This document shows, one piece after another, positions 1 through 64,000 of a DNA stretch of 64,000 bases (the stretch's first letter is position 1; every line of letters begins with the position of its first letter). The stretch lies in NCBI GenBank assembly GCA_040882645.1, contig JBBEAX010000085.1, forward strand, positions 55,933 to 119,932, given 5' to 3'. Position numbers and translations under genes: made by a program. This DNA is from Acidimicrobiia bacterium. Its GTDB lineage: Bacteria > Actinomycetota > Acidimicrobiia > Spongiisociales > UBA11373. The notes under the pieces are model-generated. The model did not search any database, was not told where the DNA came from, and worked only from the letters and a program-made list of their open reading frames with translations.

Positions 1-429
1 CTCGTCCGCCACCGCGAGGAAGATCAGGTCGCCGGGCAGCGGCGGCCTCTTGCCACTCAAGTATTGCCCAAACACCGCGGCCATGGCGGTCGTCTGATTG
101 AGCATGTCGACCGCCCCCCTGCCCCAAACGAACCCGTCGCGGCGCTCGCCACCGAAAGGGTCGACACTCCATCCCTCCGCCGATACCGGTACGACGTCGG
201 TGTGACCCATGAGCATCAAAGACGGCGCCCCAGGATCGGTCCCCGGCACTCGCCAGGTCGCGCTCATCCGCCCCGGATGCGGTTCAAAGGTCCAATCTGC
301 GGTGCCCAAGTGAGCCTCGAGGGTGGCGACGGAGCGCGCCTCGCCCCCGGAGTCCGGGGTGCCGTCGTTGACGCAGCCATTCCGTATCAGTGCCACGAGC
401 AACTCGACCAGCTCGCCCCTGGAAATCAT
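1..429 (-). CDS. M20 family metallopeptidase (ArgE/DapE/dipeptidase-like), N-terminal 143 codons only; gene continues past the left edge
   Basis: Own minus-strand translation (edge-open, so absent from the ORF track): MISRGELVELLVALIRNGCVNDG...SLMLMGHTDVVPVSAEGWSVDPFGGE..GFVWGRGAVDMLNQ...GDLIFLAVADE. HTDVVP, GRGAxDM and AVADE(E) blocks match M20 metal-ligand motifs. Confidence 0.6.
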   Translation of the reverse strand, partial: MISRGELVELLVALIRNGCVNDGTPDSGGEARSVATLEAHLGTADWTFEPHPGRMSATWRVPGTDPGAPSLMLMGHTDVVPVSAEGWSVDPFGGERRDGFVWGRGAVDMLNQTTAMAAVFGQYLSGKRPPLPGDLIFLAVADE

Positions 430-481
430 CTGCGGTCGTCCCCACGCAGTGTCAGGGCGCGATGCAGAAATGTGGCTCCGG

Positions 482-955
482 TCATCCGTCGCTCCGATGC
501 ATCACGATCGATCGGGCCTTGAAGCCGTTCGACTCGAAGAAGTTCTTCGACGCTCGGTGCCCTGGCGAGACATGAGCGTCGAAGTCATGGATTCCTCGCC
601 CTTCTGCATCCTGCAGGAACCGGGCGATCATCGCCTCCCCGACCCCAACGCCCCTGGCTCCGGCGAGGGTGAAGATGAGGCGCACCGCGGCGACGCGGCG
701 GCCACCGGCCTGCGGCAAGAGCGCTTCGTCGCGCGCCATCAAGAAGCCGACTGGAAACTTGTCGATTTCGCCGAGATACAGGTGGACCGTTGGGTCGCCG
801 AGCAGTGATTCAAAGGAGTCGATCACCGGGTGAGGCAGCCCGTCCGCTGACGACCAGATCGGCTTGATCGCATCCATCTCGGCCGCGAGGTCGAAGTAGA
901 GACTCTCCAATATGGACAGGTCGTCCCGGGTGGCAGGTCTGGAAGTGGGTCCCAC
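482..955 (-). CDS. GNAT family N-acetyltransferase
   Basis: 157-aa ORF. Has the acetyl-CoA binding block RLIFTLAGARGVGVGEAMI (R/Q-x-x-G-x-G/A) and a C-terminal NxxAxxFFESNGF block typical of GNAT. Confidence 0.7.
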   Translation of the reverse strand: MGPTSRPATRDDLSILESLYFDLAAEMDAIKPIWSSADGLPHPVIDSFESLLGDPTVHLYLGEIDKFPVGFLMARDEALLPQAGGRRVAAVRLIFTLAGARGVGVGEAMIARFLQDAEGRGIHDFDAHVSPGHRASKNFFESNGFKARSIVMHRSDG

Positions 956-1006
956 GGTAGTCAGGCTAAGCGGGTGGCAGATGTCGATGTGTCCTGAAGC
1001 CGGCCC

Positions 1007-1450
1007 CTACGCGCAATCGCGGCAAAGCTGCTTGCGCTTGTCGGCCAGTTGGCTGGAACGCTTCACCAGGAAGCACGAGCGGCAGACGAACTCTCCCAAC
1101 CCCGCGGTCTCCGCGGGTGTGTCGAGCTCAATGGCTTCGCGGCGCAGCTTCCGCAGCTCCTCGGCTTCATCGACCGGGAGGCTCTCGGCCTCCTCATCCT
1201 CGGTGAGCATTTCGAGCTCTTCGGCTTCGAGCTCGTCGAGGGCCTCGCTCTCTTCGTCGTCCTCGTCGTCTTCAGCCTCGTCGTCATCTTCGTCTTCATC
1301 GTCATCGGCGACGACGGCAGTGAGATCGACTTCGAGGTCGGCCTCGACTTCGTCGAGATCGACCTCTTCGATTTCCTCTTCCGCGTCGTCGTCGTCTTCC
1401 GCCCAATCCTGTTCAGGTTCGGCGAGATCTTTGTCGTCGGGGGGCGCCAT
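1007..1450 (-). CDS. DUF4193-like acidic protein with C-terminal Cys-pair motif
   Basis: 147-aa ORF with an extremely D/E-rich N-terminal two-thirds, then FVCRSCFLVKRSSQLADKRKQLCRDCA. This architecture is typical of actinobacterial DUF4193 proteins. Confidence 0.6.
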   Translation of the reverse strand: MAPPDDKDLAEPEQDWAEDDDDAEEEIEEVDLDEVEADLEVDLTAVVADDDEDEDDDEAEDDEDDEESEALDELEAEELEMLTEDEEAESLPVDEAEELRKLRREAIELDTPAETAGLGEFVCRSCFLVKRSSQLADKRKQLCRDCA

Positions 1451-1521
1451 CGAGCCTCCAGGTGGTGCAATGAAGCGGGCGGAGTATATCGCCGGTCACC
1501 GTGACCCTTCCGCCGGGCGAG

Positions 1522-2337
1522 CTAGATCGCAAGCCGAACCGCGGCCGAAAGGCAGGTCACTCGAAACGCGCCGTGACCGACCCGTATTCCATCGACCACG
1601 ATCGGCCACGCCAAGGGGGCGGCGACTTCAGCTGCGGCGAGGGAGCGTCGTCGCACGTGGTGCGAGCGAACATGCATCCCATTCCGCATCGAGTGGCGCA
1701 AACGGGATAGCGCGATGCGATGTCCGTTGAAGAGCTGGATGTCGAGGACTCCATCCACCAAGGTCGACCGGGGCGCCACTGCCCACGAATACCAGAATTG
1801 CCCATTCAGCACCAGGATCCCCGAGGCAACCGATTCGGTCACGGACCCGGCCACGGTGACCGACACGCCGGTCGAGGGCAGCAGCGGAGAAGGCCACCAG
1901 GGGAACCACCGGGGACCCTTCGCCACGATTCCGGCGGCCACCGAGTTGACGAAGACCATCTCTCCGAAGTCCCCCTCGATGTGGCCGACGTCGATCGGGT
2001 AGGGGGTGTGATCCACCATGCGCTCGATCGCCCCGGGCAGCGTCTGGTCTGCAGCGAAAGTCTTCAGCAGGTCCGAGCGGGCGCCAGTCGTGATCAATGC
2101 CAGATCGGTCTGCTGCCCGAGGCGGCGAGCACCCACTTCGGCGACTGCATCGGCCAACTCCGGATCGGCTCCCTCGATCGCGATGCGGCGAAACCCGGCA
2201 TCGAGGGATCCTCCCACCGACTCCGCCAGTCCGTCGGGATCGACGACCGATATCCGGTGGGCCACTTGAGCCTCCCGCAGTCCGGCTTCGACGGTGGTGG
2301 CGGTCGAGTCCTCGACGGCGAATATCTGCCAGCTCAC
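1522..2337 (-). CDS. YegS/diacylglycerol-kinase-like lipid kinase family protein (N-terminal GGDG motif degenerate)
   Basis: The track ORF 1522..2529 overlaps helY, so I start it at GTG 2337, which overlaps the helY TGA (GTGA). The C-terminal half (PIDVGHIEGDFGEMVFVNSVAAG...) resembles the DAGK_cat/YegS family. Confidence 0.45.
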   Translation of the reverse strand: MSWQIFAVEDSTATTVEAGLREAQVAHRISVVDPDGLAESVGGSLDAGFRRIAIEGADPELADAVAEVGARRLGQQTDLALITTGARSDLLKTFAADQTLPGAIERMVDHTPYPIDVGHIEGDFGEMVFVNSVAAGIVAKGPRWFPWWPSPLLPSTGVSVTVAGSVTESVASGILVLNGQFWYSWAVAPRSTLVDGVLDIQLFNGHRIALSRLRHSMRNGMHVRSHHVRRRSLAAAEVAAPLAWPIVVDGIRVGHGAFRVTCLSAAVRLAI

Positions 2338-4829
2338 AGTGCCCCCTGCGCGGCCACGACTCCCCGATCGAGTCCGCGGAGTGCCTCCCGGATCCCGCCC
2401 GGAGGATCCTCCTCGACGTCTCCGATCTGGCGGATCAGGTCGATGAGTTGGCGGCAGTTGCGGACGAAGTCGCCTACCGGGGCATCCTCCTCCTCGAAGA
2501 GCTCTGCCAGGTTTTCGCCCGCCACCCACCGGTAGACGATCGAGGCGAATCCGGCATCCGGGGGGCGGGTCTCCTGGATTCCTGCCCGCCGCTCGGCGGC
2601 GGCGATCTCTGCCCAGATCTGCTCCACTCGCTCGGCCAGGGGGGCCACCTCAGGCGGCCACCCGACGACAGTGGGCTCGCGGCGGGCCTCATATGTGAAC
2701 GCAGAGGCGAGTGCCGCCAGCGACGGGCCATCGAGACCCACGAACAACCGCTCGGACAACGCTTCCGCCAGCACCAGGTCCATCTCGTTGTAGACCCGGC
2801 GGAGACGTTCTCCCTTTGGTGTCAGGCTCCATCCGCGTACGTAATGACGATTTTCGAGGAGACCGAGCAGGGATCGGAAATCCTTCACCAATCCGGGTCC
2901 GAGTGCAGCTGCCTGCCTGCGCCGCGCTTCGAGCCGGGCTTCGACCTGCCGTGCGGCACGGGCTGCTTCGACATGGCCGCTGATCGCCGGATCGTCGCCT
3001 TCAGGAGGGTCGAGCACCAGGACCCGCTCCGTGGGCTGGAACCGCTCGATGGCGGCCGCCACTTCTCTCCGATACACCGGGTCGCGAGGCCGAAACGGCC
3101 GGGGAAGCTCGATGCGTCCGACGCGGGCGACGCTCAGCGGGAGACGATCCGAGGCGACCCGGCGGATCTGACCCGAGTCCGAGACGGTGAGGAGTCGGGG
3201 ACGCTTGCCGGTACCCCGGGAGACGACGGCGTGCCGAACAGTCGAGCCGCGTTCGTCCCATTCGAGGATGTCACCGGGACTCGTCAACGCGGCAAACTCG
3301 GTCAGTTGGCGGTCGCGGTTGGGCGGGCCGGCGTCGGCGATGGCCCACACATCGACGTCGGCATGGTTGGCGGTGGTACGTAGCTCGGCCAGCCGCGCCT
3401 CGTCCTCGGCAATCGCGTTGTCCATTTCCGCGCGACGTCGCCCTTCCCGGAACTGGGCGAACGAAGACGCAAGCAACTGCTCGGCGGTCGTCCGGTCGTA
3501 CCGGGCGACGAGGTTGACCGTCATGTTGTATGTAGGCCGGAATGACGATCGGAGGGGGTGGCTCCCCCGGGCGGCGATGCCGGCGGCACGCTCGAAGGGC
3601 ACGTACGGCGAGTGAAGGATCACCGCGGTGCCTTCCTCGTCGATTCCGCGCCTGCCCGCCCTACCGGTGAGCTGTGTGTAGTCCCCCGCCTGCAGCAGTT
3701 CGTGTGTCTCGCCATTGAACTTGGAGAGGCTCTCGAGCACCACCGTACGCGCCGGCATGTTGATCCCGAGCGCCAGCGTCTCGGTGGCGAACACCAGGCG
3801 AACCAGGCCCTCGGCGAAGAGGCGCTCGACGGTCTCCTTCATGGCCGGAACGAGTCCCGCATGGTGCGAGGCAACCCCCGACTCGAGGGCGTGCAGCCAC
3901 CGTTGGTATCCCAGAACCGCGAGGTCCTCGGGTCGCAGGTGCTTGGTATTGGCTTCCGCCACCGCCCTGATCTGCGTCGCCTCATCCGGTGTGGTCAACC
4001 GCAGGCCGCGAGCGACCACACCGGATGCCGCACTGTCGCAGCCCGCCCGGGAGAAGATGAAGAAGATCGCGGGCAACAAGTGCTGGCGACGGAGCAGTTC
4101 GCACGTCTCGTGCCGCCGCGGCGAGGCATAGCGGCGCGAGGCGTTCGGTGCCCGCAGAGTCCGAGCAATGCGCTCGTTGGGTCGCGCTCCCTGGAACACC
4201 GGATACAGCCTGAGCCCACCCTTGTCCCAGCGGTCGCGAATCAGGTAGGTGGATTCCAGCGGGACGGGGCGCTCGGTCTCGAGGATCAGCTCGGTGTCGC
4301 CCCGCCGATCGCGAACCCATCCGGCGAACTCCTCGGCGTTGGCAACCGTGGCCGAAAGACATACCAGCGGAATACGCCGGTCGAGGTGAACGATGATCTC
4401 CTCCCACACCCCGCCCCGCGTCGGATCCTGCAGGTAGTGGACCTCATCGAGGATCACCACCCCCACGTCGTCCAGGTCGACGCTTCCCTCGTACATCATG
4501 TTGCGGAGAACCTCGGTCGTCATCACCACGATGGACGCGGTGCCGTTGATCGAGTTGTCGCCGGTGAGCAGGCCGACGGCGTCGTCGCCGTGCGATCGTC
4601 GGAAGTCGCCGAACTTCTGGTTGGACAACGCTTTGAGCGGGGTCGTGTACACCGCCCGCTCTCGCCTGCCCAGCGCCAGAGCGATGGCGGCCTCGGCCAC
4701 CACGGTTTTGCCCGCGCCCGTTGGCGCCGTCACCACCACGGACGCACCCCGGTCGATCGCGGCGGCAGCGTCTCGTTGGAACCGATCCGCCGGGAAGGGA
4801 AGGGAGTCGAGATACTCGCGGGCAGTCAT
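2334..4829 (-). CDS. helY: Ski2-like DEAD/DEAH-box helicase HelY
   Basis: 831 aa. Has Walker A APTGAGKT, DEVH box, SAT, and helicase C motifs (LATETLALGINMPARTVV, QLTGRAGRRG). It sits directly downstream of tatC, as in mycobacteria. Confidence 0.85.
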   Translation of the reverse strand: MTAREYLDSLPFPADRFQRDAAAAIDRGASVVVTAPTGAGKTVVAEAAIALALGRRERAVYTTPLKALSNQKFGDFRRSHGDDAVGLLTGDNSINGTASIVVMTTEVLRNMMYEGSVDLDDVGVVILDEVHYLQDPTRGGVWEEIIVHLDRRIPLVCLSATVANAEEFAGWVRDRRGDTELILETERPVPLESTYLIRDRWDKGGLRLYPVFQGARPNERIARTLRAPNASRRYASPRRHETCELLRRQHLLPAIFFIFSRAGCDSAASGVVARGLRLTTPDEATQIRAVAEANTKHLRPEDLAVLGYQRWLHALESGVASHHAGLVPAMKETVERLFAEGLVRLVFATETLALGINMPARTVVLESLSKFNGETHELLQAGDYTQLTGRAGRRGIDEEGTAVILHSPYVPFERAAGIAARGSHPLRSSFRPTYNMTVNLVARYDRTTAEQLLASSFAQFREGRRRAEMDNAIAEDEARLAELRTTANHADVDVWAIADAGPPNRDRQLTEFAALTSPGDILEWDERGSTVRHAVVSRGTGKRPRLLTVSDSGQIRRVASDRLPLSVARVGRIELPRPFRPRDPVYRREVAAAIERFQPTERVLVLDPPEGDDPAISGHVEAARAARQVEARLEARRRQAAALGPGLVKDFRSLLGLLENRHYVRGWSLTPKGERLRRVYNEMDLVLAEALSERLFVGLDGPSLAALASAFTYEARREPTVVGWPPEVAPLAERVEQIWAEIAAAERRAGIQETRPPDAGFASIVYRWVAGENLAELFEEEDAPVGDFVRNCRQLIDLIRQIGDVEEDPPGGIREALRGLDRGVVAAQGAL

Positions 4830-5542
4830 CGGCGGATCGTGAACCGGACGATCCAGATGGTCGCCTCATAGAGCAGGTAGAGGGGCACCGAGAGGAGCAG
4901 CAGGGTGAGGGGGTCGCCGCTCGGGGTGATCGCTGCCCCGACGATGACGATGAGCAACACAGCCCAGCGGCGTCCCGCCGCCAGCTTTCGCCACCCGAGC
5001 ACGCCGATCGCCGCCGCGGAGTACAGGAAGACGGGAAACTCGAACGACAGCGCAAAGACCAACAGGAACCGCATGGCGAAAGAGAGGTAGTCGTTGCCGC
5101 CGATCACCGGCGTCAGGTCGTCACCGCCGAATTCGATGAGGAATGCGAGCCCGCGTCCGAGCGAGACGTATCCGACGAACAGTCCGGCCAAGAACAGCAG
5201 AACCAGCGCCGAAACGATCGGGACCACGACCCGCTTCTCGCGCCGGGTGAGGGCGGGGGCGATGAATGCCCAGGTCTGCCAGATCACGATCGGGCTGGCG
5301 AGTACGAATCCGCCGAACATCGAGAGGCGCATGAACAGACTGAAGGCCTCTGTCGGCCGAAAGAACACGAGATCGGCGTCCCCAACCACATCCTCGTAGG
5401 GGGCGACGATCAGGTCGAAGATCCAGTAACGGAAGATGAAGGCGACAATCGCGCCAGCCACCACCGCCAGCGCGGTCTTGATGAGCCGGTTGCGCAGCTC
5501 CTCCAGATGGCTCATCAGCGGCTGGCCGGGATGATCGGTCAT
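4826..5542 (-). CDS. tatC: twin-arginine translocase subunit TatC
   Basis: 238-aa polytopic membrane ORF (MSHLEELRNRLIK... start typical of TatC). It shares 4-nt overlaps with tatA upstream and helY downstream. Confidence 0.9.
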   Translation of the reverse strand: MTDHPGQPLMSHLEELRNRLIKTALAVVAGAIVAFIFRYWIFDLIVAPYEDVVGDADLVFFRPTEAFSLFMRLSMFGGFVLASPIVIWQTWAFIAPALTRREKRVVVPIVSALVLLFLAGLFVGYVSLGRGLAFLIEFGGDDLTPVIGGNDYLSFAMRFLLVFALSFEFPVFLYSAAAIGVLGWRKLAAGRRWAVLLIVIVGAAITPSGDPLTLLLLSVPLYLLYEATIWIVRFTIRR

Positions 5543-5796
5543 TCGTTGGGACCGTTGGCGGCGGGTGGACGATCCCCCTCAGTGGTCGGCCCCATCGCCC
5601 GCCTCACCTCGCCAAGCGACTCGACGGTGTCCTCGTACTCGCGCTCAAAACCTTGGCGCAGATCGCTGGCGGTGGCACGGATATCGCGCAACACGCTCCC
5701 CGCCTTGCGGGAGATTTCGGGCAGCCTCTTGGGCCCGAAGACGATGAGGGCCACGGCGACGATCGTGATGATCTCGGCGGGACTGACGCTGAACAC
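5539..5796 (-). CDS. tatA: twin-arginine translocase subunit TatA/E
   Basis: 85 aa. N-terminal TM helix plus hinge: AEIITIVAVALIVFGPKRLPEISRKAGSVLRD (FGPxxLP motif). Confidence 0.9.
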   Translation of the reverse strand: MFSVSPAEIITIVAVALIVFGPKRLPEISRKAGSVLRDIRATASDLRQGFEREYEDTVESLGEVRRAMGPTTEGDRPPAANGPNE

Positions 5797-5854
5797 AGCG
5801 CGATGGTAGGGGGGGCCCGGGCGTGGCTACCCGGTCGGTTGCGGAGAGGCCGCC

Positions 5855-6142
5855 CTAATTGAGCTGGTCCACCCACTCGCCGGAGTCGAGCGCGTCGATG
5901 AAGCGCCTGATCTCGGACTCGGTGATGGTTCCGCCGTCGTCGACCACTTCGTAGGCGACACCGGTCGCAAGCAGGATGCTCACCACCCGGTGGTTGGCGG
6001 GCCGTCGCTGGGTGTCACCGCACGTTGGGCACGAGAAGAGGTACATGCCCGTGCCGTTGATGGCGGTGAGTTCGAGGGTGAGTTCTGCGGGGATCAACTC
6101 GACGTCGCCGCAAACGGCGCATGTGGTTCGGATCTGGGTCAT
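5855..6142 (-). CDS. small CxxC...CxxC zinc-ribbon-like hypothetical protein
   Basis: I chose ATG 6142 (MTQIRTTCAVCGD...), preceded by GGGAG about 7 nt upstream. Two Cys pairs are present (CAVCG, CPTCG). Lies between pafC and tatA. Confidence 0.5.
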   Translation of the reverse strand: MTQIRTTCAVCGDVELIPAELTLELTAINGTGMYLFSCPTCGDTQRRPANHRVVSILLATGVAYEVVDDGGTITESEIRRFIDALDSGEWVDQLN

Positions 6143-6225
6143 CGAGGTGCTCCCGTGAGGTTCAACATCATCGAGCAAAGTATCGGAGCACCCCTTAGGG
6201 GCCTAAATGACCATTTGGGGCCTAG

Positions 6226-7152
6226 TCACCGATAGCGTCGAAGGATGCGGGTGCGCAGCGTCTCGGTAGCCGCGGCGACCTCGGCGCCCGCCAGCAGAGA
6301 CGCGGCTTCGCCGAGGCGAAGAAGGAGCCGCGCCGGTACCAATGGGTCGCGGGCCGACAGGTCGACGGTGATGCCTTCCTCGTCGGATGCGATTGTCGAA
6401 ACCGGGTAATACTCGGCCACCCAGGCCGCGTCAGGCCTCAGTCGGATGCGCGCGGTGACATCGTCCACTCCCGGGGTGTACTGGATTCGGGCGGCGGTTG
6501 CCGACTCCTGAGGCGTGAAGCGCTCACCGGTGAGGGCGGCATCCCTTATCCGGTCGACGCGAAACACCCGTTCGGCGGCGGCCAGTCGGCAGTACCCGGT
6601 CACATACCAGTTGCCGAGCGTCGCCAGCACCCCCCAGGGCTCAATGGAGCGCTCGGTGGTTTCGCCCGAGCCTATTGCGGTGTACGTGATGGCCACCACC
6701 TCCCCTTCTCGGGCAGCACGCCGGAACAGTGCGAGGGTGTCCGGCTCGGCAGCGAGGTCGATGGCGACGGTTCCTTCGTCGGGCAGCACCACCTGCTGGA
6801 GTTTGGCGACTGCGGTCGCCAACGCAGGGGGCGCCACGCCGGAGGACATCACCGCCAGTCCGGCAGCAAGGAGCATCAAGGCCTCGGCCGCGGTCAGCCG
6901 GACTGGTCGGGAGAAGTAGTCGGCCATGTCGACCACCACCTCGTCCTCGTCAACGAAAGCATCCATGAGATCGCCGGGGCCGTAGCCCGGCAGACCGCAG
7001 ACGAACACGACATTGAGATCCTTCACCAGATCGGCCTGTTCATATCCGAACCGTTGGCAAACTTCCTCCACGGTGTTTCCGGGGTTGGCGATCACCCACG
7101 GCAGCATCGACAGAATGCGAGAGAGGCGCTCGGCGGTACGGGGGCTCGTCAC
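6226..7152 (-). CDS. pafC: WYL-domain transcriptional regulator PafC
   Basis: I trimmed the track ORF 6226..7338 to GTG 7152, which overlaps the pafB TGA (GTGA). Starts with an N-terminal HTH (RLSRILSMLPWV). A central WYL-like block (GNWYVTGYCRL) follows. Third gene after pafA. Confidence 0.7.
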   Translation of the reverse strand: MTSPRTAERLSRILSMLPWVIANPGNTVEEVCQRFGYEQADLVKDLNVVFVCGLPGYGPGDLMDAFVDEDEVVVDMADYFSRPVRLTAAEALMLLAAGLAVMSSGVAPPALATAVAKLQQVVLPDEGTVAIDLAAEPDTLALFRRAAREGEVVAITYTAIGSGETTERSIEPWGVLATLGNWYVTGYCRLAAAERVFRVDRIRDAALTGERFTPQESATAARIQYTPGVDDVTARIRLRPDAAWVAEYYPVSTIASDEEGITVDLSARDPLVPARLLLRLGEAASLLAGAEVAAATETLRTRILRRYR

Positions 7153-8066
7153 GAGACCCCCAAGTGCTCGATGAAGCGCTGCCGAAGTTCGGCAGGGGCG
7201 ATGATCTCTGCGGCGTCCTCGAAGCCGATGATCCACCCGATGAACGCCGCCGGCGACGCCACCGGGAACACCGCCTCGAGCGATCCGTCGGAAGAGACGG
7301 TCACCCGTGCCGACGTCGACAGCTGACGCCGTGCCCACCAGGCGATCCCGGCGTCGAAGCGGACGGTGACCTCCACATCCTCTTCTCCGGCCTCCCAGGG
7401 AGCCTCCGGGAAGTCGTCCGATGCCCGAAAGCCCTTGGGGCGCTCAAAGGCCATCGCCTTGGTGCCGGCCGTGATCCCTGCCATCCGGTCCACCCGGAAT
7501 GTCCGTCGCTGCTTCGACGACTCCCCCACCGCATACCAGTGACCCATGCGGTGGACCAGACCCCAGGGCCGCAAAGTGCGTTGCTTGTCGCGGTAGTCGA
7601 ACTTCAACACCCGCCGCTCGGTCACGGCCATGAATATCTCGCCCAGCGCGTCGGCCTCGGCACCGAGATCAGCCGACAGCGGGTCGCCGGTCGATGCCAT
7701 CGGCGCGCCGCCCAGCTTGAAGATCGCCGCGGGGCCTGGCGCCTGCCCTCCGAGGCGAACCATCCTGGTGGCGAGCCAGAGGGCGGTGCGCTCCTCGTCG
7801 GTCAGGCCGGGATCCGGCAGTGAGTACTCATCTGGCGAGACGACGTAACCCTGCTCGATCTCCCACGCATCCGTGTGCTCCAGGGACAACGGCACCCCGA
7901 GCTGTCGAAGCAGGTCCTTGTCACGCTCGAAGGTGCGCCTGAAGGCCTCGTCGGTGGGCTGGTCGTAGCCCGCCACGGTGTTGCGGATCTCATCGGCGGT
8001 GACCGGCCGACCGACGGTCAGGAGGAACGCCAGGAGGTTGAGGATCCGTTCGACGACGCGCTGCAT
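7149..8066 (-). CDS. pafB: WYL-domain transcriptional regulator PafB
   Basis: 305 aa. N-terminal HTH (RILNLLAFLL) and a WYL-like block (GHWYAVGES). Second gene after pafA. Confidence 0.7.
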   Translation of the reverse strand: MQRVVERILNLLAFLLTVGRPVTADEIRNTVAGYDQPTDEAFRRTFERDKDLLRQLGVPLSLEHTDAWEIEQGYVVSPDEYSLPDPGLTDEERTALWLATRMVRLGGQAPGPAAIFKLGGAPMASTGDPLSADLGAEADALGEIFMAVTERRVLKFDYRDKQRTLRPWGLVHRMGHWYAVGESSKQRRTFRVDRMAGITAGTKAMAFERPKGFRASDDFPEAPWEAGEEDVEVTVRFDAGIAWWARRQLSTSARVTVSSDGSLEAVFPVASPAAFIGWIIGFEDAAEIIAPAELRQRFIEHLGVS

Positions 8067-8127
8067 GCGCGATGGACTGTATCGGGCGTCGGCACTCAGG
8101 TGGGGGTTCGGCGGGGTCGGCCAATTG

Positions 8128-8323
8128 GGTGCGAAAGGCGAAAAGCGAAAGGCGAAACCCGGTCAGAGGCCTTCCGACGAAGTTGACGGCGCGCCAAGGG
8201 CGAAACCCGAACCAGAGACGTTCCCGCGAGGTTTCGCCCTTCGCTTTTCGCCCATCGCCAGCCGGCCGCAGGCCGGCCTTCGCCTTTCGCCCTTCGCCTC
8301 TCTCGTTTCGGCCGTCGCCTTTA
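8128..8323. repeat. cluster of GCGAAAG/CTTTCGC units forming long imperfect inverted repeats in the pafA-pafB spacer
   Basis: 8131-8159 (gcgaaaggcgaaaagcgaaaggcgaaacc) matches the reverse complement of 8230-8258 at 26 of 29 positions. 8198-8207 (gggcgaaacc) is a second perfect partner for 8230-8239. There is a perfect 7-bp stem at 8261-8277 (gccggcc gca ggccggc). More CTTTCGCC units follow at 8279-8323. Confidence 0.75.
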
Positions 8324-8325
8324 GT

Positions 8326-9681
8326 TCAAAGGCTTGCTATCAGTTTGTCGACGCGTTCGTCGACGGCGCGGAAGGGGTCCTTGCAGAGCACGGTGCGCTG
8401 CGCCTGGTCGTTCAACTTCAGGTGCACCCAGTCGACCGTGAAGTCACGATTGCGGGCCTTTGCTGCCTTGATGAAGTCACCTCGTAGCCGGGCGCGGGTG
8501 GTCTGTGGAGGGTGGAGGAGTGCCCGGTCGATGTCCTCATCCGTGACGATCCGCTCCACCAGCCCGCGGCGTTCGAGCAGGTAGTACAGGCCTCGCTCTC
8601 GGGTGACGTCGTGGTACGACAGATCGATGAGGGCGAGGCGGGGGTCGTTCATGGCGAGGCCCCGGCTGGCGCTGTAGTTCTCGATCAAGTGGTACTTGGC
8701 AACCCAGTCGCATTCGCGCTGGAGGCTGAGTGGATCCTTCTCGAGCCCAGTGAGGAGGTGCTCCCACATCTGCACGGCCGACTGCACCTGCGGAGGAAAG
8801 CCGGTGGTGCGGGCGTAGCGAATGACCCTTTCGAGATATTCCCATTGCATGTCGAGCGCCGACAGCTCCCGACCGTTCGCCAGCCGAACCTTCCGGCGAC
8901 AGGTGATGTCGTGGCTGATCTCGCGGATCGCCCGGATGGGGTTCTCGAGAGTCAGGTCGCGGAAGAGGACGTCGTCTTCGAGCATCTGCAGGATGGCGAC
9001 GGTTGATCCCACCTTCACATATGAGATGTACTCAGACATGTTCGAGTCACCTGCGATCACGTGGAGTCGCCGGTACTTCTCGGCGTCCGCATGCGGTTCA
9101 TCCCGGGTGTTGATGATCGGCCGGCTACGCGTAGTCGCGGAGGAGACCCCCTCCCAGATGTGCTCGGCGCGCTGAGCCAGGGAGAAGACGGTGCCCCGGG
9201 CCGTCTGTAGCAGCTTGCCCGCTCCGCTGAACACCTGGCGCGTGACGAAGAAGGGGATCAGTGTGTCGATCATCCGCTGGAAATCGGCCTGGCGGCTCAC
9301 CAGGTAGTTCTCGTGGCACCCGTAGGAGTTCCCGGCCGAGTCGGTGTTGTTCTTGAAGAGAAACACCTGCCCGCGAATGCCCTCTTCTTCCAGCCGCTGC
9401 TCGGCCGAGTGGAGCAGCCCTTCGAGAACGCGCTCCCCCGCCTTGTCATGGGCCACGAGGTCGTACAGCGAGTCACACTCCGGCGTGGCGTACTCGGGGT
9501 GGCTGCCGACATCGAGATAAAGGCGCGCCCCGTTCTCGAGAAACACGTTCGACGAACGGCCCCAGGAGACGACGCGCCGGAACAGGTAACGGGCGACTTC
9601 GTCGGGCGACAGACGGCGTTGCCCCCGCAGCGTGCAGGTGACGCCGTACTCGTTCTCCATGCCGAAGATGCGTCGTTCCAT
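8326..9681 (-). CDS. pafA: Pup--protein ligase PafA
   Basis: 451 aa. Has the N-terminus [16 protein letters not shown] characteristic of PafA/Dop carboxylate-amine ligases. It lacks the Dop-specific insertion, and pafB/pafC follow it. Confidence 0.9.
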
Positions 9682-9765
9682 CCGGAGGCGAGCGTACCGG
9701 TGCCGGATCGGTTGCGGACGGAGATCGAAGCCGACCCGGCCCGGCCGGAGCCCCAGCCTGACTAG

Positions 9766-10125
9766 TCAGAACACTCGCATCAGGGTACGGATGACTGCGG
9801 TCGCGACGATCACGAGCGTGACCCCCGCCACGAGACGCATGGGAAGATTGTTGCGGTCGGCCACAGCCCCGCCCCGCACCTCGGGGCTCAGGGCGAACTC
9901 GATCTCCGACGCCGTGAGCACTTCGATGGCGTCCTCGACGTCGGTCTCGGCGACCAGGATCTCGGTCACCGCCCACTCGCCGATGGTCATGCGGTAGGGG
10001 CCCAGCGACTCGCCGTGAACCCGGGTGGCGATGCCTGCCGACTCGAGAAGAGCCGCCGAGATCCGAGCCGACACCTCGTCACCGAACTTGGCGAGCGAGA
10101 CCAGTCGCCCCGCGGAAGTGTCCAT
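9766..10125 (-). CDS. DUF2007-like (putative signal-transducing) protein with C-terminal TM helix
   Basis: 119 aa. The LVSLAKFGDEVSARISAALLESAGIATRVHGE pattern resembles the DUF2007 fold. Hydrophobic tail LVAGVTLVIVATAVI. Confidence 0.45.
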   Translation of the reverse strand: MDTSAGRLVSLAKFGDEVSARISAALLESAGIATRVHGESLGPYRMTIGEWAVTEILVAETDVEDAIEVLTASEIEFALSPEVRGGAVADRNNLPMRLVAGVTLVIVATAVIRTLMRVF

Positions 10126-10174
10126 GGGCGGAAGGGTACCGGTCTCTGGCCGAAGGATCGGTGTCCCTCACCCG

Positions 10175-10843
10175 CTATGCGGCGCCGATCTCCTCGTCGG
10201 TCAGCCGGCGGAATGCCCGCCGACCCTGGGTGCGGTCGAGCACGGCGCCTTCCCACCCGGCGGGATCGGTCTCCGTGACGGAGGCGCAAGCCGCCTTGGT
10301 CCAGCCGAGGGCTTCCATCAGTGGTGCACGGGGCCGGTATGCAGCCTCGAGGCTCTCCACCAGAACCTCTGCCGACCCGCCGATCGCCGACACCCGGTGC
10401 TCTTCGTGGAGTGTGCCGTCGTAGGTCACCCGGTAGATGCGGCTGGTCTCGTCGTCGTCGCCGATCTCCACCACCATGACCTCGACCTCGAATGGCTTCA
10501 CGTCCTGCGTGAAGACGTGCCCCAGGGTTTGGGCGTAGGCGTTGGCGAGGCTCTTGGCAGTCACATCGGTGCGTGAGTAGGCATACCCGGTGAGGTCCGC
10601 CCGCCGGATTCCCCCAATGCGCAGCTGCTCGAACTCGGTGTACTTGCCGACCCCGGCGAAGGCGATCCGGTCGTAGACCTCGGAGATCTTCTGGAGCGTT
10701 CCGCTCGGATTCTCACCGAGGAGCAGCACGCCATCGACGAACTCGACTCCGACGATCGACTTGCCGCGAGCGATTCCCTTGCGGGCGTACTCGGCCCGAT
10801 CCTTCATCAACTGCTCGGGCGGCACGTAGAACGGCATCGTCAT
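10175..10843 (-). CDS. prcA: 20S proteasome alpha subunit
   Basis: 222 aa. MTMPFYVPPEQLMKDRAEYARKGIARGKS is the canonical actinobacterial PrcA N-terminus. 4-nt overlap with prcB. Confidence 0.9.
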   Translation of the reverse strand: MTMPFYVPPEQLMKDRAEYARKGIARGKSIVGVEFVDGVLLLGENPSGTLQKISEVYDRIAFAGVGKYTEFEQLRIGGIRRADLTGYAYSRTDVTAKSLANAYAQTLGHVFTQDVKPFEVEVMVVEIGDDDETSRIYRVTYDGTLHEEHRVSAIGGSAEVLVESLEAAYRPRAPLMEALGWTKAACASVTETDPAGWEGAVLDRTQGRRAFRRLTDEEIGAA

Positions 10844-11634
10844 GGGCTGCGCTCCATCACGGATCGCGCCATCTCCGCGACCATGGCATCCGGCAGTTCG
10901 GCATAGCCCCGGGATGAGACCGTCACGATGTTGGGGTAGATCCCCCGCTTGAGGTCGGGTCCGCCGGTGGCAGTGTCCTCCTCGGCGACCGCCACCAGGG
11001 CTTCCAGCGCCAGTTCGAGCGCCCCGGTCTCGGTGAGCCCATCGGTGAACTTGGTGCGGATGTAGAGGCGGGCATCGCGCCCGCCCGAGCCGGTGGCGGC
11101 ATAGTCAGTCTCCTCGTATGAACCGCCCACCACGTCGTACGAGTAGAGACGGCCTTGTTCGAGTTGCTCGTCGAAGCCGCAGAAGAGGGGCACGACTCCC
11201 AGCCCCTGAAATGCCATCGGAAGGTGGCGACGGACCATCGAGGCCAGGTGGTTGGCCTTACCGGGAAGGCTGAGGCGCCGGCCTTCGATCTTTTCGTAGT
11301 GCTCGAGCTCGGTCTGGAATAGCCGGACCAGCTCGATCGCGACACCGGCCGTTCCCGAGATCGCCACCGCCGAATACGAGTCGGCGGGATACACCTTCTG
11401 CACCCGGCGGTGGGCGACGTAGTGGCCGGCGGTGGCCCGCCGGTCGCCGGCCATGATGACGCCGTCGTCGTAACGAAACGCCAGCACCGTGGTGCCTTCG
11501 GGTGCATCGAGGACTCCGCTCGAGCCGTCGGTCTCCCACTTCGGATCGAGGCCTCGAGCCCGCAACAGGGCCGCGAAAGAGCTTGCCGGAATTCCCGAGT
11601 CGAGCACCAGCCCGTCCCCGCTCGACTCGGTCAC
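10840..11634 (-). CDS. prcB: 20S proteasome beta subunit (with propeptide)
   Basis: 264 aa. The propeptide is followed by the processing site G/TTVLAFRYDDGVIMAGDRRAT (catalytic Thr). 4-nt overlaps on both sides. Confidence 0.9.
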   Translation of the reverse strand: MTESSGDGLVLDSGIPASSFAALLRARGLDPKWETDGSSGVLDAPEGTTVLAFRYDDGVIMAGDRRATAGHYVAHRRVQKVYPADSYSAVAISGTAGVAIELVRLFQTELEHYEKIEGRRLSLPGKANHLASMVRRHLPMAFQGLGVVPLFCGFDEQLEQGRLYSYDVVGGSYEETDYAATGSGGRDARLYIRTKFTDGLTETGALELALEALVAVAEEDTATGGPDLKRGIYPNIVTVSSRGYAELPDAMVAEMARSVMERSP

Positions 11635-11825
11635 TGGCCGCCCTTCTGGACGTAGTTCTTGACGAACTCCTCAGCGTTTTCTTCGAGGACCGAGTCGATC
11701 TCGTCGAGCAAGTCGTCGATCTTGTCAGTCAGCTCCTCGCCGACCTCGGTGGAGGCATGTTCTTCCTGCTCGACCTTCTGGTCGGAGCCGTCACGACGAG
11801 TTTGCTTCCGCTCCTGCTCGGCCAT
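11631..11825 (-). CDS. pup: prokaryotic ubiquitin-like protein Pup
   Basis: 64 aa from ATG 11825, with GGAGG 5 nt upstream. The track starts it at GTG 11831. Acidic, disordered, and ends ...FVKNYVQKGGQ (C-terminal GGQ). Confidence 0.9.
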   Translation of the reverse strand: MAEQERKQTRRDGSDQKVEQEEHASTEVGEELTDKIDDLLDEIDSVLEENAEEFVKNYVQKGGQ

Positions 11826-13305
11826 CTTCACCTCCGAGTGCGCGAACGAGATCCGCGGGGGTGGGTGAGCTGGCGAGAAGGTCGGCCACTCGGTCCTTGC
11901 CCCCGCGAAGGGGTTCCATCATAGGCACCCGCTTGAGGGCGTCTTCGCCGACGTCGAAGATGAGCGAATCCCAGTTGGCGGCAACGATTGCGTTGCCGTA
12001 ACGCTCCACGCAGGAGCCCCTGAAGTATGCCCGGGTGCGCTCGGGGGGCGCCACCGCGGCACGCTCGACCTCGGCGTCGGTGAACAAGCGCTGCATGCGC
12101 CCTGCGGCGACCAGGCGGTGATACAGGCCCCGGGTGCGGTCGACGTCGTGGTACTGCAGGTCGAGGAGTCGAAGCTTGGGCGCTCCCCAGGCGAGGCGAT
12201 CTCGGTCGCGGTAACCCTCGATCAGCGCAAGCTTGGCCGTCCAGTCGAGCCGGTCGGCGGTCGAAGCGGGGTCACGCTCGAGGTCGGTGAGGATCGCCTG
12301 CCAGGTCTCGATTGCCTGCCGCCCGACGTCGTCGACGCCTTCGACCTCGGCATACTTGGTGACCCAGTCGAGGTAGTGCCACTGGAGTTCGAGGGCGGTC
12401 GCCGAAGTGCCGTCACCCAACTCGAGGGCGGTGCGCAGCGTCGGGTCGTGGCTCACCCGCCACGCCGATTCGACGGGCCGGGCGAGCTCCACCGGATCCC
12501 CGAGCGCTCCCGCCTCAATGGCCGAAAGTACGAGAGCCGTCGCCCCGATCTTGAGGAAGGTCTGGGTCTCGCTGAGGTTGGCGTCACCGATGATCACATG
12601 GAGCCGGCGATAGAGGCTCGGGTCGGCATGGGGCTCATCGCGGGTATTGACGATCGGGCGCTTCAGCGTGGTCTCGAGCCCGACCTCTTCCTCGAAGAAG
12701 TCGGCGCGTTGGGTGATCTGGTAGTCGACGGCGGGTCGACCATTCTCGCTGCCCACCTTGCCCGAGCCGGTGTAGATCTGACGAGAGACGAAGAACGGAA
12801 TCAGATGTCGGGTCAAGTCGACGAACGGCACGGACCGATCGACGAGGTAGTTCTCGTGGGCGCCGTACGAGTTGCCTTTGCCATCGCTGTTGTTCTTGTG
12901 GATGTGCAACCGCTGGCCCTCGAGCAGCGTGCCATTCGCCGCCCGCGCAGCCCGTTCCAGGACCACCTCACCCGACTTGTCGTACAGGGCGGCCTCGAGC
13001 GGGTCGTAGCACTCCGGGGTGGAGTACTCCGGGTGAGCGTGGTCCACATACAGCCGGGCTCCATTGGTCAACACCACGTTGACCAATCCGGTCTCGAACT
13101 CGCCGGTGGGTGCCGGGTCGTAGCCGAAACCGCGGGCGTCCCTTCCCGGAGACTCCTCTTCGTACGACCACTGGATCCGCGTCGAAGTGCCGGCGTACGA
13201 GTTGATCACCAGGCTCGAGCCGACCACAGGGTTGAAGTCGGGCTGATTCCGAATGGTGATGCCGAACTCGGTCTCCGTGCCTACGACCTTGTGAACCCCA
13301 CTCAC
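11791..13305 (-). CDS. dop: Pup deamidase/depupylase Dop
   Basis: 504 aa. N-terminus [10 protein letters not shown], PafA-like fold with an extra internal loop. Lies between mpa and pup. Confidence 0.85.
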
Positions 13306-15023
13306 AGGTACTGGCCAGTGGTGATCCCCTCGATGCTGCGGCCCTCGGCCTCGCCTTCGATGAGGGTCCGCACGTAGACGATCCGCTCACCCTTCTTGCC
13401 GGAGATCCGCGCCCAATCGTCGGGATTGGTGGTGTTCGGCAGGTCCTCGTGCTCCCGAAACTCCTGCTTGACGGCGGCGATCAGGTCGGTGGTACGCACG
13501 CCACGGACCCCGGTCTCGATCTCTCGCTTGATGGCTTCCTTCTTCGCCCTACGCACAACGTTCTCCACCATCGCCCCGGAGGCGAAGTCCTTGAAGTACA
13601 GGACCTCCTTGTCGCCATTGGCGTAGGTGACCTCGAGGAAGCGGTTGGCATCTGAAGTCGAGTACATGTCGGCGACGACGGACTCGATCATCGACTCGAC
13701 CATCGCGTCGACCTCCCCGCCCGCGCGGGTCAGCTCATCGGCATCGAGCGGCGTTCCGGTGCCCAGGTAGATGCGGAATATATGGCGAGCGGCCTCCTGA
13801 TTGGGCCGCTCGATCTTGATCTTCACGTCGAGCCGCCCCGGGCGAAGGATCGCCGGATCGATCAGGTCTTCCCGGTTCGATGCCCCGATCACGATCACGT
13901 TCTTGAGCGTCTCGACACCGTCGAGCTCCGAGAGAAGCTGGGGAACGATCGTCGATTCCACGTCGGACGAGATCCCGCTCCCCCGGGTGCGGAAGAGCGA
14001 ATCCATTTCGTCGAAGAAGACGATCACCGGGACGCCTTCCTCGGACTTCTCCTTCGCCCGGGCGAAGATCAGCCGGATCTGCCGTTCGGTCTCACCGACG
14101 TACTTGTTGAGGAGCTCGGGGCCTTTGATGTTGAGGAAGTACGAGCGAGCGTCCTGCTGGCCGGTCTTGGCGGCGACCGCGTGGGCCAACGAGTTGGCGA
14201 CCGCCTTGGCGATCAGCGTCTTGCCACACCCCGGGGGCCCGTAGAGGAGCACGCCCTTGGGGGCCGCCAGGCCGTAATCGTCGAACAGCGCCTTGTGCAC
14301 GTACGGGAGCTCCACCGCGTCTCTGATCGACTCGATCTGCTCGCGCAACCCGCCGATGTTCTCGTAGGAGACGTTGGGGACCTCTTCGAGCACGAGTTCC
14401 TCGACCTCGGGCCGAATCAACCGTTCGTGGAGCAGCCCGGTTCTGCCGTCGAGCCTCACATGGTCGCCGACCCGCATGAAAGCGTCCTTCATGGGACCCG
14501 CCACTTCGACGACGCGCTCCTCGTCGGCGCGTGCGAGCACGATGACCCGCCCGTCACCCAGGATCTCCTTGATGCGGACGACCTCCCCGGTCTGCTCGAA
14601 CGACCGAACATCGATGACGTTCATGGCCTCGTTGAGCAGCACCTCTTGGCCGGGCTCGAGTTCCTTGATCTCGATGCTCGGCTCGACACTGACCCGCAGC
14701 TTGCGCCCGCCGGTCATCACGTCGAGGGTGCCATCGCTGTTGATTCCCTGCACCACCCCGAAGGGGTTGGGCGGCGCGGTCAGCTTCTCGACTTCCTCGC
14801 GCAGGATGGCCAACTGTTCGCGAGTCTCCTCGAGGGCGATCGAGAGCTTCTCGTTCTGCGACATCGCCTGGCTCACGCGGCCTTTGGCCTCGAGGAGGCG
14901 CTCCTCGAGGACCCGAACACGGCGGGGAGCATCCTGGAGGCGGCGGCGGAGGATGGCGATCTCTTCCTCCAGCATCTTGATGGTGCCGCGGAGCTCGTCA
15001 GCCGTCGGCTCGCTCATGCCCAT
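13302..15023 (-). CDS. mpa: proteasome-associated AAA+ ATPase Mpa/ARC
   Basis: I trimmed the track ORF to ATG 15023 (or 15017), with GGGAGA just upstream. Has an N-terminal coiled coil ([20 protein letters not shown]), Walker A GPPGCGKT, Walker [11 protein letters not shown], and a C-terminal ...TGQYL (proteasome-docking motif). Confidence 0.9.
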
Positions 15024-15227
15024 TCGTCTCCCTGGCCGGCACCAGCCGGCCCCTGACGACCACGGACCGGGGATACCCGGTCCTCGGGCCGAGTATACGA
15101 CGGACCGTCCCATGGACCGCATCACCGTCTTCGGTGCGGTAGATGCGGGAGTTGGAGCCTTTCCGGGCCGACCGGGATGCAGCGGTCGCGGGGTAAGATC
15201 GCCGCAATCTGGCCTGGAGCACTCATC

Positions 15228-15473
15228 ATGAAGGTTTGGATCGACCAAGATCTCTGCACCGGCGACGGGCTGTGCGAGGAGATCGCTCCCGACGTGTTCG
15301 TGCTTCTCGATGATGGGCTGGCGTACGTGCGCGAAGGCGACAAGGTCTTCGCGGCTGCCAAGGGCAACCCTCAGGGGGCTCAGGGGCTTGCCCAGGTTCC
15401 GGCGGGCCAGGAAGAGATCACCCTCGAAGCCGCCGAGGAATGCCCCGGCGAGTGCATCTTCATGGAGGCTTGA
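15228..15473 (+). CDS. single-cluster ferredoxin
   Basis: 81 aa from ATG 15228, with GGAG about 8 nt upstream. Has [24 protein letters not shown] and C-terminal ECPGECI (C-x2-D-x2-C...CP pattern). Confidence 0.7.
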
Positions 15474-15506
15474 CCGTCGAGTCCCCAGTCCCCAGTCCGT
15501 CGGCCC

Positions 15507-16328
15507 CTACGGTTGGCCGTCGTTAGCGTGCCCTCGAGTGTCGGCCTCTTTTTCCGTCAGCATCGCCACCGTTAGAAAGCCGGTGTGGCCGACCATCTGG
15601 CTCATGGGCCGCACCGAGCGGCCATCGATCTGCCAGTCCCGGTGCATCACCTCGAACGACTCGATTCCCACGAACCGCCGGCTCACGTGCAGTTCGTCAT
15701 GGAGCTTCTGGACCTGGGGAACGGTCGGGAGATAGGCGCACAAGATTCCCCCCGGTCTGAGGGCGACCACCGCGGGCTCGACCACCGACCAGGGCTCCGG
15801 GAGATCAAGAATCACGCGATCGGGCCGGTGATCTGCCAGGACCACCTCCACCAGGCCCTCCACCAACAGGAGATTGGCGGGTATGCCACCGAGGAACCGT
15901 CCGATCGTCTTGCGAGCATGCTCGAGGTGGTCGGCGCGACGCTCGACGCTCACCACCGTGCCTCCCGGGCCGACCGCCCGCACCAGCGCCATCGCCAGGG
16001 CGCCCGACCCGGTGCCTGCCTCGACCACCAGCTGGCCGGGAGCGACGTCGGCCCAGTGGACTATCGGCCCCAGATCCTTCGGGTACACCACCTGAGCGCC
16101 CCGATCCATCTTGAGGACGTAATCGGCAAGACGCGGCCGGAGGGCCACGATCCGGGCTCCAGTGGCCGTCCGCGCCACCGCACCCGGCTCCGACCCGATG
16201 AGGCTGTCGTGAGGCACCACTCCGGCATGGAACTGGAACGAGCCCCCGACCCGCAGATCGACGAGGTATCGCCGACCCCGTCCGTCGATCAACAGGCACA
16301 TGTCCCCGGCGCGAAACGCCTCGCTCAA
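15507..16328 (-). CDS. trmI: tRNA (adenine58-N1)-methyltransferase TrmI
   Basis: SAM motif VVEAGTGSGALAMAL. GCD14-type N-terminal domain (FRAGDMCLLIDGRGRRYLV). Neighbour of mpa, as Rv2118c is in mycobacteria. Start is uncertain (TTG 16328 or ATG 16301). Confidence 0.75.
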   Translation of the reverse strand: MSEAFRAGDMCLLIDGRGRRYLVDLRVGGSFQFHAGVVPHDSLIGSEPGAVARTATGARIVALRPRLADYVLKMDRGAQVVYPKDLGPIVHWADVAPGQLVVEAGTGSGALAMALVRAVGPGGTVVSVERRADHLEHARKTIGRFLGGIPANLLLVEGLVEVVLADHRPDRVILDLPEPWSVVEPAVVALRPGGILCAYLPTVPQVQKLHDELHVSRRFVGIESFEVMHRDWQIDGRSVRPMSQMVGHTGFLTVAMLTEKEADTRGHANDGQP

Positions 16329-16429
16329 TTGCCGAGCAGGGCCAGGAACGGCAGGACAAGAGCGAGGATCATCGCGGTCGACACCACGATCACCATCACC
16401 TTGACCATCCGGTCGCGATTTCGAAACAT
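16325..16429 (-). CDS. possible 34-aa single-TM micro-ORF upstream of trmI
   Basis: Own translation: MFRNRDRMVKVMVIVVSTAMILALVLPFLALLGN*. Its TGA overlaps the candidate TTG start of trmI (TTGA). No clear Shine-Dalgarno. Confidence 0.25.
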   Translation of the reverse strand: MFRNRDRMVKVMVIVVSTAMILALVLPFLALLGN

Positions 16430-16532
16430 GTGGTGACTCTAGGAAACCCGCTGGTCGGACCACGCCGGGGCCGAACCGTCCGGCGACCCTCGTGAGGGGC
16501 AAGCCTCTTCGCTCACCCCTTAGACTCGGTTC

Positions 16533-16748
16533 ATGGATCTGATCGGTTTCGGCGCCCGACGGGCTCTAGGCGGCATCCGCGGAGGCGATCCGCGCTGGGC
16601 CGCCCTTGGGGCGCTGGCGGTGGTGATCGGGCTGCTGCGCCGACTCAACCAACCCAAGCGGGAGTTGATCTACTCACAGACTTTGAAGCCGGGCCAGGCC
16701 GTGAGAGTCCAGTTGGCCGGCTCGACGGGCAATCAGGAGAGTCGATAG
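16533..16748 (+). CDS. small hypothetical membrane protein
   Basis: 71-aa ORF with one hydrophobic segment (WAALGALAVVIGLL). No recognisable family. Confidence 0.35.
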   Translation: MDLIGFGARRALGGIRGGDPRWAALGALAVVIGLLRRLNQPKRELIYSQTLKPGQAVRVQLAGSTGNQESR

Positions 16749-16930
16749 ACCTCGACGCGGGCCGAGCCCTTCTTGCCACGTCGCCGTCCCACCAGGTAGA
16801 TGACCAACAACAGGGCGGCGACCCCCACCCCGGCGATCACGCCGACGTTCTTGGCCCCCTGGGCGGTGTCGTCGACGACACTCTGAATCTCTCGGAGCTT
16901 CTCTTCGAGATCGGAACGCTGCACGCTCAT
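16733..16930 (-). CDS. small membrane-anchored hypothetical protein
   Basis: 65 aa from ATG 16930, which forms an ATGA overlap with the upstream gene's stop. An amphipathic N-terminus is followed by TM helix VGVIAGVGVAALLLVIYLV and a basic tail. Confidence 0.45.
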   Translation of the reverse strand: MSVQRSDLEEKLREIQSVVDDTAQGAKNVGVIAGVGVAALLLVIYLVGRRRGKKGSARVEVYRLS

Positions 16931-17220
16931 CGGGTGGCCCTCCACATCACGAGACCTGTCACCGCCAGCAACCCCAGAGAGGCCAGGATGTACCCCAGGC
17001 CGCTCCAGATCACTCCATCGGGCATCGCCACCAGAATCACCCGCATACCCGCCACGGCCAGGAAAGCCCCCCCGAGGACGAACACGATCGACGCGGCGAA
17101 GCTGAGCCCGGCGAGCCGTCCGAGCGCCTTGGCGGCGCCAACCGTGTTCTCCCAGAGGTACTGCTTGGCGAGCGCGATGAACTCGCCGACCATGTCGGGA
17201 AGCTCACGAGGCGATGCCAT
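16927..17220 (-). CDS. holin-X / phage-holin-3_6-like membrane protein
   Basis: 97 aa with two TM helices. The overall pattern (FIALAKQYLWENTVGAAKALGRLAGLSFAASIVFVLGGAF...) resembles the actinobacterial Holin-X family. Confidence 0.45.
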   Translation of the reverse strand: MASPRELPDMVGEFIALAKQYLWENTVGAAKALGRLAGLSFAASIVFVLGGAFLAVAGMRVILVAMPDGVIWSGLGYILASLGLLAVTGLVMWRATR

Positions 17221-17778
17221 CTAGTCGCTCCTTCCGAGGACCGCCCGCAGGAGAACGGTTTCTCGTTCCAGCACCATGATCTCTCGCTCGAGGCGCTCGC
17301 AGGCGTCCCCGGCCTCGAGGATGTCCTGCACCTCCGGCCACGAGATATCTAGGTATGAGGCTACCTGATGCGACGCGGCAACCGGATCTGGCCCGATCGC
17401 GAGGTGGATGTCGCCACCGTGGCCCGACTCGGCCCGCGCCGCCATGTACCGGCGCAGCGACCTCTCAGCAGAGACGACCAGATCCTGACGGGGCATCGGC
17501 TGCACCCGGTCGACCGGCTCGACGGCGGCCCGATCGCCGGTCCGGGCGATCGACACCAGGGTCTCCCCGATCACATCGATGGTCACCAAGTCATCGGCGT
17601 CGTCGGCGAGGCGCTCGATGCGAGCCCGGGTTCCCACCCTGCCGAGCGTTCCGTCGGGGTGGATGAGGACGACCGCCACCCGCTGTCCGACGCCCAAGCC
17701 CTCACAGGTGGTTCGCACCGCATGCCGGGTGCCGGGAATCACCACTCGCCGGAATGGGACGAGCGGGAGGGACTCCAC
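17221..17778 (-). CDS. LON N-terminal (substrate-binding) domain protein
   Basis: I trimmed the track ORF to GTG 17778, with GGAGGA 5 nt upstream. The N-terminus LPLVPFRRVVIPGT matches the LON_substr_bdg start pattern. Confidence 0.5.
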   Translation of the reverse strand: MESLPLVPFRRVVIPGTRHAVRTTCEGLGVGQRVAVVLIHPDGTLGRVGTRARIERLADDADDLVTIDVIGETLVSIARTGDRAAVEPVDRVQPMPRQDLVVSAERSLRRYMAARAESGHGGDIHLAIGPDPVAASHQVASYLDISWPEVQDILEAGDACERLEREIMVLERETVLLRAVLGRSD

Positions 17779-17780
17779 CG

Positions 17781-18266
17781 TCAATCCTCCTCTTCCAGCA
17801 CCGCTCCGGCGGTCCGCAGGACGGCCATCGCCTCGGCCGCTCCCTTCCAGCCCTTGGCCGCCGTCTTCATGTCCTCGAGGTCCTTGTAGACGGTGAAGAA
17901 GTGCTCGAACTCTCGCAGCAGGTGGGGCGGGAGGCCGTCGAGATCCCGCACCGAGCCCCACAGCGGATCCCGGGCGGGGACGCCGAGCACCTTGTGGTCG
18001 GGCAGACCCTGGTCCTCCATGAGGAACAGCCCGATGGGACGGATCCGGATGCGGCACCCGGTGAAGGTGGGCTCAGTGACGACAGCCATCGCGTCCAATG
18101 GGTCCCCATCTTCGGCGACGGTGTCCGGGACGAACCCGTAGTCAGCGGGGTACCTGGTAGCGGTGAAGAGCATTCGGTCGAGGTAGACGTGGCCGGTGGC
18201 CGCGTCGGTCTCATACTTGTTGCGGCTGCCCCGAGGGATCTCGACGACCATGGTGACCAGCATCAT
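17781..18266 (-). CDS. ppa: inorganic pyrophosphatase
   Basis: 162 aa from ATG 18266. VVEIPRGSRNKYE, YPADYGFVPDT and DGDPLDA are family I PPase signatures. Confidence 0.9.
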   Translation of the reverse strand: MMLVTMVVEIPRGSRNKYETDAATGHVYLDRMLFTATRYPADYGFVPDTVAEDGDPLDAMAVVTEPTFTGCRIRIRPIGLFLMEDQGLPDHKVLGVPARDPLWGSVRDLDGLPPHLLREFEHFFTVYKDLEDMKTAAKGWKGAAEAMAVLRTAGAVLEEED

Positions 18267-18350
18267 CGGAACGCTAACCGGGTACCGCGGTGATGTACGC
18301 CAACGGTTTGCCGGGGCCGCGGGGGCCCGGATGGTTATCGTCCTGGCGCC

Positions 18351-19571
18351 ATGGCTCGCGGTCCGGCTGACCCCCGTCGCAACCTCTGGCCGCTCGTCGG
18401 CGGCCAGTCGATCTCGCTGTTCGGCGACTACCTGGCATTCTTCTTTGCGCTTCCCATCTTCGTGCGCGACACGACGGGTTCGGCCACGCAACTCGGGCTG
18501 CTCGGGCTCTTCGAGACCGTGGCGGTTCTGGGCTTCGGCTTTCTCGCGGGGGTACTGCTCGACCGGGTGCCGACCAGGCGGGCCCTGATCCTCGCTGATC
18601 TCGCCCGCATGATCGCTCTCGCACTGCTGGCGGTGGCGGTTGCCGTCGACGCCGGGGAGACATGGATGGCATTTGCGGTGGCGTTCATCGTCGGCTCCAT
18701 GGGGACCATCTTCGACTCGGGCCTCGAGACCTATATACCGGTGGTCCTCGACGACGAGCAGCTGGTCAGGGCGAACACCGCGCTCTCGATGGGGCGGAAC
18801 CTCGCCCAGACGCTCGGGTTCGTGGTCGGGGGCGCGGTAATCGCAGTGTCGGGTGGGGTGGCCGGCGCCTTCGCCCTCGATGCCCTCTCGTACGGGATCT
18901 CGATCGTCGCCATTCTCATGCTCCGGGAGGTGAGGCCGAGGGTGGTGTCCGACGCGGAGCCGGTCTGGGCGTCGATGCGGATGGGCCTCACCACCCTGTG
19001 GCGCCTCACTCCGGTGCGCTGGGCCACGGCGGCGGCGGCATTGGCCAACCTGGCCTTTGCCCCGCTCGCGGCAGTGATGACCCTCTATGCGGAGCAGGAC
19101 CTCGGCATCGAGTCGGACCGGGCGCTGGGCCTGTTCTTCGCCGGTTTCTCGTTGATCGGTCTCCTCGGGGTATCGCTCGCCCCTCGGATCGCCGCCCGGG
19201 TCGGGCTGGGACGCACCGTCATCGTCGGCGGGTTGGTGTTTGGGGCGGGCGCAACCGGGGCCGGTGTCGCCGAAGGCTCATGGGCCGTCGTCCCGTTCGG
19301 CATCGCCATGGCCGGGGTGTCGATCAATCAGGTGGCGTTCGTCACGCTCCGGCAGCGATTGACCCCTCCCGCGCTACTGGGCAGGGTGATTGCCGCGTCT
19401 CGCACGATCGCCTGGGGTGGGATTCCGGTGGGGCTGATGATCGGCACCCCGATCGGCGACCTCATCGGTCTGCGGCCGTTGTTCATCGGCAGTGGCGTCT
19501 TGATCGCGGCGGTTGCAGCCCTGATGGTTCTGGGACCGCTCTGGCGGGCGGAGGCCCGGCTCACCGGTTAG
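18351..19571 (+). CDS. MFS transporter
   Basis: 406 aa, about 12 hydrophobic segments, MFS-like loop motifs. Confidence 0.7.
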   Translation: MARGPADPRRNLWPLVGGQSISLFGDYLAFFFALPIFVRDTTGSATQLGLLGLFETVAVLGFGFLAGVLLDRVPTRRALILADLARMIALALLAVAVAVDAGETWMAFAVAFIVGSMGTIFDSGLETYIPVVLDDEQLVRANTALSMGRNLAQTLGFVVGGAVIAVSGGVAGAFALDALSYGISIVAILMLREVRPRVVSDAEPVWASMRMGLTTLWRLTPVRWATAAAALANLAFAPLAAVMTLYAEQDLGIESDRALGLFFAGFSLIGLLGVSLAPRIAARVGLGRTVIVGGLVFGAGATGAGVAEGSWAVVPFGIAMAGVSINQVAFVTLRQRLTPPALLGRVIAASRTIAWGGIPVGLMIGTPIGDLIGLRPLFIGSGVLIAAVAALMVLGPLWRAEARLTG

Positions 19572-19631
19572 AGCGGCCAGCCGCTGAGAGGCGCCGCCAC
19601 GGCTGCAACAATCTGGCCCGGTCCGGGGTTA

Positions 19632-20543
19632 TTGGGGGCACAAATGGCCGGTCGATTCATCACCACGGCACCGGGGACCCGTACGGAGGCCTTCGGGCCG
19701 CTCGAGTGGGCGCTGCTGGCGTCGACTTCGCTGATGTGGGGCTCATCCTTCCTCTGGATCGCCGAAGGGCTTGAGGCCTTCCCTCCCGCCGTCGTCACCC
19801 TGGCTCGCCTGGCGCTCGGCGCGCTGACCCTTGCCTTCATCCCCGGCACCCGGCAGCCGGTCGATCGTGCCGACCTACCCAGAGTCGCCCTGCTCGGGCT
19901 CGTGTGGATGGCAATTCCCCTCACCCTGTTCCCCATCGCCCAGCAGTCGGTGGACTCGTCCATCGCCGGCATGGTCAATGGGGGCACCCCATTGTTCGCC
20001 GCTTTCGTGGCGGCGATTCTGCTTCGCCGGAAGCCCGGTCCGGCCCAGTTGGCGGGCATCCTCGTTGGCTTCGGCGGGGTGATCCTCATCACCGTGCCCT
20101 CGGCATCGGGAGACGGTGGGAGCATTTCCGGAATGTTGTTGATCATCCTGGCGACCTCGATGTATGGGCTGGCGGTGAACCTGTCGGTGCCGCTTGCCCA
20201 GCGATACGGGTCGTTGCCGGTACTTCTCCGTGCCCAGCTGGTGGCACTGATCGCGGTCGCTCCCTTCGGGCTAATGCGCCTCGGCGACGCCTCCTGGTCG
20301 TGGAGCGCTGCCGGCGCAATGGTCGTCCTCGGGGCTCTCAGCACGGGGCTGGCATTCGTAGCCATGACCGAGCTGGCGAAGCGGGTGGGGGGAACCCGGG
20401 CGTCGATCGGGATCTACTTCATCCCGATGGTGGCGACCATCCTCGGGATCATGTTCCGCGCGGAGCGACCCGCGGGTCTGGCATTCGTCGGGATGGGATT
20501 TGTCATCGTCGGGGCATGGCTGAGCAGCAGGCGGGAAGCCTAG
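19632..20543 (+). CDS. EamA/DMT family transporter
   Basis: 303 aa, about 10 TM segments arranged as two EamA-like halves. Confidence 0.65.
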   Translation: MGAQMAGRFITTAPGTRTEAFGPLEWALLASTSLMWGSSFLWIAEGLEAFPPAVVTLARLALGALTLAFIPGTRQPVDRADLPRVALLGLVWMAIPLTLFPIAQQSVDSSIAGMVNGGTPLFAAFVAAILLRRKPGPAQLAGILVGFGGVILITVPSASGDGGSISGMLLIILATSMYGLAVNLSVPLAQRYGSLPVLLRAQLVALIAVAPFGLMRLGDASWSWSAAGAMVVLGALSTGLAFVAMTELAKRVGGTRASIGIYFIPMVATILGIMFRAERPAGLAFVGMGFVIVGAWLSSRREA

Positions 20544-20612
20544 GGAGAATCAAGAGCCAAGAATCAAGAGTCAAGAAGCAAGACAAGACCGTTGCTTGTG
20601 GCCTGCTTGGGG

Positions 20613-21878
20613 TCACGCCAGATCGTCGAGGGCGGTGAGCACCCGGTCGACTTCATCCTGCGTGTTGTAGTGGACGAAGCCGATCCGCACCAGGCCACCC
20701 TTGTCGGCGAGCGTCAACCGGTCCAGCACACTGATCGCATAGAAGTTTCCGCTCCACACGAAGATCCCCCGCCTGCCCAGCTCGGCGGCGACGTCGCCGG
20801 CGGCAACGCCCGCGACACCCACTGCGAACGTCGAGACCCGCTCATCGATTCGCGCCGGATCGCTGATCCCATGGACCGTCACGCCTGGCATCTCGGCCAC
20901 ACCGGCGAGAAACCTGGCGGCCATGGCATCTTCGTGCACCCGGATGGCCCCGAATGCGCTTTCAAGGCGGTCGCGCCTGCTCTGGCCGGCTCCGAGTGAA
21001 GCCAGGTAGTCGATGGCAGCACGCACCCCTGCCAGCGCTTCGAAGGACTGCGTGCCGGTCTCCCACCGTCCCGGGCCCACCTCCGGAGCAGGGGCAACCT
21101 TGTACGGCGTAAGGTTTCGGAGGTGCTCGGATCGGGCCCAGAGCATGCCGGTGTGGGGGCCACAGAACTTGTAGGCGCTGGCGGCGAGGAAGTCTGCGCC
21201 GAGGCTCGATACGTTCGAGATTCGATGAGCCGAATAGTGGACGGCATCCACAAACACCTGTGCCCCGACGCCCCGGGCCATCTCGATGATCGTATCGAGG
21301 GGGGTGACGGTGCCGACGGCATTGGAAGCAGCGGTGACCGCAATCAGCCGGGTACGCTCCCCGACTACCTCCGCCAGAGAGGCCAGGTCGAGCGTGCCAT
21401 CTTCGGGCCGCAGGCCGGCCATCCTGACCGTGGCCCCTCTATCACCTGCGGCCAAGCGCCACGGCGTGACGTTGGCGTCGTGGTCGAGCGCGGTGACCAC
21501 GATCTCGTCGCCTTCCCCCCACTCACGGGCAATTGCCCGCGACAGCGAGAAGGTGAGGCTCGTCATGTTCTGGCCGAATACGATCTCGTCCGGTTCGCCG
21601 CCAAAGAGGTCGGCGGCGGCCAACCGGGCCTCTCGCACCACGGTGCCGGCGTCCTTCGACGAACTGAAGGAGCCCCCGAGGTTGCTCAACCCGCTTTGGA
21701 GGGCTTCGGCCATCGCGTCGATCACAACCTGCGGTACCTGGGTTCCTGCCGGGCCGTCGAGGTGGGCGACGCTACGGCCATCGACGGCGCGTTGCAGTGC
21801 GGGGATGCCGTCGCGGACTCGGTCGACATCGAGGGGTCGAAGCATCGGCAGACCATAACCCTGCGTGGCCGGGATCAC
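20613..21878 (-). CDS. class V aminotransferase / cysteine desulfurase-like protein
   Basis: 421 aa. PLP-lysine block SAYKFCGPHTG and HxDAV block FVDAVHYSAH. Confidence 0.7.
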   Translation of the reverse strand: MIPATQGYGLPMLRPLDVDRVRDGIPALQRAVDGRSVAHLDGPAGTQVPQVVIDAMAEALQSGLSNLGGSFSSSKDAGTVVREARLAAADLFGGEPDEIVFGQNMTSLTFSLSRAIAREWGEGDEIVVTALDHDANVTPWRLAAGDRGATVRMAGLRPEDGTLDLASLAEVVGERTRLIAVTAASNAVGTVTPLDTIIEMARGVGAQVFVDAVHYSAHRISNVSSLGADFLAASAYKFCGPHTGMLWARSEHLRNLTPYKVAPAPEVGPGRWETGTQSFEALAGVRAAIDYLASLGAGQSRRDRLESAFGAIRVHEDAMAARFLAGVAEMPGVTVHGISDPARIDERVSTFAVGVAGVAAGDVAAELGRRGIFVWSGNFYAISVLDRLTLADKGGLVRIGFVHYNTQDEVDRVLTALDDLA

Positions 21879-21918
21879 CGTGCTCTTGTTGGTGCGGCAG
21901 ATGAAGCGGCGGGGAAGA

Positions 21919-22527
21919 TCAGGGCAGGACGGTCATGTCGACGAACACCTTGTCCTTGACCATCCGGGTGAGGGTCCAGGCATTCACCCAGGCCTCGACT
22001 TGTTGCGTGCCCTCGAACGCCCGGCCTTCCACCCAGCAGTCGGTGGACTCCCCCGGCTCGAGGATGCGGGTGTCACACCGCGCCGGCCCGTAGAGTTCCA
22101 CGTAGGCGTACACGCCCCAGAGCCTGCCGTCGGAGGTATTGGTGACATGGAGGCGCCACGTGACCTGGTCGCCATCTTCGATGACGCCGAACTCCTTGCC
22201 ATCGCCCTGCCCTTCGAAGTAGATGCCGAGCGTCACGGTCCCGTCGTATCCATCCTCGGGCGACAAAGGGGGCACGGTCGTCGGGGTCGGCGCCAGGGTC
22301 GTACCGGGGACGGCCGCGGTCGTCGTGGTGGGTGCCGCGGTCGTGGTGGTCACGCGAGCGCTGGTGGTGGTCGTCGAGGCGTCTCCATCTCCGCCGGTGG
22401 TGGGGCCGGTCGACGCGGTGAGGCGTGGGGTGACCAGCAGAAAGGCGGCGAACATCACGCCCGCCAGGGCGGCGATGAAGATCGTGCGGCCGATCCCGTC
22501 GGGAAGTCGTGTCGTTGACACCTGCAA
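21919..22527 (-). CDS. membrane-anchored hypothetical protein with Thr/Pro-rich linker
   Basis: 202 aa. An N-terminal TM helix (IFIAALAGVMFAAFLLV) is followed by a T/A/P low-complexity linker and a ~110-aa beta-rich domain. Confidence 0.5.
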   Translation of the reverse strand: MQVSTTRLPDGIGRTIFIAALAGVMFAAFLLVTPRLTASTGPTTGGDGDASTTTTSARVTTTTAAPTTTTAAVPGTTLAPTPTTVPPLSPEDGYDGTVTLGIYFEGQGDGKEFGVIEDGDQVTWRLHVTNTSDGRLWGVYAYVELYGPARCDTRILEPGESTDCWVEGRAFEGTQQVEAWVNAWTLTRMVKDKVFVDMTVLP

Positions 22528-22615
22528 CCACTTTCCGTTGTTCGTTCACCACTGTAAGTGATGGGTTTGACGGCGTCACCCCCCGGGGATCGTCATTGCA
22601 CCGCGCCAACAGTGA

Positions 22616-24262
22616 CTAGTCCCTCGGCATCGCGGCGAGCACGAGTCGGGCGATCGCATCGTGGCCCACCTCGTTGGGGTGAAGGGTCCCGGTGGTGTCG
22701 AAGCGGGATCCCGGCCCCTGCAGCACGGCCGATTGGGCTGCAGTTCGATACCAGGTGACGTCGATGCCGCCCAGGAGCATCGGCCCCCCACCCCGTCCGG
22801 GATTACGGAACCAACCCTCCGGATATGACAGGCGAGCGCCACCGATCGGCGCGGTGTGCCCGTACTCAGGGGGATAGCCGTAGTCCGGCCAAGGGGCGCA
22901 GTAGCCATGGCCTCTTGCGAAGGCTTCCGCAACTCCGCCCACGAAGGTCCAGCCGCGGCGACTGGCGGCGTCGCCGATGGCATCGTTCAGTGGACCGAGG
23001 AGGAGATCCACTCCGAGTTGCTGCTCCTTGCGATCGATCTCATGTAACCCGAAGGGCGGTGTGACGTCCCCCACGATCTCGCGGCACGACTCGCCGGCGG
23101 TGTCGGCTCCGGTCGGATCGGGATATCCCACTATCACGGTCGTGCCCACCTCGAATGGCATCAACGCGCCCTCCAGCCTGTCGAACGCGCTGGGCAGCCC
23201 ATCGAGCCCCGGCAGGTCGCTCCAGCCGCGGCGGCTTTCATCCGGCCGGCACACCAGTGAGAAGGGGGCCTTGTACCCCAGTCTCACCCCCCGGCTCCAA
23301 TCGCCGTCGCGGACCGCGGAGAAGGTGTTCTCGATCAGCATGTCGTAACAGATCGGGTCGAGCATCGGGTCCGCTTCGATCAGTCTCCTCACGGCCCGGA
23401 CGAACCCCACGTCGTTGCCTCCGACTTGGATCAGCAGCACATCGATCCGGCGGTCACCGACGAGGCGGCTCAACTCGTCGATCTGGGACGAGTCGAGGTC
23501 GCCACCCTGGGCAGTCAGGATTCCGCGGTCGATGCGCGCCCCCGAGGCGGCTACCGAGATGAATGTCACTGAACTGGCGCGGTCGACCCGCTCCATCGCC
23601 AGCGCCACTCGGGCAGGCCACGCCACGCTCGACCGCCGCGCTGCGGCGTGGGTGGCAGCGGCCGCCGGATCCGACGAGCCGGCCCAGCGCGCCGGGGAAG
23701 ACGATCCAACCCGGGGGGCCTCGGGATTGCCCTCCCCCGAGGCGTATGAGTCACCGATGGCGACGATGAGGAGGTCCTCGACCTCGAAGTCCTCGACGAC
23801 CGAAGCACTCAGATTCGCCCACCCGATCCGGATCCCGGCGGCCACCGCCATCGTGTATTCGCCCTCGGCGAAAAGTAGCCGCAGCTCGGGGACCAGCGTC
23901 GTGTATTGGAGCGGTGCCTCGAGCCCCCCGCCAGAAACGGTCCATCGATAGTTGGTCACCGGCAGGCCCGCCAGATCGGCCGTTGCTCCCGACAACCCGG
24001 CCTCGAACAACAGGCCGAACTTCGCTTCGGGGCACCCGCCAGGACATGATCCCGGTGCCCGGTTGTGGGCGTACTCGGTGCTGTTCGGCATGTCGACGAA
24101 GCCATCGCCGTCATCGTCGCCGCCGAACCGGTCGGTCATCGTCCAGGTGACGACCGGGATGATTGCGTCCGATGCTTCAGAGGCACCAGCTGGCGACGCG
24201 GGAAGGCCACCCAGGGCGACGACGCAGGCGAGAGTCGCGGTGATCTTCGGTCGGTTCATCAC
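22616..24262 (-). CDS. secreted SGNH/GDSL-like hydrolase
   Basis: 548 aa. Signal peptide MMNRPKITATLACVVALGGLPASPAGA. GDS block LLIVAIGDSYASGEGNP. Later QVGGND block. Confidence 0.6.
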   Translation of the reverse strand: MMNRPKITATLACVVALGGLPASPAGASEASDAIIPVVTWTMTDRFGGDDDGDGFVDMPNSTEYAHNRAPGSCPGGCPEAKFGLLFEAGLSGATADLAGLPVTNYRWTVSGGGLEAPLQYTTLVPELRLLFAEGEYTMAVAAGIRIGWANLSASVVEDFEVEDLLIVAIGDSYASGEGNPEAPRVGSSSPARWAGSSDPAAAATHAAARRSSVAWPARVALAMERVDRASSVTFISVAASGARIDRGILTAQGGDLDSSQIDELSRLVGDRRIDVLLIQVGGNDVGFVRAVRRLIEADPMLDPICYDMLIENTFSAVRDGDWSRGVRLGYKAPFSLVCRPDESRRGWSDLPGLDGLPSAFDRLEGALMPFEVGTTVIVGYPDPTGADTAGESCREIVGDVTPPFGLHEIDRKEQQLGVDLLLGPLNDAIGDAASRRGWTFVGGVAEAFARGHGYCAPWPDYGYPPEYGHTAPIGGARLSYPEGWFRNPGRGGGPMLLGGIDVTWYRTAAQSAVLQGPGSRFDTTGTLHPNEVGHDAIARLVLAAMPRD

Positions 24263-24327
24263 AATGGGAACACCGTAGGGGGCTCAGGGGTTCCCGCTGA
24301 TTCGCTGGAGACTATGAACCTGAGATC

Positions 24328-24702
24328 TCAGGCTCGCTCGCGGAACCACTCCGTGAATTCGACGCAGCGCCCCTCGGCGTCGAACTCCATGGCAAAGCAG
24401 TTGTCATACACCGCTCTGGTCTCTGTTCGGTCGGAATCCGTGTAGTAGCGGCTCCAGCCGGTCGCCACGACCCGATTGCCGTCGACGGCGTAGGGCTCGT
24501 AAACGGCCTCGAAAGTGCCGGCGTCGTCAGGATCGTCGAGCCAGGACTCGACCACCGCGGTACGGCCGACCAATGGGGCATCGGCCGGGTGATACCGATA
24601 CTCGATGCCTTCGGCAAACAGCTCGCCGATCGCTTCCGGGTCGTACGACTCCCAGGCGCGCACATAGCGCTCGAGCCATTCCCTCGCTGCGGCGTGATTC
24701 AC
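24328..24702 (-). CDS. NTF2-like (SnoaL-type) protein
   Basis: 124 aa. The W(L)ERYVRAWESYDPEAIGELFAE start is typical of the SnoaL/NTF2-like fold. Confidence 0.6.
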   Translation of the reverse strand: MNHAAAREWLERYVRAWESYDPEAIGELFAEGIEYRYHPADAPLVGRTAVVESWLDDPDDAGTFEAVYEPYAVDGNRVVATGWSRYYTDSDRTETRAVYDNCFAMEFDAEGRCVEFTEWFRERA

Positions 24703-24748
24703 GGCCGGGTCTCCCTTCGGATGCGCGAAGGGTAAGCCGGCGCAGATA

Positions 24749-25474
24749 TCACCGAGCGCCGGGGCTTTGTATGTCGACCTGCTCGATCACCAGGTCCCCG
24801 ACCAATGCGGCCCTCTGTGATGCCATCCGATACGCGACGGTCGGCAACAGCTCATCTCGGGCCCTCAGGGTGATTTCAGACCAGTCATCCGGAGGCACCA
24901 TGATGTGCCACGAGAGCCTCAGCTCCCACTCGTCGGACACGAAGGCATAGTGCGACACGACCAGTAGCTCCGGAGAAGTCATCGCCCCGGAGAATTCGGT
25001 CGTCGGGGTGATCCCCAGATCTGGTTCGTTGTCGGCCAGCCACGCCGTGAATAGGGCGAGCAACTCGCGGGCGTATGGCCCGCGATCGTCCTCCACGGCG
25101 AACACCGTCGTCTGCCAGGACGCAGACTTCAGCTCCTTGCCTCTGGTGGCGGTCACCTCGATCGTGATCGGGCGGTCGTCCGCCGTCGGTTCGGCATTGA
25201 TGACGATCTCCGCCACCTCACCCGATTGGATCGTGGCGGGCTCCACTGCGACCGAGGCCCCTTCGGCCGTTGCGGTGATGATCGCTGGTTGGTCGGTGGC
25301 GGCCTCGTCGGTGATCGTGGCGACGACGATCACCGGCGCCCCTGGGACCAGGCCGTGGACGAACTCCGGGCTGACCGTGAGTTCAAACGGAACGGCTTCC
25401 GTGGAGGAACAAGCCCCGATGCTCCCTAAGAGAAGGACAAAGCCGAGACAGCACTTGAAGCGTTGCATGAGCAT
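24749..25474 (-). CDS. lipoprotein, function unknown
   Basis: 241 aa. Lipobox-like LLLGSIGAC after a hydrophobic N-terminus. Confidence 0.55.
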   Translation of the reverse strand: MLMQRFKCCLGFVLLLGSIGACSSTEAVPFELTVSPEFVHGLVPGAPVIVVATITDEAATDQPAIITATAEGASVAVEPATIQSGEVAEIVINAEPTADDRPITIEVTATRGKELKSASWQTTVFAVEDDRGPYARELLALFTAWLADNEPDLGITPTTEFSGAMTSPELLVVSHYAFVSDEWELRLSWHIMVPPDDWSEITLRARDELLPTVAYRMASQRAALVGDLVIEQVDIQSPGAR

Positions 25475-25543
25475 CTCCTCATACCCGCCCCTCCTGCTCG
25501 ATCATTCCACTCGAACCCACCGCTCCGGCAGGGGCGGATTCCT

Positions 25544-25948
25544 CTAGGTCGCTTCGGCGAGACGCCGCGCCAGTTCGCGCAGCATGCTGAGGGTCATCGC
25601 CGGCTCCTGTTCGAGCAGGTCGAGCAGGTCGTCGCGGCGGATGGCGAGTGCTCGTAGCGGCTCGATCGTGACCACCCGGGCGGCCCTCGGGGTGTCGGCG
25701 AGCACCGACAGCTCTCCAAAGAAGGCGCCGGGGCCACGCTCGATTTCGCGGCCGTCGGGTAGTTCGATTCGGACGGCTCCCTCTTCGATCACGAAGACCC
25801 CGGTGCCGGCCTGGGCGAGCTCGATGAGCACCATGCCCTTGGGCGCCTCGAACTCGGTGGCGAGCCGTGCCACCCGTTCTAGCGCCGATTCGTCGAGCCC
25901 GCCGAAGAGCGGCACCTGACGCAAGCTGTTCACCGCGGGCGTGGTCAT
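25544..25948 (-). CDS. cyclic-nucleotide-binding domain protein
   Basis: 134 aa. FFGELSVLADTPRAARV is the cNMP-binding phosphate-binding cassette pattern (FGE...R(T/A)A). Confidence 0.75.
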   Translation of the reverse strand: MTTPAVNSLRQVPLFGGLDESALERVARLATEFEAPKGMVLIELAQAGTGVFVIEEGAVRIELPDGREIERGPGAFFGELSVLADTPRAARVVTIEPLRALAIRRDDLLDLLEQEPAMTLSMLRELARRLAEAT

Positions 25949-26008
25949 CGTCGGAGGCTACCTCGGCCCGGCCGCGTCGGGGTCCGCGGCCCGTGCCACA
26001 ATCCCCCG

Positions 26009-26434
26009 ATGCGCATCAGCCTGGTGACCCTCGGCGTCGAGGATCTAGCGCGGTCCCGACGGTTCTACGAAGCACTCGGGTGGACCACCGAGTCAGCCCA
26101 GGACGACGACGTCGTCTTCTTCCAGTCCGGGGGAATGGTGTTCGGCCTGTGGGATCGCCGCCGGCTGGCAGAGGACAGCGGAGTGGCGGATACAGGGGGC
26201 TGGGGAGGGGTGACCCTCGCCCACAACCTCGGATCGCCCGATGAGGTGGACCTATTCATCGCACGGGCGCGGGTTGCAGGTGCAGCCATCGTGCGAGAGC
26301 CGGCACCAACCTTCTGGGGCGGGTACTCCGGCGCCTTCACCGATCCGGACGGTCACCCGTGGGAGGTGGCCCACAACCCGTTCTGGCCCATCGATGCGTC
26401 TGGGGCCATCCGTCTTCCGCCAGTGCAGGGGTGA
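26009..26434 (+). CDS. VOC/glyoxalase family protein
   Basis: 141 aa. MRISLVTLGVEDLARSRRFYEALGW... and a C-terminal F.DPDGHPWEV block. Confidence 0.75.
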   Translation: MRISLVTLGVEDLARSRRFYEALGWTTESAQDDDVVFFQSGGMVFGLWDRRRLAEDSGVADTGGWGGVTLAHNLGSPDEVDLFIARARVAGAAIVREPAPTFWGGYSGAFTDPDGHPWEVAHNPFWPIDASGAIRLPPVQG

Positions 26435-26453
26435 CCGGCCGGTGTGGTCAGGT

Positions 26454-26513
26454 CTAGGTGAGGACGATCAGCAGAATGATGATGAGGACGAGGGTTCCGA
26501 TTCCGATGTACAT
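26454..26513 (-). CDS. 19-aa hydrophobic micro-ORF
   Basis: Own translation: MYIGIGTLVLIIILLIVLT*. Preceded by AAGGAAG about 5 nt upstream. Too short for the ORF track. Confidence 0.35.
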   Translation of the reverse strand: MYIGIGTLVLIIILLIVLT

Positions 26514-26646
26514 GGGTCTTCCTTTTGGTCGCCGACATCCACATGTACCCCGCCGGGACGAGCCACAAACGGGCTTCGGGTTTCCGTAAACGAATTTGTG
26601 GGTAGGTGGCCTTGAGAAGCCTCTCTACTCAGAAGGAGACATTCCG

Positions 26647-26994
26647 ATGACGACCCCCAGACTCCTCTCCGCCCACAGCCTCATGTCCGACCGGGTGCAG
26701 CAACCTTCCGGCGAGCACCTCGGGGACATGAAGGAATTGATGATCGACCTCGACACCGGCCGCATTGCCTATGCCGTGCTGTCGTTCGGCGGGTTTCTCG
26801 GCCTCGGCGACAAGTTGTTCGCCCTACCCTGGTCGGTGTTTCACCTCGACACGGACGCGAAAGCCCTCGTACTGGACGTGCCGAAGGAGACCCTTGAGCA
26901 GGCACCCGGCTTCGACAAGTCGAACTGGCCCGCAGGGCCCGAGCACTGGGGTCTCGTCGACACCCATTGGGCCGACTATCGCCGAGTCGCCTGA
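26647..26994 (+). CDS. PRC-barrel domain protein
   Basis: 115 aa from ATG 26647, with GAAGGAGA upstream. LGDMKELMIDLDTGRIAYAVLSFGGFLGLGDKLFALPW is the PRC-barrel pattern. Confidence 0.75.
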   Translation: MTTPRLLSAHSLMSDRVQQPSGEHLGDMKELMIDLDTGRIAYAVLSFGGFLGLGDKLFALPWSVFHLDTDAKALVLDVPKETLEQAPGFDKSNWPAGPEHWGLVDTHWADYRRVA

Positions 26995-27012
26995 CCGACC
27001 CGGTTGACCGCT

Positions 27013-27041
27013 GAGCCGCCCTGCCCGCCGCAGGGCGGCTC
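27013..27041. terminator. GC-rich hairpin between convergent genes (probable bidirectional terminator)
   Basis: gagccgccctgc ccgcc gcagggcggctc forms a perfect 12-bp stem. Lies between the stops at 26994 (+) and 27050 (-). Confidence 0.6.
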
Positions 27042-27049
27042 GGCGCGTC

Positions 27050-27694
27050 TCACCGAGTTCGCAAGAACGCCGATTGCATGTGAAGGACGTCGGCGGCGTC
27101 ATCACCTGGTTTGAAGGTCTCGAAGCTCTCGATCAGAAACGCCTTCTCGAGCAAGGCCTGGAGCGTGTCGTCGGCGCGGAACGAGAAGAAACGGGGCGGT
27201 TGGTAGAAATCCTCCTCGGGCAACCCCTCCTCGTCCACTCCACCCCATACCCCGATGTACACCGGGCTCCCCGGATGAACCACTCCGGCGATCCCTGCCA
27301 GCACCCGGGGTAGGTCGGCATTGGGAATGTGGTGGATGCAATTCATCGCCCAGGCGCTGGCGAAAGTGGCCGGCGCAAAGCCGAGGTCGTACATGTCGCG
27401 GACATGGGCCTCTAAACCCTTGGCCCGACAGAGGGCCACGTGCTCAGGAGAAAGATCGGTCGCGGTCACAGTGATGCCGCGATCGGCGAACCAGCGGCTG
27501 GTGTATCCGACCCCGGCACCGATTTCGAGCATGCTCTCCCGGCCGTCGGCGTGGAGGATTTCCAGGAAGCGCTCGGCGATGGGCCAGCGCCAATCCTCCT
27601 CCCCACGCTCGTCGCGAACCGCCGCCACGCCGTCGTATGTGCGGGCGATCGATTCACGAAAGGCGTCGGGAGGCGGTCCTGCGACCAGCTTCAT
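27050..27694 (-). CDS. class I SAM-dependent methyltransferase
   Basis: 214 aa. Motif I: LEIGAGVGYTSRWFADRG. Confidence 0.75.
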   Translation of the reverse strand: MKLVAGPPPDAFRESIARTYDGVAAVRDERGEEDWRWPIAERFLEILHADGRESMLEIGAGVGYTSRWFADRGITVTATDLSPEHVALCRAKGLEAHVRDMYDLGFAPATFASAWAMNCIHHIPNADLPRVLAGIAGVVHPGSPVYIGVWGGVDEEGLPEEDFYQPPRFFSFRADDTLQALLEKAFLIESFETFKPGDDAADVLHMQSAFLRTR

Positions 27695-27756
27695 AATCCT
27701 CGCTCCTTTCGGGTGGGCCGACTGTTCGAACCCCGGGAGCAGCGGAAGCTATCGCC

Positions 27757-29004
27757 TCAGCGCCGGCGGCGGGTGCGGAAGCGGCGCGAGATCTCCACCT
27801 CGCTCGTGCGCTTGGGATCGACCGCTTCCGGCTCGAAGGCCACCAGATCGTCGAGTCGGGGGTCGTTGGAGAACATCTTCACGATCTCGAAGTTGAGACC
27901 CGAAGCCCGCTGTAGCCGCTCGATGTCCTCGACCTGATCCCACTCGACCAGGGACACCACCAGGCCGGTCTCCCCGGCCCGCGCTGTGCGCCCCGAGCGG
28001 TGGACGAAGCTCTTGTAGTCCTGGGGCGGATCGAAGTGCATCACGACGTCGACGTCGTCGATGTGGAGGCCCCTTGCAGCGATGTTGGTGGCCACCAGCG
28101 CAGGGAGCCGTCCCTCAACGAAGTCGGCGAGTACACGCTCGCGGTCCTTCTGGATCTTGTCCCCGTGGATGGCCCGGGCGTCCACCCCTTCGTCCTGGAG
28201 CTGTCGGGTCACCCGGTCGGCGTTCGCCTTGGTGCCCACGAAGATCAGGGTCCGGGTCACACCCCGGATGATCCGCGCCGCCACCTTGGCCTTGTCCATG
28301 TAGTGGACGGCGAGGAAGCGATGGGTCGCCTCGTCGACGATGTCGCTCTCAGTGGCCACCTCGTGGCCCACCGGGTCGCGCAGGTAGGCATTCACCAGGG
28401 AGCGAACGGCGCCGTCGAGGGTGGCCGAGAAGAGCATCACCTGGGGTTCGCCGGCGACCGAACGCATGATCGAGCGCACTTGCGGCAGAAAGCCCATGTC
28501 GGCCATCTGGTCGGCCTCGTCGAGCACGACACAATCGACGGCCGTGACGGAGACCAGCTTGCGCCTGATCAGGTCGATCAGCCGTCCGGGAGTTGCGATG
28601 ACTATGTCGACTCCCCGCTCGAGGGCGTTGATCTGCGACCCCATCGATGCACCGCCGTAAACCGCGAGCAGCGACCGGTCCATCGCCTTCGCCAGCGGCT
28701 CGAGTTCGTCCGCCACCTGACTACACAACTCCCGGGTGGGGACGAGGACCAGGGCCCCCGGCTGATTCGGCGGGGACTTCTTCGAACGCTCGATCATCGG
28801 GATGCCGAAGGCGAGCGACTTGCCAGACCCGGTCTGAGCCCGGCCGCAGACATCGCGGCCAAGCAGGGCGTCGGGGATGGTCATGACCTGGATCGGGAAG
28901 GGAGCGGTGATGCCACGGCCCCGAAGGACCTCGACGATCGGTTCGGAGACACCGAGGGCGGAGAAGGTGGTGACTGTGTCAGGGTTCATGGTGGAGTTCT
29001 GCAT
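27757..29004 (-). CDS. DEAD-box RNA helicase
   Basis: 415 aa. Q-motif region, AQTGSGKS, VLDEADQM, SAT, HRSGRTARAG. Confidence 0.9.
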   Translation of the reverse strand: MQNSTMNPDTVTTFSALGVSEPIVEVLRGRGITAPFPIQVMTIPDALLGRDVCGRAQTGSGKSLAFGIPMIERSKKSPPNQPGALVLVPTRELCSQVADELEPLAKAMDRSLLAVYGGASMGSQINALERGVDIVIATPGRLIDLIRRKLVSVTAVDCVVLDEADQMADMGFLPQVRSIMRSVAGEPQVMLFSATLDGAVRSLVNAYLRDPVGHEVATESDIVDEATHRFLAVHYMDKAKVAARIIRGVTRTLIFVGTKANADRVTRQLQDEGVDARAIHGDKIQKDRERVLADFVEGRLPALVATNIAARGLHIDDVDVVMHFDPPQDYKSFVHRSGRTARAGETGLVVSLVEWDQVEDIERLQRASGLNFEIVKMFSNDPRLDDLVAFEPEAVDPKRTSEVEISRRFRTRRRR

Positions 29005-29152
29005 GTGTCCTTCTGGGAGGCGGCGGCGCGTTCGACTCGTCGATGGTGTGACGGGAACGATGACGCAATCTGCAGCGTCGGCCTGCCGGAGTTCAGTGTA
29101 ACGGTCGGCACCGTTCCTCCTCGTATTGAGGCTTCTGACCGGCTCGCCCAGG

Positions 29153-30481
29153 TCACGCGGCGGTGAACACCTCCCACTGATCGGGAACGCCCTTGAAGCT
29201 GTGGGTTCCTTTGGTGACCAGTTCCAATCCCGAGCCGGCGACCAGGTCCTTCACCGTTCTCGACACCAGCACCTCGCTCGCGCCGGCGAGAGCCGCCACC
29301 CGCGCGCCGATGTGAACCGCGAGGCCGGCGACATCGGTTCCCAGGATCTCCAGCTCGCCGGTGTGTACGCCGCAGCGCACCTCGATGCCGAGGGGGCTCA
29401 TCGCGGCGACGATGGCTTGGCCGCAGCGAACCGCACGCACCGGCCCGTCGAACCTGGCCAGGAATCCGTCCCCCGTGGTTCCGACCTCGATCCCCCGCCA
29501 TCGAGGGAGCTCGGCTCGGATCACCGCGTTGTGCCGGGCGAGGAGATCCCTCCACACGCGATCGCCCAGGTCGGCGGCCAGACTGGTGGAACCGACGATG
29601 TCGGTGAACAGGACGGTGGAGAGGATTCGCTCGTGCGGGTGCGAGGACCGCTGTCCGGTGACGAACAACTCGATCTCGTCGAGCATCTCGTCGCTGTCGC
29701 CCGCCCAGAACAAGTGATCGCGCCCTGGCAACTCCACCAGCCGGGCTCCCGGTATCTTCGAGGCGATGTAGCGCCCCTCATCGATGCTGACGTCGGCGTC
29801 GCCCTCACGGTACAGGAGCAGTGTCGGTACCCGGATGATGGGCAGAATCGTGGTCACGTCGATCTGCGTGTTCATCCGCAACAGTGCGGCGGCAGCACGG
29901 GGGCTCGCCGACAAGCGAAAGTAGCGCTGCACCCACGCTCGAAAGGCTGGGTCCTGGGCCCGGCTCGGTGCATACACCTCGATCCCTTCGCTCGGGTCCC
30001 CCCACGACTGCTCGATCTCCTCGATGTCGGCCAGGCGCTCCTCCCAGGTCGGCGCCCACGGATAATCGGGGCTCTTGATCCGCTTTGCGTAGGACCCGGT
30101 GAGGATCAGCCCTTCGACCCGTTCGGGGAAAGTCGCGGTGAACAGCACGCACATGTTCCCGCCCTCGGAGTGACCGAACAGCGTTGCCCGTTCCGAGCCG
30201 GCGGCATCCATCACCGCCCGGAGGTCGTCCATTCGCGTCTCCAGGGTGGGAAGCCGGTCGATGGGGACGGGATCCGACAGCCCGGTTCCCCGTTTGTCGA
30301 AGACGATCAGCCGGGCGAAGCCGGCGAGGTGGTCGAGGAATCGGGCGAGCGCCGGGTCTTCCCACATCACCTCGATGTTCGAGACAAAGCCGGGCACGTG
30401 CACGAGATCCCGGGGGCCGTCACCGACGACCTGGTACGCGATGTGGACATCCCCGCTCTTGGCGTAATTGGTCGCTGGCAC
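29153..30481 (-). CDS. alpha/beta-hydrolase domain fused to class III adenylate/guanylate cyclase domain
   Basis: 442 aa. The N-terminal half has a GHSEGG nucleophile elbow. The C-terminal half has VLFTDIVGST, TGDGFLARF, RCGVHTGE and GLAVHIGARV. Confidence 0.8.
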   Translation of the reverse strand: MPATNYAKSGDVHIAYQVVGDGPRDLVHVPGFVSNIEVMWEDPALARFLDHLAGFARLIVFDKRGTGLSDPVPIDRLPTLETRMDDLRAVMDAAGSERATLFGHSEGGNMCVLFTATFPERVEGLILTGSYAKRIKSPDYPWAPTWEERLADIEEIEQSWGDPSEGIEVYAPSRAQDPAFRAWVQRYFRLSASPRAAAALLRMNTQIDVTTILPIIRVPTLLLYREGDADVSIDEGRYIASKIPGARLVELPGRDHLFWAGDSDEMLDEIELFVTGQRSSHPHERILSTVLFTDIVGSTSLAADLGDRVWRDLLARHNAVIRAELPRWRGIEVGTTGDGFLARFDGPVRAVRCGQAIVAAMSPLGIEVRCGVHTGELEILGTDVAGLAVHIGARVAALAGASEVLVSRTVKDLVAGSGLELVTKGTHSFKGVPDQWEVFTAA

Positions 30482-30801
30482 TGAGTGCGAGTCTACGAAC
30501 CGGGCGCTGGCGGGTCATAACTCGCGGCGAACCAAGACCATGATCCCGTGTTTCCCCACTCGTCGTTCAGGCGCGCCACATCAGCTCAAAGGGAATCGGG
30601 GACGTCTACACCGGAACCAGCCCACCCGTCCACCGAATTGCCACCCGATTGGGCAGAACGATGCGAAAGACCGCTCCGCCAAGCCGCTTCGACCGGGCGC
30701 ACTCGCCGACGCCGGCCACCACTGCGAGGCCCATCCCCGTTCCCGGCTTGGACACCAGGAATCGCTGCGGGCCGCGGCGGAATCCCGGCGCACCACCAGG
30801 C

Positions 30802-30831
30802 GGCCCCGCCGTCGTCAGCGACGGCGGGGCC
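30802..30831. terminator. perfect 13-bp-stem hairpin downstream of micro-ORF 30861..30935
   Basis: ggccccgccgtcg tcag cgacggcggggcc. No clear U-tract. Confidence 0.4.
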
Positions 30832-30860
30832 TGGGTTGAATGGTTGGGTGGGACCAGCGA

Positions 30861-30935
30861 CTACCGCCGTCTACTGAATCCCCATCCCCCGCCGAGCAGC
30901 AACAGGACTACAACGATGATCAGCAATGTGGTCAT
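30861..30935 (-). CDS. 24-aa hydrophobic micro-ORF
   Basis: MTTLLIIVVVLLLLGGGWGFSRRR* is the C-terminal part of track ORF 30861..31076. ATG 30935 is preceded by AAGGGAG about 6 nt upstream. Confidence 0.45.
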   Translation of the reverse strand: MTTLLIIVVVLLLLGGGWGFSRRR

Positions 30936-31119
30936 TTCCACTCCCTTGGTTGAGTAATGAACTTGCGTGAACTGTCTTACCCGACGGCGGCGCATCGCCA
31001 AACCGACGCAGGCGACGAAGCCCGAGCGCGAGCCAAAGGGGACACCCGACCGTAACCCGATGGTCAAGCTGGCCATAAGACCCTGGCACTCTGCCCTTCG
31101 GGCCTGTCACCGTGGGTGA

Positions 31120-31677
31120 GTGCAGCTGCTCTCATTTCGGCCCCGGCGCACCGCCCTGGCCCTCACATCGATCCGCGAGGTCGTCTTCGGAGTGGAGGAC
31201 GGCGTGGTCCAGAACATGACCCTGATCGCCGGAATGGTGGGTGCCGCCGTCTCCAACTCGGTCGTGATCCTTGCCGGGTCGGTGAACGCGATCGCCGGAG
31301 TGGTCTCGATGTCGATGGGGACCTACCTGTCCTCCCAGGCGGAGCGGGACGCCGCGATCGCCGCAGGTGCGACGCCGGAACACGGCGACCGTTCGCCGCT
31401 ATTCGATGCGACGGTGATGGCCGTCGCCTACGCTCTCGGCGCTGCCGTCCCCTTGCTGGCGTTCACCGTGCCCGGACTCGATCGACGTGGTGCCATGGCG
31501 GTGGCGATCGGGCTGACCGCGGTCGCCCTCTTCGCCCTGGGCGCCACGAAGGCGATCGCGTGTGGGCAGCGGCGTGTTCGTGCCGGAATGCAGCTTCTGA
31601 CCCTGTCGGCCGCGGCAGGCACGATCGGCTACCTGGTGGGCGTCGCCGCGCAGTCGATCTTCCAGATCGAGGTGTAG
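31120..31677 (+). CDS. VIT1/CCC1 family (iron/manganese) transporter
   Basis: 185 aa. VFGVEDGVVQNMTLIAGMVGA plus a C-terminal TM bundle typical of the VIT family. Confidence 0.6.
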   Translation: MQLLSFRPRRTALALTSIREVVFGVEDGVVQNMTLIAGMVGAAVSNSVVILAGSVNAIAGVVSMSMGTYLSSQAERDAAIAAGATPEHGDRSPLFDATVMAVAYALGAAVPLLAFTVPGLDRRGAMAVAIGLTAVALFALGATKAIACGQRRVRAGMQLLTLSAAAGTIGYLVGVAAQSIFQIEV

Positions 31678-31868
31678 GGCACGGGCACACCGAACGCGCT
31701 CCCTCGGCGGCAACCAGGGCGGTCGGGGCTAGCCGACCCCCTCGTCCCACCACTTGAGCACGCGCAGGGCCCGAAGCGTGTTCCACTTGCTCGGCGTGCC
31801 CACGGGGCCCGCGGAATAGGTGACGTTTGCCTCTCGTGGGGCTCGTACTGCCGGCACACGATCAACAC

Positions 31869-32150
31869 ATGACGCAGACGGCACCTGCCCGTGGTCCGGC
31901 GGTGTCTGACAGGGCCTCTCGTCGCGCAACTTGGATCGACAACCTGTGGGTTGCGATCATCGTGGGGGTCATCGGCTCGCACGTCAGTGTGATCTACGCC
32001 CTCGACGTCGGGTGGTGGTACGAGGAGCGAACCGCCAGTGAGATCGCCAAGGCGGTTCTGGCCGGGGTTTTCGCGCCTGGGCTGCTCTTCGGGATGGGCC
32101 TGATGTTCTTCGTAGCAGGGTGGTTCACCCCTCCGGCCTTCGAACGTAAG
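31869..32150 (+). pseudogene. 5' fragment of an acyltransferase-3 (OpgC-like) family gene
   Basis: MTQTAPARG..RRATWIDNLWVAIIVGVIGSHV...LLFGMGLMFFVAGWFTPPAFERK matches the first ~95 residues of ~380-aa acyltransferase_3 proteins. After this point the frame loses family resemblance and runs into the convergent gene 32267..33394. Confidence 0.35.
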
Positions 32151-32266
32151 GTAGTCGAAGACGTGCTTGTTTCGCGCCGCCACGCCAAGGATTCCGGCGC
32201 TGCGCCTCTTCGAGCGCGTCACCCGGCTGCGACATCGACCCCGGCGCTCGGCTGGCCACAGGCACC

Positions 32267-33394
32267 CTACGCCGGCGCGCCTTCGATCGTATCGGCCGCG
32301 GCAAGGAATCTCGCTTCGATTCGTCGGACGACTCGCACCGCCCAGCGCCGCGAGAAAGCCGACAGGACGGCCGACCCGAGCAGGCCGACCTTCGAGTTCG
32401 ATCCCCTCCATGGTTCGCGGCCGACCCTGACGGCGCACGCCCGGTAGTACCGATCGGTGAACAGCAGCATCAACACGCCCGAGCCCCGCACGGCGCTCAC
32501 CGTCGGCAGCCGCAACTCGTCGAGGAGCGCGGCATATGCGGGGACACACCTCAGAGCCCGGATGAGCAGCTCCTCTCGGACCGCACGAATCTGGCCCCGC
32601 ACACGAGGATCGGCTGCAGAGCATCCGAGGAATGGCTTGAGCGCCGGGTGGTACGCGACGCCGTGCTGTAGGTCGCGCTCCAGATCGCGTGTGACATTTG
32701 CCAGTTGCACCAGCTCACTGACCTTCACGATGCGGCGCCCGTGCGATTCGGAGACCGGGGTGCGCACCATGAGGCCCAGTGCGAAGCGAGCGGGCTCGCC
32801 GATGACGTCGTCGCAGTACTCCGCCAGTTGTTCGTCCGTCTCGAGAACGCCACCCTGGTACTCGAACGTGGTGCTCCAGTGCTCCATGTTGGCGGCCATC
32901 CTGGTGACGAGCTCTGCCACCTGCTCGCGATCGCCGTCGGGCAACCTCGCGTACAGCCGATCGACCAATCCGTACCGTTCGACCAGGAGTCTGTGCACGT
33001 CTTCTTGAGGACTCGACGCGACGATATCCAACTCGGGGGCCTCGGTGCCCATCTCGCCGGTCGAGAATCGAGTCGCGAACCACCGCAGGCCGGCAATCCT
33101 CTGCGCCGGGTCGGGGACCAGGTCCTCGAGAGTGTCGAGCATCCGCGCATACAGATAGCCGACACAGGCGGCGCGAGCCGGGGCCCCGGGAAGCATCACG
33201 ATGCTGGCGGCGAACGAACGCGCCACGTGTGGGAGGATCGCCCACCCAAAGCCTTCCGGGTCGTCGATCGACCTGAGGCGAGCCAGGTCGGGATCGCGGC
33301 GGTCGAGCAGGGTCCCCTTCGCCAGCAGGACGGGCCGCAGTATGAAGAACGGCAAAGCACGCACGGGCGCCACCGTACTGACCGGGAGGCCCAA
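32267..33394 (-). CDS. squalene/phytoene synthase family protein (squalene-synthase-like)
   Basis: 375 aa. First Asp-rich block YLYARMLDTLEDL (DTxED type). Second block YCDDVIGEPA. LANVTRDLERDLQHGVAYHP corresponds to the NIxRDxxED...P motif. Confidence 0.6.
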   Translation of the reverse strand: MGLPVSTVAPVRALPFFILRPVLLAKGTLLDRRDPDLARLRSIDDPEGFGWAILPHVARSFAASIVMLPGAPARAACVGYLYARMLDTLEDLVPDPAQRIAGLRWFATRFSTGEMGTEAPELDIVASSPQEDVHRLLVERYGLVDRLYARLPDGDREQVAELVTRMAANMEHWSTTFEYQGGVLETDEQLAEYCDDVIGEPARFALGLMVRTPVSESHGRRIVKVSELVQLANVTRDLERDLQHGVAYHPALKPFLGCSAADPRVRGQIRAVREELLIRALRCVPAYAALLDELRLPTVSAVRGSGVLMLLFTDRYYRACAVRVGREPWRGSNSKVGLLGSAVLSAFSRRWAVRVVRRIEARFLAAADTIEGAPA

Positions 33395-33619
33395 GCCGGC
33401 CGACGGCGACCGTCGCAGCCCTCGGGCGAGGTCTCGGTGGTCGGTCTCGTCATCGAAGAGACCTGGGCTGAGGCCGACGACTCGCGACTTGCGAAGTGTC
33501 GGAGAGCCTTCGGTGGATGGGGCAGACCCTGGGTGGAGGCTGAGGTCATGGCCTGCATCTTCATTGTGACGGAAGTCTTCGAGAGAAAGGGGCGGACTCG
33601 CCTCCCCTGGACTCCGATT

Positions 33620-34198
33620 TCATGGCCGAATCTGGCATTCCGTCATGATCTCGGTTAGAAGAGTCAACGCTTCATCGATTCGATCCGCGAGGTCGCTGCT
33701 CGCAGCAATCTGTGCCTGTGCTCCGATCGATGATGAGCGGTATTGAGCTTCTGCGGTAACGGCGGCGGCATCTCGAGTGGCATCAGTGACCACAGCTGCT
33801 GAACCGAGCGTTGCGGCTGCAGTGATCGTTCCCGCCAGCACCGCGGCGACGGCACCCGAGAGCCGCGTACGGCGTTTCGGATTGGTCTCAAGCTGAATGG
33901 ACCGGAGGTTCTCGAGTTCTCGCCGCAGCATCTCGATTTCAGCGTCGGCCTGCTCAAGGCTTCCCAGAGCGTTGGCCAGCCGCCGCTCAAGGTCCGGCAG
34001 ATGGTTCGATAGCAGCCATCCCAAGACGTCCAGAAGAGCTGCCACTCTGGCGTCCACGTAGTCAGAGTCGGGTTCGCGGGGCCCAGGGGGGGTCTTCTCT
34101 CTGTGGTTGCTCTGATCATCGCAGACGAGCGAGGACGGTCGGGCCAGCGTTGGCGTCGTCCTGGATCGCCAAGAGGAAGCAAGAGAACGCGGCATCAT
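33620..34198 (-). CDS. hypothetical protein (coiled-coil plus Ala/Thr-rich C-terminal region)
   Basis: I trimmed the track ORF to ATG 34198 to avoid the divergent gene. Coiled-coil segment LERRLANALGSLEQADAEIEMLRRELENLRSI. No family recognised. Confidence 0.4.
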   Translation of the reverse strand: MMPRSLASSWRSRTTPTLARPSSLVCDDQSNHREKTPPGPREPDSDYVDARVAALLDVLGWLLSNHLPDLERRLANALGSLEQADAEIEMLRRELENLRSIQLETNPKRRTRLSGAVAAVLAGTITAAATLGSAAVVTDATRDAAAVTAEAQYRSSSIGAQAQIAASSDLADRIDEALTLLTEIMTECQIRP

Positions 34199-34227
34199 TG
34201 CCGAGTCGGCCCTACAGTCTCGCCCGG

Positions 34228-34797
34228 ATGTCTGCGTCACCGCGAGTGGTTCGGCTGATTGCCGGACTCGCCGCGCTCGCAGCAGGGCTTGCCATGGCAG
34301 CCTCGCAACTCCTGGGGTTCGTCTTCCCCACAGCTGACGACGTGGCGTGCAATACCGGGCCGTCATACGCAGTCAACGCCGTGGATCTGGTCAAGTTCAC
34401 CGCCATCGGGATCGCGATCGTCATGCTGGCCCGGGTTGCTCGAGGACGCCTTACTCGCGCGGGTCGGAGTGTCGCGGTGATTGCCGCAGTGGCGTCGATC
34501 GTGACCGGAGTGGCCAACGGAGTCGAGCATTGTGCCCACCTCGAGGCGCTCGGACTCCTCTACGTCCTTGGGCTCGTGGTGTCCATCTTCGCGACTGCGG
34601 GTTTCGGAGTCTTTCTGGCCCGGACGGGAGCACTTCCAGCATGGATCGGGTGGGTGGTGACCGCCGGCGTGCTGGTGTTCTTGTTGCGCGCCGAGCAGGG
34701 CGGTCGGGAGGTCTACGCGATTGCCTGGATGGTTGTCGGGGTTGGACTCCTAGTCGGAGCGCTTCGGGCACCACACCGAGACCCGCGGGCCCAGTAG
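34228..34797 (+). CDS. hypothetical polytopic membrane protein
   Basis: 189 aa from ATG 34228, with about 5 hydrophobic segments. No family recognised. Confidence 0.45.
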   Translation: MSASPRVVRLIAGLAALAAGLAMAASQLLGFVFPTADDVACNTGPSYAVNAVDLVKFTAIGIAIVMLARVARGRLTRAGRSVAVIAAVASIVTGVANGVEHCAHLEALGLLYVLGLVVSIFATAGFGVFLARTGALPAWIGWVVTAGVLVFLLRAEQGGREVYAIAWMVVGVGLLVGALRAPHRDPRAQ

Positions 34798-35037
34798 CTG
34801 TCAGAAGATCGAGCCTTTCGGGACCCCTTACCCCTCCAAACGGTTGAGAGTCGGCGGTAGCCTCGGGGTGCCGACGAGGTGCCCGGAATCCACGCTACGG
34901 TGTTCAGCGAGGGTTCACGGGGTGCAGCCTGGCGCATTTCCCCCGAACTCCCCGGCATCTGCCCGAGAAGGCGCGAACACCCCGTCGTCACGCCGTCTGG
35001 TGCATATCGGTGCAGCGTCAGAACATTCAGTGCAGTC

Positions 35038-35092
35038 GTGTCGGAGAGAGGACTCGAACCTCCACACCCTTGCGGGCACTAGGCCCTCAACC
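35038..35092. repeat. distal att repeat: orphan 3' half of tRNA-Leu(GAG)
   Basis: gtgtcggagagaggactcgaacctccacacccttgcgggcactaggccctcaacc is identical to 59914-59968. The sequences diverge immediately after (gcgattt vs tagcgcg). Confidence 0.85.
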
Positions 35093-35343
35093 GCGATTTC
35101 GCGTTCTCCGCTGTCCGCACTTAGTGCACTTCAGATCGCCCCGTGACGCTGTCGTGCAATTCGGTGCATCGTCCGCCACGGACCGAATGGCCCTCGGGGT
35201 GCCCGCTCGGGTGCCATGACCGCTTCTTGAGTTTGCCCGAGACCCGTCTCACTACGTCCCGACATAGACCGGCCACTCGGAGAACATCCAGAGGGTAATG
35301 AGTCCGATGAAGCGGGTGGGTCCGGGGCTAATCAGCGCCGTTG

Positions 35344-36960
35344 TTAGTCATCGATTCTCATCTCGCAGGATTCGCGTGGCTCAAGCCCAACGTAGGCACA
35401 CCGGTCGAAGTGGGCGCCACCAACGTACCTGTCAAAGCCGGACCCTCCGCAGAGCCAGTCGTCGCCTGCACTGCCTTGGAGCTTGTCTTTGCCTCGCAGC
35501 GCTTGGATCACGTCATTGGCGGATGTGCCTCTGATTCTGTCCTTGCCTCGAGTTCCCAGGAACGTGGCTGGCTGGCCTCCGCATGAGGCGTGAAGGGATC
35601 GTCCTGCTCCTAGCCTGATGTTGCTTTCGATCGCGTCCCGTGCTGCCGTGTTGGTTAAGACGCAGGAGTGGTCAAGGAGGTCCACTAGGCAACCGTCGTT
35701 GATGGTTGTGTTGAGCCATGCTCGGTTGTGGTGAGATACCGAGTTCGGGACCACTCGGTCTTGCTTGTTGCCGACGGTGGCGAAGAGTCTGGCCTTCGCC
35801 GGCGACAGTTTCCTGATCGCCTCGATCACGTCCGATCCAGGAACAAGGTCGTCGTAGCGTGGCGCGTAGCCCGCGCACCCATCCGCCCAGCCCAACTGGT
35901 TGGGGAGCAGGTTGGCCCAATCGGACCTCGGGCGACCCTTGAGCGGTGAGTCGAGGGCGGTCACCGACGCGAGGTTCCCCGGGTTCCAGGAGCTGAGCGC
36001 GTAGGCAACAACCACGCCGCCCATCGAGTGGGTGATGACGTGAACCTCGTCGCGACCGCCTGTGACGTTCTGGTACCAAGTGCGGAACCGCGCCGCGTGG
36101 CCCCCTGCTCCGTCGATCGACCCGCATGTGTCCTCGGCCGAGTAGCCAGGGCTGAAATCGTGGGCATAGCTGAAAGTGGCGATGTCGTCGGCCGAGAAAT
36201 CCGAGCCAAGGAATGTGCTGTCCGTTGACGCTTTGTCAAGCAGGAACATGCGGAGACGGTTCCACTCCTCCGGCGGATTCGCTGCGCTGCCCCAACTGCC
36301 GCCGAACTCGGTGTTCATCCCCTGAACGAAGATGACAAGGGGGTCCGGATCGACAAACCGGACAGTCACAGAGATCTGCTCCGCCAGACCGGTTTCGTCG
36401 TACCACCGACCAACGAACTCATGGTTGCCTGGAGCGAGGCCATCAGGCACATTGAAGAGATACTCGAGGTTCTTGTAGGGGTAGCTGCGCACACAATCCC
36501 ACGCATACCCGGTCAGGTCCTGCACCTTGCCGTCAATCTCAAGCTCAAAGCGTAAATCCGGCGGATAGGGCGAGAACTCAGCCACGCAGTCTTCGATCGT
36601 CGCACCCTCGTCCGTCGCCCAGCCATGCCTCACATGAAAGGGAGTCCAAGCTGGGAACTCGGTCGGTGGTGCGAGTAGATGCGGAAAGAACGGGTGCAGG
36701 GAGATGCGATCTCCCGCAGGATGAAAGTCAGTTGATACCTGCGCGGGCGCACCCGCGCCCACCGGTGCTGCGAACGCCAAGCCAACACCCAGAAGAAGCA
36801 GGGCCGTCAAAGTCGTCGCGACTCTTCTCACCACTCCCCCCGTCTCACGAGAACCATACGGCAACTGGTCCGGTCGGACCGCCCGCGGCGACGATGATAC
36901 TCCCAAGTCCTTCCCGTCGCTCGCCCACCCATACCCAGAGCTACTCAACGGAACACCCAC
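35344..36960 (-). CDS. secreted alpha/beta-hydrolase (lipase/esterase-like) with C-terminal RTX-like Ca-binding repeats
   Basis: 538 aa. Signal/TM segment TTLTALLLLGVGLAFAAPVGA. Nucleophile elbow VITHSMGG. C-terminal repeats GTRGKDRIRGTSANDVIQALRGKDKLQGSAGDDWLCGGSGFDRYVGG (GxxGxD type). The true start is probably downstream of 36960 (GTG near 36831-36834). Confidence 0.6.
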   Translation of the reverse strand: MGVPLSSSGYGWASDGKDLGVSSSPRAVRPDQLPYGSRETGGVVRRVATTLTALLLLGVGLAFAAPVGAGAPAQVSTDFHPAGDRISLHPFFPHLLAPPTEFPAWTPFHVRHGWATDEGATIEDCVAEFSPYPPDLRFELEIDGKVQDLTGYAWDCVRSYPYKNLEYLFNVPDGLAPGNHEFVGRWYDETGLAEQISVTVRFVDPDPLVIFVQGMNTEFGGSWGSAANPPEEWNRLRMFLLDKASTDSTFLGSDFSADDIATFSYAHDFSPGYSAEDTCGSIDGAGGHAARFRTWYQNVTGGRDEVHVITHSMGGVVVAYALSSWNPGNLASVTALDSPLKGRPRSDWANLLPNQLGWADGCAGYAPRYDDLVPGSDVIEAIRKLSPAKARLFATVGNKQDRVVPNSVSHHNRAWLNTTINDGCLVDLLDHSCVLTNTAARDAIESNIRLGAGRSLHASCGGQPATFLGTRGKDRIRGTSANDVIQALRGKDKLQGSAGDDWLCGGSGFDRYVGGAHFDRCAYVGLEPRESCEMRIDD

Positions 36961-37307
36961 TAGGCGCGCGGCCTAGCGGGATCGGATGCGACGACCGCGT
37001 CACGACGCCGTCCGGACCCATACCGACGACCTCCAGGTGCCACCCAGGTGCCGAAAGGAGTGCGTTCCCGGCGTAGCCCCGACCAGTCAGGTGGGTCCCC
37101 GGTGGCCGGGCTTTCGCTTGGAGGCCCCTCCCTTGGCTTCCCGTGAATTCGAGAGCTTGGTGGGCCTCCCGATACCCGACGATGATCGGAAGGGCTTCGG
37201 AAGTACCGGAGGGAGGCTCGGGTGACCTCGGAGTGACCCAACGGATCCGGTCACGTGAGGAGTGCGGGACACGTGCCCCTCGTGCGCGTCTTCTTGGGGA
37301 TGTCCTG
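36958..37307 (+). repeat. copy A of a ~350-bp non-coding direct repeat (possible structured RNA or recombination scar)
   Basis: Collinear with 47632-47987. In a 243-nt gap-free stretch I aligned by hand, 19 positions differ. Coordinates are +/-1 (see rejected notes). Confidence 0.8.
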
Positions 37308-37466
37308 TGACAAGCCTTGCATTCTCGCCATGATCTGTTGACACGGAGCGCCGCGGTATTGCCGAGTACCTTTTGTGTCGTGAAAGGGCCACGCACAGAT
37401 CGACCGCAGACCAATCGTGATACCGCTGAACTTGAACGGAAGCGAAGTCTGAGATCGGCGCCACAC

Positions 37467-38012
37467 ATGGCTCCCCTGACGGCTCACGTCGCTCGGATAC
37501 GAGCCGACCGGGGAGTGGACCGAGTTCCAGACTTCGACCCAACCGAAGCTGGTGTAGCCGCTCGGATCTTGCTTCTCTTCGAGGCACCGGGAGGCAAGGC
37601 GACAGTTGAGCGTGGGGGGTCCGGCTTCGTCTCACCCGACAACAACGACGCAACGGCGCAGAACATGTGGTACCTGCTCCGTGATGCCGGTGTCGACCGC
37701 CGAGTCGAAGTAGTGACCTGGAACGTGGTTCCCTGGTATGTAGGTGACGACCACAAAATAAGAAGGGTGGCGGCCGCGGATCTAAGAGAGGCGAGGCCCC
37801 ATGTCGAAGAGCTGCTCGGGCTGCTTCCCAACCTCGGTGTCGTCGTGCTCCTCGGAAAGAGAGCTCAGAAGGGCTGGTCCGGCATAGGAATGGAAGTTGC
37901 GTCGATCGGAGCGCCCCACCCCTCTCCGCAGAACCTGAACCCACGACCGCATCTCCGCGACGAGATCCTTCGGGCCCTAGAAAGTGCGCGGCGCCTCAGT
38001 AGGTTCGCGTAG
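37467..38012 (+). CDS. uracil-DNA glycosylase superfamily protein
   Basis: 181 aa from ATG 37467 (MAPLTAHVARIR...). LLLFEAPGGKA (GE(A/G)PG-like motif A). C-terminal GAPHPSPQNLN (HPSP motif B). Confidence 0.6.
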   Translation: MAPLTAHVARIRADRGVDRVPDFDPTEAGVAARILLLFEAPGGKATVERGGSGFVSPDNNDATAQNMWYLLRDAGVDRRVEVVTWNVVPWYVGDDHKIRRVAAADLREARPHVEELLGLLPNLGVVVLLGKRAQKGWSGIGMEVASIGAPHPSPQNLNPRPHLRDEILRALESARRLSRFA

Positions 38013-38055
38013 ACACCAAATGCAGTCCGCCAGGGTGTCACAAGGGTCTGTGCAG

Positions 38056-38316
38056 CTATCCCTCCAGCAGGCTGTAGGTGCCGTCGCGGTGTCGCTCAAA
38101 GTACGCGGTGTATCCGCCTGGATTGCCAAGGCGGTGCTTTGGAAGGAAGTTTGTGTAGGTGTGGTCTGACCAGCCGGGGCAACACTGTCGGAGGTCGCCC
38201 CCGCGGAAGCGTTTCGGAAGCAACCCCTTGCGCCTTGCTCTTCGAATGTCGGCGACAAACCGACTCGCTCTGACCTCGAGGTGCTCAGAAGCTGGTACGA
38301 AGTTGCCCTGTCGCAT
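38056..38316 (-). CDS. 86-aa hypothetical protein
   Basis: ORF downstream of the cyclase gene on the same strand (87-nt gap). CPGWSDHTYTNFLPKHRLGNPGGYTAYFERHRDGTYSL looks like a conserved small domain, but I cannot name it. Confidence 0.45.
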   Translation of the reverse strand: MRQGNFVPASEHLEVRASRFVADIRRARRKGLLPKRFRGGDLRQCCPGWSDHTYTNFLPKHRLGNPGGYTAYFERHRDGTYSLLEG

Positions 38317-38403
38317 TACAACTCCGCAACAATGGCCACTCGTTCGGACACGTGGCGATGGTGCGCCACGCAGGAGCCAGGCCCACCATGTCCCGCCACG
38401 CCT

Positions 38404-39993
38404 TCAGCGGGGTTTCAGCTGGGGTGAGGGGGGCCGACCTGAGGTACTGCGAACAGCGAAAAGGGGCCTAGGGCCCTCCACGCCTTTGAGTTTGTGCTCT
38501 CCAAGGGCGTCGAACTCGACGAGGTTGACCCCCTCAAGAAGGTCACGGGCCGTGCCAGTCACCACGATCTGATCGGGTTCTGCCGCACTCATCACTCGGT
38601 TTGCGATGTGCACTGCGAGGCCCGAGAGTTCTCCCTGATCCGTCCGATAGCTCCCCGCATGTATTCCGATCCGCAGATGAACGCCGAGCCGATCCGTCAC
38701 GTTGTCCCTTATCGCCCTGGCGCAAGAAATCGCGCTACCCGGTTCAGGAAACGTAGCCAAGAACCCGTCACCGGTCGGCCTTGCGTGTCTCCCGTGGAAA
38801 GACTGGATCTCGCTTGTCACCAGAGCTTGGAATTCCGACAGCACGCCGCTCCACGCGGCGTTGCCAAGACCCGAAACCGCGGGGGTCGAGTCGACTATGT
38901 CGGCGAACATGACAGTCCCCACTTGGTGGCTATCAACCATCGGTGCTGTTCGCATCGGATCGCCGTACATGAGGGATCGCTCCGCCTGCTTCAGGGCGAA
39001 GGACAGGCGCATGGCCGCTTCGGTCTCCATTCCCCGGTCGGGCCGCGTCACGTACTCGATGGGGTCTCGGAGAATCGGCCGAAGACCGCCCTCGGCAAAC
39101 TCGATGCCACCAGCCAGGTGAGGATTCTCAGCCGCTACGCCGCGGAGAAATGACGCAGCCGAGTAAACGCAGGTAGGCAAGTCGATGTTGTAAGCGCCCT
39201 TCGCGGTCTCTTCGCGGCTATCCCTCAGCACCACCTTGTCGTATCGGAGTTGCACGTTGACGTTGCCCTCTAGGTGACTCCCCGTACTTGCGACTCGCTC
39301 AAGGAACTGGCTGGCGAGCCCGTCGAACCCTGGCGGGCTGTACCTCAACATCGACAGGGCTGTCAGACCAAACGCAAGTTCGGCGAGCCCTAGGTTGCGT
39401 TTCGTCTCGAGATATCCAACAAGCCAGGAGGCGGCTCCCTGAATACGTCTTTCGAGATAGAGATTTGGGTCCTTCCGGAAGACGATCAGAGCGGACGCGG
39501 TAGCCAAGAAGGTCGGGTTGTTCTTCAAAGCGTGGTACCGAGAGTCGGGCCAACCCTCAAACCGGCCTGCGGCACCGACTTGGGATGCCTTAAGGTCCTC
39601 GATCCGCTGACGAATCGGCTGACCGCCAAGTGTGACTGTGGATGCCGCCTCCAGCGAGGCGCAGATGCGCGGAATGTCGTCGAGATGCCGTTCCATCGTG
39701 GCCCGTCGATCCGGCGCCCCGGACAACTCGCCGGCGAGATACCTGCGAGCGCCGACCATTTTTCGGCATGCCTCGTCGCTAGCGAGAAGTTCAGCCCCAG
39801 CGAGGTTCTTGAGCGCTATTAGCGCATAGGACGTGCCCCAAAGCCCTGGACCGTCCCCCTGGGATCCTTCCAGAGCCGTCCCCCACGCGTACTCTGTCTC
39901 ATTATCGTCCATCCACTCCCCGCCGTCGATCAGCTTCTCGGTCAACTCCTTCCTGACACCATGGATCACTTCCCAGTCCGCGCGCACGCTCAC
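38404..39993 (-). CDS. two-domain protein: N-terminal helical-repeat (alpha/alpha-toroid-like) domain plus C-terminal class III nucleotidyl cyclase domain
   Basis: 529 aa. The C-terminal ~180 aa has TVMFADIVDST, PTGDGFLATF, LRIGIHAGSY, GLAVHIANRV and KLKGVEGP. The N-terminus has repeated GLWGTSYALIALK / FLATASALIVF / LAFGLTALSML-type helices. Its GTG start overlaps the upstream TGA. Confidence 0.7.
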   Translation of the reverse strand: MSVRADWEVIHGVRKELTEKLIDGGEWMDDNETEYAWGTALEGSQGDGPGLWGTSYALIALKNLAGAELLASDEACRKMVGARRYLAGELSGAPDRRATMERHLDDIPRICASLEAASTVTLGGQPIRQRIEDLKASQVGAAGRFEGWPDSRYHALKNNPTFLATASALIVFRKDPNLYLERRIQGAASWLVGYLETKRNLGLAELAFGLTALSMLRYSPPGFDGLASQFLERVASTGSHLEGNVNVQLRYDKVVLRDSREETAKGAYNIDLPTCVYSAASFLRGVAAENPHLAGGIEFAEGGLRPILRDPIEYVTRPDRGMETEAAMRLSFALKQAERSLMYGDPMRTAPMVDSHQVGTVMFADIVDSTPAVSGLGNAAWSGVLSEFQALVTSEIQSFHGRHARPTGDGFLATFPEPGSAISCARAIRDNVTDRLGVHLRIGIHAGSYRTDQGELSGLAVHIANRVMSAAEPDQIVVTGTARDLLEGVNLVEFDALGEHKLKGVEGPRPLFAVRSTSGRPPSPQLKPR

Positions 39994-40721
39994 GCTGTCG
40001 ATCCTTGAATTTGGAAGCGGGCTACTAGGGCTGAGCGAAGCCGATCAAGCTCCTGTAGCTCGATGGTGTCGAAGATCCGAGATACGTCGCTCCTCGTCCG
40101 CCGCCAACAGAACTCAACCTCGCCGCCAGCTCGAGCCAGGAGACGTCTGAAGTATTGAGGTGTCACATCGCGAGCGGGGGGTTCGGCGAATAGGTACGAC
40201 GACCGATTCCGCCCTAGGTCGCCGAGCAATAGGTAACCGGAGCCCCGGTGCCGGTGCAGAACACTCTTCAGGTCGGGCAATCGCGCAACCTCATAATGGC
40301 TGCTGAAGGCTCGCACTAGGCTCGCTTCACGAGGAATGAGGTGGAGGTGCGCGTGGTCGATGCATGAGGACCTCGCAGCTCCGGACCCACAGTCTCCGTG
40401 CTCGAACACCATGAGCGAAAGCCCGGCCGCCTCATAGAGGTCCCTAGCCCGGTCGACAGCTTCCGCCAGAACCTCGACCTCCATTCCCCCGAGCATCGAA
40501 TCCGCATGCGCCCGGGGTATGAGGAGACAGTGCATCGAGCTAAGTGGGGCGATGTCCGGCAGCAACCGGAACCCGCCCCACTCCGCGAGGACCCGTGACT
40601 TCAATGGCCAGCTGGGGAAACGACGCGCGAAAGCCGATGTCGAATAGTCATTAAACTCGCTGCAGAAATGACACACCCGAGCCTGGCGCTCGGGAGCCGT
40701 TGAGGCACCGATCAGACGCAC
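39990..40721 (-). CDS. HIT (histidine triad) family nucleotide hydrolase/transferase
   Basis: 243 aa from GTG 40721 (GGGAGAGG upstream), one base after the upstream TGA. Histidine triad IDHAHLHLIP. N-terminal CHFC. Confidence 0.7.
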   Translation of the reverse strand: MRLIGASTAPERQARVCHFCSEFNDYSTSAFARRFPSWPLKSRVLAEWGGFRLLPDIAPLSSMHCLLIPRAHADSMLGGMEVEVLAEAVDRARDLYEAAGLSLMVFEHGDCGSGAARSSCIDHAHLHLIPREASLVRAFSSHYEVARLPDLKSVLHRHRGSGYLLLGDLGRNRSSYLFAEPPARDVTPQYFRRLLARAGGEVEFCWRRTRSDVSRIFDTIELQELDRLRSALVARFQIQGSTA

Positions 40722-40722
40722 G

Positions 40723-41784
40723 TCATGTGCCTCTCCCGAGTTGGAGTTCCTCGTCGATTGGCTTCGTCTGGTGATCCCAAACAACGCCCGGAAGTCGAGC
40801 CTCCATAACACCGGCAGCAGACCGGAACCGAACCCCGTCCTCTTGCGGGTGGATCGAACCAAGGCGTTGCACGTTTTCCGCGTCCGGCAGCAGCTCGGAC
40901 ACACTGGCATCCGGCGGCAACGTAAACACCAAACCGAAGTCAGCCGATCCACTGAGGGCAAGCGCGTACGGCGGGATTCCGGCGAGGTCAGCGACGCGCG
41001 CCACGACTGGGTGTGGCTCGAAGAGGGATGCGTCGACAACGGCTCCAACGCCGCTCATCGCGCAGATTTGAGAGACGGTCGCCTTAATGCCGTCAGAATT
41101 GTCCTGCGCTGCGATCCTCCAACCGGACGCCGCGAGCCCTTTCCCCACTTCAAGCTGCGGTCGCGGACGCCGCCAAGACTCCGCTAAAGCCATCTCCATG
41201 GAGCTTGGGAGGGAACCGAGTCGATCCTTGTTCCTAAAGTAGAGCACTGCCGCTCCAGCGAGTCCTGCGTCCCCCACGTAGAAGAGTTGGTCGCCCGGGA
41301 GACCATTTCGGCGCAGCAATGGTTGCGACGCAGTGAATCCGACGGCAGTCCCTGAGAGGACAAGCCGAGAGAATCCTCCGATGTCGCCGCCAACCACGGA
41401 TCCGGAGAACTCGTCGGCAGCTTCACGAATACCCAGGCATATCTCGACGAAGTCGGCGTCCGACAAATCGTCTGGGAAGCGGATATTCGTTGTCACGAAG
41501 CGCAGTTCGGCTCCCATCGCAGCCACATCGCTGGCGTTCGCGGCTACCAGGAAGTACCCCAGGTCGCGATACGACAGAATGCGGAGCTGGAACAGGTAGA
41601 ACTCCGCACCGCGGATGAAGTCGCTGCCCACCACTAAGTGTCCGCCTGGAATGGCGATAACCGCGCAGTCGTCTAGGGCGGTAACCCCTTCCACGAGCCG
41701 CAACGGCCCCTTGATGTCACGGCCGCGAGAGTCGTCGCCGAAAATGTCGGCGACGATCTTGAGAAACCCTGCCTCAGAACTCAT
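40723..41784 (-). CDS. PurM/ThiL-superfamily ATP-dependent enzyme (AIR-synthase-related, ThiL-like)
   Basis: 353 aa. Has the blocks ALDDCAVIAIPGGHLVVGSDF, AANASDVAAMGA and AAQDNSDGIKATV. These correspond to ThiL/PurM N- and C-domain signatures (DDAAV, TTD, DxSDGL). Confidence 0.65.
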   Translation of the reverse strand: MSSEAGFLKIVADIFGDDSRGRDIKGPLRLVEGVTALDDCAVIAIPGGHLVVGSDFIRGAEFYLFQLRILSYRDLGYFLVAANASDVAAMGAELRFVTTNIRFPDDLSDADFVEICLGIREAADEFSGSVVGGDIGGFSRLVLSGTAVGFTASQPLLRRNGLPGDQLFYVGDAGLAGAAVLYFRNKDRLGSLPSSMEMALAESWRRPRPQLEVGKGLAASGWRIAAQDNSDGIKATVSQICAMSGVGAVVDASLFEPHPVVARVADLAGIPPYALALSGSADFGLVFTLPPDASVSELLPDAENVQRLGSIHPQEDGVRFRSAAGVMEARLPGVVWDHQTKPIDEELQLGRGT

Positions 41785-41890
41785 CGGTGGCCTCGCTGCG
41801 GGCGGCGCGCGTCGACTAGCGAATACCTCTTATCGCCAAGGAGGTGAGTTCGCCTTGAGGAGGCGTCGTGGAGGTCGCTGTTGTTCCGAC

Positions 41891-41918
41891 TAGTGAATGA
41901 CATTATTGTAATCATAGG
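41891..41918. promoter_or_regulatory. AT-rich patch in the divergent control region; candidate -10 elements on both strands
   Basis: tagtgaatgacattattgtaatcatagg. The minus strand reads ...TACAAT..., about 110 nt upstream of the ThiL-like start. The plus strand has TGTAAT/CATTAT. It is the only strongly AT-rich stretch in the 450-bp spacer. Confidence 0.3.
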
Positions 41919-42234
41919 CTTGGGCTGCCCCGGGAGCGTACACGCCACTCGCAATTGCCGTGGCGCTCAAGCCCCACTAGGTCTCGCACCCACTGCACCG
42001 TGCTGTCCGATGCTCGGCGATCCCGTGTTCCCTCAACAGCGAGTCTGACCGCACCCGAGTCTTCACGCGGCGCATCGCGGTGCCGCTCTGTGCGTCAGGC
42101 TGCCGCTTCGTGCGCGGGACGTCTGCTGCTCTCGCGTGCTCGAGGTGCTTGCGGGGTGCCACGGAAACGCCGTTGGGTTTCGGCCTGATCCTTGCGGGTG
42201 CGACGGGTACTGTCGCGCCACTCAACCGATCCCC

Positions 42235-45200
42235 ATGACCCGACAGTCACAACCCAGGACCATGAAGCATCTCGCAAGCACAATGACTGGCTTGCGCGAC
42301 CACCTAATCGTGGCTTCGGCAAGCCTGCAGTTGATCCCCAAGAACGCCACGAAGTGGGCGAGGTTCGAGAGACTCCTTGAACTCGCCTCATCGCTGCGAC
42401 CCGAAGATGTCCCCAAGCGAATGCCCAAGAACCTGCTGCGGAAACTCCTCACGTCGTCCCCCATAGCGACGCCCCAGATCATCTCTGGTGAAGTCCCCTT
42501 TGAGGAGCCCTTCGTGACGGTGATCACTTTCTTCGGGGGCAGCTACCGGGTCGTCTCAGGAGGGGCTTCAGCAGCAAGCGTTGGCTGCCAGCTGCTACTC
42601 GACGCAAGCCGCCTTCTTCCGGACGACGACGAGTCCACTGAGTTCAGGGAGCGGTTGTTCCTGGATGCCGAGATCGCTCTGAAGCTCTCTGATGCAGTGT
42701 GCGAGAGGGCTGGCCTCGGACGGTGGATGTCGCCGTCTCTCTCGCCCAAGTCCGAGGTGGTTATCCCGGCCAGTTCTGAGTTCGACCGCCTCGGCAAGGC
42801 CGTGACGTTCTCGCCGGACGACCTGGGTCGAGTGCTCGGAACTGCAGCAGAGTTCGTCGATGTGCTCATGGCCTCGGGACGGTTGGACTTGGTCGATCAT
42901 GACCAAAAGGGGCCGACCGATGATCGGATCTACCTATATCCGTTGGTTCGGACCTCGAGCGGCGATGTGATTGTGGCTCTCCCGAGCGGGCTCGCCGGAT
43001 CAATCATGCACCGAGGGTTGGCGCGAGCGGTTGAGCTGGGAATCGAGGAGAGGGTGGTCAATTCGCTCCACCGCGCGACGCAGATGTCACTTCGCCGCGC
43101 CTTCGCGCGAGTTCGTTGGTCGCGGGTTCAGGGTCCCAAGACGCTAGACAAGCCGGCCAACTTCCAGGAGACGTTCTATCGCTTCGATCTCGACAAGGTG
43201 GCGCATGTCGTTACAGTCATAGATCGTCTCGACGACTACGTCCCAGGTGAACCATTTGGCCATGCGGACTTCTCGTCGGTGCAAACCGAACTGCATCAGA
43301 GGTTTCCCGAGATCCGTTCGGCCGTCCGCTCACAGTCACCTGAGGTGTCGGTTCTTCATGTGGTGTGCAGTGCGCCCCTCGGCCGATCCCACTTCATGGG
43401 GTTCGAAGACACCTCTAGCGATGACACATCGGCCCTCCTCGCTGCGAGCTTGGACGACATCGATCTCATCGCCCGACTCGAGAAGTCCGATCGCCTGGCA
43501 CTGTGGAAGTTCGCTCTCGCTTCTAAGGAGCTCCACCGGCGGTCGCGCGTCTTGTCCTTCTCCACGTTCGACGAGTACGCCATCTACCGAGATCACGGTC
43601 ACAGCTACTACACGAGTGACGATCGTCACCCAACCTTCGTGTCAGTCCAACCCGGTTCCGGGGGCGACTTGAGAGTGAACGAACGCCAACGCATAGACCT
43701 TCACGCAGTTCCCCTGCCAGAGGGTGGGAACGTTGTTGAGGTGACTCGGTGGGCCGCCGACGATGCCACGCCCGTGTACCAACCCGACATGCCGGAGTTC
43801 CACCCGTATCACCGGGTCGAACTGCAGGTGCCTTGCTGGGTGATCCCCTCCCCAGAGGTGGCAGAGGAGGAGAGGCTGAGTGAGAAGTTCGCTGAGGCGA
43901 TCGCGTTCTGGCTCTGGCGCTGCGAGTCGCTTGTTGGATCCGCACTGGATCGGCTGTCCGGACGGTGGGAGAAGCTGATCGCAACAGTACGGGTTACCGA
44001 GCAGCGCCACGACCCGAGCGGGGATTCGGAACTGCACCCGGTGGCCGAATGGCTGCAGGTCGAACTTCGACCCTCGGAAGGTCGAGTGGACTTCCTGATC
44101 GCGGAGACCGCCAGGTACCGGTTGGCGCGCCCGGACAACGAAGCCGAGAGGGAGATCGCCATAGCGCTAGTCGAGGCAATCCATGACTTAGCAGGCGAGC
44201 GGCCAACGGGCCTGCGAGCACAGGTGAAACAGGCGATCCCAATCGGCGAGATGAGAATGATCCAGGTCCTGGACGAACGTGACGACGCTCTTCTGACGCT
44301 AGGTGAGATAGCTGAGCCACGACTCCTCCCGGACGCTGACGTGGAACTGCTGCTTGACTCACTCGGCGAATTCGCGTCGAGCGATCTGGGCCTTGCACAG
44401 GGCCCCATTCCATCAACTGGCCGGACTCAGGTACTGAATTCGATCGTGGAAGAGTTGTCCGATCAGCTCATGTCGGAGCTATCGGGGATAGAGCCGGACG
44501 GTCTCCTCGAGTACCTCACAGGAGAGAGAGAAGCTCTCCTCTTCTTGGAGGCGAGGGGTCGACTCACGCTCCCATCACTGGTTGCTTGCTTCGGTGAGCA
44601 ATCGTCCGGGGCACGAGAAGCGGTGGAGTCAGCGCAAGCGCTCGTTTCCACATCGGTGGCAAACCGCTATCTGCTGGAGGCCGCCACTGCGCGTCCCCCC
44701 GCAGGCGAGCGGCAGATGACGCTGAGCGTCTATGACCACCTGCTAGCCCTTGCCAACCAGATCATCCAATACGGGTTCATGAGCGACGCCATCCGGCACG
44801 AGCTGTCCTCCGTGGAGTTGTCAATCCTGCCTTCGGGGAGACTTGGGTCTAGCCGTGAAGAGCCGTACCTGGAAGCACTAGCGGCGTTTCGCGATATGAC
44901 CAAGAGCCGAGCCGTTAGTCATGCGCGTGAACGGTACGCAGCGCATTGGGGAGAACGAGATGAAGAGCCGATCGATTTCGACCCGACCGAAGTCGACGAG
45001 GCGTACCACCAGGAATTCGGTATCAGTGCAACTGATCTTGCCCACCTCACTGGCGATCTTGTCGAGCTAGCGCGGTCTGAGCGGTACCAAGTCGCGACTC
45101 GGGCGCTCGATGACCTCGGAAGTGAGCTGTGCAAGTCCCTGGGGTGGTCACGGGATCGTGTTCGCAGCGGGCTTCAACTGCTCTCATTGGATGAAGTCGC

Positions 45201-45981
45201 GGAATTTCCACGAGTCGCGAACCGGGCAGACGTCTACCCATGGCGTTACGGACGCAATCGCTCCGCTGCCCGGCGTCCGCTGTGCGTCCGCAGTAACCCA
45301 GCGGGTGATCTCGAAGCTGTTTGGGGAGCACGCGGCACGTACCGATCCGCCGGCTACCTGGTTGATCAAGTGAGATCGGGTCGGCTCAACGCGAAGTCGC
45401 GCGCTATGAAGCGGTACATCACATCGGTACGCCAAGCCGGCAACGACGCTTTCAGGGGCGATGTCGCTGAGTTCTTCAGGGGGCTTGGCTACAGCGATGT
45501 CCGAGAGGACGTGAAGAAGTTTGGCCAATTCCGGCTACGTCGACCCAACGGAGAGGATCTCGGCGACGTGGATGTCTTGGTCATCGACCGGGCGCGGAAG
45601 GTACTGCTCGCGACCGAGGTGAAGGACTTCGAGTTCGCGCGAACGCCCGCCGAGCTCAGCCATGAACTCGACAAGCTGCTCGACGGGCCGCGATCAGCCG
45701 CCCACCACCATGGGGAGCGACTCGACGCAATCAAGCGGGACCTACCCCGCTTGTTGGAAGGGCTCGATGCATCGGACTCGGACGAAGACTGGGAAGTCCG
45801 CGGTCTGATAGTCACTAGTGCTGACCTGATTACCAGCCGATTCCCGAAGGCGCAGAGGCTAAGCCACGGGTTGACAGTGACGCCGTATGAGTTGCTGCAG
45901 AACAAGGGCCAAGGGGAGCTGACAGGCAGTGCGAGCAAGTCGACCGCCACGAAGAAGCGGAAAGGTCGCCGCCGCCGGTAG
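42235..45981 (+). CDS. ~1,250-aa orphan protein with C-terminal PD-(D/E)xK-like nuclease motif and basic tail
   Basis: Track ORF 42136..45981. ATG 42235 (or 42262) is the likeliest start, but there is no strong RBS. C-terminus: GDVDVLVIDRARKVLLATEVKD (D...E-x-K). It ends with KKRKGRRRR. I saw no P-loop or helicase motifs. Confidence 0.55.
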   Translation: MTRQSQPRTMKHLASTMTGLRDHLIVASASLQLIPKNATKWARFERLLELASSLRPEDVPKRMPKNLLRKLLTSSPIATPQIISGEVPFEEPFVTVITFFGGSYRVVSGGASAASVGCQLLLDASRLLPDDDESTEFRERLFLDAEIALKLSDAVCERAGLGRWMSPSLSPKSEVVIPASSEFDRLGKAVTFSPDDLGRVLGTAAEFVDVLMASGRLDLVDHDQKGPTDDRIYLYPLVRTSSGDVIVALPSGLAGSIMHRGLARAVELGIEERVVNSLHRATQMSLRRAFARVRWSRVQGPKTLDKPANFQETFYRFDLDKVAHVVTVIDRLDDYVPGEPFGHADFSSVQTELHQRFPEIRSAVRSQSPEVSVLHVVCSAPLGRSHFMGFEDTSSDDTSALLAASLDDIDLIARLEKSDRLALWKFALASKELHRRSRVLSFSTFDEYAIYRDHGHSYYTSDDRHPTFVSVQPGSGGDLRVNERQRIDLHAVPLPEGGNVVEVTRWAADDATPVYQPDMPEFHPYHRVELQVPCWVIPSPEVAEEERLSEKFAEAIAFWLWRCESLVGSALDRLSGRWEKLIATVRVTEQRHDPSGDSELHPVAEWLQVELRPSEGRVDFLIAETARYRLARPDNEAEREIAIALVEAIHDLAGERPTGLRAQVKQAIPIGEMRMIQVLDERDDALLTLGEIAEPRLLPDADVELLLDSLGEFASSDLGLAQGPIPSTGRTQVLNSIVEELSDQLMSELSGIEPDGLLEYLTGEREALLFLEARGRLTLPSLVACFGEQSSGAREAVESAQALVSTSVANRYLLEAATARPPAGERQMTLSVYDHLLALANQIIQYGFMSDAIRHELSSVELSILPSGRLGSSREEPYLEALAAFRDMTKSRAVSHARERYAAHWGERDEEPIDFDPTEVDEAYHQEFGISATDLAHLTGDLVELARSERYQVATRALDDLGSELCKSLGWSRDRVRSGLQLLSLDEVAEFPRVANRADVYPWRYGRNRSAARRPLCVRSNPAGDLEAVWGARGTYRSAGYLVDQVRSGRLNAKSRAMKRYITSVRQAGNDAFRGDVAEFFRGLGYSDVREDVKKFGQFRLRRPNGEDLGDVDVLVIDRARKVLLATEVKDFEFARTPAELSHELDKLLDGPRSAAHHHGERLDAIKRDLPRLLEGLDASDSDEDWEVRGLIVTSADLITSRFPKAQRLSHGLTVTPYELLQNKGQGELTGSASKSTATKKRKGRRRR

Positions 45982-46359
45982 TCGCAGAGCGGTGAGGTGC
46001 GAGCATTCACGTTTGCCTCGGCCCACCAGGTAGGCGACCTCGTGGAATCGAACACCGGGTCCGCGTAACGACGTGGCTCGAAGTGCTCGAGGGAGCACCG
46101 AAGTGCCACCCGGGTGCCATCGCAACATCCTCACTCCGCGTCCACGAGTGGCACAGGAGCACTCCAGGTGGCAAAACTGACGTTGCGCTTCCGCTCGATC
46201 GATCGCGCCGAGTGTGATTCGCGAACTCCCTGGTGCTACGTTCCGCGGGTGGTCTTTCCACCACCCCGGAAAGGTGAGGACTTGGAGGTCAAGCGTGAGG
46301 CCCTTGGCTTCTCGTATTGGCCGATGCGGAGATCCACAAGGAGATGGGGGCTCCACACG

Positions 46360-47376
46360 ATGGCCTACGCCACCGATCCCTGGGGAGTGATCGACACCGC
46401 GGTAGTTGCGCACTTTGACGGTACCGACCGCGAGACACCCCGCTCATTCGTCCGCCAGGCGAGAGAGTACGTTCGGGCAGCAGACGGGGCTGAAGCGTAC
46501 GAGGCCAAGCCCGTCCTCTACTACTACGGCTTCCTGAACCTCGCCAAGGCGCTCAGCCTGATGCGGGACGGCTCCACCTTGCTCCGCTCCCGAGTTCATC
46601 ACGGCCTAAAGGTGATTTCGGCGGCTGGTGCCAAGATCCAAAGCGCCGAGCTCCAGGCCTCTCGGTCCTCGAGTGCGAGTGCAAGCGCGTTCGCCGAGCT
46701 ATTTGCCGCACTCACCGGAGGGGCGCTTGGATCCGACCCAGTTGTCCGGCTCGAAGAAGTCATGTCCCAGATTGTCGTGGGCCACCGGCTTTGGCGAGAG
46801 GTCGGGTCCCGGAAGGAACGGTTCATCGGCGTTAGCGAGGTGCGCGTACACCACGACCCATCCGCGCACGAGATCTGGGCAACGATTCTTCTGCCAAAGG
46901 ACACCCTCGATCGAAGAGGAAGATCGGTCGCCGAGGTTCTGCGCGAGTCAGGCCTCGGTGCTGACTGGCGGGCGGTTGAGAACACCGAGGACAACGCCGG
47001 GAGAGACTGCCGACGGCTAGAGCTCACAACTCCCGTGTCATACACGGGGCGCCACTCAGACGTCGTGATGGAGTTGGTTGACAGGGTACGACCGAACCTC
47101 TGGCGAACGATAACGACCACGCCTCCGTACCGCCGGTACTACCTGTACCTGGCTCCAACTGGTGAGACCCGATGGCCGCAACTCGCGAGTGCCTACGCGC
47201 TGATGTTCTACCTCGGCCACCTCACGAGGTATACACCAACGGACTTCATCTCGTCCCTGGACGATACCTACGGGTCCTTCATCCGCGAGTTCCTTGCATC
47301 CCAACCTGGCCAATTCCTATTCGAGATGGCATGCGAGTTCAGGCGGCAGGAGGTAACGAAGGCTGGCATCACCTAG
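46360..47376 (+). CDS. YaaC-like protein (tentative)
   Basis: 338 aa from ATG 46360 (MAYATDPWGV...). The block AKPVLYYYGFLNLAKALSLM and the C-terminal FYLGHLTRYTP resemble the YaaC-like family. Start uncertain. Confidence 0.45.
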   Translation: MAYATDPWGVIDTAVVAHFDGTDRETPRSFVRQAREYVRAADGAEAYEAKPVLYYYGFLNLAKALSLMRDGSTLLRSRVHHGLKVISAAGAKIQSAELQASRSSSASASAFAELFAALTGGALGSDPVVRLEEVMSQIVVGHRLWREVGSRKERFIGVSEVRVHHDPSAHEIWATILLPKDTLDRRGRSVAEVLRESGLGADWRAVENTEDNAGRDCRRLELTTPVSYTGRHSDVVMELVDRVRPNLWRTITTTPPYRRYYLYLAPTGETRWPQLASAYALMFYLGHLTRYTPTDFISSLDDTYGSFIREFLASQPGQFLFEMACEFRRQEVTKAGIT

Positions 47377-47631
47377 AGCGCAAGGTCTTATCACTGCCCT
47401 CGACCTTGTCGATCCCAGGGGAACTGCCTTCCGCTACCCGGGCACACTCCCCGAGCATGTGCGCCGGCTCTCCCTCGAAAACCTGGCGGAGTCTGCACTT
47501 GACCTCGACGCTCAGTTCGACGGCTGGGCTTTTGGCATTCTCGAGGAGCGATCGGTGCGAGCCGAAATGGAAGCCGAAGCCCCGGGGCCGTACCCAGACT
47601 GAGACCTATTGACGGCGGCATGTCAATGGGT

Positions 47632-47987
47632 CCACTAGGCACCCGACCTAGTGGCATCGGATGCGACGACCGCGTCACGACGCCGTCCAGACCCGTGCCG
47701 ACGACCCCCAGGTGCCACCCAGGTGCCGAGAGGAATGCGTTCCCGGCGTAGCGCCGACCAGGCAGGTGGCTCCCCGGCGGCCGGACTCTCGCTTGGAAGC
47801 CCCTCCCTTGGCTTCCCGTGAATTCGAGAACTTGGTGGGCCTCCCGATACCCGACGATGATCGGAAGGGCTTCGGAAGTACCGGGGAGGGGCTCCGGTGA
47901 CCTCGGAGAGAATCGACAGATCGGGTGCGTGAGGATCGCGGTGCACGTGCCCCTCGCGCGGGCGTTTTCTTTTTGGGGGGATGTCCC
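47632..47987 (+). repeat. copy B of the ~350-bp non-coding direct repeat
   Basis: See copy A. Begins with hairpin CCACTAGG cacccga CCTAGTGG. Ends with a GCACGTGC palindrome, a short GC stem and TTTTCTTTTT. Confidence 0.8.
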
Positions 47988-48159
47988 GAGACAGCGTACC
48001 GCTGGAGTTTCAATCGAAGCTGTACAGAAAGGGTAGAGATCGCTTCATCACGGCGCATGGTCGAGTCTCCAACCCTACGATGACCGCCCGTCGACAACCA
48101 TTTCTTCAGCTAACTCACTGCGCCAGTCCGTTCCAGATGCTTTTGCGGCACCGTCAGCG

Positions 48160-49467
48160 GTGCCCGAGGCTATGTTGCCGCAATGGATGACGTGTGTGCC
48201 CCCGAGCGTCCAACATCGATGGCGGGCCTGGCGTATGGGTAACCCTCGATTCTGCGGCATCTCACTGCTCGAGGACTCGGGGCGCCTCAACGCCGGAGCG
48301 GCTTTCGAGCTTGCGTCCGCCCCGCGACGAGATGCAGCTGTGAACCTCGGCAGCGCCACCGTTGCTGTGGCAGCCGGGAAGCCAGTTGTGGTGGTCAGGT
48401 GCGCTGGAACCTCGCATGAGGAGGCCCGGGCTACTGGTCTCAGGCTGGCCGATCAGGGGCTTGACCTCCTCGCGATTCGCGGACTTGAGAATCTATCGAT
48501 CAAGGGTATCGACGAGGAGCACCTCACCTGGTGGCCCGATCAGCAGGGTCTTGTGATCCGACTGGTCTCAATTGCGCCCCTGCGCATAGATGTTCCACCA
48601 GTGAGGGCGACCGTTCTAGATAAAGAGGGAAACGAGGTCGCGTCGGCGCCAGAACCCGAACCGGACTGGCACGAGAGCTTCAGGTATTTCCGGCTCTCGC
48701 AGGTCTCTGAAGACCTCTTCGATGCCTTCCGGAATGCCTACCTAGCTCTCGAATCGATGCTGAGCGACATTGCCCCCCAGCAAACCAAGGGCGACAAGAT
48801 TGCCGAACCGGAGGGCAGCTGGTTTCGCCGGGCGCTCGTGGAGGCTGACAAGAAACTCGCGCTTGTCGACTTCGCTCCAGCTGGAACCTCGGATCCGGTG
48901 GATCATCTCTTTCGAGAGCTGTACATCGACATGAGATCGGCCATGTCGCATGCCAAGAGCGGGAGGAAGGTGTTGCTTCCGCGCAATGAGGTCGAGCGCG
49001 CGGCGGTCACAGCCAGCCTTGGGCGATTGGTGCAGCTCTATCTCGCGTTGGCGAAGGAGCACCTGGGTGCGAGGCGTCGAGGAGGTGGCATGTTCGCAGC
49101 GGGATTCCGAATGATGAACAAGCCCCTTCTCGGCAGAATGGAGGTGTTCGCGAGTGACGATCCAAGCTCATTCGACCCAACATCCACCAGCCTGAACCCT
49201 GCAGGAGGGGAACTTGTTCGGCTCACTAGCTCTGAGGATCTCGATGACGCTACGCCGTTCGTGCTGACGCGTTTGTATTGGAGCACCGCCAAGTCGCTGA
49301 AATCTCTGTCAGCAGTCCGACGCGTGGGAGGAGCAGTTGACGGCGCTCCGGCGATGGCTTCAGTGTTGGAAGGGGATCTTGAGCTTGGTCTGGCGTCACG
49401 TTTTGAGGTCTTGCTGGGGACCCGTGGAGTGAACCTCAATCAGCCGCGAACTCGGTACCTGTACTAG
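48160..49467 (+). CDS. hypothetical protein with a possible R-x4-H (HEPN-like) motif
   Basis: 435-aa ORF. The central helical region is WHESFRYFRLSQVSEDLFDAFRNAYLALESML ... LFRELYIDMRSAMSHAKSG. Start uncertain (GTG 48160, ATG 48172/48187/48235). Confidence 0.4.
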   Translation: MPEAMLPQWMTCVPPSVQHRWRAWRMGNPRFCGISLLEDSGRLNAGAAFELASAPRRDAAVNLGSATVAVAAGKPVVVVRCAGTSHEEARATGLRLADQGLDLLAIRGLENLSIKGIDEEHLTWWPDQQGLVIRLVSIAPLRIDVPPVRATVLDKEGNEVASAPEPEPDWHESFRYFRLSQVSEDLFDAFRNAYLALESMLSDIAPQQTKGDKIAEPEGSWFRRALVEADKKLALVDFAPAGTSDPVDHLFRELYIDMRSAMSHAKSGRKVLLPRNEVERAAVTASLGRLVQLYLALAKEHLGARRRGGGMFAAGFRMMNKPLLGRMEVFASDDPSSFDPTSTSLNPAGGELVRLTSSEDLDDATPFVLTRLYWSTAKSLKSLSAVRRVGGAVDGAPAMASVLEGDLELGLASRFEVLLGTRGVNLNQPRTRYLY

Positions 49468-49883
49468 GGCAACGAGAGGACACTGGAAACCGCCTGGAGC
49501 GGCGGGTGCGACCCCCTGTATCACAGCACCCGCAAACTGCAATGGCGGTGACGAGCTGGGTTCCTGTGGAACGATCCTCAGTCCGAGGCCATGGCGTGAG
49601 AGGGAGCCTTGCCCGTCTAGGGGAAACCCGATCAGTAGCAGCTGCCCAGCCGACACCTTGGGGACGACCCCGCCCGCATGTTTTTCGCCCGTGACTTGGG
49701 TCGTGTCCGATTCGCTGGTGTCACGCGAAGCCAAGTAGGGCCGTTTTCGTGACGTTGCGGGTGTGGGTGGGCCTCCGGATAGCGGACCTGGTCCGTCGAG
49801 GTTTCCGAGATACCACGGAAGGGTTCTCGTGGGCAGCGACAGGGCTGGGGGGCTGCCTCCGCGACCTCTGGTGGCTGGTCGGG

Positions 49884-50108
49884 CTATTTGAGGAGGGCGC
49901 TGGCGGGTAGGCCGAGGCCGTCGGCGATCCTTTCGAGGGTGGCGAGGCTGATGTTGCGTTCAGCTCGTTCGATGCCGCCGATGTAGGTGCGATGCAGTCC
50001 GCAACGCAGAGCGAGTTCTTCCTGGGAGATGCCGAGCTCCTGGCGACGGGTAGCGACAGCGTCGGCAAGGCGGCGGTGGAGGTACTGGGGCGCGCGGCGG
50101 CGGGGCAC
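49884..50108 (-). CDS. XRE-family helix-turn-helix transcriptional regulator
   Basis: 74 aa. RRQELGISQEELALRCGLHRTYIGGIERAERNISLATLERIADGL is a canonical HTH_3 pattern. Confidence 0.85.
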   Translation of the reverse strand: MPRRRAPQYLHRRLADAVATRRQELGISQEELALRCGLHRTYIGGIERAERNISLATLERIADGLGLPASALLK

Positions 50109-50166
50109 CTCTGGAGGATCGATGCCATGATGACTCTATGTCTACCGCCGATAAGTAGCACCGAGG

Positions 50167-50841
50167 GTGAAGGCGCTGTCATTTGTCGTGGGGGTGGACG
50201 CGTCGAGGGCGGGGTGGATCGGAATCGTCGTCGGACCCAATGGGTTCATGGGGGCCGAGATCGCGGCCCGGTTCGATGACCTGATCGGCCGACTCGATGG
50301 CGTTGCCGCGGTCGGGGTCGATATCCCGATCGGGCTTCCTCGGCGAGGACATCGAGTCGCTGACGCCGAAGCACGCCGCTTCGTGGGGGCACGACGGTCG
50401 AGCGTGTTCTCTGTGCCGCCCAGGTCGGTCGTCGAGGCATCCGACTACTCGGAGGCACGACAAGTGGCGCAGGGTCTCGGGATCGGTGTCTCTGCCCAGA
50501 GCTACGCGCTTTCCCCCAAGCTGCTCGAAGTCGAAGCGATCGCACGACACGACCCGAGGGTCTTTGAGGTTCACCCCGAGGTTTCGTTCCGGGCGATGGC
50601 GAGTCGCTCGTTGCCTCCTAAAAAGACCTGGAATGGCCAGGAGACCCGTCGGCATCTATTGGCCCTCGGTGGCATCGTCATCCCCGCCGACATCGGCGAT
50701 GGCGGGCAGGCGGCACCAGATGACGTGGTTGATGCCGGTGCCGCCGCGTGGACGGCGCGCCGCAAGGCGCTTGGTGTTGCCAGCTCGCTGCCAGACCCGC
50801 CAGAACAACTCGATCGCCGCCCGACCGCGATCTGGTACTGA
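50167..50841 (+). CDS. DUF429 domain protein (predicted RNase-H-like fold)
   Basis: 224 aa. VVGVDASRAGWIGIVV...VGVDIPIGLP...EVHPEVSF matches the DUF429 pattern. Confidence 0.6.
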   Translation: MKALSFVVGVDASRAGWIGIVVGPNGFMGAEIAARFDDLIGRLDGVAAVGVDIPIGLPRRGHRVADAEARRFVGARRSSVFSVPPRSVVEASDYSEARQVAQGLGIGVSAQSYALSPKLLEVEAIARHDPRVFEVHPEVSFRAMASRSLPPKKTWNGQETRRHLLALGGIVIPADIGDGGQAAPDDVVDAGAAAWTARRKALGVASSLPDPPEQLDRRPTAIWY

Positions 50842-50866
50842 GCCCCCCGGCCGCAGGCAGTGGCGG

Positions 50867-52048
50867 TCAGGACACGACGCGTAGCCTCGACGGCGGCGGA
50901 AGGGGCGGCGAATCGGCTGAGTGAATGGCGTCTGAGACGCGGGTGACGGCATCGGCTTGGAGGCTGGGGATCACGTGGCTGTAGGTGTCAAGGGTGATGC
51001 TGATGCTGGCGTGGCCGAGCTGTTCGGAGACCACCTTGGGATTCACGCCTTCTTGGAGCGCGATGGTCGCCCAGGTGTGCCGCAGGTCGTGGAGCCGTAT
51101 ACGGCGTAGTCCTGCCTGCTCGCAGATGCGTCGGAATTGATTGGTGACCCGGTCAGGGCGCAGCGGGCCACCGTCCGGGTGAGCGAACACCAGCTGCCGT
51201 GCCGTCTCGTTGGCGTGTGAGCGGAGGTCGGCAAGCACGGCGATAGTGCGGTCGTCGAGGTAGACCCTTCGGGCTGAGCGCCGTGTCTTGGGTGACCCGA
51301 TCACCGGGTTGCCTCTCTGGAGGACGACGGTTTGGGTGATGGCGAGCCATCCCGCTTCGAGATTGACGTCGCTCCAGCGGATTCCGAGGATCTCGCTGCG
51401 GCGCATCCCCGTAGTCCCCGCCAGACGCCAAAGCGCTTCACGTTCGTCGCCCTCGACCACGCTCAGAAAGGCGCGGACCTCATGGGGTTGCCACGGGTCC
51501 TGGACCTTGGGGCCTACAGATGTCGACGGGGGCGAGGCCGAAGCCGCCGGGTTGTCGCGCAGCAGACCCCACCGCACCGCGTCCCCGAACGCTCGGCGGA
51601 GCACCACATGGGCGTTGCGGATCGTCTTGGGTGCCAGCGGCCCACCTGACCGTGAGCCCCGGTCGGCGAGAATGGCATACAACTGGTTGATGTCACGGGG
51701 ACCGACCTGCTGAAGCCGCATCACCCCGATGTGAGGCACGATGTGGCACTCGATCGCCGACCGATACGAGTCGACAGTGTTCCCCCGTACTACCCGAGCA
51801 TGATTCGAAAGCCACTCCCCCAGCAGGAAGTCCCCCACTGTGATCAGGCTGCGGTCGACCCGGGACCCGGACTCTAACTCGACGAGCTCCCCACGGAGCG
51901 CAGCCTCGGCCTCCCGTTTCGTCGTAAACCCCCGCCGGGTCTTCCGAGCCCGTCTGCCAGTCGCCAGATCGCCGCCGACCTCGATGACGTAACCCCACGA
52001 CACACCCGACTTGGTACCACGACCCGACACGTGCCCCGAGTAAGTCAT
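50867..52048 (-). CDS. tyrosine-type site-specific integrase
   Basis: 393 aa from ATG 52048, with AAGGAG 9 nt upstream. C-terminal catalytic region: RLHDLRHTWATIALQEGVNPKVVSEQLGHASISITLDTYSHV (R...HxxR...Y). Confidence 0.9.
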   Translation of the reverse strand: MTYSGHVSGRGTKSGVSWGYVIEVGGDLATGRRARKTRRGFTTKREAEAALRGELVELESGSRVDRSLITVGDFLLGEWLSNHARVVRGNTVDSYRSAIECHIVPHIGVMRLQQVGPRDINQLYAILADRGSRSGGPLAPKTIRNAHVVLRRAFGDAVRWGLLRDNPAASASPPSTSVGPKVQDPWQPHEVRAFLSVVEGDEREALWRLAGTTGMRRSEILGIRWSDVNLEAGWLAITQTVVLQRGNPVIGSPKTRRSARRVYLDDRTIAVLADLRSHANETARQLVFAHPDGGPLRPDRVTNQFRRICEQAGLRRIRLHDLRHTWATIALQEGVNPKVVSEQLGHASISITLDTYSHVIPSLQADAVTRVSDAIHSADSPPLPPPSRLRVVS

Positions 52049-52256
52049 GCCGCCCCGCTCCTTGGCGGACAGACTCCCGGGTGTCGGGACCGTCGATGCG
52101 ACGCTGACGCTATCACACCATATTTTACCAGGGGGGGTCTTGACGAACAAGCCGAGCTGTGGCCGTTAGAGCTGATGGATCTGGGGGGTCCGGGCTGGGT
52201 TTCCTCCGATGCCGCGTGCGGGTGCGATGGAAGCGTTGGAGGCGATTGAAGGGTTG

Positions 52257-53621
52257 TCATGATCGCTTCGATCGCTTGGATCGCAGGCGCCCGGGTGCGA
52301 AGTCGGCTGAGTAGCTCCTAGTCCGGGGAGCGCCGGGTGTGGGTTCGCGCTCGGAAACGACGACACCGAGGTTTTCGAGGAGCTCGATCGCCTCTCGCCT
52401 GTCACCACCAGAGATATGGCCACTCAGTGCTCTCTGCTGCTCGGTGGCGGTCAGCCCGCGGGGACCTGCGGCGCGGATCGCCTCGAGAAGCCGATCCGCG
52501 GTCGGACTACCTGTCGCTTCACCGAATAGCCACTCGACCGAAGCTGAGGAATAGTCCCAGACCGCCCGAGCTGCTCCCAGATGGGCAGGTTCGATGGTGT
52601 CGGAGCCGTCGAGGAGTGCATTAACGACCGACAAGCGAAGAATCTGCGCCTCGGCACGCGCCGTAAGAGCGCCGACCACTCCTAGGAGTGGATCGGACAG
52701 CTCCCGGTACATTTCGTGCCATAGCTCGGCGGCATCAGGGCTGCGGCGCATCCCCGAGATTTCCCGCGCCGCGACTAGGGAATCTCCCACGCGCCGACCC
52801 AGTCGCTCGTAGTCGGAGTCGCGAAGCGAGCCCCCATCAGGAAGCAGCTTCGAACGATCCACCACAAAGAAGAGAAAGCGATTAGCGAACCCGTTGGCTA
52901 TCTCGATCGAAGGGAGTGTCCGGCGGAGTTCATCGCCGGTGATGTGGCCGATTACCGACACGTGATGACGGGCTACGTGCAACCGCTCTTGACGGGTGAC
53001 GACACCCAGCTGACTGCCATCCCATACCTGACGAAGCACCGGGGACAGAATGTTGCCCTGGCGGGAAGCTGCGGTCAGGACCCGACTGAACTCCGTTTCG
53101 ACCACCAGTCGCCGCGGCTCCTGGTTCACCGTGTCAGACAGGGACTGAATGAGACCCTCGCCAGACGACAGCCCACCGATCTGACAGCGGTCCGCCCACT
53201 CGGGATCGGCGTACTGCATCACCCGGGCGACGTTTGCTCTCGACGTACCCTTGCGAGACTTCGACGTACGTCCAACGAGAACGTAGCTGAGCCGCGCCGG
53301 GTGATCAGCCCCGTCCGCCCGCATGTGCGGTAGCGGTCCCACCGCATTCCCAAAGGACGTCAGGAAATCAACGAGCACGGCGACGGGGTCAGACTCGGTA
53401 TGGGGCTCGATCGTCCTGACCAGATCCCCGGCTAGGCCAAAGAAGGCGTCCTCATTCATCTGGGGCCAGCCAGGCGGAGCTGGCGGCATATCCAACACGG
53501 CCTGCAACCGGCCAGTCGCCTCCTCGTCGAGGGGTCGGAGCACGCCTTGGATGTACCTCTCCGGTGGCCTGAGCCCCTGTGCGGCGCGACGCACTGCCTC
53601 AGCCTCAGTTACCCGACTCAT
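52257..53621 (-). CDS. DUF3987 domain protein (integrative-element replication/primase-associated family)
   Basis: 454 aa from ATG 53621 (GAGGGGGGAAG upstream). The central block GGLSSGEGLIQSL and overall pattern resemble DUF3987. Confidence 0.55.
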   Translation of the reverse strand: MSRVTEAEAVRRAAQGLRPPERYIQGVLRPLDEEATGRLQAVLDMPPAPPGWPQMNEDAFFGLAGDLVRTIEPHTESDPVAVLVDFLTSFGNAVGPLPHMRADGADHPARLSYVLVGRTSKSRKGTSRANVARVMQYADPEWADRCQIGGLSSGEGLIQSLSDTVNQEPRRLVVETEFSRVLTAASRQGNILSPVLRQVWDGSQLGVVTRQERLHVARHHVSVIGHITGDELRRTLPSIEIANGFANRFLFFVVDRSKLLPDGGSLRDSDYERLGRRVGDSLVAAREISGMRRSPDAAELWHEMYRELSDPLLGVVGALTARAEAQILRLSVVNALLDGSDTIEPAHLGAARAVWDYSSASVEWLFGEATGSPTADRLLEAIRAAGPRGLTATEQQRALSGHISGGDRREAIELLENLGVVVSEREPTPGAPRTRSYSADFAPGRLRSKRSKRS

Positions 53622-53865
53622 CGTCTTCCCCCCTCGCCGACTCGTTGTTATGGCAGGCAACAGTTCCGTAGCGGAGAATCTCGAGCACGACGTGACGAGG
53701 CACTCGCACAAGCCGACCCACCCTCACACAGGGGAGCTCGCCTCGAGCGATGAGGTCACGGACTTTCCGCTCTGAGCATGCGAGCAGCGCGGCGACGCCG
53801 CGTGCTGTCGACAGAGGCGGTATCTCTGGATATCGATTCGCCGAAAGGGAGCAGTCTTCGTTCAT
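53605..53865 (-). CDS. excisionase/AlpA-like helix-turn-helix DNA-binding protein
   Basis: 86 aa from ATG 53865. LSTARGVAALLACSERKVRDLIARGELPCVRVGRLVRVPRHVV is the HTH_17/Xis pattern. It overlaps the DUF3987 start by 17 nt. Confidence 0.65.
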   Translation of the reverse strand: MNEDCSLSANRYPEIPPLSTARGVAALLACSERKVRDLIARGELPCVRVGRLVRVPRHVVLEILRYGTVACHNNESARGEDDESGN

Positions 53866-54034
53866 GGACCCTTGATACCGCCCGAACCGAGAATCGTGTA
53901 ACACACCCCCCACGCTGCCGGAGGTCAAGCAGGGAACACACCAACACGAACCCGGCCACCGCTCGTCGCGCGATCGCTCAAATGCCAAGGGAACCGCGCT
54001 ACTGAAGGGGCGGCCTCATCAAGGATCTCGGTGA

Positions 54035-57000
54035 TTGGGTAAGGTCCCGGGGGTTGCATTTCTCGGTCGAGACTTGGAGGCGACCGCGTTGGGCCGTGAC
54101 ACGAGGATAGACAACCCGATTCTGAACTCGCCGTTCGACGCGCCAACTCGGCATTTCAGGTTCGACGACGAAGGGATCACTTCCGAAAAGGTCGACGGCC
54201 GAAGACCCTCCTCCTACTTCGTGCCGATTCCGGCGACCAAGAAGAAGAAGGGCCAGGCGGCATTCGACACTGAGTGGACTGCCGACCGGGTCGAACCCAA
54301 TCCGACTATTAACCGTATTCGCGAGCGAGTTGACATGTGGCGGCAGGGGGGATGGCCACATGTCACTCCAACCTCCCGCCGCCTTCTCGAGTACTGGACC
54401 GACCCGGAACGCGAACGCAAGTTGTTCCATGCGCAGGTGGAGGCGTTGGAAACCGCCATCTACATAGCCGAAGTTGCCACCAAAGTTGGCGACGCCTGGA
54501 TTCCCAACATGCTCGCTGAGGCGTCGGCGAACGCCAACCCTGGCGTATCTCGGCTGTCGCACAAAATGGCGACTGGGTCGGGCAAGACGGTGGTGATGGT
54601 GATGCTGATCGCGTGGCAGACGCTGAATAAGGCGGCGTCGCCCCAGGACGCTCGATTCACGGACCGATTTCTGGTGGTCACTCCGGGGATCACGATCCGC
54701 GATCGCCTTCGAGTGATCCTGCCTTCCGACCCGAACAACTACTACCGAGAGCGCGACGTCGTGCCGCCAGAACTGCGTGAGCATCTCGGTCGCGCCCGAA
54801 TCGTCATTACTAACTTCCACGCCTTCCAACTGCGTGCCAAGCAGCAACTGTCGAAGATCCACAAGGCCCTGGTACCCGAGGGAGCCTTTGTCGAGTCGCC
54901 TGATGAGATGGTGCGTCGGGTCACCCGTGAATTGGGGTCGTCGTCGAAGCAGATCGTGGTGCTCAACGACGAGGCGCACCATTGCTACCGAAGCAAACCC
55001 GACTCCTTGCCCGACGAACCCAAGTTGGTAGGTGACGACCGCAAGGAGGCCGAAACCCGGGAGAAGGAAGCCCGTGTGTGGCTTTCCGGGCTGGAGGCGG
55101 TGCAGGCGAAAATCGGAATCAAGGCCGTCTACGACTTGTCGGCCACGCCCTTCTTCCTCCGCGGTTCCGGCTATCCGGAGGGCACGTTGTTCCCCTGGGT
55201 TGTATCGGACTTTTCGCTCATCGACGCAATTGAGGCCGGTGTGGTGAAGGTCCCACGGGTGCCGGTAGCCGACGACCAGATGACTGGCGACGGTGTCGCC
55301 TACCGCGATCTGTGGTTGCGCATTCGTGACCACCTTCCAAAGAAGGGCCGCAAGGCCTCGGACACCGAGACCCCGGTCATGCCCCCTGAGCTCGACGGTG
55401 CGCTCCACAGCCTCTACTCGGACTACAAGAAGCGTCATCGCCTTTGGGAGAAGTCTGAGGCACGCCAACACGACGGGTCGACCCCCCCGGTGTTCATTGT
55501 GGTTTGCAACAACACCGCGGTGTCGAAGATGGTCTACGACTGGATCGCGGGCCGTGAGGTGCCTGGACCCGACGGAACGGCGGTCGTCCAGTCCGGCGAG
55601 TTGAAGATCTTTTCTAACGCCGACCGGGGCGAGTGGTTGCACCGCCCCAACACGATCCTCATCGACTCCAAACAGTTGGAGTCGGGTGAGGCGATGTCGG
55701 CCGAGTTCAAGGCAGTCGCGGCTCTCGAAATCGGGGAGTTCAAGCGGGAGATGCGCCAGCGCTTCCCCGGCAGCGACCCGGACGCCGTCAGTGACGAGGA
55801 CCTGTTGCGCGAGGTCATGAACACCGTCGGTAAGCCGGGGCGCCTCGGCGAGCACGTGAAGTGCGTGGTGTCTGTGTCGATGCTCACCGAAGGCTGGGAC
55901 GCCAACACCGTTACGCACATCCTGGGCGTGCGGGCGTTCTCAACTCAGTTGCTCTGCGAGCAGGTGATCGGTCGCGGCCTGCGGCGCCGCTCCTATACCC
56001 TCAACGACCACGGACACTTCGACCCGGAGTATGCCGAGGTGTACGGAGTGCCCTTCTCGTTCATCCCTGCGGCCGGCCAGACCAAGGAGATCACTCCCGG
56101 CCCGATGCCGACACGGGTGCGAGCCCTGCCCGACCGGGCCGACCGGGCGATCACCTTTCCCCGAGTGATCGGATACCGGTACCGGCTTGCCGGTGAGCGC
56201 CTCGCAGCCACCTTCGGCCCCGAACACCAGATCACCCTGTCGGCCCGGGATGTGCCCACCAAGGTAGAGGTGGCGGGAATCGTCGGGGAGACCGGCATCC
56301 ACGAACTCGATGATCTCAAGGAGTGGCGGATGCAGCAGGTGGAGTTCGCCATTGCCCGCCGGCTGGCGATGCGGTACTTCCGCGCCGAGAGCGATGCCGA
56401 CAAGCCTTGGCTGTTCCCTCAGTTGCTCCGGATCGTGCGGGAGTGGATCGGGTCGGCGGTACACCTTGCCGACGGTGCATTCCTGCAAATGCTGCGCATC
56501 GGCCGTTACGAGTCGGATGCGCTCGACAAGATCTACCGCGCGATCGCTGCCTCTGACGATGGCGACTTACTAGTCGAGGCCGTCCTCCAGCCGGGCGACG
56601 CCACCGGGACCACCGCCTTCGTCGACTTCGACACCACGAAGCCGGTCTACGCCACCGACGCTGCGAAGTCGCACGTGTCGCACGTCGTTGGCGACTCCGG
56701 CTGGGAGCACAAGATGGCCCAGGTACTCGAAGCGATGGCTGAGGTGGACCGTTACGTGAAGAACCAAGGCCTTGGTTTCGCCATCCCCTACACCATTGAC
56801 GGACAGCAGCGGTCCTATGTGCCCGACTTCATCGCCGTTCTCGACGGTGACCTTCACCTGGTGGTTGAAGTGTCTGGCGAGAACCGACGAGATAAAGAGG
56901 CCAAGGTGAGCACGGCGCGGGAGCTGTGGGTGCCGGCGGTGAACCGCCATGGCGGGTTCGGCCGATGGGGATTCGTCGAGGTCACTGACCCGTGGGACGC

Positions 57001-57046
57001 TGAAGGCACCATACGAGGCACACTTGCTGTGGCACAGGGGGGTTGA
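54035..57046 (+). CDS. res: Type III restriction enzyme, Res subunit (SF2 helicase plus C-terminal endonuclease)
   Basis: 1003 aa. Walker A MATGSGKTVVMVML, DEAH box VLNDEAHHCY, TEGWDANTVTHILG, and C-terminal YVPDFIAVLDG...VVEVSGENRRDKEAK (PD...ExK-like). Confidence 0.8.
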   Translation: MGKVPGVAFLGRDLEATALGRDTRIDNPILNSPFDAPTRHFRFDDEGITSEKVDGRRPSSYFVPIPATKKKKGQAAFDTEWTADRVEPNPTINRIRERVDMWRQGGWPHVTPTSRRLLEYWTDPERERKLFHAQVEALETAIYIAEVATKVGDAWIPNMLAEASANANPGVSRLSHKMATGSGKTVVMVMLIAWQTLNKAASPQDARFTDRFLVVTPGITIRDRLRVILPSDPNNYYRERDVVPPELREHLGRARIVITNFHAFQLRAKQQLSKIHKALVPEGAFVESPDEMVRRVTRELGSSSKQIVVLNDEAHHCYRSKPDSLPDEPKLVGDDRKEAETREKEARVWLSGLEAVQAKIGIKAVYDLSATPFFLRGSGYPEGTLFPWVVSDFSLIDAIEAGVVKVPRVPVADDQMTGDGVAYRDLWLRIRDHLPKKGRKASDTETPVMPPELDGALHSLYSDYKKRHRLWEKSEARQHDGSTPPVFIVVCNNTAVSKMVYDWIAGREVPGPDGTAVVQSGELKIFSNADRGEWLHRPNTILIDSKQLESGEAMSAEFKAVAALEIGEFKREMRQRFPGSDPDAVSDEDLLREVMNTVGKPGRLGEHVKCVVSVSMLTEGWDANTVTHILGVRAFSTQLLCEQVIGRGLRRRSYTLNDHGHFDPEYAEVYGVPFSFIPAAGQTKEITPGPMPTRVRALPDRADRAITFPRVIGYRYRLAGERLAATFGPEHQITLSARDVPTKVEVAGIVGETGIHELDDLKEWRMQQVEFAIARRLAMRYFRAESDADKPWLFPQLLRIVREWIGSAVHLADGAFLQMLRIGRYESDALDKIYRAIAASDDGDLLVEAVLQPGDATGTTAFVDFDTTKPVYATDAAKSHVSHVVGDSGWEHKMAQVLEAMAEVDRYVKNQGLGFAIPYTIDGQQRSYVPDFIAVLDGDLHLVVEVSGENRRDKEAKVSTARELWVPAVNRHGGFGRWGFVEVTDPWDAEGTIRGTLAVAQGG

Positions 57047-59661
57047 TGATGGCGAAGGCATCGGGTAGTAAGAAGACTCCCAAGCAGGTCGAGACCCTCC
57101 GGCACGGCGACACTCGCTCCAACATCCCAACCTCCGAACTCGCTGACTTCGCCTCCGACCACGAGAAGAACCCACCCAAGATGCTGTACCCGCGCGACTC
57201 CTCTCTCGACCCACAGTTGGTTTGGCAAGGCAAGGATGAGCAGGATGCCCGCGACCTAGAGGTTCCCGTGGTCCCGATCTATATCCAGGAGAAGATCGAA
57301 CCCAAGGTCATCATCGACGATCTCCGCCGCGATTCCTCCCAGCGCGAGCCCGAGATGAGCCTGTTTGGGGACTTCGATGGCGTCGAACCCGAGCACGTTC
57401 TTGACTTCTACAACCACGGCGCCAACTGGTCGAACCGCATGATCCTCGGCGGCTCGTTGCTGGTAATGGCGAGCCTCGCTGAGAAGGAGAACCTGCGCGG
57501 CAAGGTTCAGATGATCTACATCGACCCGCCCTACGGCATCAAGTTCGGCTCCAACTGGCAGGTCAGCACCCGCAAGCGCAACGTAAAAGACGGGAAGGAC
57601 ACTGACCTCGTGCGCCAGCCCGAACAGGTGAAGGCGTTCCGCGACACCTGGGAGAAGGGGATCCACTCCTACCTTGCCTACTTGCGCGACCGGTTCGTGG
57701 CGGCGCGGGAGTTGCTTACTGAGTCGGGAAGCGTGTTCGTCCAGATCGGTGACGAGAACGTCCACCTCGTGCGCAGCCTGATGGATGAGGTGTTCGGGAG
57801 CGAGAACTTCGTGAGCCAGATCACCTTTCGGACGTCAGTGCCGCTTCGCTCAACGGGCCTGGCCGGTATCGCGGACTTCGTCCTTTGGTATGGAAAGGAC
57901 CAATCATCAACGAAGTATCGCGACCTTTTCACTGATCGGGAGCTCGGGCAGGGCACTGTCTATACCTCAGTTCAGGAGCCAGGCGGCGTCCGACGGAAGA
58001 TGACGAAGGAGGAGCGTCTCGACCCTTCGCGCGTCCCCCCCGGCTCCCGGATCTACTGCACAGAAAACCTCGTCTCGAGCGGGTACACGCCGACCTGCAT
58101 CTACCCGTTCGAGTTCAATGGTCGGAAGTTCGCTCCAACCTCGGGGAAAAGCTGGAAGACTAACCGAGCCGGGATGGAGTCCCTTGCTGCCAGGGGGCGT
58201 CTTGATGCGTCTGGAGCCACGCTTCGCTATGTGCTCTTTGCGGATGACTACCCCGTTATGAAACTCACCAATCTCTGGACAGATACGAAAGGTGAGGCTG
58301 ATAAGAGCTACGTGGTGCAAACCAACACCAAGATCATCCAGCGCTGCATGCTCATGACCACCGACCCTGGCGACCTCGTCCTCGACCCCACCTGCGGATC
58401 CGGCACCACCTCCTTCGTCGCCGAGCAGTGGGGTCGGCGTTGGATCACCATCGACACCTCCCGAGTGGCGATCGCTCTCGCCCGCACCCGCCTGATGTCT
58501 GGTCGCTTCCTCTACTACCTGCTCGCTGACTCTTCGGAGGGTCGGATGCAGGAGGCCAAGCTCACGGGCATCCCGCCCGCCGACTCTCCCACCGGCAGCG
58601 ACATCAAGCAGGGATTCGTCTACAAGCAGGTATCCCACGTCACCCTCAAGTCGATCGCCGACAACCCGGATATCCGCGAAGGCATGACGCGCGAGGAGAT
58701 CGACGGCGCCATCGCCCGCCACGCCGATCAGGAAATCCTTGTCGATCAACCCTACGAGGACACCAAGAAGGTGCGGGTTACCGGGCGGTTCACGGTCGAA
58801 TCTCTTTCCCCCCACCGTGTGCTCGACCCCGAGACCGCTGAGCGCACCGCCGCGGAGGTGGCGGCGGAGCTGGACCCATCCCGAGAGGGTTACGTGCCGA
58901 TGATTCTCTCGAACTTGCGTAAGGCCGGTGTGCAGAATCGGGTGAAGAAGGAACGACTGGTGTTCGCCACTCTCGAACCCCATGCCGGCCAGTGGCTCCA
59001 AGGCGCAGCCACTTACGTTGACGCCGCGGGCGAAACCAAGCGGGTCGCGATCTCGGTCGGGCCGGAGCATGGGACGGTTGGATCGATGCAGGTGAAGGAG
59101 GCCGCCAAGGAGGCGGTGAAGGGTGTCGGATTCGACGTGCTGATCGTCTGCGGGTTCGCCTTCGACGTCAGCGTCGACCAGATGATCGGCGACTTCGGCC
59201 CGCTCACCATCCTCCCCGCTCGCATGAACCCCGACCTGGCGATGGGTGACGAACTTCTTAAGAAGACCGGCGCCGGCAACCTGTTCATGGTGTTCGGCGA
59301 ACCCGATATCAACATGAAGACCACCAAGGAAGGCGTGGTCGTCGAAGTGAGGGGCATCGATGTCTACGACCCGACCACCGGTGAGATTCGCTCGGACTCG
59401 GTGGATGACATCGCGGTGTGGTTCATTGATACCGACTACAACGAAGAGTCCTTCTTCGTTCGCCACGCCTACTTCACCGGCGCCGATGAACCCTACAAAC
59501 GTCTCAAGAAGTCCCTGAAAGCCGAGATCGACGAGGAGGCTTGGGCGACCCTCTACAGCACCGAGAGCCGCCCATTCCCCAAGCCCTCGACCGGCAAGAT
59601 CGCCGTCAAGGTCATCAACCACTACGGCGACGAAGTGATGAAGGTCTACGACGTCGAGTGA
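57043..59661 (+). CDS. mod: Type III-like DNA methyltransferase, Mod subunit (beta-class N6A/N4C)
   Basis: 872 aa. Motif IV IYIDPPYGIKF precedes motif I VLDPTCGSGTTSFVAEQWGRRWI. 4-nt overlap with res. Confidence 0.8.
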   Translation: MMMAKASGSKKTPKQVETLRHGDTRSNIPTSELADFASDHEKNPPKMLYPRDSSLDPQLVWQGKDEQDARDLEVPVVPIYIQEKIEPKVIIDDLRRDSSQREPEMSLFGDFDGVEPEHVLDFYNHGANWSNRMILGGSLLVMASLAEKENLRGKVQMIYIDPPYGIKFGSNWQVSTRKRNVKDGKDTDLVRQPEQVKAFRDTWEKGIHSYLAYLRDRFVAARELLTESGSVFVQIGDENVHLVRSLMDEVFGSENFVSQITFRTSVPLRSTGLAGIADFVLWYGKDQSSTKYRDLFTDRELGQGTVYTSVQEPGGVRRKMTKEERLDPSRVPPGSRIYCTENLVSSGYTPTCIYPFEFNGRKFAPTSGKSWKTNRAGMESLAARGRLDASGATLRYVLFADDYPVMKLTNLWTDTKGEADKSYVVQTNTKIIQRCMLMTTDPGDLVLDPTCGSGTTSFVAEQWGRRWITIDTSRVAIALARTRLMSGRFLYYLLADSSEGRMQEAKLTGIPPADSPTGSDIKQGFVYKQVSHVTLKSIADNPDIREGMTREEIDGAIARHADQEILVDQPYEDTKKVRVTGRFTVESLSPHRVLDPETAERTAAEVAAELDPSREGYVPMILSNLRKAGVQNRVKKERLVFATLEPHAGQWLQGAATYVDAAGETKRVAISVGPEHGTVGSMQVKEAAKEAVKGVGFDVLIVCGFAFDVSVDQMIGDFGPLTILPARMNPDLAMGDELLKKTGAGNLFMVFGEPDINMKTTKEGVVVEVRGIDVYDPTTGEIRSDSVDDIAVWFIDTDYNEESFFVRHAYFTGADEPYKRLKKSLKAEIDEEAWATLYSTESRPFPKPSTGKIAVKVINHYGDEVMKVYDVE

Positions 59662-59913
59662 TGATGCGGACGGCCAACGGCTCGCTGAGCCGGGGTACCG
59701 GCCCGCTTATGCCGGCGTTCCCGCGGGGAGGCATCCGTCCCGAGGTGCCGCCGAGGTGCCGGGACGCCGCGCATCCCGGTGCAATCGGGCTCCACGATGT
59801 GCAAGCTGATGCCACTTGCTTAGAGGTCTTGGGGAGTTCGTTGCGGAGCTCAGACCCGCGTCGTTACGCTGTTGCGTGCATCTCAGTGCACCGTGAGAGC
59901 ATTCGTTTCAGTT

Positions 59914-59998
<85 letters not shown>

Positions 59999-60033
59999 GT
60001 GGGCCCGGGAGTGTAACGCCACTTCGGTAGCGG

Positions 60034-60423
60034 CTACTCCCCGCCGAAGAACCGGTTGATGGCCTCGGTGTCGTCGGAGAATGCCCAGCGCTCCGTAGCC
60101 TTGCCATCCTCGAAGTGGAGAATCTCGGCGGACCGATAGGTGAAGGTCTCACCGTCCTTGATGACGTGGGCCGTGACCAGAGCGATGGTGTGCTCGTCGT
60201 TGGCGACGACATCGTGCAGCTCGCCTCGGAACTCGAATCCGGCGCCATCGAGGCCGCCGAATGACGCCAACACGGCCTCCTTGCCGACAATCGGATCGGG
60301 CGAACCGATCACGTGGTACTTGATGTCGTCGGCGATGACGTCGGACAGCGCTTCGATATCACCCGCCATCATCGTGTCGAACAGCGATCGGTAGAGCGCG
60401 GCGTTGGGATGATCGGCCATCAC
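60034..60423 (-). CDS. NTF2-like/SnoaL-type protein
   Basis: 129 aa. YRSLFDTMMAGDIEALSDVIADDI... and C-terminal F.DGKATERWAF are typical of the fold. Confidence 0.6.
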   Translation of the reverse strand: MMADHPNAALYRSLFDTMMAGDIEALSDVIADDIKYHVIGSPDPIVGKEAVLASFGGLDGAGFEFRGELHDVVANDEHTIALVTAHVIKDGETFTYRSAEILHFEDGKATERWAFSDDTEAINRFFGGE

Positions 60424-60456
60424 GGACCCCTCTCTGAGAAGGGGCCAGCCTACGCC

Positions 60457-61515
60457 TCAGACGCCCGCGATGGGAGTGGCGTTGGGGGCGAGGATCCGCC
60501 CACCGACCTCGACCAGGTGGCACGCCACGAAGTGCCCGTTGCCCTTGTCCTCGAGGGGCGGGTGATCGGCGGTGTGGCAGATGTCCATCGCCCAGGGGCA
60601 GCGGTCGAGGAATCGGCAGTGTGGCTCCGGGTTGATCGCCTTCGTCACACCACCCTTGATCTCCACCTTGGGGCGCTGGTAGGAGGGGTCGGGCACCGGC
60701 ACCGCCGAGAGCAGCGCCCTGGTGTACGGGTGAAGCGGGTTGCTGAGCAGCTCCTCGGTCGGCGCCAACTCAACGATTTTGCCCAGGTACATCACCGCGA
60801 TGCGGTCGCACATGTAGCGAGCGACGGCGAGGTCGTGGGTGATGTACAGGTACGAGACCGAGAACTCCTTGGCCAGCCGCAGCATCAGCTCCATGATCGA
60901 AATGCGAATGCTGACGTCGAGCATCGAAGTCGGCTCGTCGGCGACGACGAAGCTCGGGTCGAGCACAAGCGCCCGGGCGATGGCCACCCGCTGCCGCTGA
61001 CCGCCGGACAGTTCGTGGGGATAGCGGAACATGAACGACTGAGGCGGGGTGAGCCCCACCGCGCTTAGCAGCTCGGCTACCCGGGCCTCGCGCTCTGCGA
61101 CGGAGCGCACCTGCTGGACCACGAGAGGCTCGGCGATCGTGTCGTAGACGGTTCGCCGGGGGTTCATCGACTCGTACGGGTCCTGGAAGATCATCTGGAC
61201 GTTGCGGCGGAACGCCCGCATGTTCGAACGGCTGATGTGGGCCACGTCGATCATCGACCCGTTGTCGGCCATCTCGATCTTGCCGCCGGTGGCCTCCATC
61301 AGCTTCACGAGCATCCGCCCGGTGGTGGTCTTCCCGCAGCCCGACTCCCCCACCAGTCCCAGGCTCTCGCCGGGAGCGATCTCGAAGTCGACACCGTCGA
61401 CCGCGTGCACGAAGTCGACGGGCTTACGGAAGGCGCCGCGGGTGATCGGGAACAGCTTCTGCAGGTTCTCGACCTTGATCAGCGGCTTCGTGGTGATTTC
61501 GAGATCGCTGGTCAT
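60457..61515 (-). CDS. peptide/nickel (Opp/Dpp-type) ABC transporter ATP-binding protein
   Basis: 352 aa from ATG 61515 (ATGA overlap with the upstream stop). Walker A GESGCGKTT, signature LSGGQRQR, Walker B FVVADEPTSMLD, and a C-terminal oligopeptide-ABC Cys-rich extension. Confidence 0.85.
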   Translation of the reverse strand: MTSDLEITTKPLIKVENLQKLFPITRGAFRKPVDFVHAVDGVDFEIAPGESLGLVGESGCGKTTTGRMLVKLMEATGGKIEMADNGSMIDVAHISRSNMRAFRRNVQMIFQDPYESMNPRRTVYDTIAEPLVVQQVRSVAEREARVAELLSAVGLTPPQSFMFRYPHELSGGQRQRVAIARALVLDPSFVVADEPTSMLDVSIRISIMELMLRLAKEFSVSYLYITHDLAVARYMCDRIAVMYLGKIVELAPTEELLSNPLHPYTRALLSAVPVPDPSYQRPKVEIKGGVTKAINPEPHCRFLDRCPWAMDICHTADHPPLEDKGNGHFVACHLVEVGGRILAPNATPIAGV

Positions 61516-62555
61516 GCGACACCCCTCTCGGTGGTCTCGGGGACCTGGTCCCAGTGCCAGCACTCGACCAGGTGGCCGCCGCCGACGTCCTCGAGCGGCG
61601 GCGTCTCGACGGTGCATTTCTCGGTCGCGAAGGGACAGCGGGGATGGAAGCGGCAACCCGTGGGCGGGTTGAGCAGGTTCGGCGGCTCGCCCTTGAGCGG
61701 GGCCAGCTTGCGGCGGGGCCCGGTGATCGAGGGTGCCGAGTTCAGCAGCAAGTAGGCATAGGGATGCTTGGGCCGCTGGAACACTTCACGGGTGGCGCCC
61801 AACTCCACGATTCGTCCGGCGTACATGACGCCGATCGTGTCGGTGACTTCGGCGATCACCGCGATGTCGTGCGAGATGTAGATCATCGCCATCCCCAGGT
61901 CGCGCTGAATGCGCTTCAACTGGTTGAGGATCTGGTCCTGGACGATCACGTCCAACGCGGTGGTGGGCTCGTCGGCGATGATGAGCTGCGGATCGCAGGA
62001 GAGCGCCATCGCGATGATTGCCCTTTGCCGCATTCCCCCGGAGAACTCGTGGGGGTACCTGTCGAGCATCTTCGGGTCGACGCCAACCAGAACGAAGAGC
62101 TCCTCCATGCGGGCGCGAGCCTCGGCGGCGGTCGGCAGCGGCTTGATGTGCAGGTTCATCGCCTCGCGGATCTGATCGCCAACGCGCTGCACCGGGTTCC
62201 AGGCGTTCATTGCCCCCTGGAACACCATCGAGATGTCGCTCCACCGGTGGGTGCGCATCTCGTCCTCGGAGAGAGCGAGGAGGTTCTCACCGTTGAGGCG
62301 GATCTCGCCCGCCTTGAACTCGGCGTTGTCGGCCTGCAGCCGGAGCAGCGCCATCGCCACCGAGGTCTTGCCACAGCCCGACTCCCCCACCAGGCCCATC
62401 GACTCGCCGGCACGGATGGTGAACGACACATCGTTGACCGCCGAGACCGAGCCCTTCTCGGTGTGGTACTCCATGGTGAGGTTGTCCACTTCGAGGAGGG
62501 CCGGCATCCCCGAACCAGACGGGCGCGTGCTTAGAGGGGTATCCGCAGTCTGCAT
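61512..62555 (-). CDS. peptide/nickel (Opp/Dpp-type) ABC transporter ATP-binding protein
   Basis: 347 aa from ATG 62555. GESGCGKTS, FSGGMRQR, LIIADEPTTALD. Confidence 0.85.
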   Translation of the reverse strand: MQTADTPLSTRPSGSGMPALLEVDNLTMEYHTEKGSVSAVNDVSFTIRAGESMGLVGESGCGKTSVAMALLRLQADNAEFKAGEIRLNGENLLALSEDEMRTHRWSDISMVFQGAMNAWNPVQRVGDQIREAMNLHIKPLPTAAEARARMEELFVLVGVDPKMLDRYPHEFSGGMRQRAIIAMALSCDPQLIIADEPTTALDVIVQDQILNQLKRIQRDLGMAMIYISHDIAVIAEVTDTIGVMYAGRIVELGATREVFQRPKHPYAYLLLNSAPSITGPRRKLAPLKGEPPNLLNPPTGCRFHPRCPFATEKCTVETPPLEDVGGGHLVECWHWDQVPETTERGVA

Positions 62556-62560
62556 TGCGC

Positions 62561-63679
62561 TCAGCGCCTCCTGAGTCTCGGGTTGACGACTTCGTCCATC
62601 GCCCGCCCGGCGAGGAAGAACGCTGCAGCCAACAGGGTCACGGCCATGCCCGCCGGGATGAGCAGCCACCAGTAGCTGGTTCCCGAAAGCAGATAGCCGG
62701 AGCTGTGGGCAACGTTGATCATGAGGCCCCAACTCATCTGGACATTCATCAGGCCGAGGAACGAAAGCGTCGCTTCGAGTGCGATCGCCTCGGTCACCGT
62801 GAACATCATGTACAGGAAGCTGAGCGGCAGCACGTTGGGAATGATGTGCCGGAAGATGATGTGCGCGTTCGAGCCCCCGGCCACCCGGGCCGCGTCAATG
62901 AATGGCTTCACCGATACCGACAGGGCCTGCGACTTGAGGACGATCGCCGTCCCTCCGAAGCCCGACAAGATGCCGATCAGCACTCCCAGTAATGGCAATG
63001 TCAGGGTGAACAGCGACGAGATCACGATCAGGATCGGAATCAGCGGCACCAGCAACACCAGGTCGGCGAACCGCATCAACAGGCTGTCGATCCATCCACC
63101 GAAGTAGGCGGCAATGGATCCAACGGTGGTGGCGATCAACACGGTCACGAACGCGGCGATGGCCCCGAGCAAGAACGCCGCTCGGGTGCTGTACATCAAC
63201 TGGGAGAGGATGTCACGCCCCAGAGGGTCGGTACCGAGCCAATGTGAGTCCGAGGGCGGCGCCGGTTGCGACGGAATCGAGATCGTCTCGCCCACCTTGA
63301 CGAACGGTGTCGTCTTCAGTCGGGCGGTGGCATGGTCGATCTCCGAAGTGGGATCTTCGACGGTGCCATTCTCTACGACGAGAAACTCAGTTCGCGGGGC
63401 GTCATAGCCCCTGACCGGGTCGTAGATCGCCGGATCCCAGACACGGTCCATGAGGATGGGGTGAGCGAGCGCGGCCAGGGCGAACGCGATGATGATGCCG
63501 AGACCCACCAGGCCGATCTTGTTCTTGGCGAAGAGGGCCCAGTTGCGGCGGAGTGCCTTGCGGAAGAGGCGAAGCCGGATGCGCCAGAGTGGTTCCTGAA
63601 TTACGGGGCCGCCACCGGGAGCCCGCGGCAATTGGAAATCCCCGACCTGTGGTTCTTCGAGGTCGACGCGATCGCTCAC
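62561..63679 (-). CDS. Opp/Dpp-type ABC transporter permease (OppC/DppC-like)
   Basis: 372 aa. BPD_transp_1 pattern: ...SVKPFIDAARVAGGSNAHIIFRHIIPNV... Confidence 0.8.
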   Translation of the reverse strand: MSDRVDLEEPQVGDFQLPRAPGGGPVIQEPLWRIRLRLFRKALRRNWALFAKNKIGLVGLGIIIAFALAALAHPILMDRVWDPAIYDPVRGYDAPRTEFLVVENGTVEDPTSEIDHATARLKTTPFVKVGETISIPSQPAPPSDSHWLGTDPLGRDILSQLMYSTRAAFLLGAIAAFVTVLIATTVGSIAAYFGGWIDSLLMRFADLVLLVPLIPILIVISSLFTLTLPLLGVLIGILSGFGGTAIVLKSQALSVSVKPFIDAARVAGGSNAHIIFRHIIPNVLPLSFLYMMFTVTEAIALEATLSFLGLMNVQMSWGLMINVAHSSGYLLSGTSYWWLLIPAGMAVTLLAAAFFLAGRAMDEVVNPRLRRR

Positions 63680-63697
63680 AATTGGCTCCTCCTTCCT

Positions 63698-64000
63698 CTA
63701 CTGGTAACGAATGCGTGGATCGAGATAGACATAAATGATATCGGCGATCAGGTGCCCGAGGAGGGCGAGCACCGCGATGATCGACAAGGTGCCCATCGCC
63801 AGCGGGATGTCCTCGAGCAGCACGGCCTGGAAAAGCAGCAGCCCGATCCCGGGCCACGAGAAGACCGTCTCGGTGATGATCCCGCCGCCGATCACGAATG
63901 CCAGGGCAAGCACCAGGGAGGTGACCACCGGCAGCAAGGCGTTCCGGGCCGCATGACGATCTCGGATCGCCTTTTCCGACAGGCCCTTGGCGCGTGCCGT
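63698..64000 (-). CDS. Opp/Dpp-type ABC transporter permease (OppB/DppB-like), C-terminal part; gene continues past the right edge
   Basis: ...ITETVFSWPGIGLLLFQAV...IADIIYVYLDPRIRYQ is the canonical OppB C-terminus. The frame stays open to the window end. Confidence 0.8.
   Translation of the reverse strand, partial: TARAKGLSEKAIRDRHAARNALLPVVTSLVLALAFVIGGGIITETVFSWPGIGLLLFQAVLLEDIPLAMGTLSIIAVLALLGHLIADIIYVYLDPRIRYQ

Follow-up and report, generated by a model that had tools for sequence, protein, structure and literature searches.

Att-like direct repeats in a tRNA-Leu island as candidate junctions between defence-gene cassettes

In the window (the whole 64,000-nucleotide stretch of DNA analysed here), two direct repeats of some 355 bp enclose seven genes of a tRNA island, which raises the question of what these repeats are and whether they delimit one mobile seven-gene system, as the initial annotation proposed. 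The repeats, termed L and R, are real: MAFFT and BLASTN agree (E-value 4e-126), and the coordinates given previously (36958-37307 and 47632-47987, with 19 differences over 243 nt) are matched within a few bases. L and R lie in direct orientation and are 87.3% identical across 363 aligned columns; a gap-free stretch of 295 nt (36957-37251 versus 47632-47926) contains 29 differences (90% identity), and the three longest identical runs measure 54, 33 and 31 nt. No other full copy was found by BLASTN in the 64-kb window and no match to the repeat in plasmid and phage collections, and single exact 19-23-mers of the repeat had no real match among the genomes of species representatives or in metagenome and viral contigs. 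A tRNA-like alignment at 37204 was not significant. The previous list of the seven enclosed genes was correct, as was the statement that no recombinase lies between the repeats, none of the seven carrying such a domain. The interval and its right neighbour comprise the following features.

36957-37312, + strand: repeat L, complete putative junction module (MAFFT, BLASTN)
37317-45981: cargo unit 1 (L to M), the UDG-like, 86-aa ORF, cyclase, HIT, AIRS/ThiL-like and Upx genes
37317-38012, + strand: UDG-like gene
38056-38316, - strand: 86-aa ORF
38404-39993, - strand: cyclase gene
39990-41048, - strand: HIT gene
40723-41784, - strand: AIR-synthase/ThiL-like gene
42136-45981, + strand: Upx, 1281 aa (PADLOC PDLC02221, E 1.8e-29)
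46021-46129, + strand: module M, short third copy, between the Upx stop (45981) and YaaC
46026-46042: palindrome of M, CCAGG-TAGGCGA-CCTCG
46101-46118: motif of M, AAGTGCC-ACCC-GGGTGCC
46114-47376, + strand: YaaC-like gene (YaaC, 1.4e-28), alone forming cargo unit 2 (M to R)
47632-47993, + strand: repeat R, complete putative junction module, 87-90% identical to L (MAFFT, BLASTN)
48160-49467, + strand: MauJ-like protein, PF17419 family, cargo unit 3 (R to backbone)

L and R each open with the palindrome CACTAGG-N7-CCTAG(T/C)G, a 7-bp inverted repeat flanking a 7-nt spacer, which mimics the anticodon stem-loop of the tRNA-Leu targeted by the island, the location of the att crossover. About 59 nt past this palindrome lies a GGTGCC-N5-GGTGCC pair, which is also present in both real att arms; each module has two such heptamer-type sites, spaced about one helical turn, and the palindrome-to-GGTGCC distance ranges from 49 to 71 nt across modules. 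The 3' part consists of a terminator-like hairpin followed by a second small palindrome, and in the version found in the window a conserved element of ~80 nt, termed X, sits between the GGTGCC part and the hairpin. The ends of the L/R repeats are those of the module, from first to second palindrome, and the module is thus the duplicated unit.

36958-36978: palindrome of L, ccaCTAGG-CGCGCGG-CCTAGcgg, att-core-like
37035-37052: GGTGCC-N5-GGTGCC pair of L
37157-37232: conserved element X of L
about 37254-37296: GC hairpin and T-run of L
37300-37312: second palindrome of L, ATGTCC-TGT-GACA
47633-47653: palindrome of R, spacer CACCCGA
47710-47727: GGTGCC pair of R
47832-47907: element X of R
47946-47975: terminator-like hairpin and T-run of R
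47981-47993: second palindrome of R

The island in which the modules lie is bounded by true att sites and carries a conserved backbone.

34866-34883, + strand: GGTGCC pair of an older element remnant
34978-35226, + strand: attL, distal island end, displaced tRNA-Leu 3' segment plus distal arm
49765-49842, + strand: backbone copy of element X (68 bits), directly past the HTH_3 regulator stop codon
49884-50108: HTH_3 regulator gene, conserved backbone
50167-50841: DUF429 gene, conserved backbone
50867-52150, - strand: tyrosine integrase, sole recombinase of the island, outside the L-R interval
52257-53711: rep-like gene, 484 aa, conserved backbone
53605-53988, - strand: excisionase-like HTH gene, homologous to HTH_17 genes of related elements
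59743-59998: attR, proximal island end, arm plus tRNA-Leu(gag)
59914-59998, - strand: tRNA-Leu(gag) gene

The tRNA-Leu 3' segment of attL (34978-35092) matches the gene without a difference over 56 nt, up to the anticodon loop at 35092, and its distal arm carries GGGTGCC-N5-GGGTGCC at 35197-35216. The integrase-proximal arm in attR reads AGGTGCC-GCCG-AGGTGCC (59743-59760) and the att core is the anticodon stem-loop itself, CTAGG-CCCTCAA-CCTAG (59955-59971), both written on the + strand. Relative to the core, the GGTGCC pairs are positioned at -211 (attR) and about +105 (attL) in the window and at about -224 and +102 in the related elements L018 and L019. The window contains five GGTGCC pairs against 0.04 expected, and every one of them is on the + strand and inside the island. 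The integrase, 2.9 kb to the right of R, displays Phage_integrase (1.7e-27), Phage_int_SAM_3 (3.6e-8) and N-terminal, arm-DNA-binding Arm-DNA-bind_4 (3.7e-8) domains. The array runs attL, RTX/hydrolase, L, UDG to Upx, M, YaaC, R, MauJ-like, backbone (in the order X-HTH-DUF429-int-rep-xis), type III R-M and attR/tRNA. By its sequence, the module looks like an attL-like half site in which the att core is followed by the distal arm; the integrase-proximal arm is absent from the modules. The best explanation, to which a probability of roughly 0.55 is assigned, sees in L and R the same composite non-coding junction module in two copies, one that separates defence-gene cassettes in tRNA-Leu integrative elements and was left by integrase-type site-specific recombination.

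A family of 13 such modules was identified in five related elements in total: three in the window (L, M and R), two in each of L017, L018 and L020, and four in L019. The comparison loci are all metagenomic contigs, and the element family comes from uncultured Actinomycetota, a few homologues being labelled Acidimicrobiia or Acidimicrobiales. An xis-rep-int backbone is common to all five elements, with DUF429 and HTH_3 genes also in four; in related contigs this backbone likewise occupies the SnoaL-tRNA-Leu(gag) site, and the L014 flank is 82% identical to the window over 4.1 kb. Palindrome and motif recur at fixed spacing in L, M and R and in the copies of L017 (two), L018 (two) and L019 (four). 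Model R1 found the two untrained copies in the fifth element, L020 (E 1.5e-6 and 7e-6). At E 1e-6 to 6e-4 it also picked out the true sites made up of core plus arm, in the window as well as in L018, L019 and L020; the window attL scored 25 bits (E 6e-5 to 6e-4). The hold-out model R2, built from the copies of the other elements alone and containing no window sequence, returned R, M, L and the window attL as its four best matches in the 64 kb (E 7.5e-5 to 5e-3), each of them on the + strand. All 13 modules are located within the cargo region, one of them inside a called ORF without domains, and, with both strands searched, all are oriented as the real att site and relative to int; the genes beside them vary in orientation. 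Similarity between L and R, and between M and R, starts at the left edge of the palindrome. The right flanks of the modules group into families, and the left flanks are unrelated with the exception of one pair, copy 18a of L018 and copy 19b of L019, which are 93% identical until 8 nt past the palindrome and share no identity beyond it.

Module M, a partial third copy inside the interval, was overlooked in the initial annotation. Over the first ~100 nt of R its identity is about 67% (67.6% over 102 nt by BLASTN; alignment z 8.8 against R). It lacks element X and the terminator, and scores 70 bits with R1, among whose training copies it is included, and 27.9 bits (E 1.1e-4) with the hold-out model. 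M divides the L-R interval into at least two units, UDG to Upx and YaaC. A candidate relic module upstream of Upx (palindrome-like 41974-41994, motif-like 42143-42160), at 11.9 bits not significant, would possibly split it into three. These findings bear directly on the proposal that a private repeat pair brackets one seven-gene functional system, moved or lost as a unit by RecA-mediated recombination. The length and identity of L and R, with their long identical runs, make a plausible substrate for homologous recombination, and the seven genes have similar G+C contents (0.605-0.619). Nevertheless, a third copy lies inside the interval and the same module type recurs ten more times in four related elements. 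Upx is experimentally established as a stand-alone single-protein defence (PMC13099982), and in the related element L014-L017 an Upx-like gene stands alone between two modules, without any of the other six genes. Homologues of those six were absent from the fetched related elements L014-L023, the only match being a weak YaaC (23% identity) in the separately fetched locus L012. Deletion alleles, or other cargo between the same two modules, were not found, nor was an empty-site or circular allele in any collection searched. The seven-gene proposal is therefore very improbable, although RecA-type recombination between L and R would be possible in principle, judging from the 54-nt identical run. 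The suggestion that an element carrying its own target copy had inserted agrees with the look of the repeats as recombination-site material, each opening with an att-core mimic and carrying the real att arm motif. The pair is not unique. The contrary option of a dispersed multi-copy element is partly borne out, but as far as seen the module is confined to the cargo of this element family and is not a genome-wide MITE/REP.

Under the cassette-junction reading, the island's arm-binding tyrosine integrase, or its ancestors, would have joined cargo blocks at core-like sites, each junction keeping an unrelated left side, the end of the preceding cassette, and a family-typical right side, the arm arriving with the next cassette. 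The outcome would be a one-directional cassette array beside the int backbone. On this view the enzyme would bind at the GGTGCC pairs and cleave within the palindromic site, and cassettes would have moved by that route. Classical tyrosine-integrase exchange requires identical overlap regions. Integrase-mediated exchange between L and R is doubtful because their 7-nt spacers differ (CGCGCGG versus CACCCGA); those of M and the tRNA are TAGGCGA and CCCTCAA. L and R are 10-13% diverged and have thus not been homogenised via frequent exchange. The unlike spacers, the missing proximal arm and the L/R divergence count against the junction reading, as do the failure to find an excised circle, a deletion allele or different cargo between these two modules, the lack of matches to the repeat in the collections searched, and a comparison set of only five elements.

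A purely regulatory role would account just as well for the terminator-like hairpins, the -35-like box and element X inside the modules. L and R would then be alike since two operons share one control region, and not via recombination, an explanation that is unlikely but carries appreciable weight. The palindromes and GGTGCC pairs would be operators for the integrase N-domain, the excisionase-like HTH_17 or the HTH_3 regulator, while the hairpin and T-run would halt read-through between cassettes and the box after it would serve as -35 for the next gene. In agreement, both L and R have a terminator-like + strand site at their 3' end, a promoter-like site (37307-37334) begins in the final bases of L, and in the window a + strand gene follows each of L, M and R. 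In addition, the X core is much better kept than the rest of L/R (1 difference in 86 nt versus 28 in 209; Fisher 5e-4, scan-corrected 0.008), and X is found at fixed backbone positions adjoining HTH_3 and int, with copies in L018 and L019 at the matching position past the HTH_3 regulator gene. However, module orientation tracks the att site and not the genes, both L017 modules being antisense to both flanks, and the exact anticodon stem-loop geometry and the palindrome breakpoints are left unexplained. The regulatory and junction roles are mutually compatible.

The conserved X core contains a weakly covarying stem, and this, together with the hairpin and U-run at the + strand 3' end, would suit a structured non-coding RNA gene, about 330 nt long, present twice and ending in an intrinsic terminator, the att likeness being incidental. 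Coding signal is likewise absent from L/R: substitutions are spread 10/9/10 over the three codon positions, synonymous changes are not enriched in any frame and a six-frame scan gave no Pfam domain. This origin is nonetheless scarcely credible, as + strand folding energies are no better than those of shuffles (z -0.16, -0.91, -0.13), Rfam returned no match, and in other elements the module parts are reordered or separate (X follows the terminator or stands by itself in the backbone), unlike one RNA.

Successive tRNA-Leu integrations with loss of their backbones would make L, M and R decayed attL junctions, CIME-like scars of tandem accretion. Established precedents are accretion and cis-mobilisable elements in ICE/IME (PMC5704250) and partial-tRNA arrays in tycheposons (bioRxiv 10.1101/2020.12.28.424599). 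In the window, 34866-35092 repeats the arm-plus-tRNA-3' layout of 59743-59968, and an older remnant therefore lies left of the present island. Its GGTGCC pair is 117 nt left of a 93-nt att homology (from 35000), matching the 116-nt spacing at the tRNA end, which implies an earlier tandem integration with a remnant at about 33432-35037. For L, M and R themselves this history is improbable: a true junction has the older proximal arm and a tRNA 3' segment left of the core and these have neither, their left flanks are unrelated to tRNA (background scores), their spacers are unlike the tRNA loop, and in every copy homology starts on the left precisely at the palindrome, a regularity that random backbone deletions would not give.

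Compared with the CIMEs of ICE/IME (ICESt1/ICESt3 of Streptococcus thermophilus; Streptomyces pathogenicity-island modules; PMC5704250), the locus shares cargo without its own recombinase, flanked by att-type sites in direct orientation, next to an element with the gene for the matching tyrosine integrase, the island lying at the 3' end of a tRNA gene, and one genuine older accretion remnant (33.4-35.1 kb). CIME att sites copy the target gene end with an identical core, whereas the internal sites described here reproduce no more of it than the anticodon stem-loop geometry, differ in their spacers, have one arm only, include a terminator and other conserved parts, and occur many times per element, separating 1-6 genes each. 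Prochlorococcus tycheposons (bioRxiv 10.1101/2020.12.28.424599) are likewise tRNA-targeting tyrosine recombinase elements with cargo, in which successive integrations push older material inward and leave partial tRNA repeats and degenerate remnants. Their internal repeats are real partial tRNAs, which are restricted here to the outermost junctions, the internal ones being stem-loop mimics with arm sites.

The arrangement resembles integron arrays (intI, attI, attC) in that one backbone-encoded tyrosine recombinase adjoins short cargo units, with an imperfect palindromic site in a single orientation at each junction, variable in sequence but conserved in geometry. In contrast, the integrase is of the lambda type, with an arm-binding N-domain, rather than an IntI; the sites bear arm-type repeats and are unlike attC, lacking the R''-L''/L'-R' structure; the cargo lies in both orientations, often with its own regulatory sequence; and the array as a whole is a tRNA-integrating mobile element. 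With lambda-type attP (core plus arm-type Int sites; secondary att sites) it shares an inverted-repeat core with a 7-bp spacer, arms that both carry phased direct repeats at about 100-220 bp, and an integrase with a separate arm-binding domain. By sequence the internal modules are similar to attL, with a core and a single arm, or to secondary att sites, and the presence of several attL-like sites within the cargo of one element lies outside the classical lambda-type picture.

The two direct repeats reported in the initial annotation are present where it placed them, and MAFFT, a repeat finder and BLASTN recover both, here termed L and R, in direct orientation. They display 87% identity over 363 aligned columns and 90% identity (29 differences) over a gap-free stretch of 295 nt, and no third full-length copy occurs within the 64 kb. 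The genes listed there between the repeats were also found and, again as described, Pfam identifies no recombinase among the seven. Upx is the only one of them with a PADLOC match. The G+C and GC3 of the cargo genes are too uniform for separating sub-cassettes.

Features of the island (window coordinates)
34978-35092: repeat of the 3' part, and some flank, of the tRNA-Leu(gag) gene
35.1-49.8 kb: island cargo, with both L and R inside
36957-37312, plus strand: repeat L
37317-41784: UDG-like gene; 86-aa ORF; cyclase, HIT and AIR-synthase/ThiL-like genes, minus strand
Remainder of the interval: gene for a 1281-aa protein matching the PADLOC Upx model; YaaC-like gene
46021-46129, plus strand: M, a short third copy upstream of YaaC
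47632-47993, plus strand: repeat R
59914-59998, minus strand: tRNA-Leu(gag) gene

The 37317-41784 block, which has no PADLOC match, could encode a nucleotide-based system, so far uncharacterised, for defence or modification. Its HIT and AIR-synthase frames overlap by 326 nt, and the starts of both are thus uncertain.

The last 56 nt of the 34978-35092 repeat are identical to the tRNA-Leu(gag) gene, and the identity stops in the anticodon loop. The insertion at the tRNA 3' end measures 24.8 kb and coincides with a drop in G+C and GC3. Two metagenomic relatives display 92% identity over the squalene/phytoene synthase gene of the left flank, with a tRNA-Leu directly adjoining it, and contain no counterpart of 33432-59911. 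In a third metagenomic locus, L014, which presents 82% identity over 4.1 kb of the right flank, the corresponding SnoaL-tRNA-Leu(gag) site is occupied by a related but distinct element. The integrase has homologues (57-68% identity) in five distinct elements. All of them combine int with a rep-like gene and a xis-like HTH_17 gene, and four of the five, the window's included, add an HTH_3 regulator and an opposed DUF429 gene. This backbone, whose proteins in the window are 53-80% identical to those of the fetched loci L014-L019, is followed by defence-type genes as variable cargo. The island in the window is a member of the family defined here by the xis-rep-int backbone, an att core in the tRNA-Leu anticodon loop and GGTGCC sites on both arms. 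Three members of this family contain intact attP-like sites, comprising a proximal arm, a tRNA-Leu 3' segment, the core and a distal arm, with no complete tRNA gene.

Intact attP-like sites in related elements
L018: 1864-2265
L019: 4453-4853
L020: 5583-5979

These contigs are probably excised circular or tandem forms, in which case the element family would be active.

The ends of the island display further particularities. The segment 33432-35092, 1.6 kb missing from the relatives, has its own arm motif (34866-34883) and a tRNA 3' segment at its end; it resembles what is left of an older member of this element family, and so counts as one true case of tandem accretion at the tRNA. The left flank (32230-33431) is syntenic with relatives having SecG, tRNA-Leu(aag) and phytoene synthase, and the right flank (59902-64000) with a relative having an ABC transporter, SnoaL and tRNA-Leu(gag). 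Thus, the island joins neighbourhoods located at two different tRNA-Leu genes in relatives, possibly via rearrangement between elements. Xis and the tRNA-proximal att arm are separated by a type III restriction-modification pair (54035-59661; res of 1003 aa, mod of 885 aa), which does not occupy this position in related elements and has a host-like GC3 of 0.79-0.81, compared with 0.63-0.72 in other cargo.

L and R both open with CACTAGG-N7-CCTAG(T/C)G. The plus-strand reading of the tRNA-Leu anticodon arm is CACTAGG-CCCTCAA-CCTAGCG, which matches the L/R palindrome in its arms and 7-nt spacing, and identity between the two ends of the island stops exactly at this anticodon-arm palindrome. The pair AGGTGCC-N4-AGGTGCC, with at most two mismatches, occurs five times in the window, always on the plus strand and inside the island, where 0.04 occurrences are expected.

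Sites of the GGTGCC pair
In L
In R
Just upstream of YaaC
211 nt left of the att core at the tRNA end
At 34866, the equivalent in the remnant

A sixth pair, with a 5-nt spacer, is located at 35197-35216, about 105 nt right of the distal-end core, and in L018 and L019 the same GGTGCC sites form runs of two or three, positioned at about -224 and +102 relative to the core. In lambda-type systems, arm-type integrase sites are phased direct repeats on both arms. The integrase here comprises Arm-DNA-bind_4, Phage_int_SAM_3 and Phage_integrase domains, the N-terminal one being arm-DNA-binding, and we infer from these comparisons that it binds the GGTGCC sites. L, M and R have core geometry, arm motif and orientation in common with the real att sites.

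M is a diverged version of the opening ~100 nt of the repeat, consisting of the palindrome, 59 nt and the motif. The same combination, hereafter the module, recurs with a palindrome-to-motif distance of 49-71 nt in the cargo of related elements (two copies in L017, two in L018 and four in L019, which also has two palindrome-only sites); in most cases a GC hairpin plus T-run comes next, and then a second small palindrome. A covariance model trained on all 11 copies (R1) identified two untrained copies in a fifth element, L020 (E values of 1.5e-6 and 7e-6), as well as the genuine att sites, core plus distal arm, in L018, L019, L020 and the window (E values of 1e-6 to 6e-4), and nothing comparable in the remainder of the 277 kb. 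A hold-out model trained on the L017, L018 and L019 copies only (R2) gave its best four scores in the 64-kb window to R, M, L and the island's own attL, its distal end. All four lie on the plus strand (E values of 7.5e-5 to 5e-3), and no other hit falls below an E value of 0.5. When both strands were searched, all 13 modules were co-oriented relative to int and the real att site.

The 150 nt on either side of the palindrome were compared across all copies. Right flanks fall into groups (window L and R; the "long" copies of L018 and L019; the "short" copies of L019 and L017), and left flanks are mutually unrelated, the single exception being copies 18a of L018 and 19b of L019, which are 93% identical over about 175 nt, spacer included, up to 8 nt past the palindrome and have nothing in common beyond. 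L and R are homologous from the left edge of the palindrome onward, as are R and M, and the right end of the L/R repeat is the second palindrome, which closes the module in L019. This breakpoint pattern identifies the module as the repeated unit, with sequence relationships switching at the att-core look-alike, exactly the switching that site-specific joining predicts. A different breakpoint separates L015 and L016, which diverge after 11 kb of 99.99% identity; it falls inside a methylase gene and not at a module, so this near-identical pair does not inform on cassette polymorphism.

The best-supported reading of these sequence comparisons is that L, M and R are attL-like cassette junctions. 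Integrase-type recombination at core-like sites would produce such junctions, and the cargo region would then constitute a one-directional array beside the int backbone. A purely regulatory role, with operators, a terminator and a -35 box, accounts for several parts of the module equally well, and a recombination role may coexist with it; the module orientation rule and the breakpoints at the palindrome nevertheless tip the balance to recombination over regulation alone. Ordinary accretion at tRNA-Leu (PMC5704250; compare the tycheposon arrays in bioRxiv 10.1101/2020.12.28.424599) accounts for the older remnant at 33.4-35.1 kb but not for the internal modules, since these carry neither tRNA 3' segments nor proximal arms.

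The proposal in the initial annotation that the repeats are left over from an inserting element agrees with att-like junctions, as does the lack of a recombinase between them. The rest of that reading, in which the seven genes form one unit, is not supported: the repeat pair is not unique, and the interval is split by M. Upx has been proven to act in defence as a single protein (PMC13099982), the Upx-like gene of L017 forms a one-gene unit between two modules, and the other six genes have no homologue in loci L014-L023. The only match to any of these six is a weak one to YaaC (23% identity) in L012, a locus fetched via its MauJ-like protein. Flanking repeats are insufficient grounds, and the seven genes should therefore not be annotated as one system.

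The 7-nt spacers of L, M and R differ from one another and from the tRNA loop, so classical exchange is expected to be inefficient, whether L recombines with R or either of them with the site in the tRNA. In addition, the modules lack an integrase-proximal arm, L and R are 10-13% diverged, and none of the collections yielded a deletion, a circle or a different cargo between these same modules. We consider it unlikely, at roughly one chance in five, that the element family operates an integron-like system in which an arm-binding lambda-type integrase, using tRNA-Leu anticodon-mimic sites and one set of arm sites, captures, shuffles and sheds defence cassettes beside int. If so, L and R would be two live cassette sites, and the element would re-equip its immune cargo with its own integration machinery unchanged.

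Cargo units flanked by att sites are already known from tRNA islands, and the variant described here is new. As in a CIME or accretion unit, the directly repeated att-type sites L, M and R are related to those of the resident integrase element, and the seven genes include no recombination or transfer genes of their own. In contrast, the att sites of a CIME hold a duplicated target-gene end and an identical core, whereas no tRNA 3' segment lies left of L, M or R (background scores) and their spacers match neither the tRNA loop nor one another. Integrons encode an IntI-type integrase beside attI and Pc, whereas the integrase here, judged by its three domains, appears to be of phage type; the annotated proteins closest to it are integrases of phages (33-37% identity) and site-specific integrases borne on plasmids (about 33%). 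Integron attC sites are imperfect palindromes of 60-140 bp located 3' of mostly promoter-less, co-oriented cassettes; the module palindrome is instead a stem-loop mimic of 7 + 7 + 7 nt followed by direct repeats, and cargo genes here lie on both strands.

Cargo regions of integrative elements, like defence islands, are highly variable and, to our knowledge, the mechanism of cargo swapping is usually unknown outside integrons. A junction module is found at every cargo boundary in five related elements. This directional, multi-copy module, which copies the element's att core and arm sites, is a sequence-defined candidate for such a mechanism. If the integrase acts on the modules, they would represent a second, independent route to cassette arrays, through a phage-type integrase, and models R1 and R2 would provide a searchable signature for cargo boundaries in uncultured Actinomycetota.

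Several other identities for the repeat were rejected or found no support. The 29 differences are split 10/9/10 over the three codon phases with a synonymous excess in no frame, and six-frame translations match no Pfam family, which excludes a coding repeat. The repeat has no Rfam 15 match, only chance-level matches appear across L at E values up to 10, and tRNA is the sole family reaching gathering score in the whole window. Plus-strand folding is no better than that of shuffles (z of -0.16, -0.91 and -0.13); the minus strand gives a z of -2.4, but terminator and gene logic are absent there. A conserved leader of the downstream gene family was discarded because three loci with MauJ-like homologues have no upstream copy. 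A degenerate tRNA 3' end inside L (37204 onward, at att spacing), suggested by MAFFT, was not significant in local alignment against shuffles. A MITE or REP element is at odds with module ends formed by two different palindromes and with the lack of duplication in the flanks of L, M and R. On dispersal, the sequence covered comprises the 64-kb window, part of a 250-kb contig, where no module copy occurs outside the island, and 277 kb of fetched loci, where none occurs beyond the att sites and cargo regions of these elements. BLAST of the repeat against plasmid and phage collections gave no match. Exact 19-23-mers from its most conserved block gave only chance matches of 19-26 nt in species-representative genomes (one per species) and metagenome contigs, and viral contigs contained neither exact words from this block nor the composite palindrome-plus-motif pattern.

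Between motif and terminator, L and R contain about 200 nt that include element X, a conserved non-coding stretch of ~80 nt (GGCCTCCSGATACCSG ... GGAAGGGCTYCCGTGG) found in a single orientation throughout.

Copies of element X
Window: 37157-37232 (in L), 47832-47907 (in R), 49765-49842 (just past the HTH_3 stop codon)
L018: 3057-3133, 8148-8225
L019: 5600-5680, 10593-10672, 15445-15516
L017: 4136-4207
L020: 11346-11416

X also occupies the backbone position just past the HTH_3 stop in L018 and L019, directly follows the int stop codon in L017 and L020, and comes after the terminator in two L019 modules. Its core presents one difference in 86 nt between L and R, compared with 28 in 209 elsewhere (Fisher 5e-4; scan-corrected 0.008), and X is thus constrained, or recently converted, in both. 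X matches nothing in Rfam, and its predicted stem is weakly covarying and was not relied on; X is possibly a protein-binding site or a small RNA.

The second small palindrome (TGTCC-NN(N)-GGACA type; 37300-37312 and 47981-47993, and about 19230 and about 15545 in L019) closes the "short" modules and the right edge of the L/R repeat, and may serve as a further binding site for a protein or as the -35 region of the following gene. Upstream of Upx, a half-decayed palindrome, CACTAGG-TCTCGCA-CCCACTG (41974-41994), and a motif-like AGGTGCT-TGCG-GGGTGCC (42143-42160) form a pair that scores 11.9 bits, which is not significant, and may be a relic module; if real, Upx would be a one-gene cassette in the window, as in L017. 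The palindromes adjoining the two Upx genes (46026-46042; 10540-10556 in L017) have the same 7-nt spacer, TAGGCGA, in att orientation; the two Upx proteins are 33% identical, and one of the genes is inverted relative to int. Downstream of R, a 435-aa ORF (48160-49467) belongs to a widespread family of ~410-aa proteins, some with PF17419 (MauJ), whose members in L011, L012 and L013 lie in mobile or defence contexts, the one in L012 together with an integrase and a YaaC-like gene.

Follow-up and report, generated by a model that had tools for sequence, protein, structure and literature searches.

An undescribed ThiL-like/HIT enzyme pair in a translationally coupled operon with a helical domain-cyclase fusion on a tRNA-Leu-integrated genomic island

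Enzymes of the PurM/AIRS superfamily use ATP to phosphorylate a phosphate or carbonyl oxygen, and histidine-triad (HIT) enzymes cleave the phosphoanhydride or phosphoramidate bonds of nucleotides. HIT relatives cleave or transfer nucleoside-monophosphate groups via a covalent His-NMP intermediate, and GalT and CDP-diacylglycerol hydrolase belong to the same superfamily. Among nucleotide-directed defences, the prokaryotic viperin pVip is said to have been described with adjacent NMP kinases, reportedly by Bernheim et al. in 2021; we know of no nucleotide-analogue or nucleotide-depletion defence with AIRS and HIT core enzymes. The locus analyzed here contains both: In the window, i.e. the whole 64,000-nucleotide stretch of DNA that was analyzed, a ThiL-like AIRS gene and a HIT gene, termed HIT-L in the following, are joined to a gene for an all-helical domain fused to a class III nucleotidyl cyclase. 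This three-gene operon is genuine and translationally coupled, and it resides on a genomic island integrated at tRNA-Leu. The conserved unit, however, is the pair of ThiL-like enzyme and HIT-L, which is undescribed, and not the three-enzyme set.

The three genes lie on the minus strand (gene 1, 40723..41784; gene 2, 39990..40721; gene 3, 38404..39993) and abut through a TGA-c-GTG and a GTGA junction: Gene 1 ends in ...GGC ACA TGA, and the GTG of gene 2 (40721), preceded by GGGAGAGG, follows one base on; gene 2 ends in ...GCG TGA, with its stop shared with the GTG of gene 3 as GTGA at 39990-39993. The ORFs and both junctions are as stated in the preliminary description, which had reported three minus-strand genes without intergenic space, and an independent gene call in the Logan collection (P0121) gives the same 243-residue product for gene 2. 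In the metagenomic contig L002 the genes are ordered as in the window and overlap through GTGA and ATGA, at identities to the window proteins of 55% (ThiL-like), 41% (HIT-L) and 28% (helical protein), and a second metagenomic contig, L165, has this order with overlapping stops. Because the same order with overlapping stop and start codons recurs in both, the arrangement is more than chance. The intergenic region toward the divergent neighbour (41785..42135, no strand) is the presumed promoter region by position only; a sigma-70 consensus was looked for in it and not found.

The product of gene 1 (353 residues) is a ThiL-like ATP-dependent phosphotransferase of the AIRS/PurM superfamily according to Pfam, TIGR and subfamily-profile comparisons. 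The initial PurM/ThiL assignment is upheld by Pfam AIRS (65 bits) and AIRS_C (32 bits) as well as by ThiL structures, which are the closest PDB relatives (subfamily profile, 3e-41), and the invariant Asp/Gly blocks of AIRS enzymes are kept in the subfamily. The NCBI protein name, thiamine-phosphate kinase, and these closest solved relatives would be compatible with an ordinary housekeeping thiL that stands beside two unrelated genes by chance, but we consider this very improbable: The protein scores 160 bits against TIGR01379 (thiL), under the equivalog cut-off of 184, its homologues at 38-55% identity are set apart from ordinary ThiL (members score at least 310 bits against the subfamily profile, other loci at most 292 bits), the subfamily has HIT-L as linked gene in nearly all cases and thiamine genes in none, and gene 1 resides on an integrated island. 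As judged from its sequence, gene 1 is a member of a distinct ThiL-like subfamily and not a thiL equivalog.

Gene 2 carries the motifs CHFC and HAHLHLIP, from which a HIT enzyme had been proposed; Pfam HIT (23.8 bits, cut-off 21.5) and the PDB matches of the family profile to HINT structures (~1e-8) and to the C-terminal region of CWF19L1 (2e-6) corroborate this assignment. HIT-L proteins consist of an N-terminal CxxC, an FEHG...C.DHAHLHLIP core and a conserved C-terminal extension of ~100 residues (PQYFRR, W). In the family alignment H72, E107-H108-G109, H123/H125/H127, Q189 and R192 are invariant, and the HIT triad is kept. The C-terminal extension alone had no relative in the PDB, and HIT-L matched none of the NCBIfam and PADLOC models.

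The families of gene 1 and gene 2 are functionally linked, because their homologues co-occur in more than 60 bacterial loci: Of the 68 subfamily loci, 61 have HIT-L no more than 5 kb away from the ThiL-like gene, as opposed to 2 of 98 ordinary ThiL loci, and among the 48 subfamily loci with flanks on both sides the number is 45. The module matched neither PADLOC models nor searchable literature, in agreement with the earlier statement that no such system had been described. The third partner varies: Usually it is a membrane protein of 255 residues that comes with a methyltransferase (39 loci beside the pair), a small Ap4A-phosphorylase/HinT-like HIT protein (36 loci) and a CMP-kinase-like gene (31 loci). 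In about ten loci the third partner is a squalene-cyclase-like helical protein, whose family normally ends in two transmembrane helices or in nothing; two C-terminal hydrophobic helices are found in L019, L023, L006/L166, L017, L086, L096 and L099, and the helical proteins of the window and of L002 have no membrane anchor.

In gene 3, the N-terminal ~345 residues (38959..39993, minus strand) constitute an all-helical domain with the motifs WG..L.G...GTS and GW, delineated by a neighbour-derived family and a profile match. The N-terminal ~350 residues had no match in Pfam, and a search of 1.84 billion representatives gave a single clear homologue. Built from neighbours of the ThiL-like gene, the family profile matches squalene-hopene-cyclase C-domain structures (SQHop_cyclase_C) in the PDB over two helical repeats with a G-W motif (E = 2e-4), which weakly bears out the toroid resemblance suggested earlier, at 24 bits only. 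The only invariant columns are G38, G50, G53, W148 and T165, no DxDD-type or other catalytic acid motif is conserved in the family alignment, and the AF2 model of the domain, with a pLDDT of 39.5, is too poor to be used. The domain belongs to a rare family, shows a weak relationship to alpha/alpha toroids of the squalene-cyclase type and is probably non-catalytic.

A toroid-like protein with two transmembrane helices could also belong to a cell-envelope or isoprenoid-phosphate pathway, in which the ThiL-like enzyme would make a diphosphate from a lipid or sugar monophosphate, HIT-L would resemble GalT or Cdh in transferring the nucleotidyl group of a CDP- or NDP-linked intermediate or in hydrolyzing such an intermediate, as these members of its superfamily might suggest, and the prenyl carrier would be the ligand of the membrane-anchored squalene-cyclase-like protein. 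A CMP kinase would recycle CMP in such a pathway; moreover, dTDP-rhamnose, LytR-CpsA-Psr and glycosyltransferase genes surround the Promicromonospora locus, and glycosyltransferase or ABC-2 genes are found next to the loci of Microbacterium and L167. Most loci, however, have no envelope genes nearby, the unanchored versions of the window and L002 and the missing catalytic motif of the toroid do not fit, and the AIRS family includes, to our knowledge, no prenyl-phosphate enzyme. We regard an envelope pathway as improbable.

The C-terminal part of gene 3 (38455..38928, minus strand) is a class III nucleotidyl cyclase of the LipJ/Rv1900c type. Residues 356-504 match Pfam Guanylate_cyc with 33 bits (cut-off 21.9), the cyclase part scores 127 bits against NCBIfam LipJ, and its best PDB match is the cyclase domain of Rv1900c/LipJ (1YBT, 4e-31). 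The blocks FADIVDST, GDGF and RIGIHAG are all present, and the alignment to 1YBT confirms the metal Asp residues and the His...Arg motif, so that the class III assignment stands with its catalytic residues intact. Arg and Glu occupy the positions that usually set base specificity; therefore, the substrate is not readable from the sequence. The cyclase groups with housekeeping LipJ-type hydrolase-cyclase fusions and shares 36% identity with the LipJ-like protein that the window itself encodes at 29153..30481. The fusion itself is a single case from one MAG.

Intact catalytic residues, three translationally coupled genes, a defence-island setting and the bond-cleaving chemistry of HIT enzymes would all suit a Pycsar-like immunity, in which infection triggers a class III cyclase signal and the messenger is altered, amplified or broken down by the other two enzymes, the ThiL-like and the HIT protein. 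The cyclase is, however, found in only one of the 68 subfamily loci, that of the window, and since it is absent from the other 67, the conserved enzymes cannot depend on its product. Furthermore, the domain is of the LipJ/Rv1900c type, as in housekeeping fusions, and not of the PycC type, gene 3 had no match in PADLOC, its PycC model included, and a cNMP-binding effector was sought adjoining the operon and not found. We see little chance for such an immunity, and the idea of the cyclase as part of a conserved signalling system has to be given up. What stands of the proposed enzyme triad is the gene order, which is kept in L002 and L165; its cyclase is restricted to the window.

The operon is located on a low-GC island of ~25 kb, in which the GC content falls from 0.66 to 0.615 between ~34 and ~60 kb. 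Its right boundary is a tRNA-Leu(GAG) gene that served as integration site (59914..59998, minus strand; ARAGORN and Rfam tRNA), its left boundary a distal copy of the tRNA-Leu 3' end (34980..35092, no strand); both are contained in or overlap the 113-nt direct repeat D2 (34980-35092 and 59856-59968), of which 55 nt are identical to the 3' part of the tRNA-Leu and whose copies are the att repeats of the island. The cargo comprises a tyrosine integrase (50867..52150, minus strand; Pfam Phage_integrase, Phage_int_SAM_3 and Arm-DNA-bind_4), the mod and res genes of a Type III R-M system and, outside the operon as its divergent neighbour, a protein of 1281 residues remotely related to anti-phage Upx (42136..45981, plus strand), which matches PADLOC Upx at 1.8e-29 and NCBIfam Upx_antiphage with 121 bits, far under the cut-off of 1900. 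The preliminary description had placed the operon in a tRNA island next to a Type III R-M system and opposite a giant nuclease-motif protein: The R-M neighbour is confirmed, the giant protein is identified as this Upx relative, and the island is bounded by a tRNA-Leu copy, with only one tRNA gene in the window.

Defence genes also surround some relatives. In L002 a dCTP-deaminase defence gene is positioned directly upstream of the module (PADLOC dCTPase, 1.7e-94), L003 is flanked by a PglX/MmeI-like enzyme, a NERD-kinase and PycTM, and L035 and L014 neighbour a TCAD9-like kinase and WD40. For the family as a whole there is no clear defence enrichment, as strong PADLOC matches amount to a handful of the 116 flanking proteins from 40 loci; flanks elsewhere are mixed and include cell-wall sugar genes, regulators and transporter regions. 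The proposed defence setting consequently applies locally, to a mobile island with defence genes, and not family-wide. A phage-defence role is plausible.

Our tentative reading is that a nucleotide-processing pair is combined with a toroid trigger partner and a cyclase output, probably in conflict. The ThiL-like enzyme and HIT-L would work together as the conserved core, and their substrate would most likely be a nucleotide or nucleotide-like small molecule that is phosphorylated and probably of the pyrimidine type. The module most likely processes a nucleotide-type molecule, as the neighbours of the pair suggest (CMP-kinase-like, SAM methyltransferase, small HIT, dCTP deaminase, ThyX/DHFR and TMP-kinase-like), and the pair would make, convert or destroy it. 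The helical protein may act as the partner that binds a ligand or trigger and relays the state of the core enzymes as an output: Among relatives, the two transmembrane helices would be the output end, suggesting action at the membrane, and in the window these helices would have been swapped for an adenylyl/nucleotidyl cyclase of the LipJ/Rv1900c type, in which case the output would be a cyclic nucleotide. The role here is probably conflict, either as phage defence or through production of an antiviral or antimetabolite nucleotide, because mobile and defence genes accompany the window copy and the two relatives closest to it.

Alternatively, the pair could build, salvage or detoxify a nucleoside- or nucleotide-type metabolite or antimetabolite, e.g. 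a modified pyrimidine or a thiamine-like compound, in a small non-immune pathway, with the helical-cyclase protein merely regulating via cAMP and the island location being incidental cargo. The commonest form of the locus, a six-gene cluster that includes the CMP-kinase-like gene, the SAM methyltransferase and a second HIT gene, looks biosynthetic, its position is conserved by synteny inside the genera Amycolatopsis, Lentzea, Nocardia and Streptomyces, unlike that of typical fast-moving defence cassettes, and some flanks contain cyclodipeptide synthases, MFS transporters and short-chain dehydrogenases. Distant HIT-L relatives occur in pyrimidine or nucleoside biosynthetic operons: On a Parabacteroides plasmid one is situated between a ThyX-like gene, an AAA ATPase gene and DHFR, and on Rhizobium pRL1 another belongs to a 12-gene nucleoside/inositol-type cluster. 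Moreover, the natural ThiL substrate contains 4-amino-5-hydroxymethyl-pyrimidine, which is chemically near modified cytosines and may hint at the chemistry of the pair. The small nucleoside pathway that had been named as an alternative gains support from these kinase, methyltransferase, ThyX/DHFR and nucleoside-cluster neighbours. Against it, the window version has no kinase, methyltransferase, second HIT or obvious scaffold-building enzyme, the two closest relatives and L003 lie among defence genes, and the interchangeable membrane, kinase and cyclase partners resemble effector or sensor swapping rather than pathway tailoring; we therefore view this pathway as possible but rather unlikely.

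Compared with known systems, gene 1 shares with ThiL (PDB 5DD7, 3C9T) the signature of the two-domain AIRS fold and the conserved nucleotide- and metal-binding Asp/Gly blocks, and differs in its sub-cut-off score, separate subfamily, HIT rather than thiamine neighbour and island location. HIT-L has the CxxC and HxHxHxx motifs and the HIT core of HINT/Fhit-type hydrolases and of the C-terminal HIT-like region of CwfJ/CWF19L1, whereas its FEHG replaces their usual N.G...GQ loop and its C-terminal extension is without solved relative. The helical family resembles class II terpene (squalene-hopene) cyclase and prenyltransferase toroids (PDB 7XQ4, 8ZG0) at profile level in two helical repeats, with the low score and the lack of a DxDD-type motif setting it apart. 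The gene 3 cyclase is ~45-50% similar to Rv1900c/LipJ-type domains (1YBT) and Ma1120 over the whole catalytic domain and has, like Rv1900c, both metal Asp residues and a His four residues before the conserved Arg; it departs from them in the Arg/Glu specificity positions and in its N-terminal partner, which is helical and toroid-like where an alpha/beta hydrolase or thioesterase would stand. With Pycsar (a PycC cyclase and a cNMP-activated effector) the window has in common a class III cyclase fold in a defence-rich island, but neither a PycC match, nor an effector, nor family-wide conservation of the cyclase. The module lacks the radical-SAM enzyme of pVip; nevertheless, as a pair of predicted nucleotide-modifying enzymes near CMP-kinase-like genes it resembles pVip and other nucleotide-analogue or nucleotide-depletion defences, among them the dCTP-deaminase defence, directly behind which the relative in L002 is encoded.

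The operon consists of three minus-strand genes without intergenic space, and its junctions are those given in the preliminary description: Gene 1 (40723..41784), coding for a ThiL-like AIRS protein, ends in TGA and is followed after a single base by the GTG start of gene 2 (39990..40721), which has GGGAGAGG ahead of it, and the TGA of gene 2 in turn overlaps the GTG of gene 3 (38404..39993) as GTGA. In the Logan collection, gene 2 was called independently with the same 243-aa product. The order ThiL-like protein, HIT-L (the extended histidine-triad enzyme encoded by gene 2) and helical protein, again with overlapping stop and start codons, is also found in two related loci, L002 and L165, the latter a truncated contig; the coupling of the operon is conserved. 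The three domain classes initially assigned are borne out by family profiles, as gene 1 scores 65.1 bits against Pfam AIRS (cut-off 24) and 32.1 bits against AIRS_C (23.1), gene 2 scores 23.8 bits for the HIT domain (gathering score 21.5), and gene 3 scores 33.4 bits for Guanylate_cyc (21.9), which makes them members of the PurM/AIRS superfamily, the HIT superfamily and the class III nucleotidyl cyclases, respectively. A promoter and terminator scan returned nothing informative for the operon region. Just downstream of gene 3 lie a plus-strand UDG-superfamily gene (37317-38012) and a minus-strand 86-aa ORF (38056-38316), which has no family match and for which no counterpart was found beside related operons.

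The nearest relative of gene 1 is ThiL, and the operon could on this basis be taken to contain a housekeeping thiL. We consider this highly improbable: Gene 1 reaches 160 bits against the thiL equivalog model TIGR01379, which is under the curated cut-off of 184.15, and thiamine genes were found neither in the window nor in 68 related loci. Gene 1 belongs to a well-separated ThiL-like subfamily with 38-55% identity, mostly from Actinomycetota. Using the alignment of this subfamily as query, we retrieved loci that comprise ThiL-like subfamily loci (subfamily-profile score of 310 bits or more, n = 68) and ordinary ThiL loci (at most 292 bits, n = 98); the neighbourhoods of subfamily members and 160 loci from genome and metagenome collections were scanned with purpose-built HMMs. 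A HIT-L gene lies within 5 kb in 61 of the 68 subfamily loci, and in 45 of the 48 where both flanks are present, compared to 2 of the 98 loci with ordinary ThiL. This co-occurrence identifies the ThiL-like protein and HIT-L as a conserved functional unit, which recurs in no fewer than 60 loci, for the most part in Actinomycetota. Of the enzyme triad originally proposed, the pair and, in L002 and L165, the three-gene order stand, but a cyclase domain beside the pair occurs in the window only, that is, in one 250-kb MAG contig from Acidimicrobiia. What is conserved is an enzyme pair with intact catalytic motifs; its third partner is variable and the cyclase fusion is unique. Membership in the ThiL-like subfamily alone does not always indicate the module, because the genes in the subfamily's range from two Patescibacteria/Saccharibacteria MAGs (L030 and L040) are situated amid housekeeping genes (ATP synthase; DNA ligase, HD, Ham1) with HIT-L absent nearby. 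The database names in module loci, "thiamine-phosphate kinase" for the ThiL-like protein and "hypothetical protein" for HIT-L, are mis-annotations.

Gene 2 contains the motifs CHFC and HAHLHLIP, the latter of which is invariant across the HIT-L family, and HIT-L matches HINT structures at 1e-8. No PDB relative of its C-terminal extension was found, and an AlphaFold2 model built from two homologues (pLDDT 51.3) was limited by alignment depth and too poor for fold comparison. The family is rare, with two distant matches in the initial search. Among distant homologues, one is located on a Parabacteroides distasonis plasmid (L168; NZ_OY725790.1, 156377-161663) in an operon with a long ThyX-like thymidylate synthase, a 670-aa AAA ATPase, a small hypothetical protein and a dihydrofolate reductase, which looks like a modified-pyrimidine pathway. 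Another is one of 12 co-directional genes on Rhizobium leguminosarum pRL1 (L169; 64-11329), where its partners comprise an inositol-1-P-synthase-like protein, a GFO/IDH/MocA oxidoreductase, TMP-kinase-like and PRPP-synthetase-like proteins, a PfkB kinase, an aminotransferase, nucleoside-phosphorylase-like and methyltransferase-like proteins and a PhyH dioxygenase; this cluster is probably a nucleoside- or inosamine-type metabolite pathway.

In the main form of the module, found in Streptomyces, Micromonospora, Amycolatopsis, Lentzea, Actinomadura and Nocardia, the pair is accompanied by a 255-aa membrane protein (39 loci), a SAM methyltransferase (39), a small Ap4A-phosphorylase/HinT-like HIT protein (36) and a CMP-kinase-like gene (31). 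The 255-aa family (alignment A6: L022:11027-11794 and 30 other loci) combines one or more N-terminal transmembrane segments with a soluble domain of ~170 aa bearing the motifs GVGVVGLCW and AVFASPIRN...GCVSVDA, and in actinobacteria it always adjoins the ThiL-like/HIT-L pair. It has no relative in Pfam, NCBIfam or the PDB even at E = 10, and a supposed GAF-like character of the soluble part was dropped for want of a match in all three. The minor form (~10 loci) has, instead of these partners, a 390-450-aa helical homologue of the gene 3 N-terminus, with the motifs WGQ.LD...GTS and G-W and with two strongly hydrophobic C-terminal helices, which are absent from the window protein and from L002. 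As the third partner, APH/TCAD9-like kinases, a metallophosphoesterase and a WD40 protein also occur. Of all relatives, the operon of L002 is closest to that of the window; directly preceding its triad, in the same orientation, the stretch L002:136-2133 holds a dCTP-deaminase gene, whose 637-aa product matches the PADLOC dCTPase defence model at 1.7e-94, and a 78-aa ORF, which has no counterpart in the window. Taken together, the distant HIT-L contexts and the links to CMP-kinase-like, methyltransferase and dCTP-deaminase genes suggest that the substrate of the pair is a pyrimidine-type nucleotide or nucleotide-like molecule.

Gene 3 itself consists of an all-helical region of ~345 aa followed by the cyclase domain. 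The helical region has no Pfam match and is a near-orphan, as an exhaustive HMMER search across 1.84 billion representatives yielded one real homologue; a second candidate, P0245, was a spurious repeat match, and full-length gene 3, used as query in a word-based search, mainly retrieved matches to the cyclase domain. An AlphaFold2 model from a single homologue (pLDDT 39.5), likewise limited by alignment depth, was too poor for fold comparison. The profile of the helical family matches the C-domain structures of squalene-hopene cyclases (7XQ4/8ZG0) weakly (E = 2e-4, 24 bits). An envelope or isoprenoid pathway, for which this toroid-like resemblance would speak, we judge improbable. The nine-member alignment of the family conserves no acidic column and lacks the catalytic DxDD-type acid motif of class II cyclases.

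The operon had been placed in a tRNA island next to a Type III R-M system, and the mod and res genes of the latter are confirmed. GC content is ~0.66 and declines to 0.615 in the stretch from ~34 to ~60 kb, and an integrated island of ~25 kb is delimited by direct repeats of 113 nt at 34980-35092 and 59856-59968, of which 55 nt are identical to the 3' part of tRNA-Leu(GAG) (59914..59998), the only tRNA gene in the window and the only Rfam match on the island; the duplicated tRNA-Leu 3' end thus bounds the element. A tyrosine integrase (50867..52150) lies mid-island and is separated from the tRNA by the Type III res and mod genes (54035..59661), an arrangement which suggests that two elements integrated in tandem or that the island was internally rearranged. 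Other cargo includes DUF429, the UDG-superfamily gene and a YaaC-like protein (46114-47376). The latter follows, in the same orientation, a gene divergent from the operon (42136-45981) whose 1281-aa product is Upx-like in its C-terminal half only (121 bits against a cut-off of 1900), and the two may be a divergent Upx-type system and its accessory gene. A direct repeat of ~340 nt (36957-37286 and 47632-47960, 90% identical) brackets a 10.7-kb segment with the UDG-like gene, the 86-aa ORF, the operon and the Upx-like and YaaC-like genes. Both copies immediately precede plus-strand ORFs; the repeat has no Rfam match, no RNA-structure signal (z = 0.01) and no further copy in the window, and it may be a recombination scar or cassette boundary. 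The first gene inside the island (35344-36960, minus strand) codes for a 538-aa protein whose core is a lipase-like alpha/beta-hydrolase and whose C-terminus carries RTX calcium-binding repeats.

Whether the module serves conflict or metabolism is where the evidence divides. Defence-gene neighbours are present for the window, with its Type III R-M and Upx-like genes, for L002, with its dCTP deaminase, and for L003, a related locus flanked by a PglX/MmeI-like enzyme, a NERD-kinase and PycTM. TCAD9 and WD40 partners in some loci point in the same direction, and a constant enzymatic core whose membrane, kinase or cyclase partners are interchangeable would be a pattern typical of conflict systems. 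Against this, only a handful of the 116 proteins flanking 40 loci are strong PADLOC matches, a summary count from crude ORF calls with no background model, and the commonest Pfam families in the flanks are regulators, transporters, dehydrogenases and cyclodipeptide synthases. Moreover, a Promicromonospora locus lies within a dTDP-rhamnose/cell-wall cluster, the positions are syntenic within genera, and no relative of the module was found in viral contigs. We regard a purely metabolic role as somewhat unlikely. In kind, we class the operon with nucleotide-processing operons that are carried on mobile islands and whose effector-like partners can be swapped. The PADLOC-DB 2.0.0 models gave zero matches to the three operon proteins and the searchable literature, including an Aravind-lab paper, holds no description of the ThiL-like/HIT-L module, in line with the initial statement that no described system with this triad was known.

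Our preferred reading, which we advance tentatively, is a composite of nucleotide chemistry by the ThiL-like/HIT-L pair and a toroid-like partner that drives the output. The ThiL-like enzyme would transfer phosphate from ATP to a phosphate ester or carbonyl of a nucleotide-like molecule, HIT-L would transfer or remove an NMP moiety, and the toroid-like protein would bind the product or a trigger and elicit membrane action in the relatives and cyclic-nucleotide synthesis in the window. The exchange of its C-terminal part points to the helical partner as a signal-transducing module with swappable output. It is doubtful that the pair forms the core of an unrecognised modular family of nucleotide-based conflict systems, whose product is read by interchangeable partners: The pair would then generate or consume an unusual phosphorylated nucleotide, for example of pyrophosphorylated or dinucleoside-polyphosphate type, the readers would be the 2-TM, toroid-2TM or kinase-like proteins or the toroid-cyclase, and the latter would relay the signal as a cyclic nucleotide in the window. 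If true, this would be the first immune signalling core of PurM/AIRS-superfamily and HIT enzymes and the first two-tier nucleotide relay of such kind. Provided that the pair works as a unit, it represents an unstudied partnership between an AIRS-superfamily kinase and a histidine-triad nucleotidyl enzyme, and the identity of its product would lead either to new nucleotide-based conflict or immune chemistry or to a nucleoside antimetabolite pathway in antibiotic-producing bacteria. With its toroid-cyclase fusion the window offers a natural experiment on the swapping of outputs, and the system is experimentally tractable because cAMP or another cNMP could report what the helical domain senses.

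With its class III cyclase, the operon had also been placed in a Pycsar-like setting, a reading that we now deem of low probability. Pycsar cyclases are of the PycC type and recognised by models, whereas gene 3 has no such match, and the adjacent cNMP-binding effector of Pycsar (PycTM, PycTIR) is missing among the island ORFs scanned. The closest solved relative of the cyclase domain is Rv1900c/LipJ (1YBT, 4e-31). The window also encodes a LipJ-like fusion of alpha/beta-hydrolase and cyclase outside the island (29153-30481, minus strand); its cyclase is 36% identical to that of gene 3, compared to up to 52% for database LipJ-type proteins, and recent copying from this gene was rejected. With regard to base specificity, for which a Lys/Asp pair denotes adenylyl and a Glu/Cys-Ser pair guanylyl cyclases, gene 3 has Arg and Glu, Rv1900c has Asn/Asp, and Ma1120 has Lys in the first position. 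In the alignment to 1YBT, both metal-binding aspartates (FADIVDST, GDGF), described from the outset as intact, and the His...Arg motif are conserved, and gene 3 and Rv1900c are alike in placing the histidine four residues ahead of the conserved arginine.

Follow-up and report, generated by a model that had tools for sequence, protein, structure and literature searches.

A probable divergent full-length member of the Upx anti-phage family in a tRNA-Leu island of an Acidimicrobiia MAG

The biggest ORF in the 64-kb window (the whole stretch of Acidimicrobiia DNA analysed here, 64,000 nucleotides) raises the question of what kind of protein it encodes, and whether that protein acts alone or together with a divergently transcribed AIRS-like/HIT/cyclase gene triad. 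The ORF (42136-45981, + strand) runs without interruption for 1281 codons counted from GTG, in agreement with an earlier note on this DNA that had described it as the largest ORF, on the plus strand. Although the mechanical ORF opens at GTG 42136, the likely start is ATG 42262 (M43), as in gene call L009, which yields a gene at 42262..45981 (+) and a protein of 1239 aa. Alternative starts are ATG 42235 (M34) and TTG 42292, the latter used in GenBank call P0001, under locus tag WEE36_09245, to give 1229 aa; a conserved 'LA......RD' stretch located 5' of TTG 42292 is kept in the homologue consensus. The AIRS-like gene of the triad starts at 41784 (-), leaving a spacer of 450, 477 or 507 bp depending on whether the start is ATG 42235, ATG 42262 or TTG 42292, respectively, so the 450-bp spacer noted earlier matches the first of these. 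A promoter/terminator consensus scan around the gene found nothing above shuffles, and such a scan is uninformative for Actinomycetota. A disrupted ORF was ruled out by the uninterrupted frame and the family-typical length.

Several findings indicate that the gene product very probably belongs to the Upx family, whose discovery is reportedly due to Gao et al. 2020, as a divergent member of full length, and that the gene is cargo of a tRNA-Leu island and acts independently of the triad. The window protein matched the PADLOC Upx model PDLC02221 (E 1.8e-29, aa 564-1180) as well as the NCBIfam model Upx_antiphage NF042954 (E 2.2e-35). The latter match is significant, but its 121 bits lie far under the equivalog threshold of 1900 bits, a cut-off set for proteins closely related to the enterobacterial one; the window protein is thus a distant family member and not an equivalog by NCBI's rule. 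Pfam PF28173 'Upx-like' is precomputed for P0001, which is an identical protein, and for all 37 homologues. Local Pfam-A searches with the whole protein (E<=0.01) and with its isolated N-terminal, middle and C-terminal pieces (E<=10) gave no domain because that copy of Pfam-A did not report PF28173, and the earlier remark that no motif could be recognised by eye was accordingly a fair one.

Comparison with the solved Upx of Salmonella enterica NCTC6026 (SeUpx, 9wuf; PMC13099982) extended these matches over the full length. The window protein aligned to 9wuf_A by phmmer in two collinear blocks (E 3.9e-23), and a clade profile aligned to it in one stretch (E 5.8e-85), profile positions 14-1173 corresponding to SeUpx 44-1229. 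An exhaustive search with the single window protein as query retrieved 2011 cluster representatives at E<=1e-3, 845 of them at E<=1e-30; the best 150 of the 2011 were nearly all full-length (about 1200-1280 aa). Iterating the word-indexed homologue search from the clade alignment contributed only 5 further sequences. The distribution is patchy and crosses phyla, and one homologue, L016 from Pyrinomonadaceae, shares 31% identity with the window protein. The label 'orphan' given previously can therefore be dropped, and the N-terminal region, which had been called unannotatable, aligns to the Upx N-terminal domain and corresponds to the Upx sensor domain.

The predicted structure points the same way. 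An AF2 model of the window protein (pLDDT 88.5, pTM 0.86) superposed over its full length on 9wuf (Foldseek E 2.3e-44, TM 0.74/0.73, 1296 columns, 19% identity), which was the sole significant match in the PDB. Weak, non-significant matches to FokI, N.BspD6I, XisH and Vsr are attributable to the generic PD-(D/E)xK fold. The SeUpx domain limits (NTD 1-515, MD 516-714, CTD 715-1272, with a nuclease core at 1121-1272; PMC13099982) were carried over to the window protein. The N-terminal domain (NTD; 42262..43695, +, ~aa 43-520), a putative terminase sensor, contains the first phmmer block (query 54-290 against SeUpx 49-273). The middle domain (MD; 43696..44277, +, ~aa 521-714) remains collinear with SeUpx (query 639 with SeUpx 639, query 736 with SeUpx 737); the boundaries of both domains are approximate. 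The C-terminal domain (CTD; 44278..45978, +, ~aa 715-1281) contains an invariant YPWRxxRxxSxxRRPL motif (45235-45282, +) and the PD-(D/E)xK nuclease core (45442..45885, +, ~aa 1103-1250), for which the model gives an alpha-beta-beta-beta-alpha-beta topology. Its elements in model numbering, to which 52 is added to obtain ORF numbering, are helix 1037-1064, strands 1069-1074, 1093-1099 and 1104-1111, helix 1119-1130 and strand 1168-1175. The structural check proposed in the earlier note thus bears out its view of a PD-(D/E)xK fold at the C terminus behind a large sensor region.

The catalytic motif GDVDVLVIDRARKVLLATEVKD occupies 45562..45627 (+; aa 1143-1164). Residues D1144, D1146, E1161 and K1163 align to D1159, D1161, E1176 and K1178 of SeUpx in the 9wuf_A alignment, and in the AF2 model D1146 opens beta2 while E1161 and K1163 lie in beta3. 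The catalytic D, E and K are invariant in the 31-sequence clade; among 169 relatives, D and K are each present in all 169 and E in 166, the other 3 having D. The motif had been written before as D-x15-E-V-K, which is right as to its presence and off in a trivial way as to its spacing, this being D-x14-ExK from the catalytic D1146 and D-x16 from D1144. Taken together, the window protein and SeUpx share a similar length (1239 versus 1272 aa), a monomer-type NTD-MD-CTD fold that is collinear from residue ~44 to ~1229, identical D...ExK residues, the YPWRxxRxxS motif and a single-gene organisation. They differ in their low sequence identity, in the missed equivalog cut-off, in two N-terminal residues discussed below, and in the polybasic C-terminal tail and Acidimicrobiia host of the window clade.

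The mechanism we propose is carried over from studies of Upx homologues sharing as little as 16% identity (PMC13601566, PMC13099982). Terminase-triggered, nuclease-dependent toxicity and phage defence are on record for SeUpx, HpUpx (Hydrobacter penzbergensis) and PbUpx (Pyrinomonadaceae bacterium) only, and the latter two are divergent proteins with 16% identity to SeUpx that sense diverse large terminases (PMC13601566). Since HpUpx and PbUpx still sense terminases at 16% identity, function is retained at such divergence. By homology, the NTD and MD of the window protein probably sense phage large terminase, after which the C-terminal PD-(D/E)xK nuclease would trigger toxicity. Specifically, the NTD/MD scaffold would bind the ATPase domain of the terminase, partly unfolded, by beta-augmentation; binding would release the C-terminal Mg-dependent nuclease; and the released nuclease would bring about toxicity or abortive infection, with accumulation of the phage genome being blocked. 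The C-terminal nuclease of SeUpx is a 3'-5' ssDNA exonuclease in vitro.

The trigger of Upx is disputed in the literature, with gp16 and large terminase as the contenders. The dual-nuclease model of Zhou et al. 2026 assigns nuclease activity to the NTD as well as the CTD and has a gp16-like phage ejection protein relieve the inhibition that the MD exerts on the NTD. The three-domain fold shared with SeUpx would be compatible with such an arrangement. However, the five residues of the 'atypical' nuclease site described in the NTD of SeUpx (D122, D127, R129, E147 and D173) correspond in the window protein to T131, S136, R138, D156 and D186: R129 and D173 are unchanged and E147 has given way to Asp, a conservative substitution, whereas D122 and D127 have become Thr and Ser, so the site as reported is incomplete here. 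The same holds across 169 relatives, in which the D122 position is acidic in 0% and the D127 position in 5%, indicating that the N-terminal site is a feature of SeUpx and does not define the family. Moreover, Evans et al. (PMC13601566) saw no toxicity with gp16 and identified terminase as the only activator. We consider the dual-nuclease model unlikely for the window protein. Given the absence of the acidic N-terminal residues, it is most likely a sensor-effector with a single nuclease, and, on the same residue comparison, the family-wide loss of the SeUpx N-terminal acidic site would imply that the dual-nuclease model does not extend to Upx as a whole. These findings bear on the disagreement between the two 2026 papers, since residue conservation favours the NTD as a sensor over a general second nuclease.

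We likewise asked whether this Upx copy has begun to decay or has changed in function, for example as inactive cargo. V120 (GTC, nt 42493) replaces the Asp of a 'GEDP' motif that is kept in 164 of 169 relatives (97%), and this substitution might affect the function of the protein. In addition, the gene is known from a MAG only; a second assembly has the identical sequence and may stem from one and the same sample. Against decay, the frame is intact, the length is typical of the family and the AF2 model is confident; all C-terminal catalytic residues are present, as are 34 of 34 clade-invariant columns in an alignment that includes the window sequence. We therefore regard decay as quite unlikely, and favour a full-length Upx member.

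This Upx gene resides in an island of ~24.9 kb integrated at tRNA-Leu(GAG) (59914..59998, -). The distal att repeat (35038..35063, +) matches the 3' end of the tRNA-Leu exactly over 26 nt, with 0 such copies expected by chance, and sits inside a 113-nt repeat at 34980-35092 (family D2). A tyrosine integrase (50867..52150, -; Pfam Phage_integrase, SAM_3 and Arm-DNA-bind_4) belongs to the context and lies outside the Upx mechanism; the island also carries a type III R-M system, a GC dip spans 34-50 kb of the window, and Rfam reported tRNA only on the island. A direct repeat of ~330 nt, present in two copies, brackets the triad, a UDG-family gene, Upx and a YaaC-like gene. Elsewhere, the neighbours of Upx vary over 7 contexts (integrase/TrwC/R-M, transposases), with integrase homologues adjoining Upx in 9 other fetched loci, and there was no conserved neighbour across the 7 contexts and the fetched loci. 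Upx is thus shown to be a single-gene system with variable neighbours in mobile/defence islands, in keeping with the earlier idea of a stand-alone defence protein in a mobile or defence context.

Two readings would tie Upx to the triad. If Upx, the triad, the UDG-family gene and the YaaC-like gene formed one co-mobilised cassette, a nucleotide product of the triad could modulate or back up Upx, and a terminase sensor would then be overlaid with a novel level of signalling; we consider this very unlikely. The earlier note had raised the idea of a nuclease effector possibly gated by the product of the neighbouring cyclase operon; such CBASS- or Pycsar-like gating would use a nucleotide, cyclic or modified, from the divergent AIRS-like/HIT/cyclase operon. 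The triad is indeed adjacent and divergent, about 450-500 bp off, its overlapping gene ends give it the look of one operon, and together with Upx and YaaC it falls between the two repeat copies. However, homologues of AIRS, HIT, cyclase and YaaC were absent within +/-10 kb of Upx in every other fetched locus, so the co-occurrence that had been suggested as a check was not found. When the model of the window protein is superposed on SeUpx along the whole chain, no additional domain of the SAVED, CARF or cNMP-binding type is seen, and neither Pfam nor PADLOC reported a nucleotide-sensing domain of these kinds; furthermore, Upx homologues provide defence in E. coli by themselves (PMC13601566). 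The full-length cyclase matched only itself, ~30% of it, a C-terminal cyclase domain, matching LipJ-like proteins, and the AIRS-like gene had no close relative among metagenome contigs. Since both lack detectable relatives, the triad does not recur as a partner of anything else and looks unique. A literature search for a role of YaaC in defence returned nothing relevant. Gating of Upx by the triad is accordingly highly improbable.

A Shedu (SduA, DUF4263), NERD or Mrr-type stand-alone nuclease, to which the earlier note had likened the protein, also places a PD-(D/E)xK effector in a stand-alone defence protein and shares the generic D...ExK core, but is extremely improbable here given its other architecture and sensor, the lack of any sequence or profile match (of the HMM searches suggested earlier, Upx models matched while DUF4263, NERD and Mrr_cat went unmatched in Pfam, even with the isolated CTD at E<=10), the report of Upx alone by PADLOC, which we assume to include Shedu models, and the full-length fold match to Upx alone.

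The window protein can thus be placed among Upx proteins, for which Avs2 provides a functional analogue: both are single-protein sensors of large terminase coupled to an effector that leads to cell death. Avs2 is an antiviral STAND NTPase that combines a STAND ATPase with a TPR sensor and forms tetramers. In contrast, Upx lacks an NTPase motif (by Pfam and PADLOC), and the two are without homology. Since Upx is a family with an established definition, a solved structure and published work on its mechanism (PMC13099982, PMC13601566), our assignment amounts to routine annotation and does not reveal a novel type of system. It nevertheless allows a 1239-aa 'hypothetical protein' of an Acidimicrobiia MAG to be named as an Upx-like anti-phage sensor-nuclease, and the same naming fits 36 metagenomic homologues and plasmid-borne relatives, all of which are now unnamed or labelled hypothetical. 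Upx, for which tests have covered Proteobacteria, Bacteroidota and Acidobacteriota only, would thereby be extended into Actinomycetota. A minor novelty is the clade-specific C-terminal tail (45919..45978, +), a small structural variant in which 'LTG' is followed by the polybasic KKRKGRRRR that had been noticed earlier and is located at aa 1273-1281. Such tails occur in 24 of the 31 clade members, being missing from the 7 most distant, and may have a putative role in nucleic-acid binding.

Upx is reportedly a family first found by Gao et al. in 2020. As papers of 2026 already describe both its structure and its trigger (PMC13099982, PMC13601566), the protein encoded by the plus-strand ORF at 42136-45981 is a further member of an already known family. 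Its wider interest is limited to a second nuclease site that is not conserved family-wide, together with an unexplained neighboring triad of genes and a ~330-nt repeat.

As the earlier note had it, this ORF is the longest in the window; it is uninterrupted over 1281 codons counted from GTG 42136, from which residues are numbered here. The GenBank entry identical to the protein (P0001, 'MAG: hypothetical protein WEE36_09245 [Acidimicrobiia bacterium]', 1229 aa) starts at TTG 42292, and a second assembly (L009), identical to the window across 10.5 kb, has it called as 1239 aa from ATG 42262. Because a conserved 'LA......RD' stretch in the homologue consensus precedes the TTG, sequence conservation makes ATG 42262 or ATG 42235 the more likely start. 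With ATG 42235, the 450-bp spacer described earlier to the divergent AIRS-like gene (minus strand, start 41784) is exact. The C-terminal D...ExK motif and basic tail are likewise both there, as GDVDVLVIDRARKVLLATEVKD (aa 1143-1164) and KKRKGRRRR (aa 1273-1281).

Three independent family models (PADLOC, NCBIfam and Pfam) name the protein Upx. The PADLOC model matched with an E-value of 1.8e-29, and NCBIfam NF042954 'anti-phage protein Upx' with 2.2e-35 and 121 bits, a score that does not reach the equivalog cut-off of 1900 bits. The precomputed Pfam family PF28173 'Upx-like' is on P0001 and on 37/37 retrieved homologues. The protein is thus an Upx member at the family level, not at the NCBI equivalog level. 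Local Pfam-A returned no domain for the whole protein or its separate pieces; this absence, together with the PADLOC assignment to Upx, ruled out the Shedu-like, NERD or Mrr-like identity entertained before.

A single-sequence search of the PDB gave one match, the cryo-EM structure of Salmonella Upx (SeUpx; 9wuf_A), at an E-value of 3.9e-23 and in two collinear blocks (residues 54-290 with SeUpx 49-273, and 639-1181 with 639-1196). A profile built from the clade alignment (31 sequences) joined these into one continuous stretch (profile 14-1173 with residues 44-1229; E 5.8e-85). SeUpx is divided into an N-terminal (NTD, 1-515), a middle (MD, 516-714) and a C-terminal domain (CTD, 715-1272) (PMC13099982). 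AlphaFold2, run on residues 53-1252 with the clade alignment, gave a confident model (mean pLDDT 88.5, pTM 0.86), which Foldseek matched significantly to a single PDB entry, again 9wuf (E 2.3e-44, TM 0.74/0.73, 19% identity over 1296 columns). The weak remaining matches, to FokI, N.BspD6I, XisH and Vsr, reflect the generic PD-(D/E)xK fold, the core of which is present at the C-terminus of the model. Taken together, the sequence, profile and Foldseek matches show that the Upx architecture spans the entire protein, including the ~1100 N-terminal residues. That these residues had seemed unannotatable by eye is understandable, since local Pfam-A was blank; as a description of the region it did not hold.

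Residues D1146, E1161 and K1163 align with SeUpx D1161, E1176 and K1178 and are invariant across the 31-sequence clade. Among 169 full-length relatives, D and K are each present in 169/169 and E in 166/169, the other 3 having D. The modelled core runs alpha-beta-beta-beta-alpha-beta, as in the canonical restriction-endonuclease fold, with D1146 opening beta2 and E1161 and K1163 inside beta3. Also invariant, and common to SeUpx, is the motif YPWRxxRxxSxxRRPL (aa 1034-1049). The 'atypical' second nuclease site described in the SeUpx NTD comprises five residues (D122, D127, R129, E147 and D173), which correspond to T/S/R/D/D here. In contrast to the invariant C-terminal D/E/K, positions D122 and D127 are almost never acidic, being so in none and in 5% of the 169 relatives, respectively, a finding that bears on the 'dual nuclease' status of Upx, on which published accounts disagree. 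We also observed that the Asp of a 'GEDP' motif (SeUpx D111), present in 164/169 relatives, is replaced by Val120 (GTC, 42493-42495), with the same codon in L009.

SeUpx is a monomer with Mg-dependent 3'-5' ssDNA exonuclease activity, and its E1176A/K1178A mutant loses defence (PMC13099982). Evans et al. reported that diverse phage large terminases trigger SeUpx and its homologues HpUpx (Hydrobacter penzbergensis) and PbUpx (a Pyrinomonadaceae bacterium) alike, despite identities down to 16%; the terminase ATPase domain suffices as trigger, and the ExK motif is needed for toxicity (PMC13601566). These authors contest an earlier gp16 trigger, and their AlphaFold 3 prediction threads unfolded terminase beta-strands through the N-terminal sensor via beta-augmentation (PMC13601566). 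Because the full-length fold is conserved and the C-terminal catalytic residues are invariant, the best-supported reading by analogy is that our protein works as its published homologues do: its NTD/MD scaffold would sense phage terminase and activate the C-terminal nuclease, leading to abortive infection. In contrast to SeUpx, to which it is 19% identical, it lacks the NTD acidic site, so a single active nuclease is expected. It further differs from the tested members in coming from another phylum and in bearing a polybasic C-terminal tail, which is found in 24/31 clade members and missing from more distant ones.

Far from being an orphan, as first supposed, the protein had 2011 relatives (E<=1e-3) when 1.84 billion cluster representatives were searched exhaustively with phmmer; 1478 of them passed E<=1e-10 and 845 passed E<=1e-30. 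The best 150 of the 2011 are nearly all full-length and collinear, at about 1200-1280 aa. Species-representative genomes with relatives belong to Actinomycetota (Acidimicrobiia, Thermoleophilia), Acidobacteriota (including a Pyrinomonadaceae MAG protein, 31% identity), Chloroflexota, Planctomycetota, Myxococcota, Bacteroidota and Burkholderiales. Plasmid-borne relatives occur in Deinococcus, Clostridium, Bosea, Sinorhizobium and Salmonella, annotated as 'hypothetical protein' wherever a product is listed. Such patchy occurrence is typical of defence genes that move horizontally.

Consistent with the mobile or defence setting anticipated for homologues, seven homologue contexts placed Upx-like genes beside integrase/excisionase/TrwC elements with restriction-modification (R-M) cargo, transposases or unrelated genes, and 9 of 40 fetched loci contained integrase homologues by tblastn. 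Homologues with 56-57% identity occupy the same element-edge position in two loci (L001, 5113-13747; L007, 3790-11673). There, an integrase/HTH_17 excisionase/TrwC-relaxase element is inserted beside PFK and Haem_bd genes, and its R-M cargo differs, being type I in L001 but EcoRV-like with Vsr in L007. The shared position suggests that a conserved integrative mobilisable element spreads this Upx clade.

The divergent minus-strand triad (38404-41784) consists of genes for an AIRS/ThiL-like protein of 353 aa, a HIT-like protein of 243 aa (from 40721) and a class III cyclase of 529 aa; because the gene ends overlap, it looks like one operon. The earlier note suggested that the cyclase product might gate the nuclease. 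Pfam (whole and pieces), PADLOC and Foldseek of the model revealed no nucleotide-sensing domain in Upx. Moreover, AIRS, HIT, a similar cyclase and YaaC are absent from all seven homologue contexts, and tblastn of all window neighbors against the 40 loci found the triad, the YaaC-like gene and the 435-aa ORF in L009 alone, a record of the same genome. Neither the gating nor a recurrent linkage to the triad found support, and the most plausible reading of the adjacency is coincidence between items of island cargo. The full-length cyclase matched only itself, and neither the ~350 N-terminal residues of the cyclase nor the AIRS-like protein had detectable relatives in the databases searched; the AIRS-like gene likewise had no close relative among metagenome contigs. 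This operon may deserve its own study.

The island is integrated at tRNA-Leu(GAG) (59914-59998, minus strand), whose exact 26-nt 3' end recurs at 35038-35063 (0 matches expected by chance) inside a 113-nt direct repeat that is 87% identical. It is thus repeat-delimited (35038-59939, about 24.9 kb), with a GC dip relative to its flanks. Besides the triad and Upx, it carries RTX/alpha-beta-hydrolase, DUF429 and tyrosine integrase genes, a 484-aa ORF of no assigned family, a plus-strand UDG-superfamily gene (37317-38012; PF03167, E 1.9e-9; called likewise in L009), a minus-strand 74-aa HTH gene resembling R-M control (C) proteins (49884-50108), and a plus-strand type III R-M pair (54035-59661) of res (ResIII helicase-type) and mod (919 bits to PADLOC MTase_III). 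A minus-strand ORF overlapping res (53999-55918) is probably spurious. A 285-aa minus-strand ORF (37087-37944) had no family match, and the UDG-superfamily gene is most likely the real one there. Downstream of Upx, on the plus strand, lie the YaaC-like gene (46114-47376; PF14175, E 1e-28) and the 435-aa ORF (48160-49467; no family match), neither of which matched PADLOC or adjoins other Upx homologues. We also observed two copies of a ~330-nt direct repeat, at 36957-37286 and 47632-47960, which are about 91% identical and both intergenic; the window has no others. It matches no Rfam family and opens with a short CCTAG/CTAGG palindrome, and candidate explanations are a MITE, a recombination scar or a regulatory element. 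The 10.7-kb segment that its copies flank contains Upx and the triad as well as the UDG-family and YaaC-like genes.
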